A stretch of DNA of 64,000 nucleotides from positions 32,001 through 96,000 of the forward strand of contig JBGAIQ010000013.1 of NCBI GenBank assembly GCA_044225365.1, written 5' to 3'. Source of the stretch: Planctomycetota bacterium. Its GTDB lineage: Bacteria; Planctomycetota; B15-G4; JADJEK01. The notes below the pieces were generated by a model. The model saw nothing but the letters and a program-made list of their open reading frames with translations. It had not been told where the DNA came from and did not search any database. Positions 1-64,000 of the stretch are shown one piece after another; position 1 is the stretch's first letter, and each line of letters begins with the position of its first letter. Both the position numbers and the translations under genes were made by a program.

Positions 1-990
<990 letters not shown>

Positions 991-997
991 CCCACGA

Positions 998-2731
998 ATG
1001 AGACGGACTGCATCCTCGGTGATCGGCACGGCGCTTCCGCTCGTGCTCAGCTTCTGCGGGCGCTTCGCCGTCGCGCAGGATCAGGATTTCCCCGGTCTCG
1101 CGTCCGTCGTCTCGCGCGATTCGATGCTCTATGTCTCGATCGAGGACCGCGCCAGTTTCGTGCGACGGGCGGACGACACGCGCATTTGCCAGGCCCTCGC
1201 CGAATACGACGACGATGATGTCGGAAAGCTCTTCACCATGCTCGCCGCCGAGAGCTCGATGTTCCTGGCGCCGCCCGTGGTCGAGCTCGCGCGCTTCATC
1301 GTCCGTCACGGGCATGGAGAGTTCGCATTGTCCGTCGAGGGCATGGTCGTCGATCACGATCAGCTCCAGCCCGACATCCTCGCGATCGCGGCGAAGTCCG
1401 GGCTCGAGGACGCCCTGAAGCTGCTCGATCGCTGCGCAGCGGGCGATTCCGACGCGCCCGACGACCTCGAGGACCTCGACCTCCCGATCGACCTCTCGGA
1501 TCTGAAAGTGAGTAGGGCCAAGCTCGACGATGGGTCGTCCTACCTCGACCTCACGCTTCCAGGCCGAGGCCGGATGGCGATCACGGAGAGCGACAACCGG
1601 GTCTGGATCGCATCCAGCGCGCCAACGCTGAAGCGAGGGCTCGAGCGGTCGCGCAACGCATCATTTGGATCGCTGCGCGACAGCCTGCGTTTTCGGGAGC
1701 TGTGGCGCAACCTCGATCCGAGGCCGGGCTCGCTCGTCGGCTACGCCAATCTGCGACGCATTCGCCAGGACGGTGTGCTCGCGGGCAACGTGGCGCCGTG
1801 GGTGACGAGCTTGCTCGATTCGAAGCTCTCGGGATTCGACGGCATCGCTCTCGCGGTCCGCGGAATGGGCGGCAAGTTCTCGGCTCACGTCGAACTCGAA
1901 CGGGGACACACCAGCGGCGACGAGCCGCTCCTCCGCGACAACGAAGTGCTGACGTATCCTGCGAAGCTCCCGGCGAGCCCGTTCGTCGCCGCCTTGCGGC
2001 TCGACGCTCCGGAGATCGCGGTATCGCTACGAAACCTGCTCTTCCTCGGCGGCAATATCCACGCGAGTGAGAGGGTCGAGGAATTCGTGGAGGAATGCGG
2101 AGGGGCGCGGGCGTTCGAACCCCTCGGTCGCGCCATTGGAGGCGAGTTCGACGCGTTCGTCATCGGTGCCGACGAGATCGTGGACCAGCTTCCTCGCCTC
2201 GGCGCGCGCATCGAGTTGCGCGATCGCAAGCTCCTCGAGCACGTCCTCGACGAATTGTCGAAGATCGCGCCGAAGCGCATCCAGAAGGGCGTTCTCGTCG
2301 GCGAAACCGCCTACACCCTCGCGATCACCGGCCCGGCGATCGCAACCGACCCGGTGCTCGTCGTGCGTGACGACGAAGTGATCGTCGCGACCAGCGGCTC
2401 CCACTTGCGAGAGGTGCTCGAAGCCGAGAAGCGGAGCGAGACGACGGGAGCCGCGAAGCGCTTTCTGCGGGCCTTCGACGACCTGGACACCGATTCATCG
2501 GCCCGGTCGGTCGCGCATCTCTTCGTGGATTCGGTCGCGCTGTCGTCGGCGTTCTCCGTGTGGCTGCCTGCTTTCTTCCGTTTCGCGCCGAAGCCCTCGC
2601 GGGCGAACCAGCTGCTGCCCGCGTTGTTCCACCTCCTTGGCGATCCCGACATCCAGGAAGCGATGGATCACATCGTGGTCCGCGCTCAATCGAGACCATC
2701 GGGCGCGCGCATCGATCTCATCGGGCCGTGA
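998..2731 (+). CDS. Exported hypothetical protein (DUF3352-like appearance)
   Basis: Long ORF with ATG at 998, 7 nt after the upstream stop. Signal-peptide-like N-terminus MRRTASSVIGTALPLVLSFCGRFAVA-Q. Family call is tentative. Confidence 0.65.
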   Translation: MRRTASSVIGTALPLVLSFCGRFAVAQDQDFPGLASVVSRDSMLYVSIEDRASFVRRADDTRICQALAEYDDDDVGKLFTMLAAESSMFLAPPVVELARFIVRHGHGEFALSVEGMVVDHDQLQPDILAIAAKSGLEDALKLLDRCAAGDSDAPDDLEDLDLPIDLSDLKVSRAKLDDGSSYLDLTLPGRGRMAITESDNRVWIASSAPTLKRGLERSRNASFGSLRDSLRFRELWRNLDPRPGSLVGYANLRRIRQDGVLAGNVAPWVTSLLDSKLSGFDGIALAVRGMGGKFSAHVELERGHTSGDEPLLRDNEVLTYPAKLPASPFVAALRLDAPEIAVSLRNLLFLGGNIHASERVEEFVEECGGARAFEPLGRAIGGEFDAFVIGADEIVDQLPRLGARIELRDRKLLEHVLDELSKIAPKRIQKGVLVGETAYTLAITGPAIATDPVLVVRDDEVIVATSGSHLREVLEAEKRSETTGAAKRFLRAFDDLDTDSSARSVAHLFVDSVALSSAFSVWLPAFFRFAPKPSRANQLLPALFHLLGDPDIQEAMDHIVVRAQSRPSGARIDLIGP

Positions 2732-2904
2732 GCGGGCGCATCGGGACCGACGGCCCGCGCGACAAAAAACACCATCGCACGGAATTTGCGGCGACTGCGA
2801 CGCTATTCTTTCGCGCCATCGAGAGGCAGCGGTCGGGGCGTCCTGGATCTTGGTCGATCCGATCCGATCGCACAGTTCATCGTTCCTGAAGGAACGCATT
2901 TCCC

Positions 2905-4254
2905 ATGGTCACGCGAGGAAGCGGCCCTACGGCCGCGATACCGACCGCCGGCAACACCGACGAGGTGGGGGAGCCGCGCGGAGAAGATCCGGACCCGTCA
3001 TCTACGAACCGCATCGCGCAGCTGAAGCCGGTCGTCCCGGCTGCGCGGGCGGGCCACAAGAAATCGAACGGTTCGACGTCGCTAGCGCTCCCCCGCGCAC
3101 GAGCCCAAGTCTCGTCCGCGGGGTTCGTCGTAGGCGACGCGACCCGCGCCTGGCGCGACCGCTTGTTCCCCGATGTCTCGGATGATGATTGGAACGATTG
3201 GAAGTGGCAGCTTCGCAATCGCACCCGCGGGATGAAGGAACTGCTCCGCCAGATGAACCTGACGGACGACGAGAAGGCCACTGTCGAGCAGCTCGGTGAT
3301 CGCTTGCCGGTCGGCATCACCCCGTACTACATGTCGCGCATGGATCCCTTGGATCCGTCCGACCCGCTGCGGCGAACGATGGTCCCGATCTCCGGCGAGT
3401 TCAAGAACTCGCCCGGCGAACTCGAGGACCCGCTCGGCGAAGATCACGACATGCCGGTCCCGGGTCTCGTCCATCGTTATCCCGATCGCGTGCTCTTCCT
3501 GATCACGAGTTTCTGCGCCACGTACTGTCGCTACTGCACGCGGTCGCGTCTCGTCGGCAAGACAGGCGAGTACCACTTCGGCAACGATCAGTACGAGAAG
3601 GCGATCGACTACATCGCGAGGACACCCGCGATCCGCGACGTCCTGATCTCCGGCGGCGACCCCCTCACGATGCCCGACGAGCGCATCGAGTGGCTCCTGA
3701 AGCGGCTGCGCGCGATCCCGCATGTCGAATTCCTGCGGATCGGCACCAAGGTGCCCGCGGTATTGCCGCAGCGCATTACGCCGGCGCTCACGCGAATGCT
3801 GAAGCGGTATCACCCGCTGTGGATGAGCATCCACGTCATGCATCCGAACGAGCTCACTCCCGAGGTCGGTCAGGCCTGTGCGCGACTCGCCGATGCGGGC
3901 ATCCCGCTCGGCAGTCAGACCGTGCTCGTGAAGGACGTCAACGACGACGTCGACACGATGAAGCGGCTGATGCACGGGCTCCTGCGCTTCCGGGTGCGCC
4001 CGTACTACATCTATCAGGCCGATCCCATCCCGGGATCGAGCCACTTCAAGGTGCCGGTGGAGAAGGGCCTCGAGATCATCGAGGGCCTCCGCGGTCACAC
4101 GACGGGCTACGCGGTGCCGACCTACGTCATCGATGCTCCGGGCGGAGGCGGCAAGATCCCGCTGATGCCGAACTACGTGGTCGGTCGCGACGAAGCGGGA
4201 AACGTGATCTTGCGCAACTACGCGCAGAAGCAGTACACGTACCCCGACGCCTGA
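2905..4254 (+). CDS. kamA: KamA-family radical SAM enzyme (lysine 2,3-aminomutase-like)
   Basis: WNDWKWQL, GLVHRYPDRVL, CxxxCxxC motif CATYCRYC, SGGDPL, PLP lysine in DAPGGGGKIP. Confidence 0.92.
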   Translation: MVTRGSGPTAAIPTAGNTDEVGEPRGEDPDPSSTNRIAQLKPVVPAARAGHKKSNGSTSLALPRARAQVSSAGFVVGDATRAWRDRLFPDVSDDDWNDWKWQLRNRTRGMKELLRQMNLTDDEKATVEQLGDRLPVGITPYYMSRMDPLDPSDPLRRTMVPISGEFKNSPGELEDPLGEDHDMPVPGLVHRYPDRVLFLITSFCATYCRYCTRSRLVGKTGEYHFGNDQYEKAIDYIARTPAIRDVLISGGDPLTMPDERIEWLLKRLRAIPHVEFLRIGTKVPAVLPQRITPALTRMLKRYHPLWMSIHVMHPNELTPEVGQACARLADAGIPLGSQTVLVKDVNDDVDTMKRLMHGLLRFRVRPYYIYQADPIPGSSHFKVPVEKGLEIIEGLRGHTTGYAVPTYVIDAPGGGGKIPLMPNYVVGRDEAGNVILRNYAQKQYTYPDA

Positions 4255-4306
4255 TCCTCGTTCGAGCCCTGCTTCGCGACGCGGGCGCAGCCTCGTTGGA
4301 AACACC

Positions 4307-5296
4307 ATGCGCGTTGGACTCACCTACGACCTTCGAGATGACTACCTCGCGCTCGGCTTCGACGAGGAGATGGTGGCCGAATGCGATCGACGCGACACGA
4401 TCGATGCCCTCGCGGGCGCGATCGAAGCCGCGGACCACGAAGTCGATCGCATCGGCAACGTCTACGCACTCGTGAAGCGCCTCGCGGCGGGCGATCGTTG
4501 GGATCTCGTCTTCAACATCGCGGAAGGCCTCTACGGATTCGGCCGCGAGTCCGCGATTCCCGCGTTGCTCGACGCCTACCAGATCCCGCAGGTCTTCTCC
4601 GACGCGCTCGTCTGCGCCGTCACATTGCACAAGGCGACCGCGAAGCAGATCCTGCGCGATTCGGGTTTGCCCACTCCCGAGTTCTTCCTCGTGCAGACGA
4701 AAGCGGACATCGCGAGGGTCGATCTCCCGGGCGTGCTCTTCGCCAAACCGGTCGCGGAAGGTACGAGCAAGGGCATCGACGCCAAGGCGCGGATCTCGAA
4801 TCGGCGCGAGCTCGAGGACGTTTGTGAACGGCTCCTCGAGCGCTTCAAGCAACCCGTGCTCGTGGAACGCTTCCTTCCGGGGCGCGAGGTCACGGTCGGC
4901 GTGCTCGGTACCGGCAATGAAGCGCGCGCCGTCGCCACGCTCGAGGTGCTCCTCAAGGCCACCGCCGAACCGATGGTCTACACCTACAAGAACAAGGAAG
5001 AGTGCGAGAAGTACGTCGAGTACCGCATCATCCACGACGAGTTCGCGAAGCGCTGCGAGGACCTCGCGGTGAAGGCGTGGCGCACGCTGAATTGCCGCGA
5101 TGGCGGTCGCGTCGATCTGCGCGCCAACGAAGCGGGCGAGCCGGAGATCCTCGAGCTGAATCCGCTACCGGGAATGCACCCCGAGCATTCGGACCTGCCG
5201 ATCCTGTCGGGCCTTGCCGGGATGAGCTACCCAAAGCTCGTGCGCGAGATCGTCCAGTCCGCGCTCGCACGCGTGAAGCGCCCGCAACCAAGATGA
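4307..5296 (+). CDS. D-Ala-D-Ala ligase-like ATP-grasp enzyme (copy 1)
   Basis: VFNIAEG, KPVAEGTSKGI, VLVERFLPGREVTVG, GRVDLR, ELNPLPG. Confidence 0.88.
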   Translation: MRVGLTYDLRDDYLALGFDEEMVAECDRRDTIDALAGAIEAADHEVDRIGNVYALVKRLAAGDRWDLVFNIAEGLYGFGRESAIPALLDAYQIPQVFSDALVCAVTLHKATAKQILRDSGLPTPEFFLVQTKADIARVDLPGVLFAKPVAEGTSKGIDAKARISNRRELEDVCERLLERFKQPVLVERFLPGREVTVGVLGTGNEARAVATLEVLLKATAEPMVYTYKNKEECEKYVEYRIIHDEFAKRCEDLAVKAWRTLNCRDGGRVDLRANEAGEPEILELNPLPGMHPEHSDLPILSGLAGMSYPKLVREIVQSALARVKRPQPR

Positions 5297-6327
5297 CGGC
5301 GGCGAACGCCAAGGGTCTCGTCGTCGTCCTCCTCGAGCGTCTGCCGCCGAACGCGCGCACCGACGAGTCCGATTCGCTCGCGCAGGCGAGCCTCGTCGAG
5401 TCGGCGCTGCGAACGCTCGGCTACGAGACCGCGCGCGTCCACATCGATCTCGATCTCGGCGCGGCGGCGAGTTCGATCACGAGCCTCGCGCCCGACTGCG
5501 TCTTCAATCTCGCCGAGTCCGTCGGACGGACCGGGCGATTCGCGCATCTCCCGACGGGGTTGCTCGAGTCGCTCGGAATCCCCTTCACGGGTAGCCACGA
5601 CGCGGCGATGTACGTGACTTCGAACAAGCCGTTGTTCAAGAAGATGGCGGACCTCCTCGGATTTCCGACTCCGCTCGCGTATTCGATCGAAGAGCTGCGA
5701 GGAGGCGTGGAGGTCGAGGCGGGCGATTACATCGTGAAGTCCGCGTTCGAGGAGGGATCGGTCGGTCTCGACGAAGACTCCGTCGTCACCGTGAAGGACA
5801 CGAAAGAACTCGAGAACGCAATCACGAGTCGCTTGTCTCGGATCGGCGGAGCAGGCTTCGCCGAGCGCTACATCGATGGCCGGGAGTTCAACCTCGGGCT
5901 GCTCTCGAAGCACGGGGGCGTGGTCGCGCTGCCGCCAGCGGAGATCGTTTTCCAGGACTACCCGACCTCGAAGCGAAAGGTCGTCGGATACACGGCGAAG
6001 TGGGATGAATCCTCCTTCGAGTACAAGAACACTCCGCGCACATTCGAATTCGCCAAAGCCGACGAGCGATTGCTGCAGGACATGAAACGGATGGCGACCG
6101 CTTGCTGGGCCGCGTTCGACCTGCGGGGCTACGCTCGCGTCGATTTCCGCGTCGACGCGGCGGGCAGTCCATGGATCCTCGAGATCAATGCGAACCCGTG
6201 TCTCTCCGAGGACGCCGGCTTCATGGCCGCATGCGTGCACATGGGTCTCTCCGTGCGTGATGTCGTCGAACGAATCGTCGATGCCGCGCTCGAACGAGCC
6301 CCGATGCAACGCGAGGTGAGACCGTGA
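5293..6327 (+). CDS. D-Ala-D-Ala ligase-like ATP-grasp enzyme (copy 2)
   Basis: ATGA overlap with the upstream gene. VFNLAES, IPFTGS, ERYIDGREFN, YARVDFRVD, EINANP. Confidence 0.88.
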   Translation: MTAANAKGLVVVLLERLPPNARTDESDSLAQASLVESALRTLGYETARVHIDLDLGAAASSITSLAPDCVFNLAESVGRTGRFAHLPTGLLESLGIPFTGSHDAAMYVTSNKPLFKKMADLLGFPTPLAYSIEELRGGVEVEAGDYIVKSAFEEGSVGLDEDSVVTVKDTKELENAITSRLSRIGGAGFAERYIDGREFNLGLLSKHGGVVALPPAEIVFQDYPTSKRKVVGYTAKWDESSFEYKNTPRTFEFAKADERLLQDMKRMATACWAAFDLRGYARVDFRVDAAGSPWILEINANPCLSEDAGFMAACVHMGLSVRDVVERIVDAALERAPMQREVRP

Positions 6328-6821
6328 CGGGCGAGTCGTGCGACCGCTTCCGAACCGAGCCGCGTCGCAGCGACGCCGTCGCGGTCCACGCGCTCATCGC
6401 CCGCACCGGGTTCTTCAATCCCGAAGAAGTCCGCATCGCGCAGGAACTCGTCGACGAACGACTGGAGCGCGGCGTAGCGAGCGGGTACGAGTTCCTCTTC
6501 GCCGATGACGAGAGCGGGAATCCGATCGGCTACACGTGCTACGGGAAGATCGATGGCACGGCGAGCAGCTACGACCTGTACTGGATCGCGGTGGCCCCGA
6601 GCAGCCAGCGCACGGGCCTGGGGCGCCGACTCCTCGCTGAGAGCGAACGCCTCATCGCACTCCGCGGTGGGCGACGCATCTACGTCGAGACGTCGAGTCG
6701 CGATCAATATCATCCGACTCGCGCGTTCTACGAGCGCTGCGGGTACCGGATGGAAGCCGTGCTGCCCGACTTCTACGCCGATGGCGATGGCAAGGTGATC
6801 TACTGCCGCGAAGTGTTCTGA
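6324..6821 (+). CDS. GNAT-family N-acetyltransferase
   Basis: GTGA overlap. LYWIAV..QRTGLGRRLL acetyl-CoA motif A, RAFYERCGY motif B. Confidence 0.9.
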   Translation: MTGESCDRFRTEPRRSDAVAVHALIARTGFFNPEEVRIAQELVDERLERGVASGYEFLFADDESGNPIGYTCYGKIDGTASSYDLYWIAVAPSSQRTGLGRRLLAESERLIALRGGRRIYVETSSRDQYHPTRAFYERCGYRMEAVLPDFYADGDGKVIYCREVF

Positions 6822-6834
6822 GCGATCGTCCGGG

Positions 6835-8532
6835 TCAGTTCGCGACGCCGTGGATGCCGTTCGTCAGCGCCATGTGGTTTCGTGACAAAGGTGTCCCGAT
6901 GGTCGCTGCTTGCATGTAGAAATCGGTGAGCGCCGGAATGCCGGCGGGCCACGTGCTCGTGATCGTTGCCTTGCCCGTAGCGTCGAGTGGAATCGTGAAC
7001 GCGGTTCCGGGGGAATTGAGATCGGGGATGAACCACGTGCCGGCGGCGGGCAGGCTCTGGTGACCCGCGTTGACGAACCACATCGAGAGTGCGCCGGGCA
7101 ATCCGCCCTTCATCGTCACCGTGACGGTCGACCCGGCCGTCAGCGGGCCGCTTGCCGCGAGGCGCGGTGGATCGATGACGGTCGAAGTCGGATTGCCGGT
7201 CTGGCTCCACCGCGACGTGGCGAGAGATGCGAGGTAGATCGCACCAACCTCGGATCCGCCGTCGTCATCGTGATCGGCGCCGACGGCGAGTTCGGGAATC
7301 CCGTCGCCATCGATGTCGCCGAGGAAGCACGTCGCCTGCCCGAATCGATCGTCGTTGTCGAGAGGACCGAAGCCGCCCAGGTTGTTCCCGATCTTGCAGT
7401 GACCGTTCACCGTGCCGTCGTGCTGCAGGAAGAGGATGTAGACCGCGCCGCGATTGGACCCTCCGGTGTCGTCCGCGATCGTCCCCACGGCAAGGTCCTG
7501 GATGCCGTCGCCGTTCATGTCGGGGAGCGCGGCGACCGACGAACCGAAGCTGTCGTCCGTCGAGATCGGTCCCTGGAAGTTCGCCGAGACGTCCGTGATC
7601 TTGGTGTACGACTTGACGTAGCCGTCGGTCTGCATGAAGAGGATCCACACGCAGCCGTTGCCTTGTCCGCCGTCGTTGTCGAGGAACGAACTCACGGCGA
7701 CATCGGTGACGCCGTCGCCGTCGAGGTCGCCGATATTCGTCGACGCGTATCCGAAGCGGTCCTGATGATCGAGGATCGTGAAGAACCCGCCCTGACCCAT
7801 CGTGATCTTCTGGCTCGCCTTCACCGTGCCGTCGGACTTCATGAACAGCGTGAAGCAGGATCCGGCGAGATACGCCGCGTCGTTGTCGTAGATCGCGCCC
7901 GCGAGCAGGTCGTTGACGCCGTCGCCATCGAGATCGCCGAGGTTCGTGAGCGAAGTGCCGAACCGGTTCTCGTTCTGCAGGACGTCGGGGAGTCCGCCCT
8001 GACCCATCGTGATCTTCTGATTCGCCTTCACGGTGCCGTCCTTCTTCATGAACAGGACGTAGATCGCACCGTTGTCGAAGAGGCCTCCAGAATCGTCGAG
8101 CCATGAACCGACGGCGAGGTCGATGACGCCATCGCCATCGAGATCGCCCATGTTGCACACCGACCAGCCAAACATGTCGAGCGGGTTCAGCGTGACGTTG
8201 AAGCCGGCGTGATTGCTGCCGATCTTCGAGTACGACTTCACGCTGCCGTCGTGCTTCAGGAACAAGATGTAGAGAGCGCCGGAGTAGGGTACGAATTCGC
8301 TGTCGACGTAGGAGCCGACCGCGATGTCCTGATTCCCGTCTCCATCGAGGTCGCCGAGCTTCGCGACCGAGACTCCGAAGAGGCCGGGCGACGACAAGGT
8401 GGCGGTGAGCCCGCCTTGCGTGGCGCTGATCTTGCGCTGAGATAGAACGGTCCCGGCGAGATTCTGCGCAAGCGCCGACGAGGCGAACGCGGTCATCACG
8501 GCGACCGCGAGCAAGTTCTTTACGATCGACAC
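6835..8532 (-). CDS. Secreted FG-GAP (integrin-alpha-like) beta-propeller protein with a ~125-aa C-terminal domain
   Basis: Signal peptide ending SSALA-Q. Six repeats of FG.S...GDLDGDG..D[LIV]AVG.....GA[IV]Y[IV]LF. Confidence 0.9.
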   Translation of the reverse strand: MSIVKNLLAVAVMTAFASSALAQNLAGTVLSQRKISATQGGLTATLSSPGLFGVSVAKLGDLDGDGNQDIAVGSYVDSEFVPYSGALYILFLKHDGSVKSYSKIGSNHAGFNVTLNPLDMFGWSVCNMGDLDGDGVIDLAVGSWLDDSGGLFDNGAIYVLFMKKDGTVKANQKITMGQGGLPDVLQNENRFGTSLTNLGDLDGDGVNDLLAGAIYDNDAAYLAGSCFTLFMKSDGTVKASQKITMGQGGFFTILDHQDRFGYASTNIGDLDGDGVTDVAVSSFLDNDGGQGNGCVWILFMQTDGYVKSYTKITDVSANFQGPISTDDSFGSSVAALPDMNGDGIQDLAVGTIADDTGGSNRGAVYILFLQHDGTVNGHCKIGNNLGGFGPLDNDDRFGQATCFLGDIDGDGIPELAVGADHDDDGGSEVGAIYLASLATSRWSQTGNPTSTVIDPPRLAASGPLTAGSTVTVTMKGGLPGALSMWFVNAGHQSLPAAGTWFIPDLNSPGTAFTIPLDATGKATITSTWPAGIPALTDFYMQAATIGTPLSRNHMALTNGIHGVAN

Positions 8533-8886
8533 GATTCACTCCAGACGGTCGGGGGATCAGGACGTGAGGCGAGAGAAGAGAACTCGCCCATCCCTGTTCC
8601 GAGTTCGGGCCCGGAACACTCTCTTCGCAACCTATTCTGCCCGAAAGAACGTAGACGTGTGAACCACGCTCGCAAAAAGACCGCCAATCCTCGGTGAATC
8701 GTCGGTGAATCGGCGCGGGGTCGCTCGGGTCTCGTTACCGGACAGGGCCGTGGTGAATAACGAGCACCCAGCGGATCGATTGTAGAAAGCGGCGAAGTCC
8801 CGCCGGACGAAGCGAACCTCCTTCGCTCGACTTGCGTCGAATCCGTCACCCACCCGCCTGTGATTGCCTGCCCGGGAGCCGTTGCC

Positions 8887-10254
8887 ATGGCTGTCGTCTG
8901 GAACGCGGAGAACGCAGCTCACCTGCTGCGTCGCGCGACGTTTGGTGCTCGCCCCAAGGATGTCGACAAAGCGCTGAAGAAGGGATTCGACGCCACGATC
9001 GAAGGACTGTTCAAGAAGGCCGAACCGGACACGTTCGGCAAGTTCAGCGACGTCTACCTCGATGGCATCCAGGCCTGGTGGCTGCGTCGGATGCTGAAAA
9101 CGAAGGCGCCGCTCACCGAGAAGCTGACGCTCCTGTGGCACAACCACTTCGCGACCGGCTTCCACAAGATCGAGAACGCGCGCTTCATGCACCTCCAGAA
9201 CCAGGTGCTGCGCAAGAACGCTCTCGGCAACTTCCAGAAACTCGTTCTCGAGGTCAGCAAGTCCGCGGCGATGCTGATCTGGCTCGACGGCGAGACCAAC
9301 ATCGCGTCCGATCCGAACGAGAACTTCGCGCGCGAGCTGCAGGAGCTGTTCACCACGGGCGTGCTGAACAAGAGCGGGGCGCCGAACTACACCGAGAACG
9401 ACGTCGTCGAGGCCGCGCGCGCGTTCACGGGGTGGGGGTACACCTACCCGAAGGGCAAGTTCGAGTACCACGACTACGACCACGACTTCGATCCGAAGAC
9501 GTTCAAGGGCCAGACCTCGAACTTCGCGGGTGAGGACATCGTCGCCCTGCTCGCCGTCGATCCCGCGACCGCGCGACGAGTCGCGTGGCGACTATGGAAC
9601 GAGTTCGCGTATCCCGTCGCGCTCGACGATGCGGTGCTCGACCCGCTCGAGCAGGCCTATCTCGCGAACGGGACGGAGCTGCGGCCCGTCGTGGAGCTGA
9701 TGTTCCGCAGCGACGCGTTCTATTCGTCGACGGCGAAGTATGCCCACGTGAAGAGTCCGTGCGAGTGGCTCGTCGGCACCATGCGGCTCCTCGGCGGGAA
9801 GTTCAGCGACAAGCACGATTGGATGGACTACGACCTCGCCTACGCCGTCGATTTCCTCGGGCAGGCGATCTTCGATCCACCGTCCGTCTTCGGCTGGAAG
9901 GAGAACCTCGCGTGGACTTCGTCCAACGGGGTGTTCTCCCGTCTGCAGTACAGCGACGAGGTCGCGACCTCGCGCAAGCAGGACCAGCCGCTGTTCCTAT
10001 GGCAGCCGACGAAGGTGCTACCGCCGAAGTCGCAGTGGTCGACGCTCTCCGCAGTCGACACCGTGAATTGGTTCCTCACGTTGCTCGGTCCCGTGAACGC
10101 GGCGCAATCGACGATCGATGCCCTCGTCACCTATCTCGAGACCGATTCGACGGGATCGCCGACCACGTTCGCGCTCGACGACGAGAGCGTCGATTCGAAG
10201 ATCCGCGGACTCGTCGCGCTCATTCTGTCGTCGCCCGAGTATCAGCTCGCCTGA
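8887..10254 (+). CDS. DUF1800 family protein
   Basis: AAHLLRRATFG, EKLTLLWHNHFAT, PNENFARELQELFT.G, AARAFTGW, PPSVFGW, terminal SPEYQL. Confidence 0.9.
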   Translation: MAVVWNAENAAHLLRRATFGARPKDVDKALKKGFDATIEGLFKKAEPDTFGKFSDVYLDGIQAWWLRRMLKTKAPLTEKLTLLWHNHFATGFHKIENARFMHLQNQVLRKNALGNFQKLVLEVSKSAAMLIWLDGETNIASDPNENFARELQELFTTGVLNKSGAPNYTENDVVEAARAFTGWGYTYPKGKFEYHDYDHDFDPKTFKGQTSNFAGEDIVALLAVDPATARRVAWRLWNEFAYPVALDDAVLDPLEQAYLANGTELRPVVELMFRSDAFYSSTAKYAHVKSPCEWLVGTMRLLGGKFSDKHDWMDYDLAYAVDFLGQAIFDPPSVFGWKENLAWTSSNGVFSRLQYSDEVATSRKQDQPLFLWQPTKVLPPKSQWSTLSAVDTVNWFLTLLGPVNAAQSTIDALVTYLETDSTGSPTTFALDDESVDSKIRGLVALILSSPEYQLA

Positions 10255-10285
10255 TTGGCACCGAGAAACAGCAAGGATTCCATCG

Positions 10286-11533
10286 ATGAACTTCTCACGT
10301 CGTGATTTCCTGCGTCGCGGTGCGCTCGCCGTTCCGGCTTCGCTCCTCGCTCCGGGCGCTTTCATCAAGTCGGTTCTCGCCGCGCCCGCGGGCGTCACGA
10401 AGAACCTCATCCTCGTCGAGATGTTCGGCGGCAACGATGGCCTGAACACCATCGTTCCGTGGAACTTCCCGGCCTACTACTCCGAGTTCCGGCCGACGAT
10501 CGGCGTGCCCGACGCGTCGGTCCTGAAAGTGCTGAATCAGCCGGTCGGCTTCAATCCAGGGCTCGCGTCGTTGAAGTCGCACTTCGATCAGGGGCGCGTC
10601 GCGGTCGTCCAGGGCGTCTCCTACCCGAATCCGTCGTTCTCGCACGAATACGCCCAGAGGATCTGGCACACGGGCTCGGTGACGACTTCCACCGATGGTT
10701 GGCTCGCGCGCTACCTCAATCTGTTTCCGACGCCGACATCGCCGGTCGCCGGGGAAGTGCTCGACAACCTCACCGCGCTCACCAGCGGGACCACCGGGTT
10801 CGTTCCCGCTTTCACTTCGATCGACGATCTCGCCTTCCCGTACGACGACTACAACCCCGACGACGCGACGAACCGCAAGACCGCCTTCAACGCGATCGTG
10901 AACGCGCTCGCTGCGGGCAGCGGATCGGTCAACAAGATCGCCGAGAACTCGCGCGGCCTGTCGCAGCTCATCGACACGTTCCAGCAGATCCCGGACGTGA
11001 ACTTTGTCGGGCAATACCCCGACGACTACTTCTCCGATCTCCTGAAGTCGATCGTGCGCGTGATGAACGCGAACATCGGCATGCGCTTCTTCCACGTCGG
11101 GCTCGACGGCTTCGACACGCACAGCGAGCAGAACACCGACGATTATCACAGCGACCGCTTGAAGACGATGGCGGACGGACTGTCCGCCTTGTACGACGAC
11201 CTGAATGCGCTCGGCATGATGCAAGACACGCTCGTCGTCGTGTTCTCCGAGTTCGGCCGCACGGTGTACGAGAACGGCTCGGTGGGCACGGATCACGGAA
11301 CGGTGCTGCCGGTCCTCGTGTTCGGCGGTTCGGGTGTGAACGGCGGCTTCGTCAATTCGCATCCTCCGGTCGATCCGTCGCAACTCGACCCCGTGTGGAA
11401 CGAACTCCAGATGCAGGCCGACTTCCGCGACGTCTTCGGCACGGTGCTGAAGCGCTGGCTCGGCCTCACGCCGGCCGAGGTGCAGACGCTCTTCCTCGGC
11501 TACAACGCGACCGATCTCGGTTTCCTCGTCTGA
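10286..11533 (+). CDS. DUF1501 family Tat-exported protein
   Basis: Tat motif SRRDFL, GGNDGLNT, YPNPSFSH, GFDTH, SEFGRT.ENGS.GTDHG. Standard partner of DUF1800. Confidence 0.9.
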   Translation: MNFSRRDFLRRGALAVPASLLAPGAFIKSVLAAPAGVTKNLILVEMFGGNDGLNTIVPWNFPAYYSEFRPTIGVPDASVLKVLNQPVGFNPGLASLKSHFDQGRVAVVQGVSYPNPSFSHEYAQRIWHTGSVTTSTDGWLARYLNLFPTPTSPVAGEVLDNLTALTSGTTGFVPAFTSIDDLAFPYDDYNPDDATNRKTAFNAIVNALAAGSGSVNKIAENSRGLSQLIDTFQQIPDVNFVGQYPDDYFSDLLKSIVRVMNANIGMRFFHVGLDGFDTHSEQNTDDYHSDRLKTMADGLSALYDDLNALGMMQDTLVVVFSEFGRTVYENGSVGTDHGTVLPVLVFGGSGVNGGFVNSHPPVDPSQLDPVWNELQMQADFRDVFGTVLKRWLGLTPAEVQTLFLGYNATDLGFLV

Positions 11534-11557
11534 CCGGCCGCTCCGCCGGAACTCGAG

Positions 11558-11584
11558 CGCGGTAGGCTGGTCCTACCGCGTTTT
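11558..11584 (+). terminator. Probable intrinsic terminator
   Basis: Perfect 9-bp stem CGCGGTAGG/CCTACCGCG with a 5-nt loop, followed by TTTT, about 25 nt after the DUF1501 stop. Confidence 0.55.
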
Positions 11585-11608
11585 CGTTGCACGGACAGGC
11601 CCACGCCG

Positions 11609-13555
11609 ATGCGCACGTTGCGGATCCTCGCCTTGCTTGCCATCGCCGCCCTGGCGGCCCTGTGGCTGTTCGGTTCGCACGACCCCGTCGCGGACACGCC
11701 GAGCGTCGCGCGACGCAACGATTCGAACTCGACCGAGGCGATGCCCGTCGCACCGAACGTCGCGCCCGTCGTCGCAACGGGTCCCGAAGCGCCGCCGAAT
11801 CGCGTCGCGGTCGAGCCCCGCCCCGATCCATCGCCCGGCGGCAAGACGGGGCATCTTCGCGTTCGAGTCGTGCGCAAGGGTGCGGTCGAGGACGTCGCGT
11901 TCGAGGCCGCGCTCGAAGTGGGTCGCGAGGCGCCACGCATGGTCGCGGGACGACATGGGCTCGCCGAGATCGATTCCGTCCCGGTCGGAGTTCCGTTGCG
12001 AGTCGTCGCGGTGGTGAAGGGATCGGAGTACGCGCCGAAGGGCGAAGTCGCCGGACCCCCGAGCGAGGGAGCGACGAGCGAAGTCACGATCGGGCTCGAC
12101 GATGCACCGACGCTCCGACTGCGTCTCCTTCGCCCCGACCGCACTCCCGTCGCGAACACGAAGGTCCGCGTCTCTCGCGACGACTCGAACGGGTCCACGC
12201 TCACGTCGATCCGCTTCGAGGTGGAGACCGACGAGCTCGGATACGTCGACTTCAACGGGGCGGCGTTCCCCCGCGGCTCGACTCGCTCGTTCCAGTTCGA
12301 AGCGCCGAGCACGCACAAGAAGATGATCGGCGAGATCGCACTCTCGCGAGCGTTGTGCGAAGGCGAGAACGACCTCGGGGACCTCGTGCTCACCGCGCTG
12401 CCTTTCATCGCGAGCGGTCGCGTCGTCGACTCGTCGGGAAGTCCCGTCGCCGGCGCTCAGGTCGAACTCGTCGTGCATGGAGATGGTCCCGGTCGATTCG
12501 GCGCCACCTCGGATTGGGACGGTACCGATCTGTCGGCGGCTACGGCGATCGACGGCGCGTTCGAGCTCGATGGCGTCGTTTCAGGTCGTCTCGCGCTCGT
12601 TGCGAAGTCCGAGTCCGGGCAAAGCGCACGTGTCGAGTTCGAGAGCGGAGCGAAGGGCATCGAGTTGATGTTGATCGAGAAGGGCGCGATCGAAGGCTCC
12701 TTGCGAATGCCCGCGGGATTCCCGACCGATCTGCTGCGACCGGAGTTGCTCGACGCGGAGGTGCCGGCGTCGTCGATGATCGGCGCGACGGCGGAGACGA
12801 GGATTTCAGAAGACGGCAGCTTCGTCTTTCGAGCGCTGGCGGCCAAGCGCTACGACTTCGCGATCCGCGGCAGTCATCCCGATCCCATCGTCGTCGTGAA
12901 GGGAGTCGACGTCGCACCGGGTCGCACGACGCACGATCCGCGGATGCAGGAGATGCAGCTCGAAGCGCAGATCGGCATCCTTCAGGTCGAGGTCGTCGAC
13001 GCAGCGAATGCCCCGCTCGACGCGAGTGTGATGGTGAAGGCGCGCACGCGCCTCGAATCGTCGGGGGCCGCCCAGAGAGGTCGCGGCGTCTTCGTCGTCG
13101 TGACGCAGGGGCAAGGCCAGGATCTGATCGTCAGCGCGTCGGGATACGTCCCTCAGCAGATCGTCGACGCCAAGGCATCACCCCTGCCCCTTCGCGTCGT
13201 GCTCGCGCGCGCGATGAGCGTCGAATTCACGGTGGCGGGCGAGTTCTCGCTCGACTCCGGCAAGTCGCGGCTCGCGGTACGACTCGAACCGACCGCGAAG
13301 ACCATCGAGTCCATTCCCGATACGCTCGAATCGATGACGGACGAAGCCGTGCCGTTCGATTCGGAGCGCAAGGCGCGGATCGGCGTTGCGTTTCCTGGCG
13401 AGTATCGAGTCGTTCTCGGGCTTCGCGAGCCCTTCGGATCGATGTCGATCCTGCGCACGATCGGTGAAGCGAAGGCGGTGCGAGTCGACTCGTCGGGCGA
13501 GCAGCACTTCACTCTCGAGGTGCCTCCCGAGGTCCGCGCCACGCTCGATGCGTAG
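11609..13555 (+). CDS. Membrane-anchored protein with carboxypeptidase-regulatory-like (prealbumin-like) beta-sandwich repeats
   Basis: N-terminal hydrophobic anchor. Repeats such as GRVVDSSGSPVAGAQV and DG.F.L/F typical of this fold. Confidence 0.7.
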   Translation: MRTLRILALLAIAALAALWLFGSHDPVADTPSVARRNDSNSTEAMPVAPNVAPVVATGPEAPPNRVAVEPRPDPSPGGKTGHLRVRVVRKGAVEDVAFEAALEVGREAPRMVAGRHGLAEIDSVPVGVPLRVVAVVKGSEYAPKGEVAGPPSEGATSEVTIGLDDAPTLRLRLLRPDRTPVANTKVRVSRDDSNGSTLTSIRFEVETDELGYVDFNGAAFPRGSTRSFQFEAPSTHKKMIGEIALSRALCEGENDLGDLVLTALPFIASGRVVDSSGSPVAGAQVELVVHGDGPGRFGATSDWDGTDLSAATAIDGAFELDGVVSGRLALVAKSESGQSARVEFESGAKGIELMLIEKGAIEGSLRMPAGFPTDLLRPELLDAEVPASSMIGATAETRISEDGSFVFRALAAKRYDFAIRGSHPDPIVVVKGVDVAPGRTTHDPRMQEMQLEAQIGILQVEVVDAANAPLDASVMVKARTRLESSGAAQRGRGVFVVVTQGQGQDLIVSASGYVPQQIVDAKASPLPLRVVLARAMSVEFTVAGEFSLDSGKSRLAVRLEPTAKTIESIPDTLESMTDEAVPFDSERKARIGVAFPGEYRVVLGLREPFGSMSILRTIGEAKAVRVDSSGEQHFTLEVPPEVRATLDA

Positions 13556-13557
13556 CG

Positions 13558-15048
13558 TCAGCGGTTGTACGGAAACGGGCTGATCCAATTGAACCCGCGC
13601 TTGGTCAGCTCGAAGTCCTCGGGCGTTCTTCGCCGAGCGCGGATCGAATAGGTGTGCCCGTCGAGCTGTCCATCGAACTGGAAGACCTTGGGCTCGACCT
13701 CGCGATACGTCCAGGTGTAACGAGCTTTCGGAGGGGCCGGCTCCGCCGGAGCGGTCGTCGTGCCCGCCGTGGCTTGGGGCGTGGGTCGGCCGCGCGGTGA
13801 CGAAGAGCGCGGATCGGTGAGCGTAATCGTCTGCGCCTTGGGATCGATCTCGGACGAGAACGCGCGCAGCGAACCATTCATGAGGTAGACGTGCAGGAAT
13901 TGGGGATAGTCCGAAACGAACCGGTTCCAGCGCAAAGGATCCGTCGTGAGAGGCGGCAACTCGGCGCCATCGCGCGAGAATCGTTCGACGTCGTAGACGC
14001 CGAGCAAGGGCGACTTCTCTCGGCCTTCGCCGAACGGCCCGTTGTAGCGATCGAGACCGGAGTCGATTCCAGAGTACGCGACGGAGGCGATCCAGAACAA
14101 CGTGAGAACGGTCACGACGTGGTTCGCGGCGGGCGACGAGAAGGGTCCCGTGAGATCGCGCGGCGGTGCCGGGCGATTGAACACGAGAACGGCGAGCAGG
14201 CGCGAAGCATCGGGGATCGTGATCGCGATGGCGAGGACGAGGTAGTACGTGGCGTAGAGCTTCACGGGCACGTCGTACGCGTAGTTCAACATGCATACGT
14301 TCGTCATCACGCCGACGACGACGAGAGCGCCGAGCGTGGCCGTGCGTCGGAAGCAGAGCAGGATCCCGCCGACCACTTCTCCGAGTCCGGCGAAAACCGT
14401 GTACGCGGTCGAGAAGCCCATGAATCGCCAGACGAGGCCCATGGGCGATTGATCGCCGATGGGCAGCAGAAGTTCCGCGAGCCCCGGCGACACGAACTGA
14501 TTCTTGATCACTTTCGCGTAGCCGTAGCCGAACATCGTCGACGCCAGGAAGAATCGGGCTCCGACCCACAGGAGCCTGGAGGTTCGTGGGAAGGAGCGGG
14601 AGGGCCAGGTGAGCGCGGTCCACAGGATCGTGGGCACGATCGAGATCAATGCGATGAGCACGACCTGGGCGTAGTCGTAGTTCTTGTCGCCGCTGCCGGA
14701 GGGTGCCGGATCGTACGTCTTCGCGAAGCCAAGCACGTGGTTTCCGAACCAATCGACCGCCTCCTGCCACCGCGAGAACACCCAACCGAGGGCGTGATCC
14801 CCGTAGACCGCGCCCCAGAATGCGTTCACGTGTTCGGTGATCCCGAGCTTCTCGTAGAGCGCCGCCGGAACCGCCTGCAGCAGCGAGAGGGGAAAGCCTC
14901 GGAAGAACGAGGTGATGCAGAAGAACACGAACGCGTAACGAAAGACGATCAGCGTCGCCTTGGAGACCTGGCGCGGAGGTGCGGTCTCGCTTCCCGCAAA
15001 TCGCACTCTCGTGGTCGGAACAGAGTTCGCCGCCTCCGTTGCAATCAT
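13558..15048 (-). CDS. DoxX-like multi-pass membrane protein
   Basis: Several TM segments. YGYAKVIKNQF, SPMGLVWRFMGFS, NYAYDVPVK, terminal RGFNWIS..P.NR. Confidence 0.7.
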   Translation of the reverse strand: MIATEAANSVPTTRVRFAGSETAPPRQVSKATLIVFRYAFVFFCITSFFRGFPLSLLQAVPAALYEKLGITEHVNAFWGAVYGDHALGWVFSRWQEAVDWFGNHVLGFAKTYDPAPSGSGDKNYDYAQVVLIALISIVPTILWTALTWPSRSFPRTSRLLWVGARFFLASTMFGYGYAKVIKNQFVSPGLAELLLPIGDQSPMGLVWRFMGFSTAYTVFAGLGEVVGGILLCFRRTATLGALVVVGVMTNVCMLNYAYDVPVKLYATYYLVLAIAITIPDASRLLAVLVFNRPAPPRDLTGPFSSPAANHVVTVLTLFWIASVAYSGIDSGLDRYNGPFGEGREKSPLLGVYDVERFSRDGAELPPLTTDPLRWNRFVSDYPQFLHVYLMNGSLRAFSSEIDPKAQTITLTDPRSSSPRGRPTPQATAGTTTAPAEPAPPKARYTWTYREVEPKVFQFDGQLDGHTYSIRARRRTPEDFELTKRGFNWISPFPYNR

Positions 15049-15235
15049 GGGGCATTCCTCGAGATCAAGAGTCGCCGATCCACCGAATACGCGCGGATCC
15101 TACCGTCGTTGGAACGGGAAGTGGGGGCGACGGAGGGTCGTGGGAAGGGTTGCCGCACTCAAGGCATCGCCAACAGATCGCGATGCGCGCCGTAGGGTGC
15201 GAAAGGACCTCGCTGCGAAAGGCAAGCCGTGTCGA

Positions 15236-15931
15236 ATGGACCACCGCCCCTGCTTCGTCGCCCTGACCTTTCTCGCCCTTCTGAGTATGCGGGGCTTGCG
15301 GGGCGCGTGGCCCGATCCACTCGATCCCGCCCATCTCGATCGAAAGGGCGTCGTCGTCGAGCGGGTACGCTTCCAGGACCGTGATGCGTCGAGAGTGATG
15401 AGTGCCGACGGCCCACTCGGCGACGGCGGGATCGCGATCGTGAAGGACACGGACTTCGCGAACGGGTCGATCTTGGTCGACCTTGCCGGTCAGGTGCGCG
15501 AGGGAGCGAATCCGACGGCGCGCGGATTCATAGGAGTCGCGTTCCGTGTGCAGGACGATGGCGGCAAGTACGAGTGCTTCTATTTGCGGCCGACGAACGG
15601 CCGCGCCGAGGAGCAACTGCGCCGCAATCACTCGACGCAGTACATCTCGCATCCCGAGTATCCGTGGGAACGACTGCGAAGCGAGCATCCCGGCGAGTAC
15701 GAGTCCTACGTCGACCTCGTTCCCGGCGCGTGGATGTCGCTGCGCATCGACGTCGACGGAACCGACGCGCGGTTGTTCGTGAACACTTCCGAACAGCCGT
15801 GTCTCGTCGTTCACGACTTGAAGCTCGGGACGGTCCACGGTCCGGTCGCGCTATGGATCGGCTCCGGGACCGAGGCGTACTTCGCCAATCTGCGGATCGT
15901 TCCAGCGGACGTGCCGAGTTCGGGCAAGTAG
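15236..15931 (+). CDS. Exported hypothetical protein (concanavalin-like/DUF1080-like fold)
   Basis: Signal-like N-terminus. RGFIGVAFR, FYLRPTNGR, RRNHSTQY, ALWIGSGTEAYFANL. Confidence 0.65.
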   Translation: MDHRPCFVALTFLALLSMRGLRGAWPDPLDPAHLDRKGVVVERVRFQDRDASRVMSADGPLGDGGIAIVKDTDFANGSILVDLAGQVREGANPTARGFIGVAFRVQDDGGKYECFYLRPTNGRAEEQLRRNHSTQYISHPEYPWERLRSEHPGEYESYVDLVPGAWMSLRIDVDGTDARLFVNTSEQPCLVVHDLKLGTVHGPVALWIGSGTEAYFANLRIVPADVPSSGK

Positions 15932-15938
15932 GCGGCGG

Positions 15939-17045
15939 TCAACGGAACGAGTTCACGGCGTCGATCGCCGCGTCGATCGTGCCGCTCGGCGCCTGCGGAT
16001 AGATGGGCAAGGAGAGGATCGTGGCGACCGCGGCTTCGGCGTTCTTGCACGGTCTCGACGCTGCGGCGTGCGGGCGCAGCGCGGTCATCTGAGTCAATGC
16101 GCGCGGGTAGTGGATCAATGTCTCCACGCCCTTCTTCGCAAGATGGGCGCGCAACGCGTCGCGCCGATCCGAGCGCACGACGAATTGGTGGTACACGTGA
16201 TGACGTCGCGGCGACTCGATGGGCAGCGAAACCGCGGGATTTTGAATCTCGCGGCGATAGCGGTCCGCCGTCGCGCGTCGAGTGGCATTGCCTGCTTCCA
16301 GCGCCTTCGAGCGCACGCGAAGGATCGCGGCATGGATCTCGTCGAGTCGCGAATTCTGACCGGTCTCGACGCAGTCGTAGCCGTCGACCTGGCCGTAGAA
16401 GCGCAGTCGCTTCACTCGCTCCATGAGGGCGTCGTCGTTCGTGACGATCGCACCGCCGTCGCCGAACGTGCCGAGATTCTTCGTCGGATAGAAACTGAAG
16501 CACGCGAGACGACCGAACGTGCCGGCCTGCTGGCCGTCGAACTTCGCGCCGTGCGCTTGGGCCGCGTCCTCGATCACGGGAATGCCGTGCTTCCCCCCGA
16601 TCGCGAGGATTTCGTCGATCGCGGCGAACTGGCCGTAGAGGTGGACCGGCACGATGGCTTTCACGTTCTTTCCGATGGAGGCTTCGAGTTCGTTCGGATC
16701 CATCGTGAACGATCGAGGATCGATGTCGACGAGGACGGGATTCGCGCCGAGCGCCTTCACGGCCATCGCGGTGGGAATCGCCGTGAGCGCCGGGATCGCG
16801 ACGCCATCGCCCGCCTTCACGTCGAGCGCGCGCAGAGCGAGCGTGAGCGCGTCCGTCGCATTCGCGACGCCGATCGCGTGCTTCACGCCGATCGATCGGG
16901 CGTATTCGTGCTCGAACGCCTTCACCTCGTTGCCGAGGACGTACCAACCCGAATCGAGGGCGCGCTCGATGGCGGCGAGGATCTCCGCCTTCTGCTCGAG
17001 ATAACCGGCGCGCAGATCGTGGAACGGATGCGAGCCGCCGCTCAT
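15939..17045 (-). CDS. DegT/DnrJ/EryC1/StrS family PLP-dependent sugar aminotransferase
   Basis: PVHLYGQ, EDAAQAHGA, FSFYPTKNLG (PLP Lys), NSRLDEI. Confidence 0.93.
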   Translation of the reverse strand: MSGGSHPFHDLRAGYLEQKAEILAAIERALDSGWYVLGNEVKAFEHEYARSIGVKHAIGVANATDALTLALRALDVKAGDGVAIPALTAIPTAMAVKALGANPVLVDIDPRSFTMDPNELEASIGKNVKAIVPVHLYGQFAAIDEILAIGGKHGIPVIEDAAQAHGAKFDGQQAGTFGRLACFSFYPTKNLGTFGDGGAIVTNDDALMERVKRLRFYGQVDGYDCVETGQNSRLDEIHAAILRVRSKALEAGNATRRATADRYRREIQNPAVSLPIESPRRHHVYHQFVVRSDRRDALRAHLAKKGVETLIHYPRALTQMTALRPHAAASRPCKNAEAAVATILSLPIYPQAPSGTIDAAIDAVNSFR

Positions 17046-18061
17046 CGATAATGCTCCAGGTTCGTCGCGTAGAACTCGAGCGTACGGCGAAGACCTTCGT
17101 CGAGCGAGATGCGCGGCAGCCAACCGAGCGAGCGACGGATCGATTCGCTCGTGCCATAGTAGCTGCCGATGTCGATGCGCTTCTTCTCGGGCGGGAACGG
17201 CACGAGGCGAATCGAGCCCTTCTTGGCGATCTCGATCAACTTCTCCGCGAGGGCCTTGAGACTGATCGGCGGATCGCCGGAGAGGTTGTAGACCTGTCCA
17301 TTCGCATCGTCGCTCGCAGCGGCCATCAGGAATGCGTCTACAACGTCGTCGACGTAGTTGAGATCGCGCACTTGGAGGCCGTCGCCGTAGAGTTGGATCT
17401 CGCGGCCTTCGACGATCGTCCGCACGAACGTTGCGATGAAGCCCTGGCGGTCGTGCTTCACGAGCTGCCGCGGGCCGAAGGTATTCGTGAGGCGGAGCGA
17501 TGTCGCCTTGATGCCGTAGACGTCGTGATAGAGCAGATGGTACTGCTCGCCCGCAACCTTGTTCACGCCGTTGACGTCGACGGGATGAACGGGGTGACGC
17601 TCGTCGACCGGCAGGTACTGTGGCTTGCCGTAGACCTGTCGCGAGCAGGCGAAGACGATCTTCACGCCGCGATTGTTGAGCCGGCAGGATTCGAGGATCG
17701 AGAGCTGTGAGCGGCAGTTGATGTCGAGATCCACGAACGGATCGCGCATGCTGTCGATGTGGCTCACCTGGCCCGCGAGATTGAACAGGTAGTCGCGACC
17801 CTGGATCAGGTGGTCCATCGACGAGCGATCGCGAACGTCGGCGATGTTGACCGTGACAGCGTTCTCGATGCCCCGGATGTTGTGGAGCGATCCGCCGTAC
17901 TCCGGGATCATCGAGTCCATGAGCGTGACGCGCGCGCCGAGCTTCACGAGTTTGTGCGCGAGATTGCTGCCGATGAAGCCGAGCCCGCCCGTGACGAGGC
18001 AGTTCTTGCCGCGGAAGGCTCGATACGCCGTTTCGAGCTGTGGCGACGTGGTCTCCGGCAT
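17042..18061 (-). CDS. NAD-dependent nucleotide-sugar epimerase/dehydratase (extended SDR)
   Basis: TGGLGFIGS, NLAGQVSH, RLTNTFGPRQ, GDGLQVRD. The usual YxxxK position reads NGVNK. Start overlaps the GT2 stop (TGATG). Confidence 0.9.
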   Translation of the reverse strand: MPETTSPQLETAYRAFRGKNCLVTGGLGFIGSNLAHKLVKLGARVTLMDSMIPEYGGSLHNIRGIENAVTVNIADVRDRSSMDHLIQGRDYLFNLAGQVSHIDSMRDPFVDLDINCRSQLSILESCRLNNRGVKIVFACSRQVYGKPQYLPVDERHPVHPVDVNGVNKVAGEQYHLLYHDVYGIKATSLRLTNTFGPRQLVKHDRQGFIATFVRTIVEGREIQLYGDGLQVRDLNYVDDVVDAFLMAAASDDANGQVYNLSGDPPISLKALAEKLIEIAKKGSIRLVPFPPEKKRIDIGSYYGTSESIRRSLGWLPRISLDEGLRRTLEFYATNLEHYR

Positions 18062-18816
18062 CAGCGTTTGCCGATCTTCTTGTTCACGATCAGCTCCCAC
18101 CACAGGCGGAACATCCCGAGCAACGTACGCGCGACGCGCGGGAAGTTGAAGAACTGCGACTTGCCGTGCAGTCGATGGTAGTGATGGACGCCGACCTGGT
18201 TCACGGCGAAGCCGTTCTTCTCGATCTTCGTCACGAGTTCCACGCAGATGAGACCGGTATCGCGGGTGAGATCGAACTTCTCGAACACGGAGCGCTTGAT
18301 CAGGCGGAAGTCGCAGTCGACGTCCTTGATGCGCAAGCCGAACGCGATCTTCACGAACGTGTGATAGAGCTTGCCGACGATCTTGCGATGCAGAGGATCC
18401 GATCGCGAGATCTTGAATCCATTGACGAGGTCGGCCCCCTCGCGCGCTTCCCAGAGTTGCTTCAATTCGCGCACGTCGTACTGCGCATCGCCGTCGGTGT
18501 AGAACACCCATTCCTTGGTCGCGGCCGCGAAGCCGCTGCGGAGCGCGCCGCCGTAGCCTCGATTCCTCTCGTGCGTCACGACCTTGAGGTGCGGTTCGAC
18601 GCGCTGGAGTTCTGCGAGGATGAGGCCCGTGTGGTCCGGACTCGCATCGTTGACGACGATGATCTCGTAGTCGTTCGTGAGCTCACGAAGCACTGCGGCC
18701 GACAACACGACGAGGCTGCCGATGGTGCCCCAATCGTTGTAAGCGGGGAAGAAGACGGAGATTCCCGACTTCTCGAGAGAGGCCGGGAGATGGGAGTTCG
18801 CGGGGTCCGCGATCAT
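18061..18816 (-). CDS. Glycosyltransferase family 2 (polyprenol-phosphate glycosyltransferase, DPM1/ArnC-like); start uncertain (18816 or 18855)
   Basis: SVFFPAYND, IIVVNDASPD.T, NRGYGGAL..G, YTDGDAQY, DVDCDFRL. Confidence 0.9.
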   Translation of the reverse strand: MIADPANSHLPASLEKSGISVFFPAYNDWGTIGSLVVLSAAVLRELTNDYEIIVVNDASPDHTGLILAELQRVEPHLKVVTHERNRGYGGALRSGFAAATKEWVFYTDGDAQYDVRELKQLWEAREGADLVNGFKISRSDPLHRKIVGKLYHTFVKIAFGLRIKDVDCDFRLIKRSVFEKFDLTRDTGLICVELVTKIEKNGFAVNQVGVHHYHRLHGKSQFFNFPRVARTLLGMFRLWWELIVNKKIGKR

Positions 18817-18886
18817 GAGGTCCAGCAAGCTGTCGTCGGTCGTTACGGGAGGCAAAAGGTACGCCAGGCCGGGCGTGAAAGCAAAC

Positions 18887-19642
18887 TCAGCCGGGACGCT
18901 TCAGCACCGCGAACAGCGACAGGCCGGGAGGGAGCGGAACGTGCGGAAACAGGAACGCTTCGACGCGCAGGAGAGTGGCGAGCAGCGAGTTCACGACCGG
19001 GGGCGGCGAAGAAACGTCCGAGCTCGCCGGCGAATTGCGGTTCAGCAGACGCCACGCGGCAAGGACGGGGAAGAGCGTGGAGTTCCAGTAGCCGAGGCGG
19101 GTCACCTCGAGCCTCGCGATCTTCGCCATCTCGCGAATGCGGCGCTTCGTGTAGCGGCGCGCTCCATGGATCGTCTTGTCGTGCGCACTCGCGAGGAACG
19201 GATGCGCGGGGAGGTTGAGGAGGACGGAGCCTCCGGGCTTCACGACGCGTGCCATCTCGGAGAGGGCGGAGGCGTCGTTCTCCACTGCGCGGTGATACAG
19301 CACGTCGAGGCTGATGACGGCGTCGACCGACTCATCGGCGAGCGGGATCCGATCGACGCTGGCACGGACGAGATTCTTCGCTCCGCGCAATCGCGCATGA
19401 TCGAGCGCGATCGAACTCGCATCGATTCCCACCGCTTCGCATCCCATCGCGGTGAGCGCCGTGAGGACGCCGCCCGTTCCGCAACCCGCATCGAGGACGC
19501 GGGGTTTGGTCGCCGTGCACGTTGCGAGCGCGCGACGCATTTCGGCTAAAGCCAGAGCGTGCAGGCCGCGATACCAGAAATGACTCGTCTCGTGTTCGAA
19601 GACGCGCGCGTATTCTTGCGGATCCACGCCTTCGTCATACAC
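18887..19642 (-). CDS. Class I SAM-dependent methyltransferase
   Basis: HFWYRG, VLDAGCGTG, DVLYH, KPGG, HD....ARRY. Confidence 0.88.
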   Translation of the reverse strand: MYDEGVDPQEYARVFEHETSHFWYRGLHALALAEMRRALATCTATKPRVLDAGCGTGGVLTALTAMGCEAVGIDASSIALDHARLRGAKNLVRASVDRIPLADESVDAVISLDVLYHRAVENDASALSEMARVVKPGGSVLLNLPAHPFLASAHDKTIHGARRYTKRRIREMAKIARLEVTRLGYWNSTLFPVLAAWRLLNRNSPASSDVSSPPPVVNSLLATLLRVEAFLFPHVPLPPGLSLFAVLKRPG

Positions 19643-19689
19643 TTTTGCGTGCGACTCCGAATCCGACTCGAGGAGCCGCTTCAGCCCGA

Positions 19690-22668
19690 GTGAGGACCTT
19701 CTTGACTGACCCGTCGCCGGCTCGGCCCGGGCGGACGCTGCTGCTCGCGTTGCTCTTCGCAGCGCTCGGTTGCGTGCTGCTGCGCGGCACGTTCGTGAAT
19801 CTCGAGAATCTCGGTGCCAAGGACTGGAACGCCTTCATGGGCCAGTGCGAGGCGGAGATCACGAGCATTCTGCGGAACGGTCAGTTCCCTTTGTGGAATC
19901 CGTGGCGACGCGGTGGACAGGTCTCGTTCGCACAGCCCGAGTCGATGTTCCTGTCGCCGGTGACGCCTCTCGCGTTCTTGGTCGGAACGATCCTGGCGTT
20001 CAAACTCCTCATCGTTCCCGTCTTCGTCTTCGGCTGCTTCGGGCTGTGGAAACTCGCGGGCAGCTTCGGCCTCACCGGCGCCGCGCGACTTGCGCCTCCA
20101 CTGATGTTCTTCTCGTCGGCCGGCATCCCGTACTACGTGGCGGGAGGGCTTCCGAACTGGCTGTTCGGGATCGCCATCCTGCCGTGGCTGCTCTACCTGC
20201 GGCGGCGCGCGGCCGAACATCATGGCTACGTTGCTCTCGGCGGATTGGCTTACGCGTTCGTGCTGTATTGCGGCTCGGTCTATCACTTCGTGTTCTTCCC
20301 GGTCATCGTCGGACTCGACGCGCTCATCGATTCGATCCGTTCGCGGAGTTGGCGACCGCTTCTCCTGTCGATCGCGATGATCGTCGTGGGCGCGGCCTGC
20401 GCGTTGGTGCGCGTCCTGCCGATGTTCGACGTGTATCGCGTCTACCCCCGCGAACTGCCGGCCTCGCAGCGATATCTCACCTTCGACTTGATCGTGCGCG
20501 CGTTGCTCGATCCCAAGCACCCCGATCTCGTCAACCTCGCGGGAACCGTTCTGAGAGACGGTAGCAACTGGGTGTCGTGGGTGACGGTCGGCAGCTACGT
20601 CGGTCCGGTGTTCGTATGTCTCTCCATCCTTGGCTTCGTCGCGAGTCCGTGGCGGTCGCTTTGCGCCTCGATCGTCGCGATCTTTCTCGGCTGGATGTCG
20701 CTGGGATCGGGCACCGCGTACAGCATTTGGGACCTCCTCCACCATCTGCCCCTGTTGCGGTCGATGCAGGCTCCGGAGCGACTCCTCGTTCCCGGTCTCC
20801 TCGTGGCTTCGATCGGAGCGGGCTACGGCGTCGAACTGTTGTCGAAGGTCATGCTCCGCTCGGACGACTTCCGGGGCAAGCCGTTCCTGGTGAACCTGCT
20901 CATCCTGCTCGCTGCGACGCTGCCGCCCGTCCTATGCAACGATGACATCGCGGATGCTGCGTTCATCGAAGCGCCAAGCATCGACCTGCCGGCGCCGGGA
21001 GCGTTCCAGCAGGTCACGCAGAGCAAGCGCGTGACGCAATGGGGTGGAGAGCTGTACGAAGCGGTTCGCACCAACCGCGGCAATCCGTTCGCGCAGGCGG
21101 ACGTTCCGTCGCCGCACGCTGTCCGGGCGACGCACGAGCCGAGCTACGCCGGAGAGGTCTGGCTCGCGAAGGGCCGGGGCACGGTTCTCTACGACATCAC
21201 GCCGAATCGGATAGAAGTCCACGCCGATGTGACGGACGAAGACACGCTCCTCGTCAACCAGAACTACTTCCCGGGCTGGATGGTGAGAGGAACCCTCGAG
21301 CAGCCGATGACGGCGCGCCAGGGTCTGCTCGCGGTGCGCCTGCCCAAGGGAAAACACGACCTCGAACTCGTCTTCACGCAGCGAAGCGTCCTCGTCGGAT
21401 GCGTCCTCTCGCTCGTCGCGATGTTGCTGCTCGTCGTTTCGCTTGGAGTGCGACGTTCCCTAGGTGGTCCTTCAAACGTTCTCGGAGTTCCCGAGTGGAT
21501 CGCGATGGCCGGGTGCGGACTCTTGCTGTTCGCTGTGCCCATCACGGCGATCACCACGCCGGTACAAACGGTCGTGAAGCGTGGTGCGCTGATCGTCGAT
21601 GCCGAGATCCGCGAGAGCGGGCAATTCGCGGACATTCAGGCGGGGATCGACGCCGCCGTTCCCGGGGATGTCGTCCTGGTCCGTCCCGGCCACTATTCGG
21701 GATTCACGATCTCGTCCGGAATCACCGTGATGGCGGAGCAGATCGGCGAGACGTTCGTGAAGAGCGGCGACATCGAGGTGAAGGACATTGCGGCCGGATA
21801 TCCCGCGCAGATCATCGGGCTCACGATGGAGGACGCCGCCTCCTCGATCTTCGTGCGTGGGTGCACCGGGCATGTCATCCTCCAGGAGGTCAACCTCTCG
21901 GCGAGCGGATCGGCGGATGGCGTCGCGCTCCATCTCGAGCAGAGCGGTCCGGTGCATGTCTTCCGATCGAACGTCGGAGCGGTCCGAGTCCGTGGCGGTT
22001 TCCTGCTTGCCTCGGGCAGCCGCATCCAGGCGAGTCCGGCTGGGCGCGCTCTCGCAGCGCTCGATGTCATCAACAGCGTCGCTCTGCTCCACGACACCAC
22101 CGTGATCGGTAACGGGGCTCCCGCCGTGGTGGCGATCAAGGGCCGCATCGAGGCGCAGTCGAAGAGCGCCGATCCCTTCACCCGCAGCGGGGACGGACCG
22201 ATCCTGAGCCTCTCGAAGGAGAGCTGGTTCCGTTATTCGGGATTCCTGATGAACGAAGCGCGCGTCGAGCGCGGCACGGATTGCGTCTTCGAGCGATACT
22301 CCCCCGAGTTGCCGAGCGTCGCGTTCGCCACGGCTCCGACCGAGGGAACCGAACTCGAAGTCGAGCTGCGCGGCCCGCCGGGCGGTCGCGGTCGCTTGAT
22401 CATCAGTCCCGTCGCGTCCCTCGTCGAGATGCCGCACACCCGCCAGTGGGTGCAGGCGAATTGGGAGACCAGCGGCAACCTGCTCGTCCCGATCCGCCTT
22501 CCGGAGTCGGGGACTCTGAATCTGAAGACCGATGTGAAGGGCGTTCAGCTCAATGTCGGCTGGCCGATCTTCATGCAGTTCGTTCTCGAGGTCGATGCAT
22601 CGAAGGACGGCGGCACGGCGCGGGCGGTTCGGGCGTCGCTGCTCGATGGGGCGATCGTGCAGCCGTAG
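19690..22668 (+). CDS. Large membrane protein: YfhO/GT-C-like multi-TM domain fused to a beta-helix-like domain and a C-terminal beta domain; start uncertain
   Basis: GQFPLWNPW..GG...A.P, about 12 hydrophobic segments, NQNYFPGW and LPKGKHDLELVF (YfhO-like tail), then FADIQAGIDAAVPGDVVLVRPGHY (typical beta-helix start). In-frame GTG at 19690. Confidence 0.7.
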   Translation: MRTFLTDPSPARPGRTLLLALLFAALGCVLLRGTFVNLENLGAKDWNAFMGQCEAEITSILRNGQFPLWNPWRRGGQVSFAQPESMFLSPVTPLAFLVGTILAFKLLIVPVFVFGCFGLWKLAGSFGLTGAARLAPPLMFFSSAGIPYYVAGGLPNWLFGIAILPWLLYLRRRAAEHHGYVALGGLAYAFVLYCGSVYHFVFFPVIVGLDALIDSIRSRSWRPLLLSIAMIVVGAACALVRVLPMFDVYRVYPRELPASQRYLTFDLIVRALLDPKHPDLVNLAGTVLRDGSNWVSWVTVGSYVGPVFVCLSILGFVASPWRSLCASIVAIFLGWMSLGSGTAYSIWDLLHHLPLLRSMQAPERLLVPGLLVASIGAGYGVELLSKVMLRSDDFRGKPFLVNLLILLAATLPPVLCNDDIADAAFIEAPSIDLPAPGAFQQVTQSKRVTQWGGELYEAVRTNRGNPFAQADVPSPHAVRATHEPSYAGEVWLAKGRGTVLYDITPNRIEVHADVTDEDTLLVNQNYFPGWMVRGTLEQPMTARQGLLAVRLPKGKHDLELVFTQRSVLVGCVLSLVAMLLLVVSLGVRRSLGGPSNVLGVPEWIAMAGCGLLLFAVPITAITTPVQTVVKRGALIVDAEIRESGQFADIQAGIDAAVPGDVVLVRPGHYSGFTISSGITVMAEQIGETFVKSGDIEVKDIAAGYPAQIIGLTMEDAASSIFVRGCTGHVILQEVNLSASGSADGVALHLEQSGPVHVFRSNVGAVRVRGGFLLASGSRIQASPAGRALAALDVINSVALLHDTTVIGNGAPAVVAIKGRIEAQSKSADPFTRSGDGPILSLSKESWFRYSGFLMNEARVERGTDCVFERYSPELPSVAFATAPTEGTELEVELRGPPGGRGRLIISPVASLVEMPHTRQWVQANWETSGNLLVPIRLPESGTLNLKTDVKGVQLNVGWPIFMQFVLEVDASKDGGTARAVRASLLDGAIVQP

Positions 22669-22889
22669 GAGTCGACGGCTGTCGACCCGTCTCGGAACGG
22701 AGCCGCGCTGGAGCGCGGCGGTCCGGGGGATTCGTGGGGGTCGACGGCTGTCGACCCGTCTCGGAGCGGAGCCGCGCTGGAGCGCGGCGGTCCGGGGAAT
22801 TCGCGGGGCCGAACGGAGCGACCGAGCGAGCGTCGAGGACCTGAAACCCCGCCCTTGCCGAAGAGGGGCGCAGATCCGCCCGCCACTAC
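22665..22889. repeat. BIME-like mosaic: two 69-bp tandem units, each a GTAG-type palindrome plus a GAGCCGCGCTGGAGCGCGGCGGTCC palindrome
   Basis: GTCGACGGCTGTCGACCCGTCTCGGA at 22671 and 22740. GGAGCCGCGCTGGAGCGCGGCGGTCC at 22699 and 22768. A degenerate inverted GTAG unit ends at 22889. Confidence 0.85.
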
Positions 22890-22921
22890 GGAGTCGCACG
22901 GATTTTGCCGATAAGAACGGC

Positions 22922-23785
22922 ATGACTACCGCCGTCGATCCCGTCGCCTCGACCCTTCCGGAGCCGTTGCGCGCGTCGCTCGTCGAGAAGATCGCGAGTG
23001 GCAAGCTCGAACTGCCCGTTCTTCCCGAAGTTGCTTCGCGAGTCATCTCTCTCACGATGGACGAGAACTGCGAAATGATGCAGCTCTCGTCGCTGATCCA
23101 GCGTGATCCTTCGCTCACGAGCCACGTGTTGCGATTGTCCAACTCCGCGCTCTATGCGCCGCCGACTCCGATCGTCTCGCTCCAGCAGGCGCTCAATCGG
23201 CTCGGCATGAAGAAGATCCGCGAGATCGCGCTCTTGATCTCGTGCGAGAACCGCGTGTTTCGGGTCGACGGGTTCGATCTCACCGTCCGAGCGTTGTTCA
23301 AACATTCGATCGGCACCGCGACCTATGCGCAGGAGATCGCGCGGCTACGGCGGTGGAACGTCGAGGAGGCCTTCTTGTGTGGCCTGCTCGCCGACGTCGG
23401 CAGGCCGGTCGTGCTCCAGGCGCTCGTCGACATCAAGAAGGATCTCGACATCGAAGCGCCGCGCGAGTCGCTCGAGGCCGCTTCGGCCGAGTTCCACTGC
23501 GAAGTCGGCAGTCAGCTCGTCAAGTCGTGGAAGCTGCCCGCGCGCCTCTCGGAGACGCTGCTCTTCCATCATGATCCCGAGAACGCGCCGACGACGGGCC
23601 AGACCGCGATGTTGACCCGCCTCGCTTCGGACTTCGCGCACTGGCTCGTCGGGCCGAAGAAGTGGGGCGAGCAGGATCTTCGCGAGCATCGGCTCTGCGT
23701 GCCGCTCAACATCTATCCCGACGAAATGGACAAGCTCCTCGCGATGAGCGAGAAGGTGAAGAAGGCCGTGGAGTCCGTGGCATGA
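22922..23785 (+). CDS. HDOD domain protein
   Basis: LPVLPEVA, IQRDPSLTSHVLRLSNSALY, ALNRLG, HSIGTA, AFLCGLLADVG, W.LP......HH. Confidence 0.9.
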   Translation: MTTAVDPVASTLPEPLRASLVEKIASGKLELPVLPEVASRVISLTMDENCEMMQLSSLIQRDPSLTSHVLRLSNSALYAPPTPIVSLQQALNRLGMKKIREIALLISCENRVFRVDGFDLTVRALFKHSIGTATYAQEIARLRRWNVEEAFLCGLLADVGRPVVLQALVDIKKDLDIEAPRESLEAASAEFHCEVGSQLVKSWKLPARLSETLLFHHDPENAPTTGQTAMLTRLASDFAHWLVGPKKWGEQDLREHRLCVPLNIYPDEMDKLLAMSEKVKKAVESVA

Positions 23786-25218
23786 GCGGCGAAACCCCTT
23801 CCATCGAGTCGTTCGACGTCATCGTGATCGGCAGCGGTCCCGCCGGTCTTCACGCCGCGCTGCACGCTTCCAACTCCGGTCGCAGCGTGCTGATGGTGGA
23901 GCAGGAAGTCAGCGTCGGCGGCGCTTGCGTTCATCGCGGCACGATCCCGAGCAAGACCCTGCGCGAGACCGCCCTCTCGCTGTCGAGCTTCCAGCAGCGC
24001 AGCGGCAAGGTGTTCAAGGTCCAGGTCAGCGAAGAGCTGCAAGTCTCGAGCCTCATGACCCGCATGGAGCAGGTCGTGAAGGCGCACGAACACTACATGT
24101 CGGAGCAGCTGCGGAACTCGAAGGTGGTCTGCTGGCACGGCCGGGCGACGTTCGTCGATTCGATCACGATCGACGTCCTCGGCGTCGATCGCAAGCTCCG
24201 CCGCGCGCGGGGCCGCTTCCTGTGCATCGCAACGGGCAGCAAGCCGCGATCGCCGGAGAACGTCGAGATCGATCATCAGAACATCCTCGATTCCGATTCG
24301 ATCCTCTCGATGATCTACCTGCCGCGTTCGCTCACGGTGCTCGGTGGCGGGGTGATCGCGTCCGAATATGCGTCGATCTTCGCGGCGCTCGGCGTCGAGG
24401 TCACGCTCATCGACAGCCGCGATCGCCCGCTCGCGTTCCTCGACAACGAACTCACCGATCGCTTCCTCGCTTCGTTCCAGAAGTCCGGCGGCAAGTTCAT
24501 CGCGAAGCGCAAGGTGAAGCGGTCGTACTGGGATCACGTCACGAGCTGCGTGACGGTACTCGACGATGGAACCGAGATTCGCTCCGAGAAGCTCCTGTGC
24601 TGCCTCGGACGCGTCGCGAACCTCGACGGGCTCCTGCCCGAGAAGGCGGGCGTGGTCGTCACCGAGCAAGGACTCATTCGCGTCGACGACAAGATGCGCA
24701 CGAGTCAGCCGAACATCTACGGCATCGGCGACGTCATCGGACCGCCGTCGCTCGCGTCCACGTCGATGGAGCAGGGGCGACGCGCGATCTGCCATGCGTT
24801 CGATCTCCCCGAAGGCATGAAGAGCGAACTCATCCCGATGGGCATCTACACGATCCCGGAGATCTCGTCGGTCGGTCTCGGCGAATCCGAGGCCAAGGCG
24901 AAGTGGGGCTCATGCATCGTCGGAAGAGCGCGCTTCGATCAGGTCGCGCGCGGCCAGATCGCGGCGATCACCGATGGCCTGCTCAAACTCATCACGTGTC
25001 CCGCGGGCAAGAAGGTGCTCGGCGTGCAGGTCGTCGGCGAAGGCGCTTCGGATCTCGTCCACATCGGGCAGATGGCGCTCGTCGGCAACTTCGACGTCGA
25101 CGTCTTCGTGCAGAACACGTTCAACTTCCCGACGCTCGCCGAGGCGTATCGCATCGCCGCCGTCGACGTCATCGAGCAGCGCGTCGCGATGGAGCGGGCC
25201 GCGACTCCGAAGAGCGAA

Positions 25219-25236
<18 letters not shown>
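23782..25236 (+). CDS. sthA: Soluble pyridine nucleotide transhydrogenase
   Basis: GSGPAG, GGACVHRGTIPSKTLRE (CxxxxT rather than CxxxxC), GIYTIPEIS, FNFPTLAEAY. Confidence 0.9.
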
Positions 25237-27573
<2,337 letters not shown>

Positions 27574-27687
27574 GCGTTCCCAGAAGATGCCGATGCCGAC
27601 GAACCCGGATACGCCGCTGGCGTCTCGGGGAGTCGCAAGAAATCACGCGGATAGCATAAGGCAAACCCGGCCCGAGTCGCAGCGCGA

Positions 27688-28524
27688 TCAACGATTGCCC
27701 GCGGCCTCACGGATCTTCAGCAAGGTGACGAGCAGACCTTCGAGATCCTGGATCTTCAACATGTTGGGTCCGTCGGAGAGCGCGGAGTCCGGATCGTCGT
27801 GGACTTCCATGAAGAAGCCGTCGCAACCCGCGGCCATCGCAGCCTTGGCAAGGTAGGGAATCATCGTGCGATCCCCGCCCGTCTTGTTGCCGAGCCCACC
27901 GGGCTCCTGCACCGAGTGAGTCGCGTCGAAGATCACGGGCACACCCAGCGATTGCATGCGGGGAATCGACCGCATGTCGTTCACGAGTTGGTTGTAGCCG
28001 AAGAAGGTTCCCCGCTCGGTCAGCACGAGATCTTTCGCGCCGCCCTCCCGGCACTTCTTCACCACGTTGCCCATCTCGTGCGGGGCGAGGAATTGGGCTT
28101 TCTTCACGTTCAGAGCACGGCCGGTCTTCGCGGCCGCCAGCAGCAGATCGGTCTGACGGCACAAGAAAGCCGGGATCTGCAGCACGTCGACCACTTCGGC
28201 GACGGGCGCGCATTGCCAGGATTCGTGGACGTCGGTGACGAGAGGCAGGCCGGTCGCCTGCTTCACCCCCGCGAGGACCTTCAGTCCCGCTTCCATCCCG
28301 AGGCCGCGGAACGAATCGATCGCCGAGCGATTGGCTTTGTCGAACGAGGCCTTGAACACGATGCGCACACCCGTGTTCGTCGCGATCTTCCCGAGCCAGC
28401 GCGCGAGGCGATGCACGAGATCCTCGGACTCGATGACGCAGGGACCCGCGAGCAGAACGAGCGGCTCGTTCGGACCCGTGGGAAACCCTCCGAGAACCGC
28501 GCGGCGATGGGTTGGATCGACCAT
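27688..28524 (-). CDS. kdsA: 3-deoxy-D-manno-octulosonate 8-phosphate synthase
   Basis: [61 protein letters not shown]. Confidence 0.96.
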
Positions 28525-28735
28525 GGCGCGAGCATAGCAATCGCGGCGCGATCTACGCCGATCCCCCGACACCGGACGCAGTTCTGGACGAAATCATCCG
28601 ATTGTTCCGCAAGCCCAGTGAATAGGATTGGAGGGGCGGAGTCGTCGTCTCGTGAGCGTGCGGCGATTCGTTCGCACTCCAGTTCCACTCTCGTGTGCTG
28701 CCCACGGTGTGGAGCCGAGGGAGACGAGGTCGTGA

Positions 28736-29728
28736 ATGAGCGAAAAGCCCAATCGAAGGCAGTGGCTGCGCGCAGCGGCCGGTGCCCTTTGTCTTCCGGG
28801 GATCGCGGCGTGCAAGCGTTCGTCCGCCGCGGTGTCGAAGGTCCGGCCGTTGCGGGTCGGCCTCGACCTATGGCCCGGTTTCGATCCGATCTTGCTCGCG
28901 AAAGCGCGCGGAAAACTCGCGGAGCGAGCCCTGAACGTGGAGTTCGCGCCGATTCCGCCATGGGGAGTACTCAACACGGAGTTCGTCGCGAGGAATCTCG
29001 AGGTCATCGGAGTGGCCCTCGGGGACGTGATCAACATCGCGCAGCGGGACGCCGACGTCCAGATCATCCTGGTCACGGACCAGTCGAACGGGGGCGACAT
29101 CATCGTCGGCCAGGTGCCGTTCCAAGGCCCTGAGAGCGTTCGCGGCAAGAAGATTGCCGTCAACGTCGGCTACTTCGGCGAGGTCTTCATCAAGGAGTTC
29201 CTCGATCGCCATCAGGTGAAGCTCTCCGAAGTTCGGCTCGTGAACTGCGAAGCGAATCGCATCACCGATGGACTCACGACGAAGCTCTTCGCGGCGGGGC
29301 ACACCTGGGAACCTTTTGCCACGCAAGCCATGCATGCGGGCTTCCACTCGTGGTTCACGAGCAAAGAGGTGTTTGGTCTGATTCCCTCCTGCATCGCAGT
29401 GCACGCCCGCGTGCTGGCAGAACGCCGCCGCGAGGTCCAAGGTCTCGTCGACGCCTGGTTCGAGTCGATCGAGTGGATGAAGGACCACGAGGACGAAGCG
29501 CGAAATCTCCTCGCGAAGGTCAAGGGAGTCCTGCCCGCGGCGGTCCGCTACGACGGGCTGGCATTGCAGGATCGCGCTGCGAATCGAAAGCTCTTCGCGC
29601 CGGGAGGCGGAGCCGATACCGTTGCGGGCGTGATCGAGATCTACAGCCGATACTTCGTCGAACGGGGGACGATCGACAGCGCGTCGCTTCGTCTCGTCGA
29701 CCCGTCGATCGTGATGGCGGCCACATGA
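28736..29728 (+). CDS. Periplasmic solute-binding protein, NMT1/SsuA/THI5-like (Tat lipoprotein)
   Basis: NRRQWL twin-arginine motif, lipobox IAAC, WPGF, D.SNGGD, GKKIAV, TWEPF. Confidence 0.85.
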   Translation: MSEKPNRRQWLRAAAGALCLPGIAACKRSSAAVSKVRPLRVGLDLWPGFDPILLAKARGKLAERALNVEFAPIPPWGVLNTEFVARNLEVIGVALGDVINIAQRDADVQIILVTDQSNGGDIIVGQVPFQGPESVRGKKIAVNVGYFGEVFIKEFLDRHQVKLSEVRLVNCEANRITDGLTTKLFAAGHTWEPFATQAMHAGFHSWFTSKEVFGLIPSCIAVHARVLAERRREVQGLVDAWFESIEWMKDHEDEARNLLAKVKGVLPAAVRYDGLALQDRAANRKLFAPGGGADTVAGVIEIYSRYFVERGTIDSASLRLVDPSIVMAAT

Positions 29729-32244
29729 GGATTCGTGGTCGTACCCTCTTCATCGCCATCGCGCTGATTCCCGTCGCGTTCTCGGTCGCCGCCGCGTTTC
29801 TCGGGCTCTTGCCGATGATCGTGGCCGAGACCGCTGTCGAGGTCTCTCTCGTCCTCTTCGCGATCCTCTTGTTGCTCATCCTGCGGCATGGAATCGTGCC
29901 ACGAGTCATCGGTCTCGCGATCGCCTTTGCCGTGCTCCCGATCGCGTTGCTGGGATCGCTCAACGATCGGCTCGCGCGAGCCTCGCTCGAAGCGCACGGG
30001 CAACAGATCCTGCAGAGTGCCGCGGACAGCACGGCCCATCACATCGAGGACTTCATCGGTTCAGCGTTGGATTCGGTGAGGACGGACGCGAAGACGCCCG
30101 ACTACGGAGCCATCCTCGACGAGGACCCTGCGACTCGCAGCACGAGCCGGTTTTTCGCCGACGTCGCGGATTCGCTCCACGCGCAGCATTCGCGCGATCT
30201 CGTGTTCATCAAGTCGTGCGCCCTCATCGATCTCTCGGGCAACGTCGTTTACGACACGCTGACCTCCGAAGCCGGATTGTCCGAAGCGAAATCCGCATAC
30301 TTCGAGCCTGCGTTGAAGGCGGCGTCCGCGCTGCTCCAGGAGGAAGCCGCGGGTAACGACCAGCGATTCGGAATCGTCCTCACGGCGCCCGTCCGCAATC
30401 GCGCGGGAGAGGCGAGAGGATTGCTCCGCGTTCGCTACGACGCCGCGGTCGTCCAATGGTTGCTTCGCACGGACGTCGACCTTCTCGGGCCCGGCTCGTA
30501 TTCGTTCGTCATCGACGGATCCGGGCGAATCCTGGCCCACGCGACCGAACCCACCTGGGTCGGCCTGTCGCTCGCCGAATGTCCCGAGATGCTGGGATCG
30601 GCGAACGAATCGAGCGCCGAGAATCGAGCCCCGCGGTGGTCGAACAAGTCGACCGTTCGAACGGCGACGTACTCCATGCGCCGCCCTGCTTGGCGAGTCG
30701 TCTTCGCACAGCCGCCGGAAGTCTTCCTCGCGCCGATCGATGAACAATCCCGCGACCGCCTCGTCATCGTGCTCATCGTGAGCATGGGCGTACCGCTGAT
30801 CGCCTTCGTACTCGCGCGCCGGGCGCTCAATCCATTGCGACGAATGCGCGATGCGGCGCAACGGATCTCACGCGGAGATCTCGCGACTCGCGTCGTGATC
30901 GAGAGCGACGACGAAGTCGGCGAGACGAGCGAGGCGTTCAACGAGATGGCCGCGAAGCTCGAGGCCACGCTGCAGGGTTTGCGTGCCGAGATCCGGGAAC
31001 GCGAGCGGATCGCATTGCAGCTCGCGAGCAGCGAGGAGCAGTTGCGCCAGGCCCAGAAGATGGAGAGCATCGGAATGCTCGCGGGGGGCATCGCCCACGA
31101 CTTCAACAATCTCCTCGTTCCGATCTTCGGCCACGCAGAGCTCGCTCTCGACGCGCTTCCGGCCAATTCGAAGGTGCGCGGCGATCTCGCGAACATCCTG
31201 CTCGCCGCGGAGAGCGCGAAGCACCTCGTTCAGCAGTTGCTCGCGTTCGGCCGCAAGCAGATGTTGAGGATGCAATCGATCGACCTACGCGAGATCGGAA
31301 AGGCGACCGAACAGCTCATTCGGCGAACGTTGCGCGAGGACATCGCGCTCGAAGTGAAGGTCGCGAAGGAGCCGGTCGCGATCCTCGGCGACATCACGCA
31401 GATCCGGCAAGTGTTGATGAACCTCGTCATCAACGCCGAGTCGGCGATGTCGCATGGCGGTAGACTCACGATAGCGGTCCGAGTCGCGACCGCGGACGAA
31501 TGTCGATTCGGTCGCGGCGACGAGGTGCTCCCCGGAGATCATGCCTTGCTCGAGGTGAGCGATACCGGCGGCGGTATGGACTCCGTCACGCAATCGCACG
31601 TGTTCGAGCCCTTCTTCACGACGAAGAGCGGCGGGCGCGGGACGGGACTGGGACTCGCCACGGTGCATGGCATCGTTCGACAACATCAAGGGTTCATTCG
31701 ATTCGAGAGCGCAGTCGATCGAGGATCGACCTTTCGCGTGTTCCTCCCGCTCCACTCCGATCGCGCGAAGGTCGATATCGCGGCGGACAGCGGCAGTTCG
31801 CTTCCCGAGGCCGATTCGTCGACGCACCGCGGAAAGACGATTCTCCTCGTCGAGGACGACGAGCGCGTGCGCGATCTCGTTGCTCGCGTGCTCGAAGGTC
31901 GGGGGTACAAGGTACTCGCGTGCGCGCGTGCGGACGAAGCGATCACCCTCGTCGAACCGCTTTCGAAGGCGATCGATCTCCTGCTCACCGATGTCATCAT
32001 GCCTCAGATGAATGGCAAGGAGCTGCATGAGCGGCTCTGCGTCCGACTTCCCGACCTCGCCGTGCTCTTCATGTCGGGTTACACGGGCGACGTCATCGCG
32101 CGCCACGGCGTCGCCGACGCCAGCACGCCGCTCCTCATGAAGCCGTTCACCAACGACGAACTCCTACGCCGCGTCGCGGAGTGCATCGCGAAGTCGAACA
32201 CGACCGACGGCACCCCCGAACTGATGCGAGGAGGCAAGCCGTGA
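29725..32244 (+). CDS. Hybrid sensor histidine kinase (Cache-like, HAMP, HisKA, HATPase, REC)
   Basis: [49 protein letters not shown]. Receiver: LLVEDD..DVIMP.MNG..MSGY..KPF. ATGA overlap with the SBP gene. Confidence 0.93.
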
Positions 32245-32753
32245 CGTACGAAAAGAACGAGTTCGTCAAGCTCACCGCGTTCGCTACCGAGGTCGATGCG
32301 TCCGTCGCGAAGTCCGATCTCGACGAGGCCGGAATCCCCGCCGTCCTGGTGACGGCGGGGCCCGCTGATGCGTACGGCGCTCCCGTCGCCGGCAGCGTCG
32401 AACTCGCCGTGGCGCGCAGCGACGTGGCCCGCGCCCGCGAGATCCTCGCCGCGCGGATTCCCGAGTCTCCCGCTCCGTCCGATATCCGTCGCGCGACTCG
32501 TCGCGAGCGCGACGTCGAGTTCGCCTGGCGCGCAGCCCTCGCCAGCGTGTTCCTGTTCTGGCCCACCTTCATCGCCCACTTCCTCCTCGACCGAGCCGAA
32601 CGCTCGACCGAGTTCATGGACGATCATCACGCCGCCCTCGCTCGACGCGCCCGTTCGCTCGCGACGAAGACGGCCTGGGTGCTCGCGATCCTGCTCACCG
32701 CGGCGATCGTGTCCGCGTTCGCCTTGTACAGGTACCGCGCGCACGGCCGGTGA
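32241..32753 (+). CDS. Small membrane protein with DUF2007-like N-terminal domain
   Basis: GTGA overlap. A..AKSDLDEAGIPA ... VELAV...D..RAREIL, then two hydrophobic segments. Confidence 0.6.
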   Translation: MTYEKNEFVKLTAFATEVDASVAKSDLDEAGIPAVLVTAGPADAYGAPVAGSVELAVARSDVARAREILAARIPESPAPSDIRRATRRERDVEFAWRAALASVFLFWPTFIAHFLLDRAERSTEFMDDHHAALARRARSLATKTAWVLAILLTAAIVSAFALYRYRAHGR

Positions 32754-32793
32754 ACGCGCCTTCGTAGCTCTCCGCCGCGGGCGCCCCTCCCAA

Positions 32794-32819
32794 GGACCGC
32801 CGCGCTCTAGCGCGGCTCC
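32794..32819. repeat. Extragenic palindrome (GGACC family REP-like)
   Basis: GGACCGCCGCGCTCTAGCGCGGCTCC is the reverse complement of the 22699/22768 unit with one mismatch. Confidence 0.8.
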
Positions 32820-32948
32820 GTTCTTCTCTTCGCCAGGCCCGGCCGAATCGTGAACGGTCATTGAGCCCGCTGGATCTTCCTCCCGCTCGCGCGCGACCAG
32901 ATCGTTCGGCGTCGGATCGACCCGCTCGTCGAGTTCGAGTCGCGCCGA

Positions 32949-34216
32949 TCAGACCAGCGCGGCGGTGAACTCCGTGAGATGACCAGAAGTCGCGGCTCGG
33001 ACGAGCAGGTCGTTCAGGCGACCGAGGTCGTCGATGCCTCGAATGCTGTCGAGCTGTCGAGCACTGGAGGATCCGCTCGAGTCGGAACGTCTGCGGGCCT
33101 CGCCTCGCTTCGCCTCGGGCCTCGCCTCGGGCTTCGCCTCGCTTCCTCGCCGAACGCGCCTGGAGGATCCGCTCGATGGCGTCGTTCGGCTTGCTCGTCG
33201 AGTTCGAGCGCGCCTCGCCTTCGTGAGATGACCTCGCGGCTCGGACGAGCCGTTCGGCGACCGAGGTCGTCGATGCCCCGAATGCTGTCGAGCACTGAAG
33301 TCGGAACGTCTGCGAAACGCGCCTGGAGGATCCGCTCGATGGCGTCGCGCTTGGTAAGCAGGCTCGCCTTCGCTTCGCCTCGGGCCTCGCCTCGGGCTTC
33401 GCCTCGGGCCTCGCCTCGGGCTTCGCCTCGAGCCTCGCCGATGGCGATGCCCCTCTCTTCCGCTTCTTTCTCGTAGATCGTGACGAATGGCATGTGAAAC
33501 TCCTGCTCCACTCTCAGAACTTCGTCGTGGAACTCGCGGTCGCGCGACCGGGAGACCATGATCCCTTGGATCAAGAACCGAGTCAATGTGCGCTGGGTCG
33601 ATGATCCACGCATGATCGTGACGAGCTTGCGGAGCAGGCGCACCTTTTCGCGGTAGCGCGCGTCCAGATCGCCGATCGTCAGCTCGATCAGTTTGATCGC
33701 GACCAGGATTTGCGCCGGATCGCCCGATTCGACCAGCTCGTCCTCGCGGCCAGCGAAGTCGAGGAGCTTCACGGAGCGGAAGCGCACGCGCACCTCGTTG
33801 CCGAAGATCTCCTCGGAGAATTCGCTCGGGCAATACTTCGGGTCCGCATCGAGGAGCAGTGCGAGCGTGAAGATCCGCTCGCGGTGCTTCACGAACAGTC
33901 GCATGCGGTAGATCGCGACTCGCAGCGGGAAGTCGTGCTTCCTACCGGCTTCGAATTCGAAGTGCAGGAGGAGCACGGCGCGCTCGCCGCCGTGGAGCCA
34001 GACGCGATACACGCGATCGGGATATTTCGTACCGGTCTTCGATTCGAGAGCGTCGGGCGCGAGACCGTGCGGCTCGGGTACGAAGCCACGCGACCAGTCG
34101 ATTGCCTCCGCGACGTCGGGCGCGAGGAATCGCAGGAGCTCGGGGAGGAATTGGTCGAAGGCGTCCTTCCAGTACTCGTCGTGTTGGGAGGCGCTCCGGA
34201 GTTCGTCGTTTTCCAT
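32949..34216 (-). CDS. Rpn-family recombination-promoting nuclease / putative transposase (PD-(D/E)XK) with a duplicated, frameshifted 3' end
   Basis: HDEYWKD..DQFLPELLRFLAP....IDWSRG, PDRVYRV, LLHFEFE, then GEAR repeats and ILQARF. The natural tail LDSIRGIDDLGRLNDLLVRAATS..L.EF lies in another frame ending at 32949. The main frame stops at 33014. Confidence 0.8.
33364..33440 (-). repeat. 12-bp coding tandem repeat (GEAR)n within the Rpn gene
   Basis: Repeated GCCTCGGGC(C/T)TC units translate to GEARGEARGEARGEARGEARGEAK. Confidence 0.85.
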
Positions 34217-34469
34217 GCCGCTGAATCGCGGCCGCGACGACGCGGTGACGAACGATGGCGTGAAAAATCGTGCCTTGCGCGCCAAGAGCGATCTGCGCGC
34301 CGAATCGTTGAACCAAAGATGCCCGGTTGGCCATGGCGCGCCCGTGCGAACGTGCGCAATCGCGTCCATTGGGATCCAACGCGTGCGGAGTTCATCGGCG
34401 ACGGGATGGCGAAGGGCATCCGCGGGGGCGTTCGAAGTCGTCGCATCGGTGCGTGTCCGATTCGACGAC

Positions 34470-34493
34470 GGGCAGTCAGCCGTCTGCCCCTAC
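34470..34493 (-). repeat. GTAG-family REP
   Basis: Reverse complement is GTAGGGGCAGACGGCTGACTGCCC, one mismatch from the copy at 43190-43213. Confidence 0.8.
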
Positions 34494-34548
34494 AAGAGCC
34501 GCGATGCCGCGAATGCCCGCGGTTGTGCACCCGCAATCGGGGTCGTGG

Positions 34549-37500
34549 CTAACCGAGCGCGCGCGCGAGCAGGTACTCCTGCTCCGCGTTGTGGCGCTTG
34601 TACGAGCCCGTCGCCGGGCTCGACGACATCGGCCTTCCGGCGTATGCGGGATGGAAGCCCATCTCGACGAGTCGCTCGTGCATGTAGCTCCAGGGGCCCA
34701 TGTTCTTCGGCTCCTCCTGGCACCAGACGATGACGGCTCCCGGATGCCGGGCGGCCTCGGCGAGCATCGCGGTGCGCGGAAGCGGATAGAGCTGCTCGAC
34801 GCGGACGATGGCGACGTTGTCGCGCTTCGCCTTCTCGCGCGCTTCGACGAGATCGAAGTACACCTTGCCCGAGCAGAAGACGACCCGCTTCGCGTTCGTC
34901 ACGCTCGGATCGCCGAGCACTTCACGGAAATGGCCTTCCACGAACTCCGTGACGGGGCTCGCCGCGCGCGGGTCGCGCAGGAGGCTCTTCGGCGTGAACA
35001 CGACGATCGGTCGCTTCGGCTTCTTCAAGGCCTGACGACGCAGGAGATGGAAGTACTGCGACGCGCTCGTGCAGTTCGCGACGGCGATGTTGCCGTGGGC
35101 GCAGAGCGTGAGGAAGCGCTCGATCCGACCGCTGCTGTGCTCCGGACCCTGGCCGTCGTAGCCGTGAGGCAGGAGCATCACGATGCCGGAGAGCTGGCGC
35201 CACTTCGCCTCGCTCGACGTGATGAACTGGTCGATGGGGATCTGCGCGCCGTTCGCGAAGTCGCCGAATTGCGCCTCCCACAGGCACAGCGTCTCCGGCT
35301 TCGCGACGCTGTAGCCGTACTCGAACGCGAGCGCGGCTTCCTCGGAGAGCAGCGAGTCGTAGACCTCGAAGCGGGCCTTCACGTCCGGCAGGTTCGAGAG
35401 CGGGACGTAGTCCTTCTCCGTTGTCTGGTCGCGGATCACGGCGTGACGCTGCGAGAAGGTGCCGCGTCCGCAATCCTGACCGTTCAGGCGGATCGCGACG
35501 TTCTCTCGCAGGATCGAGCCGAAGGCGAGCGTCTCGGCGCAGCCCCAATCGATGTCCTGTTCACCGCGCACCATCGCCTCACGACGGCGCAATTGCCGCA
35601 ACAGATTCGGGTGCACGACGACGTCCGGCGCGATCTCGTTGGTCTTGTCGACGAGCCATACGAGGGTCTCGCTCGGCACGTTCGTCGCGACGACGACGGA
35701 ATCCGAGTAGTCCTTCGGATCGTCGTCGGTGACGTCGACGATCTCCTCGATCGGAAGGTGCGGCGTCTCCTCGGCGTGCTCGCGGAAGTTCGAGAGAGCG
35801 TCGCGCAGCTCATCGTTGAAGCGGTTGCCGATCTCGTCGGCCTCCTCGCGGGTGAGTTGCTTGCGGCGCATCAACAGCGCGGTGTAGTTCTCGGTCGGCG
35901 TCGGGTGATTGCGGATCTTGCGGTACAGCGCGGGCTGCGTGTAGGCCGGCTCGTCGCCTTCGTTGTGTCCCCAGCGGCGATAGCACACGAGGTCGATGAC
36001 GGAGTCGCGATGGAAGTGCTGCTGGTAGTCGACCGCGACGCCGACCGCTTTCAAGACGGCTTCGGGATAGTCGCCGTTCGCGTGGAGGATGGGGGCTTCG
36101 ATGCCCTTCGCCATGTCGGTGCAGTAGTACGTCGACTTCAGATCGCGCGGACTCGCGGTGAATCCGATCTGATTGTTGACGACGATGTGGATCGTGCCGC
36201 CGCAATCGTTCGCGCGCAGATTCGACATCTGCAGCGTCTCGTAGACGACGCCCTGGCCGGAGAACGCCGCATCGCCGTGGATGAGCACCGCGAGCACCTT
36301 CTCGCGCGTCGTGTCCTCGACGAGATCCTGATACCCGCGCGTCATGCCGCACACGACGGGATCGACGGCCTCGAGGTGACTCGGATTCGCGGAGAGGATG
36401 ACGTCGATCTTCTTGCCGGTCTGCGTCGTGAACACGCCGCTCTGGCCGAGGTGGTACTTGACGTCGCCCGAGCCTTCCGACGACAGCGGCAGGAGCACTC
36501 CTTCGAACTCGCGAAAGATCGTCTCGTAGCTCTTGTTCAGGATGTTCGCGAGAACGTTGAGCCGTCCGCGATGCGCCATGCCGATCACGACCTTCTCGAC
36601 GCCATTCGCCGCGGCGCGCTCGATCACTTCGGCGAGCGCGGGGATGAGCGCGTCGGCGCCTTCGAGCGAGAATCGCTTGTTCCCGACGTAGCGCGTGTGG
36701 AGGAAGCGTTCGAAGTTCTCCGCACGATAGAGCAGTTCGAGGATTCGCTTGCGTGCGGCGAGATCGAACGGCGACTCGTTGCGCTTCAACTCCACGCGAT
36801 CGCGTAGCCAATACTGGCGGAGGCGATTCGCGATGTGCATGTACTCGATCGTCCAGCGCCGGCAGTACGTCTCGGCCAGCACGCCGAGGATGTCGCGCAG
36901 GGGCATCCTCTCCTTGCCGTCGAGACCACCGCAGTAGAACTCGCGATCGAGATCCCACACCGTGAAGCCGTAGAACGCGGGATCGAGCGACGGCAGAAGG
37001 TCCGGCTTGTATTCGAGCGGATCGAGGTCGGCGATGCGGCAGCCGCGCGTTCGATACGCGTTGATGAGCTCCCACAGCTTCGCCTGCTTCTCGCCGACGT
37101 CGTCGCGGCGGCGCGTGGCTGCATCGTTCGAGCTGCGCACGGGCAGCCACGGCAGTCTCAACTCGGAGAAGATCGTGTCGTAGAAGTTCGATTCGCCCTG
37201 CAGCAGATGGTCGACGCGCTGCAGCATGAGCCCCGACTCGGCGCCTTGGATCACTCGGTGATCGTAGGTCGACGTCACCGTCATGACCGGCCCGATCGCG
37301 AGTTCGGCGAGGTTCGCTGCGGCCATGTGCTGCGCTTCGGTCGGGATGCCGATCGCGCCGGTCGCCACGATGAGGCCCTGGCCCTTCATGAGTCGCGGCA
37401 CGGAGAGGTGGGTTCCCAGGCCGCCTGGATTGGAGAGCGTCACGTTCGTGCCTTGGAAGTCCTCGGCCGTGAGCTTGTTGATTCGGGCGCGCGCGACGAG

Positions 37501-38130
37501 ATCCTCGTAGACCGAGTGGAACTGCTTGAAGCCGAGCGTGTCCGCGGCCTTGATCGATGGCACGAAGAGCGTGCGGCCCTTCGGCGTTTCGACGTCGATC
37601 GCGATGCCGAGGTTCACGTGCTTCGGGGTCACCTTGTATGGCACACCGTCGCGTTCCTCGTAGGTTGCGATCATGTGCATGTTTTCGGCGATGGCGCGAA
37701 CTAGTGCGAACGCGATGAGATGCGTGTAGCTCGCCTTGCCGAGCACGCGCACCTTCATGTGCGAGTTGAGGAGCGTCCTGTTCTCGTGGAGCACCTTGAC
37801 CGGGATCGTGCGCACCGAGGTGGCCGTCGGGATCTCGAGGCTCGCCATCATGTTCTCGGCGATCCGCGTCGCGACGCCCTTCAAGCGGTCGGCGCTGCGG
37901 GCGTCATCTTCGACGTGGTCCGGAGCGGGGGAGCGCGAAGGCGCGACTTCCAACGCCGCCGTCGCCGACTCGGCGCGACCGTTGGCGGGCGCCGTTCCAT
38001 TCGCCGCGACCTGCTCGAACCAGGTCCGCCAGGCGGGTTCGACGCCGGCGGGGTCGCTACGCCACTTCTCGAAGAGGGCCTCGACGTATCCGGCATTCAC
38101 GCCGAACTCGGTTTCGAAATCGATCGCCAT
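34549..38130 (-). CDS. sucA: Multifunctional 2-oxoglutarate dehydrogenase (succinyltransferase domain fused to E1; Kgd/OdhA type)
   Basis: FGVNAGYVE N-terminus. E2 motif TSTYDHRVIQGAESG. E1 motifs KRFSLEG, GMAHRGRLN, NPSHLEAV, HGDAAFSGQG, WEAQFGDFANGAQ, GQGPEHSS, SPATGS. Confidence 0.95.
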   Translation of the reverse strand: MAIDFETEFGVNAGYVEALFEKWRSDPAGVEPAWRTWFEQVAANGTAPANGRAESATAALEVAPSRSPAPDHVEDDARSADRLKGVATRIAENMMASLEIPTATSVRTIPVKVLHENRTLLNSHMKVRVLGKASYTHLIAFALVRAIAENMHMIATYEERDGVPYKVTPKHVNLGIAIDVETPKGRTLFVPSIKAADTLGFKQFHSVYEDLVARARINKLTAEDFQGTNVTLSNPGGLGTHLSVPRLMKGQGLIVATGAIGIPTEAQHMAAANLAELAIGPVMTVTSTYDHRVIQGAESGLMLQRVDHLLQGESNFYDTIFSELRLPWLPVRSSNDAATRRRDDVGEKQAKLWELINAYRTRGCRIADLDPLEYKPDLLPSLDPAFYGFTVWDLDREFYCGGLDGKERMPLRDILGVLAETYCRRWTIEYMHIANRLRQYWLRDRVELKRNESPFDLAARKRILELLYRAENFERFLHTRYVGNKRFSLEGADALIPALAEVIERAAANGVEKVVIGMAHRGRLNVLANILNKSYETIFREFEGVLLPLSSEGSGDVKYHLGQSGVFTTQTGKKIDVILSANPSHLEAVDPVVCGMTRGYQDLVEDTTREKVLAVLIHGDAAFSGQGVVYETLQMSNLRANDCGGTIHIVVNNQIGFTASPRDLKSTYYCTDMAKGIEAPILHANGDYPEAVLKAVGVAVDYQQHFHRDSVIDLVCYRRWGHNEGDEPAYTQPALYRKIRNHPTPTENYTALLMRRKQLTREEADEIGNRFNDELRDALSNFREHAEETPHLPIEEIVDVTDDDPKDYSDSVVVATNVPSETLVWLVDKTNEIAPDVVVHPNLLRQLRRREAMVRGEQDIDWGCAETLAFGSILRENVAIRLNGQDCGRGTFSQRHAVIRDQTTEKDYVPLSNLPDVKARFEVYDSLLSEEAALAFEYGYSVAKPETLCLWEAQFGDFANGAQIPIDQFITSSEAKWRQLSGIVMLLPHGYDGQGPEHSSGRIERFLTLCAHGNIAVANCTSASQYFHLLRRQALKKPKRPIVVFTPKSLLRDPRAASPVTEFVEGHFREVLGDPSVTNAKRVVFCSGKVYFDLVEAREKAKRDNVAIVRVEQLYPLPRTAMLAEAARHPGAVIVWCQEEPKNMGPWSYMHERLVEMGFHPAYAGRPMSSSPATGSYKRHNAEQEYLLARALG

Positions 38131-38434
38131 CGCTCTGGTCCGCCTGCTGTGATTCTTCGGTGAAACGGGTGAATGAAACAGATTACCGCAGAATCCGATC
38201 GTTCCGAAGTTGCAGACCACACCGAACTACGGGAGGCGAGCCGGCTGATTGGACGCGCCCGCCCGAATTCTGTCGAGCGGGACGATTCGGCGCAAAAGTA
38301 GGGGTACCTCGTTGACGACAGATTCCCAGCAGGAGGAACTGCCGCCTCGATGGCCGCGTGACGGATGCGCTCGTGAGGAGCCGCCGGCACGAATTTGAAC
38401 ACCGTTCCGAATCCAATTCCCATGGATCGGCATC

Positions 38435-38947
38435 ATGAGACTTCTCCCTACTCAGGGGCGGCCAACGCGCCCCGCACGCCAGACAGGCGGATTCTCACTC
38501 GTGGAGGTCATGATTGCCTCCACGATCCTCGTGTTCGGATTGATGGCACTCGCTGGTGCTACGACCTCGACACAACTTCTTCGAAAGCGAGCCCTCGACG
38601 AGGACCAGGTATTTCGCGGTCTCGTGTCGCAACTCGAGCGTGCCCGCAGTGATCTCTTCTCGAACACGGCGTTCTACACGGCCGTGAAGGCTGCGATCGC
38701 GGCTGGGGGCAAATTCCAGCAAGGCTACATCCTCGATGGAAACGGGGATGGAATCCAAGACGTCAGCTCTGCGCCCGGCAACAAGAACACACCGGTCCTC
38801 ACGGTGGACATCACCGTGCCACCCTCTCCGGGCGACGCGACGAAGGTCCTGTTCGTTCAGGTGACAGCGAAATGGTACGGCGCCGGAGCGCAACGCACCC
38901 GGACCGTGAGTGAGACCGTGGCCAATCGTTCCGGATACGGGGGATGA
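38435..38947 (+). CDS. Type IV pilin-like protein (PilV-like minor pilin)
   Basis: Prepilin cleavage/methylation motif G^FSLVEVMIA followed by a hydrophobic helix. Confidence 0.85.
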   Translation: MRLLPTQGRPTRPARQTGGFSLVEVMIASTILVFGLMALAGATTSTQLLRKRALDEDQVFRGLVSQLERARSDLFSNTAFYTAVKAAIAAGGKFQQGYILDGNGDGIQDVSSAPGNKNTPVLTVDITVPPSPGDATKVLFVQVTAKWYGAGAQRTRTVSETVANRSGYGG

Positions 38948-39552
38948 CGATGAGCTGCGAGAACGAACGTGGCTTGTCGCTCCTCGAGGTCCTGATCAGC
39001 GGCGTTATCACGTCGATCATCGCCCTTGCCGCAGTGAACATGCGAGTCCCGATGCAGCAAGCATTGGGTTCGGACACGATCCGCATGGAGGCTCGCAGCC
39101 GCGCCTCACGCGCACTCGAACGAGTGACCCATGATCTGAGGGGGGCGAGCTTCGCGACGTTGAAGACCCTGCCTGTCGGATTCAAGACGTGGCAGACCGC
39201 GACCCCCAACAACGACATGGACGACCTGCAGTATCAGTCGTACACCTTCGACCCCGATACAGCGGATGAGCTCCCAACTCTCAGTGGCGCGCGAATCCTC
39301 CAGCTCGTCGATTCTCCAGAGGATCCAGGGGACGGCAAGGACAACGATGGAGACGGTGTGACCGATGAGAAGACGCTCACGCTCGAACTCCCAGGCCAGC
39401 AACCCGACGAATTGATCGACAACGTGACGTCATGCGCCCTCCGGATATCAGGGCGCACGCTCGAGATCCAAATCAGGGTCACTTTGAGGTCGCCGAAAGG
39501 CGATCTACTTTCCGAATCGGTTTCCGATTCCGTGGAGATCCGCAATGACTAG
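38944..39552 (+). CDS. Type IV pilin-like protein (PilW/GspJ-like minor pilin)
   Basis: ERG^LSLLEVLIS and AL.R...DLR.A. Confidence 0.85.
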   Translation: MTMSCENERGLSLLEVLISGVITSIIALAAVNMRVPMQQALGSDTIRMEARSRASRALERVTHDLRGASFATLKTLPVGFKTWQTATPNNDMDDLQYQSYTFDPDTADELPTLSGARILQLVDSPEDPGDGKDNDGDGVTDEKTLTLELPGQQPDELIDNVTSCALRISGRTLEIQIRVTLRSPKGDLLSESVSDSVEIRND

Positions 39553-40690
39553 TCGCCGAGAACGAGGTAACGCCCTCGTCATCGTCCTCATCCTCATGAT
39601 CCCGCTGGCGGCGATCGCTGCTGCTGCTCTCTCGTTCGGATCCCGCGAGAGCGGGGAGCTCGGTTCGCAGCGAGGACGCCAAGTGGCGTTGCTCAATGCG
39701 GAATCCGGACTCGACACCGGCTTCGCACAATTGCTCGACGACCCGAAGGACACCGCTCCCATCGAGATGTCGGAACCCAATGGTGAAGGCATGAAGTATC
39801 GGGTCGAGTTCACGGAGCTCGGGGTCGACGGAATCGACAACGATGGGGACGGTGCCGTGGACGAGTCTGACGAGAATCGAATGGTGCGAATCACGTCGAT
39901 GGGAACGTTGAACGTCGATTCCTTCACCGAAGGCGGAGAGCCGGTAGCGAAGCAAGGCGTCGAGGAGTACGTGAAAACAGTGCGTGCCGTCGGGACGCGC
40001 AGTGCCGATCTTCCAGGATTTCCGTACGCGGTCTATCTCGGGGATCCGAAGGCCGAGTTGAACATGAACGGCAATGCGTTCGCGATCAATGGGTCGGACT
40101 TCACGGGTGCGTTGAAGGCCGGAACCGCTCCCGCGGTACCTGGAATCGCAACGACGGGGAAGACGGCAGACATCATCACGCAGTTGTCGAAACAGCAGTA
40201 CGACAACGTATTGGGCAAGGGGGGCTATCCGAGCGTCTACAACACCGCGAAAGTGGACATTCAGAGTCTGATCAATACCTACAAGAGCGCCGCCGACATC
40301 AAATTCGTGAATCCCTCGAGTCCGTACACGGGGAATCTCGGAAGCTACTCGAAGCACGACTTCAAGATCACCCACGTGGTGGGGAATCTGAAGATCTCGG
40401 GAGGGGGAGAAGGCGCTGGACTCCTACTCGTCGAGGGGAACGTCGAGATCACCGGAGGTTGGGAGTATCGCGGAGTCGTGCTCGTTACCGGTCAGGTGGT
40501 CTTCAAGGGCGGTGGAGGCGGCAAGCGAGTCGTCGGGTCGGTGCTCGTTGGCGGTGACCTGATCAACGGTGCTTCGTCGACCGACCTCGAAATGGCCGGG
40601 ACGGTGGACGTGCTCTACTCGTCCTCCATCCAAAGTGAGGTGAGCGCCGCGATCGGCAAGTTCACGCTGGGGACGTGGCAGGAGTTGTGA
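39545..40690 (+). CDS. PilX/GspK-like minor pilin with beta-solenoid-like C-terminal domain
   Basis: ERG^NALVIVLIL without E5 (typical of PilX/GspK), ALLNAESG, C-terminal G.L.V.G repeats. Confidence 0.8.
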   Translation: MTSRRERGNALVIVLILMIPLAAIAAAALSFGSRESGELGSQRGRQVALLNAESGLDTGFAQLLDDPKDTAPIEMSEPNGEGMKYRVEFTELGVDGIDNDGDGAVDESDENRMVRITSMGTLNVDSFTEGGEPVAKQGVEEYVKTVRAVGTRSADLPGFPYAVYLGDPKAELNMNGNAFAINGSDFTGALKAGTAPAVPGIATTGKTADIITQLSKQQYDNVLGKGGYPSVYNTAKVDIQSLINTYKSAADIKFVNPSSPYTGNLGSYSKHDFKITHVVGNLKISGGGEGAGLLLVEGNVEITGGWEYRGVVLVTGQVVFKGGGGGKRVVGSVLVGGDLINGASSTDLEMAGTVDVLYSSSIQSEVSAAIGKFTLGTWQEL

Positions 40691-40691
40691 A

Positions 40692-41468
40692 ATGACTGCT
40701 TTACACATTCTCCTCTTGTGCGGAGCCGTGGTCACGCCTCAGGGTGGTACGGATCTTCCCAAGGCGAAAACTCCCGGAGCGATCCAGCCGCACACGCCGC
40801 CTTCCTCGAAGTCACTCCCTGATTTCGATCGACTCGCCGCAGCGCTCCAGTCCGACGACGAGTCGACGCGCGACTCCGCCGTGGAGTCGCTGACCCAGTT
40901 GTCGGTTGCGGATGTTGCTCCGATCGCGCAGACGGCGATGAACAGCGCCAACAGCGAGGTCCGACTCGCCGCCCTCAAGATCTTGCGTCATGTCCCACGG
41001 ACGGGTCCCGTCGATATGAAGCTCACGAGGTCGGTATGTCGGGATCTCGCGCGAGTACTCGGGACGGATCGTGTCGATGAGAATCGACGTGAAGCGTGCC
41101 ATGTCCTCGCCGAATGGTCGCCCGACGGCGCCGTGGTCGTATTGTGCAAGTCGGCGACCAACGATTCCGCGGACACGGTGAAACGAGCGGCGATCAACGA
41201 TCTCGGAAGGCTCGCGTCGGTCGACTCCGCGTCGGCCCTCGTGGATGTTCTTCAATTCATGATCGAGCAGAAGGATGAATATCTGATCGGGCAAACGACT
41301 CTCGCGCTCACGCTCGCCACGGGAAAGACCCTCGGCGAGAACGTCGAAGGTTGGCGACATCTCGTCGCGGACTTGCGCAAAGCGGAGGACGAGAAGAAGG
41401 CCGAGAAGGGACCCGAAGTCAAACGTCCCGATCCACCGAGCGAGGAGCCGGCGAACGGAGGTGGCTGA
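40692..41468 (+). CDS. Exported HEAT-repeat protein
   Basis: Signal-like N-terminus. Helical repeats VRLAALKIL, RREACHVL, VKRAAINDLG, and terminal L...TG..LG.....W. Confidence 0.7.
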   Translation: MTALHILLLCGAVVTPQGGTDLPKAKTPGAIQPHTPPSSKSLPDFDRLAAALQSDDESTRDSAVESLTQLSVADVAPIAQTAMNSANSEVRLAALKILRHVPRTGPVDMKLTRSVCRDLARVLGTDRVDENRREACHVLAEWSPDGAVVVLCKSATNDSADTVKRAAINDLGRLASVDSASALVDVLQFMIEQKDEYLIGQTTLALTLATGKTLGENVEGWRHLVADLRKAEDEKKAEKGPEVKRPDPPSEEPANGGG

Positions 41469-41804
41469 CTTCCGCAGCCGAGCGCGCGAACGCTTGCGGT
41501 TCTGCTCGGGCTCGGTACCGCTGCGAAGGGAAGCGGGTCGAATCGCGATTTGATCTTGCAAAGTCGCCTCGGCGAATTGCGGTACTGGCCCACTCACTCC
41601 CTGAGCCGGGAACTCACGAAGACTGCGAAGCTCTAACCAGGCCACCGATCCATGCGAAGTCGGGTGGATGCCTCGGCTCTTCGCGATCACCCGTTTTTTT
41701 TCGAATAGACGCTAGGTCATCGAGGTATCTGTGTGATATCACATTGGTACCTCGACGATTTCTCGTCATTTCGGCGTCGTCGGGGTCGCTTAGGAGACAG
41801 ATCG

Positions 41805-42686
41805 ATGGAATCGATGGAACGCAAGGTCACTCCGCTCTCGGGCTTCTTGGGGCTTCTGCTCTTCTTCGGATTGATCGCCGGGGCGATCACGAGTTTCTTC
41901 AAGGCCGGCGATACTGGGGTTCCGCGCCAGGTCGACGGGCAGTTCATCGTGCTCGGACTCGGATGCGTCCTCGGCGCGATCCTGACCCTCCCGGGGTTCT
42001 TCGTCGTCGCTCCGAACGTCTCGCGTGTCCTCACATTGTTCGGCAAGTACGTGGGCACGGTGAAGGAGAACGGCTTCTACTGGACGAACCCGTTCACATC
42101 GAAGCAGGCGGTCTCGCTGCGCGCCCGCACGCTCAACGGCGCGACCCTGAAAGTGAACGACAAGTCGGGCAATCCCGTCGAGATCGCTGCGATCGTCGTG
42201 TGGCAGGTGAAGGACACCTATCGCGCGAAATTCGATGTCGACTCCTTCGAGCAATTCGTTGGGTCACAGAGCGAGACCGCGGTGCGCAAACTCGCCGCGC
42301 ATTTCCAATACGACGGCGGTGAGCACGAGATCACGCTTCGCGGCTCGACGCAGGAGGTGAGCGATCAGCTCGCGCACGAGCTGACGGAGCGGCTGCATCG
42401 CGCGGGCGTCGAGGTGCTCGAGGCACGCATCAGCCACCTGGCGTATGCTCCCGAGATCGCGCACGCGATGCTCCAACGACAACAGGCGCAGGCGGTGATC
42501 GCCGCCCGTAGCACGATCGTCGAAGGCGCAGTCGGGATGGTCGAGATGGCCCTCAATCACCTGAAGGAGAAGAACGTCGTCGACCTCGACGGCGAGCGTC
42601 GCGCCGCGATGGTGAGCAATCTGATGGTCGTCTTGTGCTCGGACCGCACCACACCCGTCATCAACGCGGGCAGTCTGTACACCTGA
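41805..42686 (+). CDS. SPFH (band 7) domain membrane protein
   Basis: GGAG SD upstream. Two TMs, [48 protein letters not shown]. Confidence 0.9.
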
Positions 42687-42718
42687 CGAGAACCAAGCCT
42701 CCTGCGAGCGGAGTGAGC

Positions 42719-42886
42719 GTGGGCAATCGCAAGGAATTCCTGCTTCGGATCGACCAGCAGCTCCACGACGAACTGCGGCGATGGGCCGACGACGACCTGC
42801 GCAGTCTGAATGCGCAGGTCGAGTGGATCCTGCGTCGTGCGATCGATCAGCGCCGCCGCGAGAAGACCGACAAGAAACAAGGATGA
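42719..42886 (+). CDS. Arc-like ribbon-helix-helix DNA-binding protein
   Basis: RKEFLLRID..L...L.RWADDDLRSLNAQVEWIL, GTG start after GGAG. Confidence 0.8.
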   Translation: MGNRKEFLLRIDQQLHDELRRWADDDLRSLNAQVEWILRRAIDQRRREKTDKKQG

Positions 42887-42890
42887 ATCC

Positions 42891-43088
42891 ATGCAGACGA
42901 GATGGAAGTACATGGTGGTGAAGTTCACGACCTTCGGTTTCCTCGGCGGTCGGGTCGACGAGGTCGCGATGGGCGAGAGACTCGATCAGTTGGGTGCGGA
43001 GGGGTGGGAGGTCGTGTCGTGCGTGGGGAGCGCGCAGTCCCACGGCCGAACGCGGGAAATCGTCGCGGTTCTGAAGCGACCTGTGTGA
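42891..43088 (+). CDS. DUF4177 family small protein
   Basis: W.Y.VV ... LDQLGAEGWEVVS ... LKRP. Confidence 0.8.
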   Translation: MQTRWKYMVVKFTTFGFLGGRVDEVAMGERLDQLGAEGWEVVSCVGSAQSHGRTREIVAVLKRPV

Positions 43089-43110
43089 TGGAGGATGGAG
43101 AAGAGGGTAA

Positions 43111-43213
43111 GAGCCGCGCTGGAGCGCGGCGGTCCGGTAGGGCGCACGGCTGAGCGCCCGGGCCCAGCGGTGAACGGTGGATACCCGACGGGCAGACAGC
43201 CGTCTGCCCCTAC
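43111..43213. repeat. REP cluster: GGACC-family palindrome plus a 77-bp inverted GTAG REP doublet (REPIN-like)
   Basis: GAGCCGCGCTGGAGCGCGGCGGTCC at 43111-43135. GTAGGGCGCACGGCTGAGCGCCC at 43137-43159. Inverted GTAGGGGCAGACGGCTGTCTGCCC at 43213-43190. Confidence 0.85.
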
Positions 43214-43926
43214 AGCGAGGCGGTGTCGACGAGGAACGTCACGCCGCCGTCGCGCGGATTCACTTGCGCGGAGGGGAAACCCGAGGCCGGGCCCTCCTTC
43301 AAGATGCGGGAGAGCACGGGTCGCTTCGCCGCACCGGAAACGAGGAACGCGATGGCCCGTGCAGCGTTCAGCGCGGCGTAGGTGAGCGTGAGGCGCTTCT
43401 GCGGCTTCCCCTCGGGAGCGACCGCGACCACGAGCTCCGGACCGCGGCAGCGTTCGACGACGTCGGGAAAGATCGAAGCCGTGTGTCCGTCGTCGCCGAT
43501 ACCGAGGAGAACGAGATCGAAGCGCGGCGTGCCGCTCTTCTCGCTTGCGACGCTGCTGCGGATCATCGCTTCGTATTCCGCCGCGACGGCTGCGAGATCG
43601 TTCTTCTCGCCCGCCATACGGAACACGTTTGCGCTCGGCACGTTCACGCGCGAGAGCCAGGCTTCGCTCGCCATCTTGAAGTTGCTGTCGGGATGATCGG
43701 GCGGAACGCAGCGTTCGTCGCCGAAGAAGACCTTCCACCGCGCGAACTCGGCGTTCGCCGATTCGGCGGCGAGTAGGGCGTAGACGTCCTTCGGAGTCGA
43801 GCCTCCGGCGAGCGCGATCGAGAACTCGCCACGCTGTTCGATCGCGGCGCGCGCGAGATTCAGTACATAGTCCGTCGCGCCGCGCGCGAGAGCCACCTTG
43901 TCCGAGAAGACGGCGAGCGTCCGCAT
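43210..43926 (-). CDS. pgl: 6-phosphogluconolactonase
   Basis: IALAGGSTP, FFGDERCVPPDHPDSNF, LLGIGDDGHTASIFP, RLTLT. Lies in the zwf operon. Confidence 0.95.
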   Translation of the reverse strand: MRTLAVFSDKVALARGATDYVLNLARAAIEQRGEFSIALAGGSTPKDVYALLAAESANAEFARWKVFFGDERCVPPDHPDSNFKMASEAWLSRVNVPSANVFRMAGEKNDLAAVAAEYEAMIRSSVASEKSGTPRFDLVLLGIGDDGHTASIFPDVVERCRGPELVVAVAPEGKPQKRLTLTYAALNAARAIAFLVSGAAKRPVLSRILKEGPASGFPSAQVNPRDGGVTFLVDTASL

Positions 43927-44984
43927 CACCGGCCCTTGCTGTACCGCGCGATCACGGCGCGCAGCGCCTGATCGTAGGCGATGTCGCGGATCGGGTCGGC
44001 GAGCACGTGGGTGAGCGCGGCGAACGGATGGAGCAACGGCCGCGGCAGCTCGGCGGCGGCGGTGCCATCCTCTTCGTCGCTCCGCAACCGCAGCACGTGA
44101 TTGCCGAACTGTTTGAAGTGGATGTCCGTGCGCTTGTCGTCGTCGTGCACTTCGAGATCGATCCCGCACACGGCGCCCTTTTGCGACGGGTCGTCGACCT
44201 GGCGCCGCATGCGGACGAACGGCCGCTGATCGCCTGCAAATCGCGATTCGAGCCAACCGAGCACGAGCGAGCCCTGCGCGTCGTTGTCGGCGCACGTCGC
44301 CTGCACGGCCGTCACGCGCGCGCCCGCGCCGGCGACCTCGTCGTACCCGGCCGCGATCACTTCGCGCCAGGTGCGCAGGCGTTCGAATGCAATGTCGCGA
44401 ACGATGAGATGCTCGATGTTCTCGAGTCGGGCGAGATACTGAAACGTGTCCGCGACATCCGCGCAGCCATCCGAATCGACGATCAGCACGTCGACGACTG
44501 GCACGAGCTGCGCGACGAGATCACTCCGCAGGAGCTTCGTGTCGGGAACGAAGAGCACGAGTGGCAGATCGGACACGGCGAGCGGAACGAGGATCGACGG
44601 GAGATCGCGCAGCGTCGAGTTCGACGCTTTCACGACGACCTGTTCCTGACAGAACTGCTTGCCACCGGACCCGCCGATCGTGCACGTCCCTCCGACCTGT
44701 GCCGTCACGCCATCGCAGCTTGCGATCTCGACGATGACGCTGCGCGCCGGCACGACCGCGATCGCCGCGTTCACGGCATTCGCCATCGTAGGGAATGTCG
44801 CACTCTCGCTGATCGCGATGAGAGTGAGGGCTCGCGAACGGACGATCGCGCTCTCGCCTTTCTCGGTCGAGATTCCGTCGGCGGCGCGCCACATCGACGA
44901 CAGCGCGCGGCCGATCTCGTCGATCGGTACCGTTCGCTGCGCGAAGACCGCTTCGAGGGAAGCGCCCGGTGTCGCGGTGCCCAT
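43926..44984 (-). CDS. opcA: Glucose-6-phosphate dehydrogenase assembly protein OpcA-like
   Basis: Between zwf and pgl. P.R.IV, FCQEQV, PL.VSDLP, IVDS, D..F.RL..WR..IA, GWL.SR. Confidence 0.8.
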   Translation of the reverse strand: MGTATPGASLEAVFAQRTVPIDEIGRALSSMWRAADGISTEKGESAIVRSRALTLIAISESATFPTMANAVNAAIAVVPARSVIVEIASCDGVTAQVGGTCTIGGSGGKQFCQEQVVVKASNSTLRDLPSILVPLAVSDLPLVLFVPDTKLLRSDLVAQLVPVVDVLIVDSDGCADVADTFQYLARLENIEHLIVRDIAFERLRTWREVIAAGYDEVAGAGARVTAVQATCADNDAQGSLVLGWLESRFAGDQRPFVRMRRQVDDPSQKGAVCGIDLEVHDDDKRTDIHFKQFGNHVLRLRSDEEDGTAAAELPRPLLHPFAALTHVLADPIRDIAYDQALRAVIARYSKGR

Positions 44985-44986
44985 GA

Positions 44987-46534
44987 TCAGAGCCTCCGCC
45001 ACTCACGGCCATCGCGCTCGAGCAGGAGATCCGCGGCCCGCGGGCCGTACGTTCCGGCCTCGTAGTTCGGGAAGATCGTCGGTGGCCCGTCCTTCCAGGA
45101 ATCGAGGATCGGCATCACGAGCTTCCAGGCTTCTTCGGCGATGTCGCCGCGGATGAAGAGCGTCGGATCGCCAAGCATGCAGTCGAGCACGAGTCGCTCA
45201 TACGCATCCGGTTGCGCTTCGGCGAACGCAGTGCCGTATTGGAAGTCCATCTTCACCGGGCGGATCTTGATGTCGTAGCCCGGAACTTTGGAACCGAACT
45301 TCAGCGCGATGCCCTCGTCGGGTTGGATGCGCAGCGCAAGAACGTTGGTGTCGAAGGTCGGGCCGCCGCCACCTGCGAACAGGCGATGGGGCACTTCCTT
45401 GAACTGGATCGCCACTTCCGAGACCTTCTTCGGCAGGCGCTTTCCCGTCCGGAGGTAGAACGGGACGCCGGCCCAGCGCCAGTTGTCGACATTGAGTTTC
45501 ATCGCGCAGTACGTCTCGGTCTTCGAGTCGGGCTGCACGCTCTCTTCTTCGCGATAGCCGGGCACGCGCTTGCCGTTGATCGATCCCGCACCGTACTGAC
45601 CGCGGATCACGCGCTCGCCGATCTCACCGAGTTCGAAGGGCCGCAGACTGCGCAGCACCTTCTTGCGCTCATCGCGGATCGCTTCCGGATCGAGACTCGC
45701 GGGAGGCTCCATCGCGATGAGGCAGAGGAGCTGCAGCAGGTGATTCTGGATCATGTCCCGCAGCGCGCCCGACTCCTCGTAGTAGCCGCCACGCCCTTCG
45801 ACGCCGAGCGTCTCCGCGACGGAGATCTGTACGTTGTCGATGTAGCGGTTGTTCCACAGGGGCTCGAAGATTGCGTTCGCGAAGCGCAGAACGAGCATAT
45901 TCTGCACCGTCTCCTTCCCGAGGTAATGATCGATGCGATACACCTCGGATTCGTCGAAGGCGGTGAGGAGCTTCTTGTTGAGGGCAACGGCGCTGTCGTA
46001 GTCGCGTCCGAAAGGCTTCTCGACGATCACGCGGCGATCGCCGTTCGTGCCGGCGGCCCGCTCGAGGTCGCGAACTTCGGCGAGGCGATCGAGGATCGGG
46101 AAGAAGGCCGACGGGGGAGTCGAGAGATAGAACAGGCGATTACCGCCGGTGCCGTGTTCCTTGTCGATTTCGCGCAACCGCGCGTAGAGGTCCTTCGACG
46201 ACGACGGGTCGTCGTTGTCGACCTTCTGGTAGTGAAAGCTCTGGAGCATCGCTTTCACGACCTGCGCAGAGTCGGTGCCCGGCCGCTTCCCCGCCTCGAC
46301 GGACTTCTGCATGTCCTCGCGGAATGCGTCGTCACTCATGTCCTGGCGACCGACGCCGATGAGTGCGAACGATCGCGGCAAGAGTCCCGCGTGCGCAAGG
46401 CTCGACAACGCCGGCACGATCTTCCGCTTCGCGAGATCGCCACGGGCGCCGAAGAGAACGAAGACACACGGCTCCGGCGCGCGCGAGAGGCGCAGGCCGG
46501 AACGAAAGGGATTCTCTGCCGCCATTCGCGCCAT
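44987..46534 (-). CDS. zwf: Glucose-6-phosphate 1-dehydrogenase
   Basis: FGARGDLAKRK, EKPFGRD, YRIDHYLGKETVQN, RDMIQNHLLQ, RWAGVPFYLRTGK, AYERL. Confidence 0.97.
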   Translation of the reverse strand: MARMAAENPFRSGLRLSRAPEPCVFVLFGARGDLAKRKIVPALSSLAHAGLLPRSFALIGVGRQDMSDDAFREDMQKSVEAGKRPGTDSAQVVKAMLQSFHYQKVDNDDPSSSKDLYARLREIDKEHGTGGNRLFYLSTPPSAFFPILDRLAEVRDLERAAGTNGDRRVIVEKPFGRDYDSAVALNKKLLTAFDESEVYRIDHYLGKETVQNMLVLRFANAIFEPLWNNRYIDNVQISVAETLGVEGRGGYYEESGALRDMIQNHLLQLLCLIAMEPPASLDPEAIRDERKKVLRSLRPFELGEIGERVIRGQYGAGSINGKRVPGYREEESVQPDSKTETYCAMKLNVDNWRWAGVPFYLRTGKRLPKKVSEVAIQFKEVPHRLFAGGGGPTFDTNVLALRIQPDEGIALKFGSKVPGYDIKIRPVKMDFQYGTAFAEAQPDAYERLVLDCMLGDPTLFIRGDIAEEAWKLVMPILDSWKDGPPTIFPNYEAGTYGPRAADLLLERDGREWRRL

Positions 46535-46569
46535 GGTTTCCTCTGACGGTTGGGCACACGGGTCGGATT

Positions 46570-46646
46570 GTAGGGGCGCACGGCTGTGCGCCCGTCACGG
46601 CGTTTACGACAATTCCGCCGCAGGGCCGACCGCCGTCCGCTCCTAC
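46570..46646. repeat. 77-bp inverted GTAG REP doublet (REPIN-like)
   Basis: GTAGGGGCGCACGGCTGTGCGCCC at 46570-46593 and inverted GTAGGAGCGGACGGCGGTCGGCCC at 46646-46623. Confidence 0.8.
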
Positions 46647-46680
46647 GAAATGATCGAGAGTTCGACGATCGAATCTGAAA

Positions 46681-48378
46681 TCAATGGTCGAGGGTCAAGG
46701 TGTCGACGGATTCGATCGGCTGCGGGCCGAACTTCGTCGTGGTCCCATCGGGCCACGTCACGTCGACCGTGTAGGTCTTGGTCCCGAGAGGCAGTCCGAA
46801 GTGGACCTGTGGCGGATTCGAACTCTGATAACCCCCGCTGGTATAGACCCAGCGCGTTTGCTTCACGCCGCCCGCGTCGACGACGATCTTGCTGCCGATT
46901 CCATGATGGTTCTTCACATCCGGCCTTCGGTCGAGGAGAGCGACGATCGTCCACGGTCCCTTCGCACCGTCGTTCTCGAGGACGCGGATCGGTTCGTTCA
47001 AACTGTTCACGATCATGTCGATGTCGCCGTCGAGGTCGAGGTCGTCGAAGACCGCACTGCGATCGCAACGGGCTTCCTTCAACCAGGGGCCGGCTTCCTC
47101 GGCGCTCACGAGCTCGAAACGCTTGCCGGCGGTGCGGCGGAAGAGCTGCGGCACCTGATCATGCATCCAGCCGCGCGGCTCGGTGATCTCCTTCGGGTAG
47201 ACATGACCATCGAACACGACGATGTCCTCGTCGCCGTCGTGATCGAAGTCGTAGAAGCCGGTCGCCCACTTCAAGTACGGCCGCGAGACGACGCCGAGGC
47301 CCCAGAGCGGGGTTTGATCCGAGAATTGCCGCTTCCCGACGTACACGTGGAGCGTGTTGGTGTCGTTCATGAAGTTCGTCGAGAACACGTCCGCGAGTTG
47401 ATCGCCGTTCACGTCGCCGATCGCGATGCCCATCGTGGCCTGCTCGATACCGTCGGAATTCGTCGCGATCCCGCTCGTGACGCCGAGGTCCTCGAACGAG
47501 CCGTCGGCCTTGCGCATGAACAGGTTGTTCTTGCCCGAGTCGTTGCCGACGAAGATGTCCTGCTTGCCGTCCCCGTCGAAGTCGAGGATCACCGCGCCGA
47601 GGCCGTAACCCGGCTCGACCTTGTCGAACCCGAGTCGTGACGTGGCGTCCTCGAACGTGCCATCGCCGCGATTCACGAACACGCGATCGGGTTGCGCCTT
47701 CAGGCCCATCGGTCCGCCGAACACGCGCGCGGTCATGAACGTGGTCTCGGGCGGCGGGTTCTTCGGGTCGAACTCGATGTAGTTGACGACGTAGAGGTCG
47801 AGGTCGCCGTCCTGGTCGATGTCGCCGCACGCGGTGGCCGTCGTCCAGTCGTTCGCACCCCCGGCGACACCGGCCTGCGCCGTCGCATCCTCGAACTTCC
47901 CGCCGAGATTGTGATACAGCGAATTCTCGCCGAAGGCGCTGACGTAGAGGTCGTCCTTGCCGTCTCCGTCGTAGTCGAGCGCGCACGATCCGAAACCCCA
48001 GCGATCGAACGCGATGCCCGTCCTCGAGGTGATGTCACGGAAGTGAATCGCGGGACGCTTGCCCATGTTGCTGATGTTCTCGTAGAAACGGCATCCCGGG
48101 CCCTTCTTCGGCGAATCGAGTGTGGCGCCGTTGGGGACGAAGAGGTCGTAGTCGCCGTCGCCGTCGAAGTCGAGGAGCGCGAGGCCGCCGCCCTTCACCT
48201 CGAGGATCTGCGTCGAAGGTGTCTTGCCCGATGTCGTCGTGAAGTCGATCCCACTGTTCTTCGTGATGTCGACGAAGTGGAGTCGGCCCATCGCCGGCTT
48301 CTCTGGCTCTGGATGCGAGCAACCGACGAGGGACGCGAGGACGACGAAGGCGAGTCGAACGGAGCGGGAAATGGTCAG
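46681..48378 (-). CDS. CRTAC1-family FG-GAP/VCBS repeat lipoprotein with ASPIC/UnbV C-terminal domain (first ATG at 48291; signal peptide lies upstream of it)
   Basis: DFDGDGDYDL-type repeats, TMGIAIGD, terminal GGYQSSN...HFGL..V.WPDG. Upstream in-frame extension RSVRLAFVVLASLVGC carries a lipobox. Confidence 0.85.
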   Translation of the reverse strand: MTISRSVRLAFVVLASLVGCSHPEPEKPAMGRLHFVDITKNSGIDFTTTSGKTPSTQILEVKGGGLALLDFDGDGDYDLFVPNGATLDSPKKGPGCRFYENISNMGKRPAIHFRDITSRTGIAFDRWGFGSCALDYDGDGKDDLYVSAFGENSLYHNLGGKFEDATAQAGVAGGANDWTTATACGDIDQDGDLDLYVVNYIEFDPKNPPPETTFMTARVFGGPMGLKAQPDRVFVNRGDGTFEDATSRLGFDKVEPGYGLGAVILDFDGDGKQDIFVGNDSGKNNLFMRKADGSFEDLGVTSGIATNSDGIEQATMGIAIGDVNGDQLADVFSTNFMNDTNTLHVYVGKRQFSDQTPLWGLGVVSRPYLKWATGFYDFDHDGDEDIVVFDGHVYPKEITEPRGWMHDQVPQLFRRTAGKRFELVSAEEAGPWLKEARCDRSAVFDDLDLDGDIDMIVNSLNEPIRVLENDGAKGPWTIVALLDRRPDVKNHHGIGSKIVVDAGGVKQTRWVYTSGGYQSSNPPQVHFGLPLGTKTYTVDVTWPDGTTTKFGPQPIESVDTLTLDH

Positions 48379-49295
48379 TCTCCTTCGGGGCGATTACCGG
48401 ACATCGATGGAGCGCCGTGCTTCGCGCGGCCCTTCTTGATCTCTTCCAGCGCGGCCTTCTCGAGATCGAGTTCGCCAAGTCGGTGATACACGCGCGAAAG
48501 GTTGAACCAGCAGTCTTCGCTCCACGCGACGTACTTCGTCGCGTCCTCGAGGAGGATTCGCGCTTCCTTCAGGAGTGCGTCAGACTTCGAGGGATCGAGT
48601 TCGCTGCGCTGCAGCAGCAGCCCGCCGAGGCGCACCTCCGTCTTTCCGAAGTCGGTGCGGTCGGATTGGCGCGGTGCTTTGCCCTGCTTCGCGAGGTTCA
48701 CGAGCGCGTCCTTCGCGAGGCGATTCGAATCGCGCAGATGCTTCTCGGCTTCGTCGAGGTCGCCGCGCTCGAGCGCGATCAGGCCGAGACCGTACTGCGT
48801 ATCGGCTTCATCGAGGCCGAGCTTCGAAGCGGCCTGGAAGGCCGCGGCCGAGGTGTCGAGGTCCCCGAGGTAGTAGCACGTCCACGCGTAGTAGATGAAC
48901 GCGCCCTTCGCGTTGTCGAACACAGGCCCAGCGTCGATCACCCTCTCGAAATCTGGGCGCGCGGCGGCATAGAGCTTCTGCCGGTGATTCGAGAAAGCGC
49001 GGATGTACAGCGCGCGCGGGTTGTTCGGATCCTTCGCGAGGAACTCGTCGCACACCTCGCGGGCACGAGTCGAATTGCCGAGCACGAGCGCCGACATCGC
49101 TTGCTTCAGGACCGGGTCGTCGATCTTCGGCAACTCGCCCCTTTGCGCCGCAAAGCGTTCGAGTGCACTCTCGATGCGGAGGACGCCCGGCGACTTCGCG
49201 ACGTTCGAGTTCTTTGCGTCGCCCGGACGATCGCATGCGAGCGTCAGGCAGGCGACGAGGCACGTCGCAATCGTGGCGCGGAACGAGAGCATCAT
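48375..49295 (-). CDS. TPR-repeat lipoprotein
   Basis: Signal with lipobox LTLAC and TPR-like repeats (YGLGLIALERGDLDEAEKHL, WFNLSRVYHRLG). Confidence 0.8.
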   Translation of the reverse strand: MMLSFRATIATCLVACLTLACDRPGDAKNSNVAKSPGVLRIESALERFAAQRGELPKIDDPVLKQAMSALVLGNSTRAREVCDEFLAKDPNNPRALYIRAFSNHRQKLYAAARPDFERVIDAGPVFDNAKGAFIYYAWTCYYLGDLDTSAAAFQAASKLGLDEADTQYGLGLIALERGDLDEAEKHLRDSNRLAKDALVNLAKQGKAPRQSDRTDFGKTEVRLGGLLLQRSELDPSKSDALLKEARILLEDATKYVAWSEDCWFNLSRVYHRLGELDLEKAALEEIKKGRAKHGAPSMSGNRPEGD

Positions 49296-49347
49296 GCGCA
49301 GATCGTAGCGTGCAGGAAGTCGTCCCGGGGCGGCTGTTTTGGGGGCC

Positions 49348-49962
49348 TCAATCGAGGACGCGCGTCCACGCCGCAAGGCGCTCCGCGAGCGCGACGCGCC
49401 CGCGCTGGACTCGCTTGTACGCCGTTTCGACGTCGAGGGAGAGGTCGGTGGCGGCGTCCTTGATCGGCATCTCGCGCAGGTACACGCGCTCGAGGATCTC
49501 GCGTTGATCCTTCGGCAGCGTGGCGAGCGCGAGGCGAAGCGTCGTCGCTTCGGAGCCGCTCACGGCTTTCTCCTCCGGCGACGGAAGCGACGAAGCCACT
49601 TCCGGAGCGCCTTCGGCATCGCTGCTCGAGACTCCCGGGCGAGCGTTTCGTCGCTGCGCATGGCGAGACAGCAAGCGGAATGCGCAGCGCAGCAGATAGG
49701 CGCGAAACGCGATCGGATTCTCGAAGCTGGTGCGGCGCGCCACCTTCACGAATCCAGCGGCCGCGTCCTGAGCGACGTCGCTCGCGCTACGCGTGGGCGT
49801 GAGCATGTGCCCGTAACGGCGGCGGATTCGCTCTTTCAGCGTCGCGATCTCCACGCGGAGCAACTCGTCGAGCAACTGCGGCTCGCCGTTCTGCTGGAAG
49901 CGCGCGAGGAGGCTCGCGACCGGGTCTTCCGCGTTCGATCGTGAATTCGAGGACGATTCCAT
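49348..49962 (-). CDS. ECF-type sigma-70 factor (kinase-associated type)
   Basis: Region 2: RIRRR..TPTRSASDVAQD..F....FRAYL. Region 4: ALATLPKDQREIL....E.A..L......KRVQRGR..L. Confidence 0.85.
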   Translation of the reverse strand: MESSSNSRSNAEDPVASLLARFQQNGEPQLLDELLRVEIATLKERIRRRYGHMLTPTRSASDVAQDAAAGFVKVARRTSFENPIAFRAYLLRCAFRLLSRHAQRRNARPGVSSSDAEGAPEVASSLPSPEEKAVSGSEATTLRLALATLPKDQREILERVYLREMPIKDAATDLSLDVETAYKRVQRGRVALAERLAAWTRVLD

Positions 49963-50015
49963 GGGTGCCGCAGAATCGGTGTCCAACCCGAGTGAGAGTA
50001 CACCTTCTGGGAGCT

Positions 50016-50258
50016 ATGGCGAACAACCAGAAAATCGCTGACGTCCCGAGCGACGACGATCCACTCGTCCGCTCGCTCCACGATTGGCTGGACCCCGCGA
50101 ACTTCCCTGCGATCGCGTCGAAGGTCGACGCGAAGCTCGACTATCTCGACACGGCGGATCGGGCGCGCTTCACGCGGCTCGTCGCCGAGACCTTGGAACG
50201 AGTCCGCGCAAGGAAAACGAAGGATCTTGGAAGATCCGAGTCCAGCGCCGCCGAGTGA
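50016..50258 (+). CDS. 80-aa protein homologous to the N-terminal extension of the two downstream Ser/Thr kinases
   Basis: GGGAG just upstream of the ATG. DDPLVRSLHDWLDPANF...DRARFTRLVAE aligns with kinase DDPLARAIFDWLDPERF...DKERWRRLISE. Confidence 0.8.
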   Translation: MANNQKIADVPSDDDPLVRSLHDWLDPANFPAIASKVDAKLDYLDTADRARFTRLVAETLERVRARKTKDLGRSESSAAE

Positions 50259-50339
50259 GCGCCTTTCTCTCTCCCGACCGGCGCGATTCCCGCGCTGGCC
50301 CGACACCTCGAATCCAACTCGATCAAAGAGAGAACGGTC

Positions 50340-51968
50340 ATGCGCTCCATTCGACTGAACGCCTTCCACATCGCGTCCTGCGGCCTCCTCCTCGGTCTTC
50401 CTGCTGCCCGCGCGGAGCAGTGTTTTGCTCAGTACTTCCCAGAGCCGCTCACTTCACCGTGGGTATCGCCCGCGTCTCACTACGGATCCGCGGTTGCGGC
50501 GTCGGGGACGATGTTCGCGGTCGGCGCGCCCGACGACAACCAAGCCATGGGATCGGTCGTGATCCACGAACTCGCGAATGGGTCGTTCGGCAGTTCGACC
50601 GTGATCCAGCCGCTCTTCGGCATGCCGGGCGACCGCTTCGGCGCGGCTGTCGCGCTCGACGGCGATCGGCTCGTCGTGGGTGCGCCGATGGATAACGCCG
50701 CGGGCGTCGGCACCGGCGCCGGTGCGATCTACGTCTACCATCGCATCGTGAATCAGGGCACGAGCGCATGGATCCAGGACGCCAAGTTCTACGCCCCGGA
50801 TGCCGCGCCGGGCGATCACTTCGGCGCCGTCGTCGCGGCCAGCGGCAACACGATCCTCATCGGCGCCCCCGATCGCGACGGGCTCGCCGTCGATCAGGGT
50901 CGGGCCTATGCGCTCGAGTATTCGGTCAACAGCCTCGTGTGGTCCACGTTCAACCAGACTACTCCGCAGACGAACGAGCACTACGGCAGCGCGCTCTCGA
51001 TCGATGGCAATCTGCTCGCGATCGGCAGCCCGCACTACATCAAGAAGACGCCCTCGACACCCGAGTTCGGACGCGTGACGGTGCTGAGCCGCAGCGCACC
51101 GGGATCCAATTGGCTGAAGGAATCGGAACTCGTCCCGGCAACCGGTGTGGCGGGTCTCCACTTCGGGATCTCGGTCTCCGTGAAGTCGGGTCGAATCCTC
51201 GTCGGTGCTCCCGGGTTCGTGGACTCGTCCGGTTTGGCATCGGGAGCCGGCCTGTTGTTCGAGAAGCAGAACGGCACCTGGACCCAAGTCACCGATCTGA
51301 GTTCGTACGACGCGCTGTTCAACGGCGAGACGCTTCTCGGCACGGCCGTGGTCCTCTTGGAACACGACGTAATCATTGCGAGTCCGACCCGATTGAGCAC
51401 TGGACACCAGGACATCTACGGGCAGTGGTGGGTGCCGACCGGGGTCTCCCTGCCGTTCGGCGACATGCAGGTGAACGACGGCACGACGATCAGCCCCATC
51501 ATCGCGGCCTCGGGATCGTTCGCGATCGCGGGTCGCCCGGCCGCGGCGCCGGGTGAGGTCGACAAGGCCTTCGCGCTCTCGCTCTGCGCCGGCAATTGGT
51601 CGAATCACCCGTGGGCGGCCTCCAAGGGCGTTGCCGGATATCCGCAGCTTCGTGGCGCGGGTCCTCTCGACGACAACCTCGCGCTCGAACTGCGCCTCGA
51701 GAAGGCGAAACCGAACACGTTCGGCATGCTCCTCGTCCACGTTGGCATCGAGGCCGCGCTGCCCTTCCACGGCGGCACCCTCGAGGCGTTCCCTGCCAAC
51801 CTCGCGCTCACGGTCCCGATCGACAATGCGGGCCGGTTCGCGGCGCCCGCGGTTCTTCCCGCGGGTCTCTCCAACGTCTCGTTCGTGATGCAGATGCTGA
51901 TCCCGGACGCGACGGCGAAGGGCGGAGTTGCGCTCTCGACGGGGCTGAAGGCGACGACCGCGCCCTGA
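50340..51968 (+). CDS. Secreted FG-GAP repeat beta-propeller protein with a ~125-aa C-terminal domain
   Basis: Signal peptide ending AARA-E. Repeats of [FY]G.AVA..G..L.VGAP......G..Y. Confidence 0.88.
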   Translation: MRSIRLNAFHIASCGLLLGLPAARAEQCFAQYFPEPLTSPWVSPASHYGSAVAASGTMFAVGAPDDNQAMGSVVIHELANGSFGSSTVIQPLFGMPGDRFGAAVALDGDRLVVGAPMDNAAGVGTGAGAIYVYHRIVNQGTSAWIQDAKFYAPDAAPGDHFGAVVAASGNTILIGAPDRDGLAVDQGRAYALEYSVNSLVWSTFNQTTPQTNEHYGSALSIDGNLLAIGSPHYIKKTPSTPEFGRVTVLSRSAPGSNWLKESELVPATGVAGLHFGISVSVKSGRILVGAPGFVDSSGLASGAGLLFEKQNGTWTQVTDLSSYDALFNGETLLGTAVVLLEHDVIIASPTRLSTGHQDIYGQWWVPTGVSLPFGDMQVNDGTTISPIIAASGSFAIAGRPAAAPGEVDKAFALSLCAGNWSNHPWAASKGVAGYPQLRGAGPLDDNLALELRLEKAKPNTFGMLLVHVGIEAALPFHGGTLEAFPANLALTVPIDNAGRFAAPAVLPAGLSNVSFVMQMLIPDATAKGGVALSTGLKATTAP

Positions 51969-51983
51969 TCGGAATTCCATCTT

Positions 51984-52017
51984 GCCCCCGCGCGGACGGC
52001 TGCGCGGGGGCTTCTTC
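51984..52017 (+). terminator. Probable terminator hairpin
   Basis: GCCCCCGCGC / GCGCGGGGGC 10-bp stem followed by TTCTTC, about 15 nt after the FG-GAP stop. Confidence 0.55.
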
Positions 52018-52076
52018 GCTTGCATCGGAGATCGCTACCTCGTGGGGAGGCTTCACGGCAGAATGGGAACGCCGCC

Positions 52077-55000
52077 ATGGAGAGAAACGAACCCGATCGC
52101 GATGTACCGGACGATCCGCTCGCGCGAGCGATCTTCGACTGGCTCGACCCCGAGCGATTCGGATCGATCGAGATCGAGAGAGCGCCCGACAGCCTGATCT
52201 CCGACGACAAGGAGCGTTGGCGTCGTCTCATCTCCGAATCGGGCAAGAGCACGATTCCGCCCATGCCCAAGGCCCCGCCGCCCCCCTACGAGCGAGTGGG
52301 GAACTATCGTCTGCGTGCGCCGATCGGCAGCGGCGGTTTCGGCCACGTCTATCTCGGTGAGGACGAACGCAACGGAAAGCGCGTCGCGGTGAAGTTGCTG
52401 CGTGCCGAGATCGCGATCGATCCGCGCGAGCGCGAGCGATTCCAACGCGAGGCCACCGCCGCACGGCGCGTGAACCATCCCAACTGCGTTCGCGTGCTCG
52501 AAACGGGAGAGATCGAGAACTCTCTCTACACGGTTCTCGAGATCATCGAAGGCGAAGGGCTCGACGAGCATCTGCGGCGCCTGCGCGCGATCGGCCAGAA
52601 GATGACGCAGGAGCGCGCGACCGAGATCGGCATCGAGATCTGCGACGCGCTCGCAGCCGTTCACGCCGAAGGACTCGTCCATCGCGACGTGAAGCCCGCG
52701 AACATAAGGCTCACCCGGGAGGGTCGGGCGGTCCTCGTCGACTTCGGACTCGCGACGGGCGAGGCGCTTGCGGTTCTCACGCGAACGGGCGAATTCATCG
52801 GCTCGCTCCCGTACGCACCGCCCGAGCAGATACGCGACGGAGTCCGCGAAGTCGACGCGCGCGCCGACCTCTATTCGCTGGCGGCTTCGCTCTACGAGTG
52901 CCTGACGGGGCAGACCGTCTTCACCGGCGCGTCGGCCGAGCAACTCGTGTTGTCGATCGTGCAGGACGAGCCGATCTCGCCGCAGCGACTCAATCCGCAG
53001 GTGAGCCGGGAAGCATCGCTCGTGCTCGGCAAGGCGCTCGAGAAGAATGCGGCGCGACGCTACGCAACGGCGAAGGATTTCCAGGCAGACCTCCTCGCTC
53101 TGAAGGCGAACGAGCAGGTGAGCGCGCGCCCACGCAGCCTGATGCGCGGACTCGAACTCACGATTCGCAAGCGTCCGGTCTTCAGCGTCTCCGTCGCACT
53201 CTTCCTCGTCGTCGGGATCGGACTTCCTCTCGCCTTGTTCATCCAGCAGAAGGCGTATGCCGCACGCCTCCGCGGCGAGCGCGACCGAGCGGACTCGCAG
53301 CGTCTCGCCGCGCTCTCGCAGATCGAGATCGATGTCGATCCCGCACGCGCGGGACTCCTGGCGCTCGCGTCGATCGACCGTTCGCCTTCGTTCGAGGGCC
53401 GCAACGCGCTCCTTCGCGCGCTGTCGCAGATGAACGAGAAGAAGACGATTCATGGCCCGTGGCAGCGATTGAACTACGCACTCGCAGTGGGAGACGGCAC
53501 TGCCGCGGTTGCACTCGAACGCAACGGGGATCTCTACTCGATCGATCTGAAGAGCGGCGCGGTGGTGCGTCGCGCCGGGCCCTTCGATCCCAACTGCATG
53601 CTCGCGACGACATCGAACGAAGCGCTCGTCGGCACGCCGACGGGCGTCGTCGAGCGATTCGCGCTCGACGACTTCCGCAAGCTCGAGCCGTGGACGGTGG
53701 GGAAGGCGCCGATCCTCGCGATCGCGGCGACGCACGACGGGCATCGTGCGGTCGTCGCTTGCGGTCGCGCGATCGTGTTCATCGAAGACGGCGTCCAGAA
53801 GACCACGCTCTCGCCGCACGCCAAGCGAATCGGCGACGTCGCGATCTCGCAGAACGGCGACAAGGGATTCAGCGTCGGAGCCGATGGAAAGCTGTTCGAA
53901 TTCGATACGGCGAGCGGCAAGTTCGAGGAACGACTCTCCTTCGGTGAGACCGAACCTCCTCGCCTTTGCCTCTCGCGCGATGATTCTCTGCTCGCTTGCG
54001 GAACCGATACCGACGTCGCGCTCTACGACGTGGCAAAGCATTCGTTGCGGCAGCGAATCGGCGGCCACTACGGACAGAGCACCGTTCTCACGTTTTCGCC
54101 GAAGGCGGACTACCTCGTCGCTTCCACGTCGCGCGAACTTCCCGCGCTGTATCGCGTTTCGGACGGCGAACGCATGATCGCGTATCGCGGCCACACCGAT
54201 CGAGTGAAGAGCATCTCGTTCCTGGGCGATTCGCTGCGCATCCTGACCTGCGGTAGCGAGCTCGATTCCACCCTTCGCATCTACTCGCCGCGTTCCGTAC
54301 TCGACGACGACGTCGTGCTGAATCTCGGCGGCGACGTCTTCTACCTCGAACCGGCAAGGGACTTCTCCGCCTTCATCGCTGGGGAGTATCAAGGGACGAA
54401 GGTGAAGCGAGTCGAACTCGACTCGGACCAGTTGGTCTGGGAATTCGGTGCAGGCGATCCCACGCTCGACCGGGTCCGCTCGATGCGACACGGCGATGTC
54501 TTCATCGTGGTGCGCAACTCCGGCGCGCTCGAGTTCCGACGGATCGCGGACGGGGCCATCGTCGAAACGGTGCAGGGCGTCGCCACGAACATCGAGCCGC
54601 ACTTCGACGAACGGCGCAATCGTCTCCTCGCGAGCATCGACGACAACCTCGTCGCGCTCGACGCGAAGTCTGGCGCAGTCCTCCGTAAGGCCGCGATGGC
54701 GGACGGTGCGAAGGAAAGGATCCACGGCTTCTCGATCGACGCCGATGTCCTCCTCGGCGCCACCGATAGCGGGCGAATCGTCCGGATCGACCCCGAGACG
54801 CTCACGATGGCTGCGATTGCGCAACTCGAGTCGGGCCTTCGCGTGCTCGGAATGGAGATCGATGCCCAGCACGACCGCTTCGTCGCGCAGGTCGTGAACA
54901 TGAACACGTTCGCGTTGCGTCTCGAGTGGTTCGCGATCCACTCCAGCGAATCGCTCGGGCGCACGCCCACTGTCACTTCGCACATCTGGCACACTCACGG

Positions 55001-55406
55001 ATTCGCTGCGGAGGGCAATGAATACGTCTACTCGATCGGCGGATCGCTACACCTGCTCTCGCTGATCGACGGCAGTGAGCGAACGATTGCGAATCCCGAT
55101 ACGGTCAACACTGCGGGGGTATCGGGAGACGATCGCCTCGTCGCCATCGGCACGACGTCGGGATCGATCCGAGTCGTCGATCACGCCACGCTGAAGGCGA
55201 TCGTCGACCTCCCGGCGCACGTTGCGAACGTGAACAAGCTCGTCTTCCACGGCGACGATCACATGCTCTACTCCGCGTCGAGCGATGGAACGGTTCGACG
55301 CTGGCGAATCGATCGCCTGGTCGAGAACGCCCGCGGAGTGTTCCCGAGGGAGCTGTCGCGAGAAGAACGCGAGCACTTCGAGATCGAGGATCACGAGGGC
55401 GAATGA
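52077..55406 (+). CDS. Hanks-type Ser/Thr kinase, TM helix, WD40 beta-propeller (paralog 1)
   Basis: IGSGGFGHVY, VAVK, HRDVKPAN, DFGLA, TRTGEFIGSLPYAPPEQ, TM PVFSVSVALFLVVGIGLPLALF, WD repeats (GHTDRVKSISF, SASSDGTVRRW). Confidence 0.93.
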   Translation: MERNEPDRDVPDDPLARAIFDWLDPERFGSIEIERAPDSLISDDKERWRRLISESGKSTIPPMPKAPPPPYERVGNYRLRAPIGSGGFGHVYLGEDERNGKRVAVKLLRAEIAIDPRERERFQREATAARRVNHPNCVRVLETGEIENSLYTVLEIIEGEGLDEHLRRLRAIGQKMTQERATEIGIEICDALAAVHAEGLVHRDVKPANIRLTREGRAVLVDFGLATGEALAVLTRTGEFIGSLPYAPPEQIRDGVREVDARADLYSLAASLYECLTGQTVFTGASAEQLVLSIVQDEPISPQRLNPQVSREASLVLGKALEKNAARRYATAKDFQADLLALKANEQVSARPRSLMRGLELTIRKRPVFSVSVALFLVVGIGLPLALFIQQKAYAARLRGERDRADSQRLAALSQIEIDVDPARAGLLALASIDRSPSFEGRNALLRALSQMNEKKTIHGPWQRLNYALAVGDGTAAVALERNGDLYSIDLKSGAVVRRAGPFDPNCMLATTSNEALVGTPTGVVERFALDDFRKLEPWTVGKAPILAIAATHDGHRAVVACGRAIVFIEDGVQKTTLSPHAKRIGDVAISQNGDKGFSVGADGKLFEFDTASGKFEERLSFGETEPPRLCLSRDDSLLACGTDTDVALYDVAKHSLRQRIGGHYGQSTVLTFSPKADYLVASTSRELPALYRVSDGERMIAYRGHTDRVKSISFLGDSLRILTCGSELDSTLRIYSPRSVLDDDVVLNLGGDVFYLEPARDFSAFIAGEYQGTKVKRVELDSDQLVWEFGAGDPTLDRVRSMRHGDVFIVVRNSGALEFRRIADGAIVETVQGVATNIEPHFDERRNRLLASIDDNLVALDAKSGAVLRKAAMADGAKERIHGFSIDADVLLGATDSGRIVRIDPETLTMAAIAQLESGLRVLGMEIDAQHDRFVAQVVNMNTFALRLEWFAIHSSESLGRTPTVTSHIWHTHGFAAEGNEYVYSIGGSLHLLSLIDGSERTIANPDTVNTAGVSGDDRLVAIGTTSGSIRVVDHATLKAIVDLPAHVANVNKLVFHGDDHMLYSASSDGTVRRWRIDRLVENARGVFPRELSREEREHFEIEDHEGE

Positions 55407-55425
55407 ACACGGCCAGGACGGACTC

Positions 55426-58400
55426 GTGACGCGAAACGAAGACCCGACTCCGGACGATCCGCTCGCACGCGCGATCTTCGACTGGCTCGATCCGGAGCGA
55501 TTCGGCTCGGGAGAGGTCGAGAAGGCACCCGAGTCGCTCGCCTCCGACGACAAGGAGCGGTGGCGTCGCCTGATCTCGGAGTCGGGGAAGAGCACGCTGC
55601 CGCCGCTTCCGAAGGCGAGTCCGCCCCCCTACGACCGTGTCGGTCCGTATCGACTGCTCGCGCCGATCGGGAGCGGAGGTTTTGGGCACGTCTATCTCGG
55701 CGAGGCCGAGGATGGGACGCGGGTCGCGGTGAAGTTGCTGCGGGCCGAGATCGCTCGCGATCCACGCGAGCGCGAGCGATTCCAACGCGAGGCGACGGCG
55801 GCGCGTCGCGTCGCCCATCCAAACTGCGTCCGCGTTCTCGAGACGGGTGAAATCGAGGACGCAAAGTACATCGTGTTCCAGGTGATCGAAGGCGAGAACC
55901 TCGACGAGTACCTGCGGCGCCTTCGCGCCGTCGGACAGAGGATGACGGAGGAACGAGCACTCGAGATCGGCATCGAGATCTGTGATGCGCTCGCCGCGGT
56001 GCACGCCGAAGGCCTCGTCCATCGCGACGTGAAACCGGGGAACATCCGCCTCACGAAGCAAGGACACGCGGTGCTCGTCGACTTCGGGCTCGCCACGGGT
56101 GAATCCCTCGCCGTGCTCACGCGGACGGGCGAGTTCATCGGCTCGTTGCCGTACGCACCGCCCGAGCAGATTCGCGATGGCGTCCGCGAGGTGGGGCCGC
56201 GGGCCGACATCTACTCGCTCGCCGCGACGCTCTACGAATGCCTCACCGGCCAGACCGTCTTCACGGGCGCTTCCGCCGAACAGCTCGTGCTCTCGATCGT
56301 CCAGGACGAACCGATCTCACCGCAGCGCTTGAACCCGGCCGTCTCACGCGAAACGGCGATCGTCTTGTCGAAGGCGCTCGAGAAGAGCGCGGCGCGTCGG
56401 TACGCAGTCGCAGGTGATTTCAAAGCAGACCTGGTCGCGTTGCGATCCGGCGCCCCGATCGTCGCTCGTCCGCGCAGCATCGTCCGCACGCTCGAACTGT
56501 CGATTCGCAAGCGACCGGTCTTCAGCCTCTGCGTCGCGCTGTTCGCCGTCGTGTGCGTCGGCTTGCCGCTCGCGCTGCTCGTTCAACAGCGGTCCTACAA
56601 CGCGAAGCTGCGCGAGGAGCGCGACATCGCGAATGCGCAGCGACTCGCCGCGCTCTCCCGGATCGAGGCTAGCGTCGACCCCGCGCGCTCCACCTTGCTC
56701 GCGCTCGAATCGATCGATCGCGCGCCGACGATGGAGGGGCGCACGGCGTTGTTCGAGGGCTTGTCGTGGCTCACCGAGGAGAAGACGTACTACGGCGACT
56801 GGGATCGTCTCGCGGGTGCGTGCGCGTTCGACGGGGACACCCGATTCGTGGCGCTCAATCGAAAAGGGGAACTGTTCGACATCGATCGCGCATCGGGCCG
56901 CGCGACCATCGTGGCAAGCGGGTTTCCGCCCTTCTCCGTACTCAGCGGTACGCCGAACGCAGTGCGGATCGGACTCCCGAACGGGACGATCCAGAGGTAC
57001 TCGTTGCCCGATCTCGCGAAGCAGGAGACGGTCGAGGTCGGTGCGTCGCCGGTGACGGCGATCGTCGCGATGCCGAGCTGCGAACGCGTTCTCGCGTTGT
57101 GTGGTCGCGAACTCGTCGTGATCGAGAACGGTGCAGTCGTGAGTCGCTTCAAGCCTCACAAGGGGCCGGTCGGTGGAATCGCGATCGCGAACGACGGCCG
57201 CACGCTCTACAGCGCGGGCGACGACGGAGCGATTCGCGCCATCGACGTCGAAACGCAGGCAATCCGCGATCTCGCGACGATCGAGAGCAGCATGCCGCCC
57301 AAGCTTGCGCTTTCTCCCGACGGCAGCCGTCTCGCGTGCGAGACGGAGACCGACGTGCTCGTGCTCGATCCGCACACGGGATCGGCGCTCTTCCGCTGCG
57401 ACGAGGATCATCGCCAGCTCAGCGTCCTCGCGTTCTCGCGCGATTCGGAACGCCTGCTCGCGGCGGAAGTGGTGGGTGTCGTCAACGTCATGCGCACGAG
57501 CGACGGCGCTCGCGTCGCCACGCATCGCGGTCATACGAATCCGGTGAAGAGCGCGGCCTTCCTCTCCGACTCCCACGACGTGTTCACTTGCGGCAGCGAG
57601 ACCGATTCGACTTTGCGCATCTTCGCCGAACGGACCGTGGTCGAGGACATGACGATCGGACGGAGCGGAAAGGACGCCGTTCGCGTCGACGAACTTCCGA
57701 ACGGAGCGGCTCTCCTCGTACCGAGCGAGTCGGACCGCAGGCTCGATCGCATCGCAATCGACGGATCGGGAATCGACTGGAAACTCGAGTTCGCGGCGGA
57801 TTCGACGATCGACGCCATCGCGCTCCGCGAAGGGTGCGAGATCTTCCTCCTGACCCACGATTCCGGAGACTTCGATTCGAGGAGCGCGATCGACGGCCAC
57901 CTCGTTCGGTCGCTACCCAAGATTCCGAAGCTTCTGAAGCCCAGCTTCGATGCGACGGGCCGCGGGATCGTCACCATCGTCGACGGGGCGATCACGATCC
58001 TCGATTCGATCGACGGCTCCGTTCTCGCTCGCGATCGCCTCGAGTCGGCGTCTCCCGGATGCCGCGTGTTCGCCGCCGCAGCGGGCACGATCCTCGCCGG
58101 GACCGAGGACGGGCGAATCCTCCTCCTCGATCCAAAGACGCTCGAGATCGCCCACTCCATCGCGCTCGGTCAAAAGGCAGTGTGCGCCGCGTTCTACGTC
58201 GATCCGAAGCAGGACCGGTTTGCTGCGCGAATCCTCAGCACGACCGGCGTCGGTGTGCGCTACGAGTGGTACTCGTCGAAGGACGGATCACTCCTCGGTC
58301 GCGTTCCCGAAGTGACGAGTCATTACACGACGCCGTTCGGGCTCGCCCGCCAGGGCTCGCTCTTTCTCTACTCCGTCGGCGACACGCTCCACGTCGTGGA

Positions 58401-58761
58401 GCTCGCGACCGGCAACGACCGCACGATCGTCGGCCAGGTCCGGATCACGGCTGCGACGGTCTCGAACGACGGGCGCTTCGCCGCCATCGGCGATATCGAC
58501 GGCGCGATTCGAGTCGTGGAGTTCGAGTCGGGCGAGGGATTCCTCGACATTCCCTCGCGGGACTTTCGCGTCGAGCACCTCGTGTTCGACACGCACGATC
58601 GCAGCGTGGCCCCGTCGAACTCGTTGGTCGTCGTCTATGACGACGGGATCGTGCGGCGGATCGATCTGCTCGCGTTGAAGGAACTCGCCCGCGATCGAAC
58701 GCCGCGAGTCCTCACCTCCGGCGAACGCGACCGATTCCGGGTCGACGCTTCGCGCAATTGA
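55426..58761 (+). CDS. Hanks-type Ser/Thr kinase, TM helix, WD40 beta-propeller (paralog 2)
   Basis: GTG start 19 nt after paralog 1. Same kinase motifs (HRDVKPGN, DFGLA, GSLPYAPPEQ), GHTNPVKSAAF, YSAGDDGAIR. Confidence 0.93.
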   Translation: MTRNEDPTPDDPLARAIFDWLDPERFGSGEVEKAPESLASDDKERWRRLISESGKSTLPPLPKASPPPYDRVGPYRLLAPIGSGGFGHVYLGEAEDGTRVAVKLLRAEIARDPRERERFQREATAARRVAHPNCVRVLETGEIEDAKYIVFQVIEGENLDEYLRRLRAVGQRMTEERALEIGIEICDALAAVHAEGLVHRDVKPGNIRLTKQGHAVLVDFGLATGESLAVLTRTGEFIGSLPYAPPEQIRDGVREVGPRADIYSLAATLYECLTGQTVFTGASAEQLVLSIVQDEPISPQRLNPAVSRETAIVLSKALEKSAARRYAVAGDFKADLVALRSGAPIVARPRSIVRTLELSIRKRPVFSLCVALFAVVCVGLPLALLVQQRSYNAKLREERDIANAQRLAALSRIEASVDPARSTLLALESIDRAPTMEGRTALFEGLSWLTEEKTYYGDWDRLAGACAFDGDTRFVALNRKGELFDIDRASGRATIVASGFPPFSVLSGTPNAVRIGLPNGTIQRYSLPDLAKQETVEVGASPVTAIVAMPSCERVLALCGRELVVIENGAVVSRFKPHKGPVGGIAIANDGRTLYSAGDDGAIRAIDVETQAIRDLATIESSMPPKLALSPDGSRLACETETDVLVLDPHTGSALFRCDEDHRQLSVLAFSRDSERLLAAEVVGVVNVMRTSDGARVATHRGHTNPVKSAAFLSDSHDVFTCGSETDSTLRIFAERTVVEDMTIGRSGKDAVRVDELPNGAALLVPSESDRRLDRIAIDGSGIDWKLEFAADSTIDAIALREGCEIFLLTHDSGDFDSRSAIDGHLVRSLPKIPKLLKPSFDATGRGIVTIVDGAITILDSIDGSVLARDRLESASPGCRVFAAAAGTILAGTEDGRILLLDPKTLEIAHSIALGQKAVCAAFYVDPKQDRFAARILSTTGVGVRYEWYSSKDGSLLGRVPEVTSHYTTPFGLARQGSLFLYSVGDTLHVVELATGNDRTIVGQVRITAATVSNDGRFAAIGDIDGAIRVVEFESGEGFLDIPSRDFRVEHLVFDTHDRSVAPSNSLVVVYDDGIVRRIDLLALKELARDRTPRVLTSGERDRFRVDASRN

Positions 58762-58915
58762 CGGTCCGCTGACGACATCTCGCGTCGAATCCTCTTCCGA
58801 TTCGACGATCGCTTCCCTTCTGCGACCGCGGAGTCGGTGTGGAGCCGGAATCGCGGATCTCGGACCTGCGATTCTCCCGAGAGTTTCGCGCCGCGCTCCA
58901 CTACATTCCAAGGCG

Positions 58916-59863
58916 ATGACCCACGTCCTCGTCACCGGCGGATCCGGATTCCTCGGCAGCGCGATCGTTCGCGAGCTGCGGGCCCAAGGCCACACGGTCT
59001 TCGCGACCTTCCAGACGCACGAGGATCGGCTGCGAAGTGAGTTCCCCGGCAAGGAGCCCGGTCTCGAATTCGTGGCGATGGACCTCACGAGCGACGAGTC
59101 GATCGAAGCGGCCTTTCGCCGCGCGTGGCCCGAGGCGGTCATCCACACGGCTGCGCTCTCCGAGTTGAAGCCGTGTGAAGTGGATCCGGATCTCGCGCAC
59201 CGCATCAACGTGCAAGCGTCGATCCAGCTCGCGAGAATGACGGCGGCGCTCGGCTCGCGCTTCGTGTTCCTCTCGACCGACCAAGTGTTCGATGGGTCCT
59301 CGACGGCGTACACCGAGGAGGCGCTCGCGAATCCGATCCACAATTACGGCAGGACGAAGCTCGAGGCGGAGCGCGAGATCCATCGCGCCTTGCCCTCGGC
59401 GACGGTCCTGCGCGTCGCGCTCGTCGTGGGCACGAGTCCGAGCGGCGATCGCTCGGCGTCGGAGAAGGTGGTGAACGACCTGCGCGCCGGCAAGCGGCCG
59501 AAGCTCTTCGTCGACGAGATTCGTACGCCGGTCCATGCTCGCGACGTCGCCAAGGCCGCCGTCCATGCGATCCCCGAGCGCGAATTGCCCCTCGTCCACG
59601 TCGCGGGACAAGAAGCGATGTCGCGCTACGATCTCGGACTTCGCGTCGCGCGGGCGTTTCGCCTCGACCCTTCGAGGATCGAGGCTGTCCGACTCGACGA
59701 GGTCGATATGATGCCGAAGCGTCCGCGCAACCTGGCCCTCGAGGCGCGGCGCATGCGTACGGTCCTACGATGCGGCGAGACATCGCTCGACGAGCGTCTC
59801 GCCGAGGACTTTGCGAGGCAGAGTGACAAGAGGGCGGCGGATTCATCCACGGGCAGTGAGTAG
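58916..59863 (+). CDS. RmlD-like SDR oxidoreductase (dTDP-4-dehydrorhamnose reductase family)
   Basis: TGGSGFLG, HTAA, STDQVFDG, YGRTK, F.DE.RTP. Confidence 0.85.
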   Translation: MTHVLVTGGSGFLGSAIVRELRAQGHTVFATFQTHEDRLRSEFPGKEPGLEFVAMDLTSDESIEAAFRRAWPEAVIHTAALSELKPCEVDPDLAHRINVQASIQLARMTAALGSRFVFLSTDQVFDGSSTAYTEEALANPIHNYGRTKLEAEREIHRALPSATVLRVALVVGTSPSGDRSASEKVVNDLRAGKRPKLFVDEIRTPVHARDVAKAAVHAIPERELPLVHVAGQEAMSRYDLGLRVARAFRLDPSRIEAVRLDEVDMMPKRPRNLALEARRMRTVLRCGETSLDERLAEDFARQSDKRAADSSTGSE

Positions 59864-59917
59864 GCAAGGATCGGTGAAGCCGACGCGTTCGACGCGTCGC
59901 GCCGCGCCGCGATCGAC

Positions 59918-61117
59918 ATGAAGTTCGTGATGGTGGTGCTGTCGGGAGTCGCCGATCTCCCGACTCCCTCGCTCGGCGGCAAGACTCCGCTCGCAACGGC
60001 GAAGAAGCCCGCGATGGACGCGCTCGCGGCCCGCGGCCGCGTGGGTTCGATCGCGCCCGATACGTCGCGTCCGACGGGCTCCGACGTCGCCCTGATGCAA
60101 CTCTTCGGCTACGACCCGCTGCGCTATCCGCTGCGACGCGGTCCGCTCGAGGCGATCGGCGCCGGCATCGAATTCGGCGACGACGACCTGGTCGTCCGCG
60201 GGAACTTCGTCTCCCTGTATCACGAAACGATCCAGGATCTCACGGGCGGACGGATCACGGATCGCGAGGCCGAGATCCTCCTCACCGCGCTCGCCGAGGC
60301 GACGACCGACCCGGAGCTGCGGTTCCACCCTCTGCGCGGCTACCGCTTCCTCGTCGTCGTGCGCGGCGGGGCGGCGTTCCGTGTCGCGTTCGTTCCCCCG
60401 CACGAAGTCGTCGGACGGCCGGTGCGCGAGCGGTATCCGCACGGCGCCGATGCGTTGCGATTCGAGCGCGTCCTCGATCAATCGCGCGTCGTCCTCGGGA
60501 ATCACGACATCAACAAGGTCCGCGTCGACCTCGGCGAGAATCCCGCGAACTTCGTGTGGCTGTGGGGCGCGGGATCGAAGGTCGAGCTGCCGTCGTTCCA
60601 GAGCGTGTTCGGCAAGAAGAGCGCCGCGATCGCGGGCTGCGCGCTCGCTCGCGGTCTCGGCGAGAGCCTCGGGATGACGGTGCCCACGGTGAAGGGCGCG
60701 ACGGGCGACCTCGAGACCGATCTCGACGCAAAGGCGAAGGCCGCGATCGCCGCGCTCGACCATCACGACGTCGTCTTCGTCCACGTCCAGGCCGCGAACG
60801 AAGCGTCGCACCTGCGCGATCCAAAGAAGAAGGTCTACTGCATTCAAGACGCCGACAAGCGGCTCATCGGGCCACTCGCCGATGAACTGCAGCGGCACCC
60901 GTCGTGGCGTCTGCTCGTCGCGAGCGATCACGTATCGGCGTCGGCGAAGGACGAACCGACGAGCGGCCGCGCGCCGTTCCTCATCGCCGGCTCCGACATC
61001 GCCGCCGTCCGCGCGTACCCCTTCGACGAAGAACACGCCGCGCAGAGCGACCTGCAAATCGACGTGCCGACGAACCTGATGGAGTACTTCCTGACGGTTC
61101 GCCCGACCTGGCCCTAG
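59918..61117 (+). CDS. ApgM-family (cofactor-independent phosphoglycerate mutase-like) protein with degenerate metal site
   Basis: G.ADLP...LGGKTPL..A.KP.MD.LA..G, GSDVA....GYDP, RGPLEA.G.G, NH.IN..R...G.NPAN.VWLWG.G, G.TG.L.TD. Confidence 0.8.
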   Translation: MKFVMVVLSGVADLPTPSLGGKTPLATAKKPAMDALAARGRVGSIAPDTSRPTGSDVALMQLFGYDPLRYPLRRGPLEAIGAGIEFGDDDLVVRGNFVSLYHETIQDLTGGRITDREAEILLTALAEATTDPELRFHPLRGYRFLVVVRGGAAFRVAFVPPHEVVGRPVRERYPHGADALRFERVLDQSRVVLGNHDINKVRVDLGENPANFVWLWGAGSKVELPSFQSVFGKKSAAIAGCALARGLGESLGMTVPTVKGATGDLETDLDAKAKAAIAALDHHDVVFVHVQAANEASHLRDPKKKVYCIQDADKRLIGPLADELQRHPSWRLLVASDHVSASAKDEPTSGRAPFLIAGSDIAAVRAYPFDEEHAAQSDLQIDVPTNLMEYFLTVRPTWP

Positions 61118-61126
61118 CCACGGCCT

Positions 61127-61323
61127 GGACCGCCACGCTCCAGCGTGGCATATGGATTCCCAAGTCGTAGGAATGCCGGACTGGCCCGGCGGTTCGAGAA
61201 GGCAACGGGAGTTCCGTTCCATACGGATGCCGGGCAGAGCCCGGCGGTCCTGCAGATCGGATCGGATCGGACCGCCACGCTCCAGCGTGGCATATGGGGA
61301 CGCCGGGCATAGCCCGGCGGTCC
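61127..61323. repeat. BIME-like cluster of five GGACC-family palindromes between convergent genes
   Basis: 29-bp direct repeat GGACCGCCACGCTCCAGCGTGGCATATGG at 61127 and 61269. Oppositely oriented related GCCGG...GCCCGGCGGT(C/T)C units at 61175, 61229 and 61302. Confidence 0.85.
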
Positions 61324-61330
61324 GAGGCGA

Positions 61331-62284
61331 TCAGTGCGCCCACGCGCGTTCGAACACGTCGCGGAGGCCGCGATGGAGCGAGCTCGCGACGTCGAGCTTG
61401 ATGAGCGTCTCGGACGGCGAGCCGGGCACGATCAGTCGCAGGTGCAGCGCGTCGGGCAGGAAGATCATGCGGAAGCGCCAGAGCGGCGCATGTTTCGTGA
61501 GTCGCACTTCGAGTCGTGCGCGGGCGGGAGCGTCGAGCCCGCTGCGGATCTCCTCGAGATGCCGTAGCGACGCCTCGATGCGCGACGACATCGCGCCCCG
61601 CAGCGGGACGTCGTCCCTGACGGCCTTGTCGATCGCGGAGACTTCGGGACTCTTCGGGTCGAGGAGCAGGAACCGCACTCGCCCGTCCTTCTCCGTAGCG
61701 GCTCGCGCGACGAGTTCGCGAAACTCCGGGTTGCCGAGGAACGAGGAAAACGACGCCGCGTACACGTCGAGCCGCTTCGGTGCGATCTCCGTGATCAACT
61801 CGTACAGCTCGCGCGTGAGTCCACCGGCAGGTTCGTCCGAGGTCGCGAAGAAGCGCACGCCCGACGTCTTGCGCAGGCCGAAGAAGTCCTGGAGCGCCGC
61901 CATCGGGCGCTCCGTGTCGTCGCCGACGATCGCGATGCGGAACATCTCGGTCAGAAGGCGGATGTCCTTCTGCGCGAAGAAGTACGTCCCGAGCTTGTCG
62001 TTGACTGCGCGCAGGGCCTGATGGATCGTCTTGCGACGCGAAGGTGCATCCTCGCGCGCGGTGCGAAGCAGGTCGTTCTCTCGCAGATGCTGGAAGATCT
62101 CGTCGAAGAGGACGGGACGCACGCGATCGCGGAGGAAGCGCAGGATGGCGACCTGGCGACTCGGCTCGCCGCGGAACTTCCGCCCGGCCGGGCGGACGAT
62201 CGCCTCGTTCAGAACCCGTTCGAACGCGTCGCTCGGAATCGTGGGTTCACTCGAGGGAATCCGAGGTGACTTCTCATGCGACAT
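61331..62284 (-). CDS. Putative regulator: N-terminal winged-helix-like region plus DUF5919/TrmB-like C-terminal domain
   Basis: IL.FL......FDEIF.HL N-terminus. LDVYA.SF, VRFLLLDP.S, LEVRL....P..R..F C-terminus. Divergent from the desaturase. Confidence 0.6.
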   Translation of the reverse strand: MSHEKSPRIPSSEPTIPSDAFERVLNEAIVRPAGRKFRGEPSRQVAILRFLRDRVRPVLFDEIFQHLRENDLLRTAREDAPSRRKTIHQALRAVNDKLGTYFFAQKDIRLLTEMFRIAIVGDDTERPMAALQDFFGLRKTSGVRFFATSDEPAGGLTRELYELITEIAPKRLDVYAASFSSFLGNPEFRELVARAATEKDGRVRFLLLDPKSPEVSAIDKAVRDDVPLRGAMSSRIEASLRHLEEIRSGLDAPARARLEVRLTKHAPLWRFRMIFLPDALHLRLIVPGSPSETLIKLDVASSLHRGLRDVFERAWAH

Positions 62285-62445
62285 CTGGCCCGTCCTTCGC
62301 AGCGTCGTTCAACCACGGTCGCGAGCGCGGTTTAGAGTGCTCATTGCTTCGCGCGGATGTCGCATCAACATACCACGGACAGACATCCGACATCTGGAAT
62401 ACGTGTGGCAAGCGTCATAGCCCATTGACATTCAAGTTCTTGCGC

Positions 62446-62474
62446 TTGACGCCCGATGATTCTTCGTCCATCTT
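62446..62474 (+). promoter_or_regulatory. Candidate sigma-70 promoter for the desaturase
   Basis: TTGACG-N17-CATCTT, 33 nt before the GTG. A TTGACATTCAA inverted repeat lies at 62425-62435. Confidence 0.35.
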
Positions 62475-62507
62475 GATGGCGAGTCATCGACCCCGGAAGG
62501 TCATCCC

Positions 62508-63515
62508 GTGAGCACCACCGCGCAAGCCCCGAATGTCCGCACGAACCTCGCGAAGAGCCAGTACTACATCAAGAGCGCCTCGACCCTCAAACAGGAGCTG
62601 GCGCGCGAGATCGACAAGGACGTGATCCGCGAGCTGCATCGCAAGCGCGCGTGGCTCCACTTCCTCGTGCTCTTCCGCCAGATCGCGTTCATGGCTCTCG
62701 GCACCTACGTGAGCTACACGCGCCCCGAGTGGTACTTCTGGATCCCGTCGGCGATCGTCGTCGGATTCACCGCATTCAACTTCACCGTGATGCTCCACGA
62801 GGTCGTGCACAAGGCCGTCTTCGAGAAGCCGAACGCGAAGTGGGAGCGCTTCCTCGGCATCCTGTACGCGTTCCCCTCGGGGATCAGCGCGACGCAGTTC
62901 ACGCGCTGGCACCTCGACCATCACGACAACCTCGGCTCGGCGACCGACGACCCGAAGCGGTTCAATCTCTCGCCGAAGAAGAACTCGCGCCTGCTGAAGC
63001 TCGCGTACTTCACGCCCGCGCTGTTCCCGATCTACTTCCGCGCGGCGAAGAACGAGACCGCGACGTACTCACCGGAGATGCAGGCGCTCGTCAAGAAGGA
63101 GCGCATCCTCACGATCGTCGGGCATCTCGGAATCCTCGCGACGCTGTGGATCACGCTCGGCTTCACGATGGCCGCGAAGCTGTACATGGTGCCCTACTTC
63201 CTGGTCTTCCCGATCGCGTTCGCGCTCAATCGTTCGGGACAGCACTACAACATCGATCCCGAGGATCCCGCCAAGTGGTCGACGCTCGTGAAGAGTTCAC
63301 CGTTCTGGAACTTCGCGTTCCTCTGGTCCAACTTCCATCTCGAGCACCACTACTACCCGAACGTCCCCTTCTACCACCTGAAGCGGACCCACTTCCTGCT
63401 GCAGGCGTTCTTCGCGCGGCGCAACATGGTGCCCGTCGGCTACGGCGAGTTGCTCTGGAACTGGATCGTGAGGAACGGCAAGCCGCACACCAAGTGGGGT
63501 TGTCGCGGATCCTGA
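62508..63515 (+). CDS. Membrane fatty-acid desaturase family protein
   Basis: Three histidine boxes HEVVH, HLDHH, HLEHH..P.VP.Y.L, with TM segments. Confidence 0.92.
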   Translation: MSTTAQAPNVRTNLAKSQYYIKSASTLKQELAREIDKDVIRELHRKRAWLHFLVLFRQIAFMALGTYVSYTRPEWYFWIPSAIVVGFTAFNFTVMLHEVVHKAVFEKPNAKWERFLGILYAFPSGISATQFTRWHLDHHDNLGSATDDPKRFNLSPKKNSRLLKLAYFTPALFPIYFRAAKNETATYSPEMQALVKKERILTIVGHLGILATLWITLGFTMAAKLYMVPYFLVFPIAFALNRSGQHYNIDPEDPAKWSTLVKSSPFWNFAFLWSNFHLEHHYYPNVPFYHLKRTHFLLQAFFARRNMVPVGYGELLWNWIVRNGKPHTKWGCRGS

Positions 63516-63520
63516 CGCGC

Positions 63521-64000
63521 TCAGTGTTTCTCGACCGCGCGCAATGCGACCTCAGTCTCCTGATGCGCGGTGACGACGGCTTCGGCCTCGAGTTCGAGAT
63601 ACTTGCCGAGCACCTCGATCCCGGTGCGCACGACGTAGTTCCCGGGCTTCAGTCCCATCGCGCGATAGCCGCCGTTCTCGATTCGCTCCGCGATCCGTGA
63701 TTCGATCGTGTTCGCCCCGCCTTCGAGTGTGAGCGAGAGCCCTTCCATCGGCAAGGGCGCGTCGTCGAATCCGTCGGCGTCGATCGTGAGGAGCAACGAT
63801 CCGGCGGGCGCGACCGGGATCGTGAGCTCGAGGTCGCGGTCCTTCGACATCACGATGCCGCGTTCGACCCCGACGTACGTGTTCCCTTCACTCGGCTCGA
63901 ACCTGACGTCCCATTCTCCAGGCACGACGTCATCGAACTCGCAGCGGCCCTGCGCGCCGATCCGACGAACGCGCAGCATGCGCTGCGCGAAATCGTTGTC
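63521..64000 (-). CDS. 3' part of a carboxypeptidase-regulatory-like domain protein (5' end beyond the window)
   Basis: G...FDDVVPGEWDV and G.Y...GLKPGNYVV beta-sandwich repeats. Frame runs to the window edge. Confidence 0.6.
   Translation of the reverse strand, partial: DNDFAQRMLRVRRIGAQGRCEFDDVVPGEWDVRFEPSEGNTYVGVERGIVMSKDRDLELTIPVAPAGSLLLTIDADGFDDAPLPMEGLSLTLEGGANTIESRIAERIENGGYRAMGLKPGNYVVRTGIEVLGKYLELEAEAVVTAHQETEVALRAVEKH

What the first reader, a model, noticed from the sequence alone, without database searches (positions are those of the whole stretch)
49348..58761. Candidate new signalling module: ECF sigma + stand-alone kinase N-terminal mini-protein + FG-GAP protein + two kinase-WD40 paralogs
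Seen: an ECF sigma gene (minus strand) sits head-to-head, only 30-55 bp away, with an 80-aa ORF. A secreted FG-GAP gene and two tandem kinase-TM-WD40 genes follow. The 80-aa protein (DDPLVRSLHDWLDPANFPAI...DYLDTADRARFTRLVAE) matches the ~50-aa N-terminal extension of both kinases (DDPLARAIFDWLDPERFGS...[DE]SL.SDDKERWRRLISE). No membrane anti-sigma gene is adjacent. Established: some ECFs are activated by a co-encoded Hanks kinase (EcfP/PknT of Vibrio parahaemolyticus), and ECF-kinase pairs are abundant in Planctomycetota. Inference: the DWLDP helical domain is the sigma-docking module, and its free copy acts as a soluble anti-sigma, decoy or adaptor, so two receptors feed one sigma factor.
Basis: partly seen in the sequence, partly recalled or inferred. 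Interest (0 to 1): 0.85.

Follow-up and report, generated by a model that had tools for sequence, protein, structure and literature searches.

The report
Stand-alone kinase N-terminus beside ECF sigma
A small protein that copies the first ~50 residues of two neighbouring membrane Ser/Thr kinases sits next to a sigma factor that probably needs phosphorylation, and free copies of this domain travel with the same sigma factor in related bacteria, suggesting an undescribed regulator of kinase-to-sigma signalling.

Summary
An ECF sigma gene (49348-49962, minus strand) lies 53 nt head-to-head with an 80-aa ORF (50016-50258). A secreted FG-GAP protein and two kinase-TM-WD40 paralogs follow. The mini-protein aligns from residue 1 with the kinases' N-termini (BLASTP 3e-10, 41% over 59 aa). 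It has no Pfam or NCBIfam family.

The domain is rare. Only 7 hits were found among 1.84 billion representatives, and none in about 440 genomes of the phylum. Free forms recur: 3 soluble proteins of 79-80 aa and 6 tail-anchored proteins of 107-111 aa.

Eight of the 9 free forms, and one fused kinase, lie on contigs whose length and source match those of a sigma ortholog. One such match was verified directly. The sigma has SASD where other ECFs have DAED. The Ser at the position phosphorylated in EcfP is invariant in 13 of 13 homologs.

Kinases beside related sigmas carry a comparable N-extension. A second, independent stand-alone copy exists in another genus.

So the genetic link between this domain and the sigma factor is supported. 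Binding to the sigma is untested. My best reading is a sigma-docking or anti-sigma-like module, at about 0.45. I rate it a new variant of known ECF-kinase signalling.

The parts
49348..49962 (-). ECF sigma factor, 204 aa from ATG 49962 (an alternative TTG at 49986 gives 212 aa). Region 2.2 reads SASD where SigW has EAED and M. tuberculosis SigE has DAED. The sigma2-sigma4 linker is Ser/Thr-rich.
   Evidence: Pfam Sigma70_r4_2 and Sigma70_r2; TIGR02937; alignment of 13 homologs with S61 invariant; alignment to solved ECF sigmas.
49963..50015 (.). 53-nt divergent intergenic region. Both promoters must overlap it or the neighbouring coding sequences. GGGAG lies just before the mini-ORF ATG.
   Evidence: Sequence read directly. 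A related strain shows substitutions and 1-nt indels at 49986-49994.
50016..50258 (+). Stand-alone 'DWLDP' mini-protein, 80 aa, soluble with no TM. The predicted model is all-helical (helices 16-25, 27-41, 46-78) at low confidence. It is homologous to the first ~55 residues of both kinases.
   Evidence: BLASTP 3e-10 versus kinase 1; alignments A1, A2 and A9; AF2 pLDDT 62.8; codon-position GC like neighbouring genes; intact orthologs P0001 and P0028 at 91-92% identity.
50340..51968 (+). FG-GAP_2 repeat protein, 542 aa, with a hydrophobic N-terminal leader that reads as a signal peptide. It lies between the mini-ORF and the kinases. A role as ligand or co-receptor is inferred only.
   Evidence: Pfam PF14312, 1.4e-37; the leader was read by eye from the translation, no predictor run. 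The order sigma, mini, FG-GAP is kept on a related strain's contig (X5 record 9).
52077..55406 (+). Kinase 1, 1109 aa: DWLDP N-extension (residues ~1-56, nt 52077-52244), Pro-rich linker, Hanks kinase domain with HRD and DFG motifs, TM at about 368-390, and a WD40/beta-propeller ectodomain.
   Evidence: Pfam Pkinase 4.4e-41 plus WD40 families; start supported by database protein P0002; TM and regional identities.
55426..58761 (+). Kinase 2, about 1111 aa from the GTG at 55426. The start is inferred from alignment with kinase 1; the longest ORF starts at 55285 and overlaps kinase 1. The architecture is the same, with the DWLDP N-extension at about nt 55438-55587.
   Evidence: Pfam Pkinase 5.7e-40 plus WD40 families. 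Identity to kinase 1 is 80% in the N-extension, 84% in the kinase domain and 31-34% in the WD40 part; dS is 0.73-1.3.
46681..49376 (-). Two genes downstream of the sigma on the same strand: a TPR protein with a lipoprotein-like leader (48375-49376, overlapping the sigma's 3' end) and an FG-GAP/UnbV_ASPIC protein (46681-48291). They may be co-transcribed outputs; whether they belong to the module is uncertain.
   Evidence: Pfam TPR_16 etc., FG-GAP_3 and UnbV_ASPIC; ORF layout.

Best explanation
This locus is a phosphorylation-gated ECF sigma system of the EcfP/PknT kind with an extra, undescribed component.

Proposed mechanism:
1. The sigma factor lacks two of the three acidic residues of the sigma2.2 DAED patch (it has SASD). 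It is probably inactive until a Ser is phosphorylated.
2. Two membrane Hanks kinases with different WD40 sensors but near-identical cytoplasmic parts do this.
3. Their first ~55 residues (DPLxxAIxDWLDP...DRxRLxxLVxES) form a small helical module on a Pro-rich tether. This module recruits the sigma factor to the kinase.
4. The same module also exists as a separate protein. It is tail-anchored in the membrane in related lineages and soluble here.
5. The free copy binds the same partner without phosphorylating it. It therefore acts as a minimal anti-sigma, a decoy or an adaptor that sets the threshold of the pathway.

Shown here: the homology, the rarity of the domain, its conservation, and its genetic linkage to this sigma subclade.

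Inferred: phosphorylation of the sigma, binding of the module to the sigma, and the sign of the free copy's effect.
For: 1. Homology. Mini versus kinase 1 gives BLASTP 3e-10, aligned N-terminus to N-terminus. The own genome holds exactly 3 copies, all in this locus.

2. The free form is a real gene family.
- Six tail-anchored proteins of 107-111 aa fall in 4 clusters. Three soluble forms of 79-80 aa also exist.
- DPL, WLDP, F, DRAR, V, E and R are invariant across all 9, while the linker and TM vary.
- In a related strain the only two mini-ORF differences among the 40 rows shown (247 more rows were not shown) are synonymous: 50072 CGC>CGT and 50201 CGA>CGG.
- P0028, the protein I equate with that contig by length and source, has residues 11-80 unchanged.

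3. Linkage to the sigma.
- Eight of 9 free forms share contig length and source with a sigma ortholog. The pairs are 144260 (own), 2468, 2554, 19840, 10895, 5813, 2598 and 2428.
- The 2468 pair is verified, because that contig spans sigma, mini and FG-GAP.
- Fused kinase P0007 shares length 41937 with sigma P0032.
- Contigs of 2.4-2.6 kb leave room for little beyond these two genes.

4. The sigma looks phospho-dependent.
- SASD aligns with EAED/DAED of solved ECFs.
- The third-position Ser is invariant in 13 of 13 homologs.
- It corresponds to the phosphorylated Thr of the EcfP STTA motif (review PMC8999054, passages read).

5. The clade is kinase-linked.
- Nine of 16 extended sigma-clade loci have an adjacent Hanks kinase.
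- Eight of those carry a shared ~50-aa N-extension.
- That extension aligns collinearly with DWLDP (hhalign E 0.0096, 33% identity).
- A more distant pair, L074, has ADPLADAFEAWL at the kinase N-terminus.

6. A second, independent stand-alone copy. In genome G007, a 117-aa ORF two genes from the sigma ortholog equals the whole pre-kinase region of the G002 kinase (BLASTP 2e-8). Its GC3 is 0.95.

7. Selection. The N-extension has dN/dS of about 0.24 between paralogs whose dS is about 0.73.

8. Topology. Tail-anchored, N-in, with a basic juxtamembrane stretch. This is the topology of single-pass anti-sigma factors.
Against: - No result here shows physical contact with the sigma factor.
- The domain has no detectable similarity to any anti-sigma family (Pfam and NCBIfam) or to any solved structure.
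- Kinase-linked ECF groups are reported as typically lacking anti-sigma factors (PMC7826278, passage read).
- N-terminal helical extensions of other sequence types occur on many of this genome's 73 kinases, including ones with no sigma gene within 4 kb. Such extensions need not be sigma-specific.
- Homology between DWLDP and the clade-wide N-extension is only marginal statistically (probability 4.3%; E 0.08-0.1 among 79 sequences).
- Linkage in relatives rests on matching contig lengths, not on sequences I could read.
- AlgU has EAQD at the same site, so an incomplete DAED does not by itself prove phospho-dependence.
- The mini gene is divergent from the sigma, not co-transcribed as most anti-sigma genes are.
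Confidence: 0.45

Rival explanations
1. The module binds kinases, not the sigma. The N-extension is a kinase dimerisation or autoregulatory element. The free copy is a kinase-less decoy that pairs with the kinases' own N-extension or N-lobe. It would damp or scaffold kinase activation. Its linkage to the sigma would simply reflect conservation of the whole sigma-kinase cassette.
For: - The free copy is homologous to the kinases and heads their operon.
- N-terminal helical extensions are common on kinases of this genome that have no sigma neighbour.
- PknS, an experimentally studied ECF kinase, has an 81-residue helical N-terminal region on a flexible linker with no assigned function (PMC13147305, passages read).
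Against: - Free forms sit with the sigma on contigs of 2.4-2.6 kb, which cannot also hold a 3.3-kb kinase.
- No fused kinase was recovered from the 19840- and 10895-nt contigs that hold a free form plus a sigma. This is weak, because the 50%-identity clustering could hide one.
- The extension type tracks the sigma clade. Eight of 9 adjacent kinases carry it, and the clade-wide profile hits nothing elsewhere in this genome.
Confidence: 0.22
2. The module is a substrate or phospho-relay rather than a binder. The mini-protein, whose C-terminal tail is Ser-rich (GRSESSAAE), is itself phosphorylated by the kinases. It then acts on the sigma or on another target, in partner-switch style.
For: - The tail is Ser-rich and the gene is co-operonic with two kinases.
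- Partner-switching precedents exist for ECFs (PMC7826278 introduction).
Against: - The tail-anchored relatives lack the Ser-rich tail.
- The conserved part is the helical DWLDP core, which has no invariant Ser or Thr.
Confidence: 0.08
3. The mini-ORF is a non-functional relic: the 5' stump of a third kinase gene left by a rearrangement, and still open by chance.
For: - It aligns with the exact N-terminus of the kinases and stops before the kinase domain.
- The G007 free ORF likewise ends exactly where the kinase domain would begin.
Against: - It is only 41% identical to the kinases, so it is old, yet the ORF is intact.
- It has gene-like codon-position GC.
- It is intact in two further variants with no or one core substitution. 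The only two mini-ORF differences listed for a related strain are synonymous.
- Six tail-anchored homologs in 4 clusters keep the domain.
Confidence: 0.04

Closest known systems
EcfP/PknT (Vibrio parahaemolyticus) and EcfK/PknS (Xanthomonas citri), ECF43: sigma activation by Hanks-kinase phosphorylation
   Same: - An ECF sigma is co-encoded with a single-pass Hanks kinase.
- The sigma2.2 DAED patch is replaced by a Ser/Thr-containing motif (STTA in EcfP, SASD here), with a hydroxyl residue at the third position.
- The sigma2-sigma4 linker is Ser/Thr-rich, as in EcfK, where T104-S110 are phosphorylated.
- PknS also has an ~81-residue helical N-terminal region before the kinase domain.

Sources: PMC8999054 and PMC13147305, abstract and passages read.
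   Different: - This locus has two paralogous kinases with WD40 sensors and a stand-alone copy of the kinase N-terminus. In relatives that copy is tail-anchored.
- One acidic residue of the patch is kept (D62).
- Membership of ECF43 could not be tested.
- No sequence similarity was detected between DWLDP and any solved chain.
Planctomycetal kinase-linked ECF groups (ECF59-62, ECF217; Jogler 2012, Casas-Pastor 2021)
   Same: - The titles of related records point to Planctomycetota.
- An ECF sigma lies next to TM Ser/Thr kinases with WD40 or TPR ectodomains.
- These groups are described as lacking classical anti-sigma factors (PMC7826278; PMC11032199).
   Different: The passages I read do not mention a conserved kinase N-extension or a free paralog of it. 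The group HMMs were not available. Supplementary Text S2 and Table S2 of PMC7826278 may describe neighbourhood proteins, but supplements were closed. Jogler 2012 is not held.
Class II anti-sigma factors (NepR, CnrY): short helical sigma-binding peptides, soluble or single-pass (recalled, apart from the CnrH entry 4cxf listed)
   Same: - Size and build are similar: about 50 residues of helices. The protein is either soluble (like the 80-aa form here) or anchored by one TM with almost no periplasmic part (like the 107-111-aa relatives).
- It is encoded beside its ECF sigma.
   Different: No sequence similarity was found. The fold could not be compared because the model is low-confidence. NepR and CnrY domains are not known to be fused to kinases.
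Single-pass class I anti-sigma factors (RseA, RsiW, ZAS types)
   Same: The topology matches: N-in, cytoplasmic N-terminal domain, one TM. The gene is adjacent to an ECF sigma gene.
   Different: There is no ASD, zf-HC2 or RskA Pfam match at E up to 10 and no HxxxCxxC motif. The domain is about half the length of a class I ASD. The copy in this window has no TM.

Membership tests
ECF sigma factor (group 4 sigma-70) | Sigma2 and sigma4 domains only, about 200 aa | tested here: met
   Pfam Sigma70_r4_2 at 2.3e-10; Sigma70_r2 at 2e-4, 21.5 bits, just under the cut-off of 24. TIGR02937 at 58.8 bits, above its cut-off of 42.9. Matches solved ECF sigmas AlgU, SigW, SigE and CnrH.
Phosphorylation-activated ECF (ECF43-like mechanism) | Sigma2.2 DAED patch lost, with Ser/Thr at the phospho-acceptor position | tested here: met
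   SASD aligns with EAED (SigW) and DAED (M. tuberculosis SigE). S61 is invariant in 13 of 13 homologs. Caveats: D62 is retained, and AlgU has EAQD at the same site.
Phosphorylation-activated ECF (ECF43-like mechanism) | Co-encoded Hanks-type Ser/Thr kinase | tested here: met
   Two kinases lie 2-5.5 kb away in the divergent operon. Nine of 16 clade loci have an adjacent kinase.
Phosphorylation-activated ECF (ECF43-like mechanism) | Placement in phylogenetic group ECF43 (or ECF59-62/217) by the ECF classification HMMs | not testable with these tools
   No ECF-group models are on hand. NCBIfam subfamily hits TIGR02989 and TIGR02984 are far below their cut-offs.
Phosphorylation-activated ECF (ECF43-like mechanism) | Kinase phosphorylates the sigma, and phosphorylation is needed for RNAP binding | not testable with these tools
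   This needs in vitro phosphorylation and transcription assays.
Hanks-type receptor Ser/Thr kinase | Pkinase domain with catalytic Lys, HRD and DFG motifs, one TM, extracytoplasmic sensor | tested here: met
   Pkinase at 4e-41 and 6e-40. VAVK, HRDVKP.N and DFG are visible in the translations. TM at about 364-390. WD40 hits.
Anti-sigma factor, class I (ASD, ZAS, RskA and similar) | Recognisable anti-sigma domain by profile | tested here: not met
   No Pfam or NCBIfam anti-sigma family for the mini-protein, the four tail-anchored relatives scanned, or the kinase N-terminus, even at E up to 10.
Anti-sigma factor (any class) | Encoded next to its cognate ECF sigma | tested here: met
   Adjacent and divergent here. 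Eight of 9 free forms share contig length and source with a sigma ortholog, and one such pair was verified.
Anti-sigma factor (any class) | Single-pass membrane topology with a cytoplasmic N-terminal domain | tested here: inconclusive
   Met by the 6 relatives of 107-111 aa, which have a basic stretch and then a 16-19-residue hydrophobic C-terminus. Not met by the window's 80-aa protein or its 2 close orthologs.
Anti-sigma factor (any class) | Binds and inhibits the sigma factor | not testable with these tools
   This needs a binding assay or a confident complex model.
Class II anti-sigma (NepR/CnrY) | Sequence or fold similarity to NepR/CnrY | tested here: not met
   The profile of the domain against all PDB chains gave only a spurious hit at E 0.86. 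The fold was not compared because the model is too uncertain (pLDDT 62.8).

The most novel reading that the evidence does not exclude
The DWLDP module is a new, minimal class of ECF sigma-binding domain that exists in three formats: fused to the N-terminus of Hanks receptor kinases, tail-anchored in the membrane, and soluble. The kinases would then carry their own anti-sigma domain. They would hold the sigma at the membrane and release it by phosphorylating sigma2.2. The free copies would compete for the same surface and set the threshold. On this reading, anti-sigma sequestration and kinase activation, so far treated as alternative ECF control modes, are combined in one pathway. The helical N-termini of other ECF-linked kinases, such as PknS, would be the general substrate-docking device.
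Probability: 0.3. Interest if true: 0.8.

Novelty: new variant of a known kind. Interest (0 to 1): 0.62.

Why it matters
How Hanks kinases pick out their cognate ECF sigma factor is not known. For PknS/EcfK the 81-residue N-terminal region of the kinase is unassigned (PMC13147305). Planctomycetes encode dozens of kinases and sigmas per genome; this genome has 73 kinase ORFs and at least 48 sigma-like ORFs. Insulation between these pathways is therefore a real problem.

A short, autonomous, clade-specific N-terminal module would give a concrete, testable candidate for the specificity determinant. It appears both fused to the kinase and as a separate gene glued to the sigma gene. It would also give a new type of pathway modulator. 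Because the module is only ~50 residues and the partners are small, the prediction can be tested directly with two-hybrid and in vitro phosphorylation assays.

Tried and rejected
Complex prediction. Sigma (alignment A5) with the mini-protein (alignment A6) gave no verdict: score 0.00, mark 0.32, controls not run, partner pLDDT under 50. It counts neither for nor against binding.

Expression. No RNA holder was listed among the 9 runs found, so nothing can be said about expression.

Finding relatives with readable DNA:
- The HMM of the domain found 0 of 40 family/order relatives. In 400 genomes of the phylum it gave 4 marginal hits at E 0.002-0.008. I read one of them (L009) and it was a wrong-frame artefact; the other three were not examined.
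- A back-translated DPLxx[AS]xxxWLDP pattern gave 26 stretches in genome contigs and 33 in metagenome contigs. All were chance matches with no downstream DRxR...ES.

The ESM Atlas gave no usable hit.

Homology of DWLDP to other kinase N-extensions:
- A mixed set (A7) gave hhalign probability 1.1%, E 0.047.
- The clade-specific set (A8) gave E 0.0096, probability 4.3%.
- hmmsearch against 79 kinase N-termini ranked L074 and L078 fifth and sixth, at E 0.08-0.1.
- I treat this as suggestive only.

Structure. The AF2 model of the mini-protein was too uncertain (pLDDT 62.8, pTM 0.28) for a fold search, so none was run.

Gene conversion between the kinases is rejected, because dS is 0.73-0.90 in the cytoplasmic part.

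A frameshifted TM after the mini stop is rejected. Only 81 nt follow, and I saw no hydrophobic stretch when reading them by eye.

dN/dS for the mini gene could not be computed.

Literature. 'DWLDP' matched 0 papers. Searches found no description of a kinase N-terminal docking module or a free copy. Jogler 2012 (PMC3497475) is not held.

Full report
**What is there**

The region holds, on the minus strand, an ECF sigma gene. Its ORF runs 49348-49986 from a TTG. The ATG at 49962 gives 204 aa, the length of its closest database homologs. Pfam finds Sigma70_r4_2 and Sigma70_r2, and NCBIfam finds TIGR02937.

An 80-aa ORF starts 53 nt away on the plus strand (50016-50258), with GGGAG just upstream. 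Three more plus-strand genes follow:
- an FG-GAP_2 protein with an N-terminal leader that reads as a signal peptide (50340-51968);
- kinase 1 (52077-55406, 1109 aa; the start matches database protein P0002);
- kinase 2 (about 55426-58761).

Both kinases have a Hanks kinase domain, one TM segment and WD40/beta-propeller repeats.

Downstream of the sigma on its own strand lie a TPR protein with a lipoprotein-like leader and an FG-GAP/UnbV_ASPIC protein. No gene in the neighbourhood matches a known anti-sigma family.

**The similarity is real**

The mini-protein aligns with kinase 1 from residue 1 to residue 1. BLASTP gives E = 3e-10 for the single comparison, with 24 of 59 residues identical. 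The three copies share 17 invariant columns (DDPL, R, DWLDP, F, L, D, R, RL, E).

The mini-ORF has the codon-position GC profile of its neighbours, 0.64/0.46/0.79. The AF2 model is all-helical (helices 16-25, 27-41, 46-78) but of low confidence, at pLDDT 62.8. No Pfam, NCBIfam, PDB or Atlas match exists.

**The domain is rare but is a family**

- The own genome has exactly the three copies.
- A profile search of 1.84 billion representative proteins gave 7 hits. They were the own kinase cluster, two further fused kinases (P0007 with WD40, 1108 aa; P0006 with a TPR-like tail, 817 aa), three small proteins, and one repeat protein that I regard as spurious.
- A second search restricted to small proteins found 5 clusters.
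- With cluster members, this makes 9 free forms. Three are soluble proteins of 79-80 aa: the window's and two variants 91-92% identical, which differ only at residues 2-10 and at one D/E. Six are proteins of 107-111 aa in four clusters.
- In those six, the DWLDP domain is followed by a basic stretch and a 16-19-residue hydrophobic C-terminus. That is a tail-anchored, N-in topology.
- The domain core is invariant across all nine, while the linker and TM vary.
- The domain was not found in 40 relatives or in 400 sampled genomes of the phylum. The latter gave four marginal hits; the one I read was a wrong-frame artefact and the other three were not examined.
- DNA-pattern scans of the genome and metagenome contig collections also found nothing real.

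**Linkage to the sigma factor**

I could not read the relatives' contigs. However, the collection reports the length of the longest contig carrying each protein. Eight of the 9 free forms have a sigma ortholog (57-97% identical to the window's) from the same source on a contig of exactly the same length:

| Free form | Sigma ortholog | Source | Contig length (nt) |
|---|---|---|---|
| P0027 (own) | P0029 (own) | NCBI | 144260 |
| P0028 | P0008 | Logan | 2468 |
| P0021 | P0011 | JGI | 2554 |
| P0005 | P0025 | Logan | 19840 |
| P0022 | P0026 | Logan | 10895 |
| P0023 | P0014 | Logan | 5813 |
| P0004 | P0030 | JGI | 2598 |
| P0024 | P0031 | Logan | 2428 |

The ninth free form, P0001, is on a 1005-nt contig. 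The fused kinase P0007 shares length 41937 with sigma P0032. P0006 (13285) has no such match.

The logic is validated in one case. Laying public contigs on the window shows a 2468-nt contig from another study spanning sigma, mini-ORF and the start of FG-GAP (X5 record 9). Contigs from two further studies cover parts of the same region, and one of them (X4 record 3) bridges the mini-ORF into FG-GAP.

In that related strain the sigma region differs at 62 of 691 positions. I equate the contig with proteins P0008 and P0028 by length and source. P0008 is 97% identical to the window's sigma. Within the mini core, the only two differences among the rows shown are synonymous, and P0028 has residues 11-80 unchanged.

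**The sigma factor looks phosphorylation-dependent**

Aligned to solved ECF sigmas, residues S59-A60-S61-D62 fall on EAED of SigW and DAED of M. tuberculosis SigE. S61 is invariant in 13 of 13 homologs, while position 59 varies among S, G, V and A. The more distant clade members I saw keep S or T at that position.

A review states that EcfP and all ECF43 members lack DAED, that EcfP has STTA, and that its second Thr is phosphorylated by PknT to allow RNAP binding (PMC8999054, passages read).

The sigma2-sigma4 linker here is Ser/Thr-rich. In EcfK, linker residues T104-S110 are also phosphorylated (PMC13147305, abstract). As a caveat, AlgU has EAQD at the same site.

**The clade is kinase-linked, and the kinases carry a comparable N-extension**

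A profile of the sigma found close homologs in 18 of 401 genomes of the phylum, counting the own genome. Of 16 such loci extended to about 12.5 kb, 9 have a Hanks kinase next to the sigma. Eight of those kinases share a ~50-aa N-extension (hhDxhLDxxLRGExxD ... L[ST]xxxRxRh; alignment A8).

This extension aligns collinearly with the DWLDP domain. hhalign gives E 0.0096, probability 4.3% and 33% identity for mini versus L103. That is suggestive, not proof.

A more distant sigma (42% identical, locus L074) is convergent with a kinase-WD40 whose N-terminus reads ADPLADAFEAWL. The own genome has a paralogous sigma (contig C75) with its own kinase 4 nt downstream, and that kinase carries yet another N-extension sequence.

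**A second, independent stand-alone copy**

In genome G007 (same family, different genus), a 117-aa ORF lies two genes from the sigma ortholog. It matches the entire pre-kinase region of the kinase beside the sigma ortholog in G002 (BLASTP 2e-8, 33% over 110 aa). It ends exactly where the kinase domain would begin. Its GC3 is 0.95. So kinase N-termini have become separate genes beside this sigma clade at least twice.

**The two kinases**

| Region (kinase 1 versus kinase 2) | Identity |
|---|---|
| N-extension | 80% |
| Kinase domain | 84% |
| TM | 64% |
| WD40 ectodomain | 31-34% |

These values are. dS is 0.73-0.90 in the cytoplasmic part and 1.07-1.3 in the ectodomain. The duplication is therefore old and there has been no recent gene conversion. 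The N-extension has dN/dS of about 0.24. This fits two receptors with different inputs and one conserved cytoplasmic output.

**Interpretation**

The evidence shows three things. The pre-kinase N-terminal module is autonomous and under selection. It is specific to this sigma subclade. Both its free and fused forms are genetically tied to the sigma gene.

My reading is that the module docks the sigma factor. I put it at about 0.45 because no contact is shown. On this reading, the kinases would use it to recruit their substrate. The free copy, tail-anchored in relatives and soluble here, would sequester or scaffold the sigma as a minimal anti-sigma or decoy.

The main rival (about 0.22) is that the module acts on the kinases, through dimerisation or autoregulation, and that the free copy is a kinase decoy. 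Helical N-extensions of other sequence types are common on this genome's 73 kinases, including those with no sigma gene within 4 kb. PknS also has an unassigned 81-residue helical N-terminus.

A relic explanation is unlikely, at about 0.04.

**Comparison with the literature**

Kinase-linked ECF groups are known and are described as typically lacking anti-sigma factors (PMC7826278). WD40 and TPR receptor kinases are common in Planctomycetota (PMC11032199).

I found no description of the N-terminal module or of its free copies. 'DWLDP' matched 0 papers, and searches gave nothing relevant. I could not see Jogler 2012 or the supplements of the ECF reclassification paper, which may list neighbourhood proteins.

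I therefore rate this a new variant of a known kind of system.

Noticed in passing
G000 contig C75:78353-81982 (locus L096): A paralog of the window's sigma (profile E 4e-48) has its own Hanks kinase 4 nt downstream. That kinase's N-extension (MTDPSLEALVEEYLQRRELG...) has a different sequence from DWLDP. So one genome holds two sigma-kinase pairs of the same clade, each with its own extension type. This would fit the extension being a specificity determinant.
   Followed up: partly
Whole genome G000: There are 73 ORFs with a Hanks kinase domain (phmmer E<1e-10). Sixteen lie within 4 kb of a sigma-like ORF and 9 lie within about 320 nt. Many kinases, with or without a sigma neighbour, carry helical N-extensions of a few recurring sequence types, for example '...RWxRIxxLFExALEL...ERxAFLxxxCGDDxxLRxEVExLL'.
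   Followed up: partly
L115:7460-7813 (-) in genome G007; compare L112:7467-10451 (+) in G002: A free-standing 117-aa ORF equals the entire pre-kinase region of a related kinase (BLASTP 2e-8). It lies two genes from the sigma ortholog and is followed by a gene with a lipoprotein-like leader instead of a kinase domain. This is an independent case of a kinase N-terminus as a separate gene.
   Followed up: partly
window 52077-58761: The two kinase paralogs have diverged very unevenly. The cytoplasmic half is 80-84% identical and the WD40 ectodomain 31-34%, although dS is near saturation throughout (0.73-1.3). In the ectodomain dN/dS is about 0.6-0.7, which suggests relaxed or diversifying selection on the sensor.
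   Followed up: partly
window 46681-49376 (-) and 50340-51968 (+): Both arms of the divergent locus encode FG-GAP-type beta-propeller proteins: one of the FG-GAP_2 type, with a signal-peptide-like leader, before the kinases, and one FG-GAP_3/UnbV_ASPIC type after the sigma. The sigma arm also has a TPR protein with a lipoprotein-like leader whose start overlaps the sigma's 3' end. These could be regulon outputs or co-receptors.
   Followed up: no
window 50016-50045: The first ~10 codons of the mini-ORF are hypervariable among close strains. A related contig has a 48-letter replaced stretch at 50038/50040 and another skips 6 letters. The protein variants differ only at residues 2-10 and one D/E. 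The remaining 70 codons are almost unchanged.
   Followed up: partly
L074 (a Planctomycetota MAG contig), 3493-8191: Topoisomerase VI subunits A and B (TP6A_N/Toprim and Topo-VIb transducer domains) are encoded next to the related sigma-kinase pair. I recall Topo VI being mainly archaeal, so this seemed worth a note.
   Followed up: no
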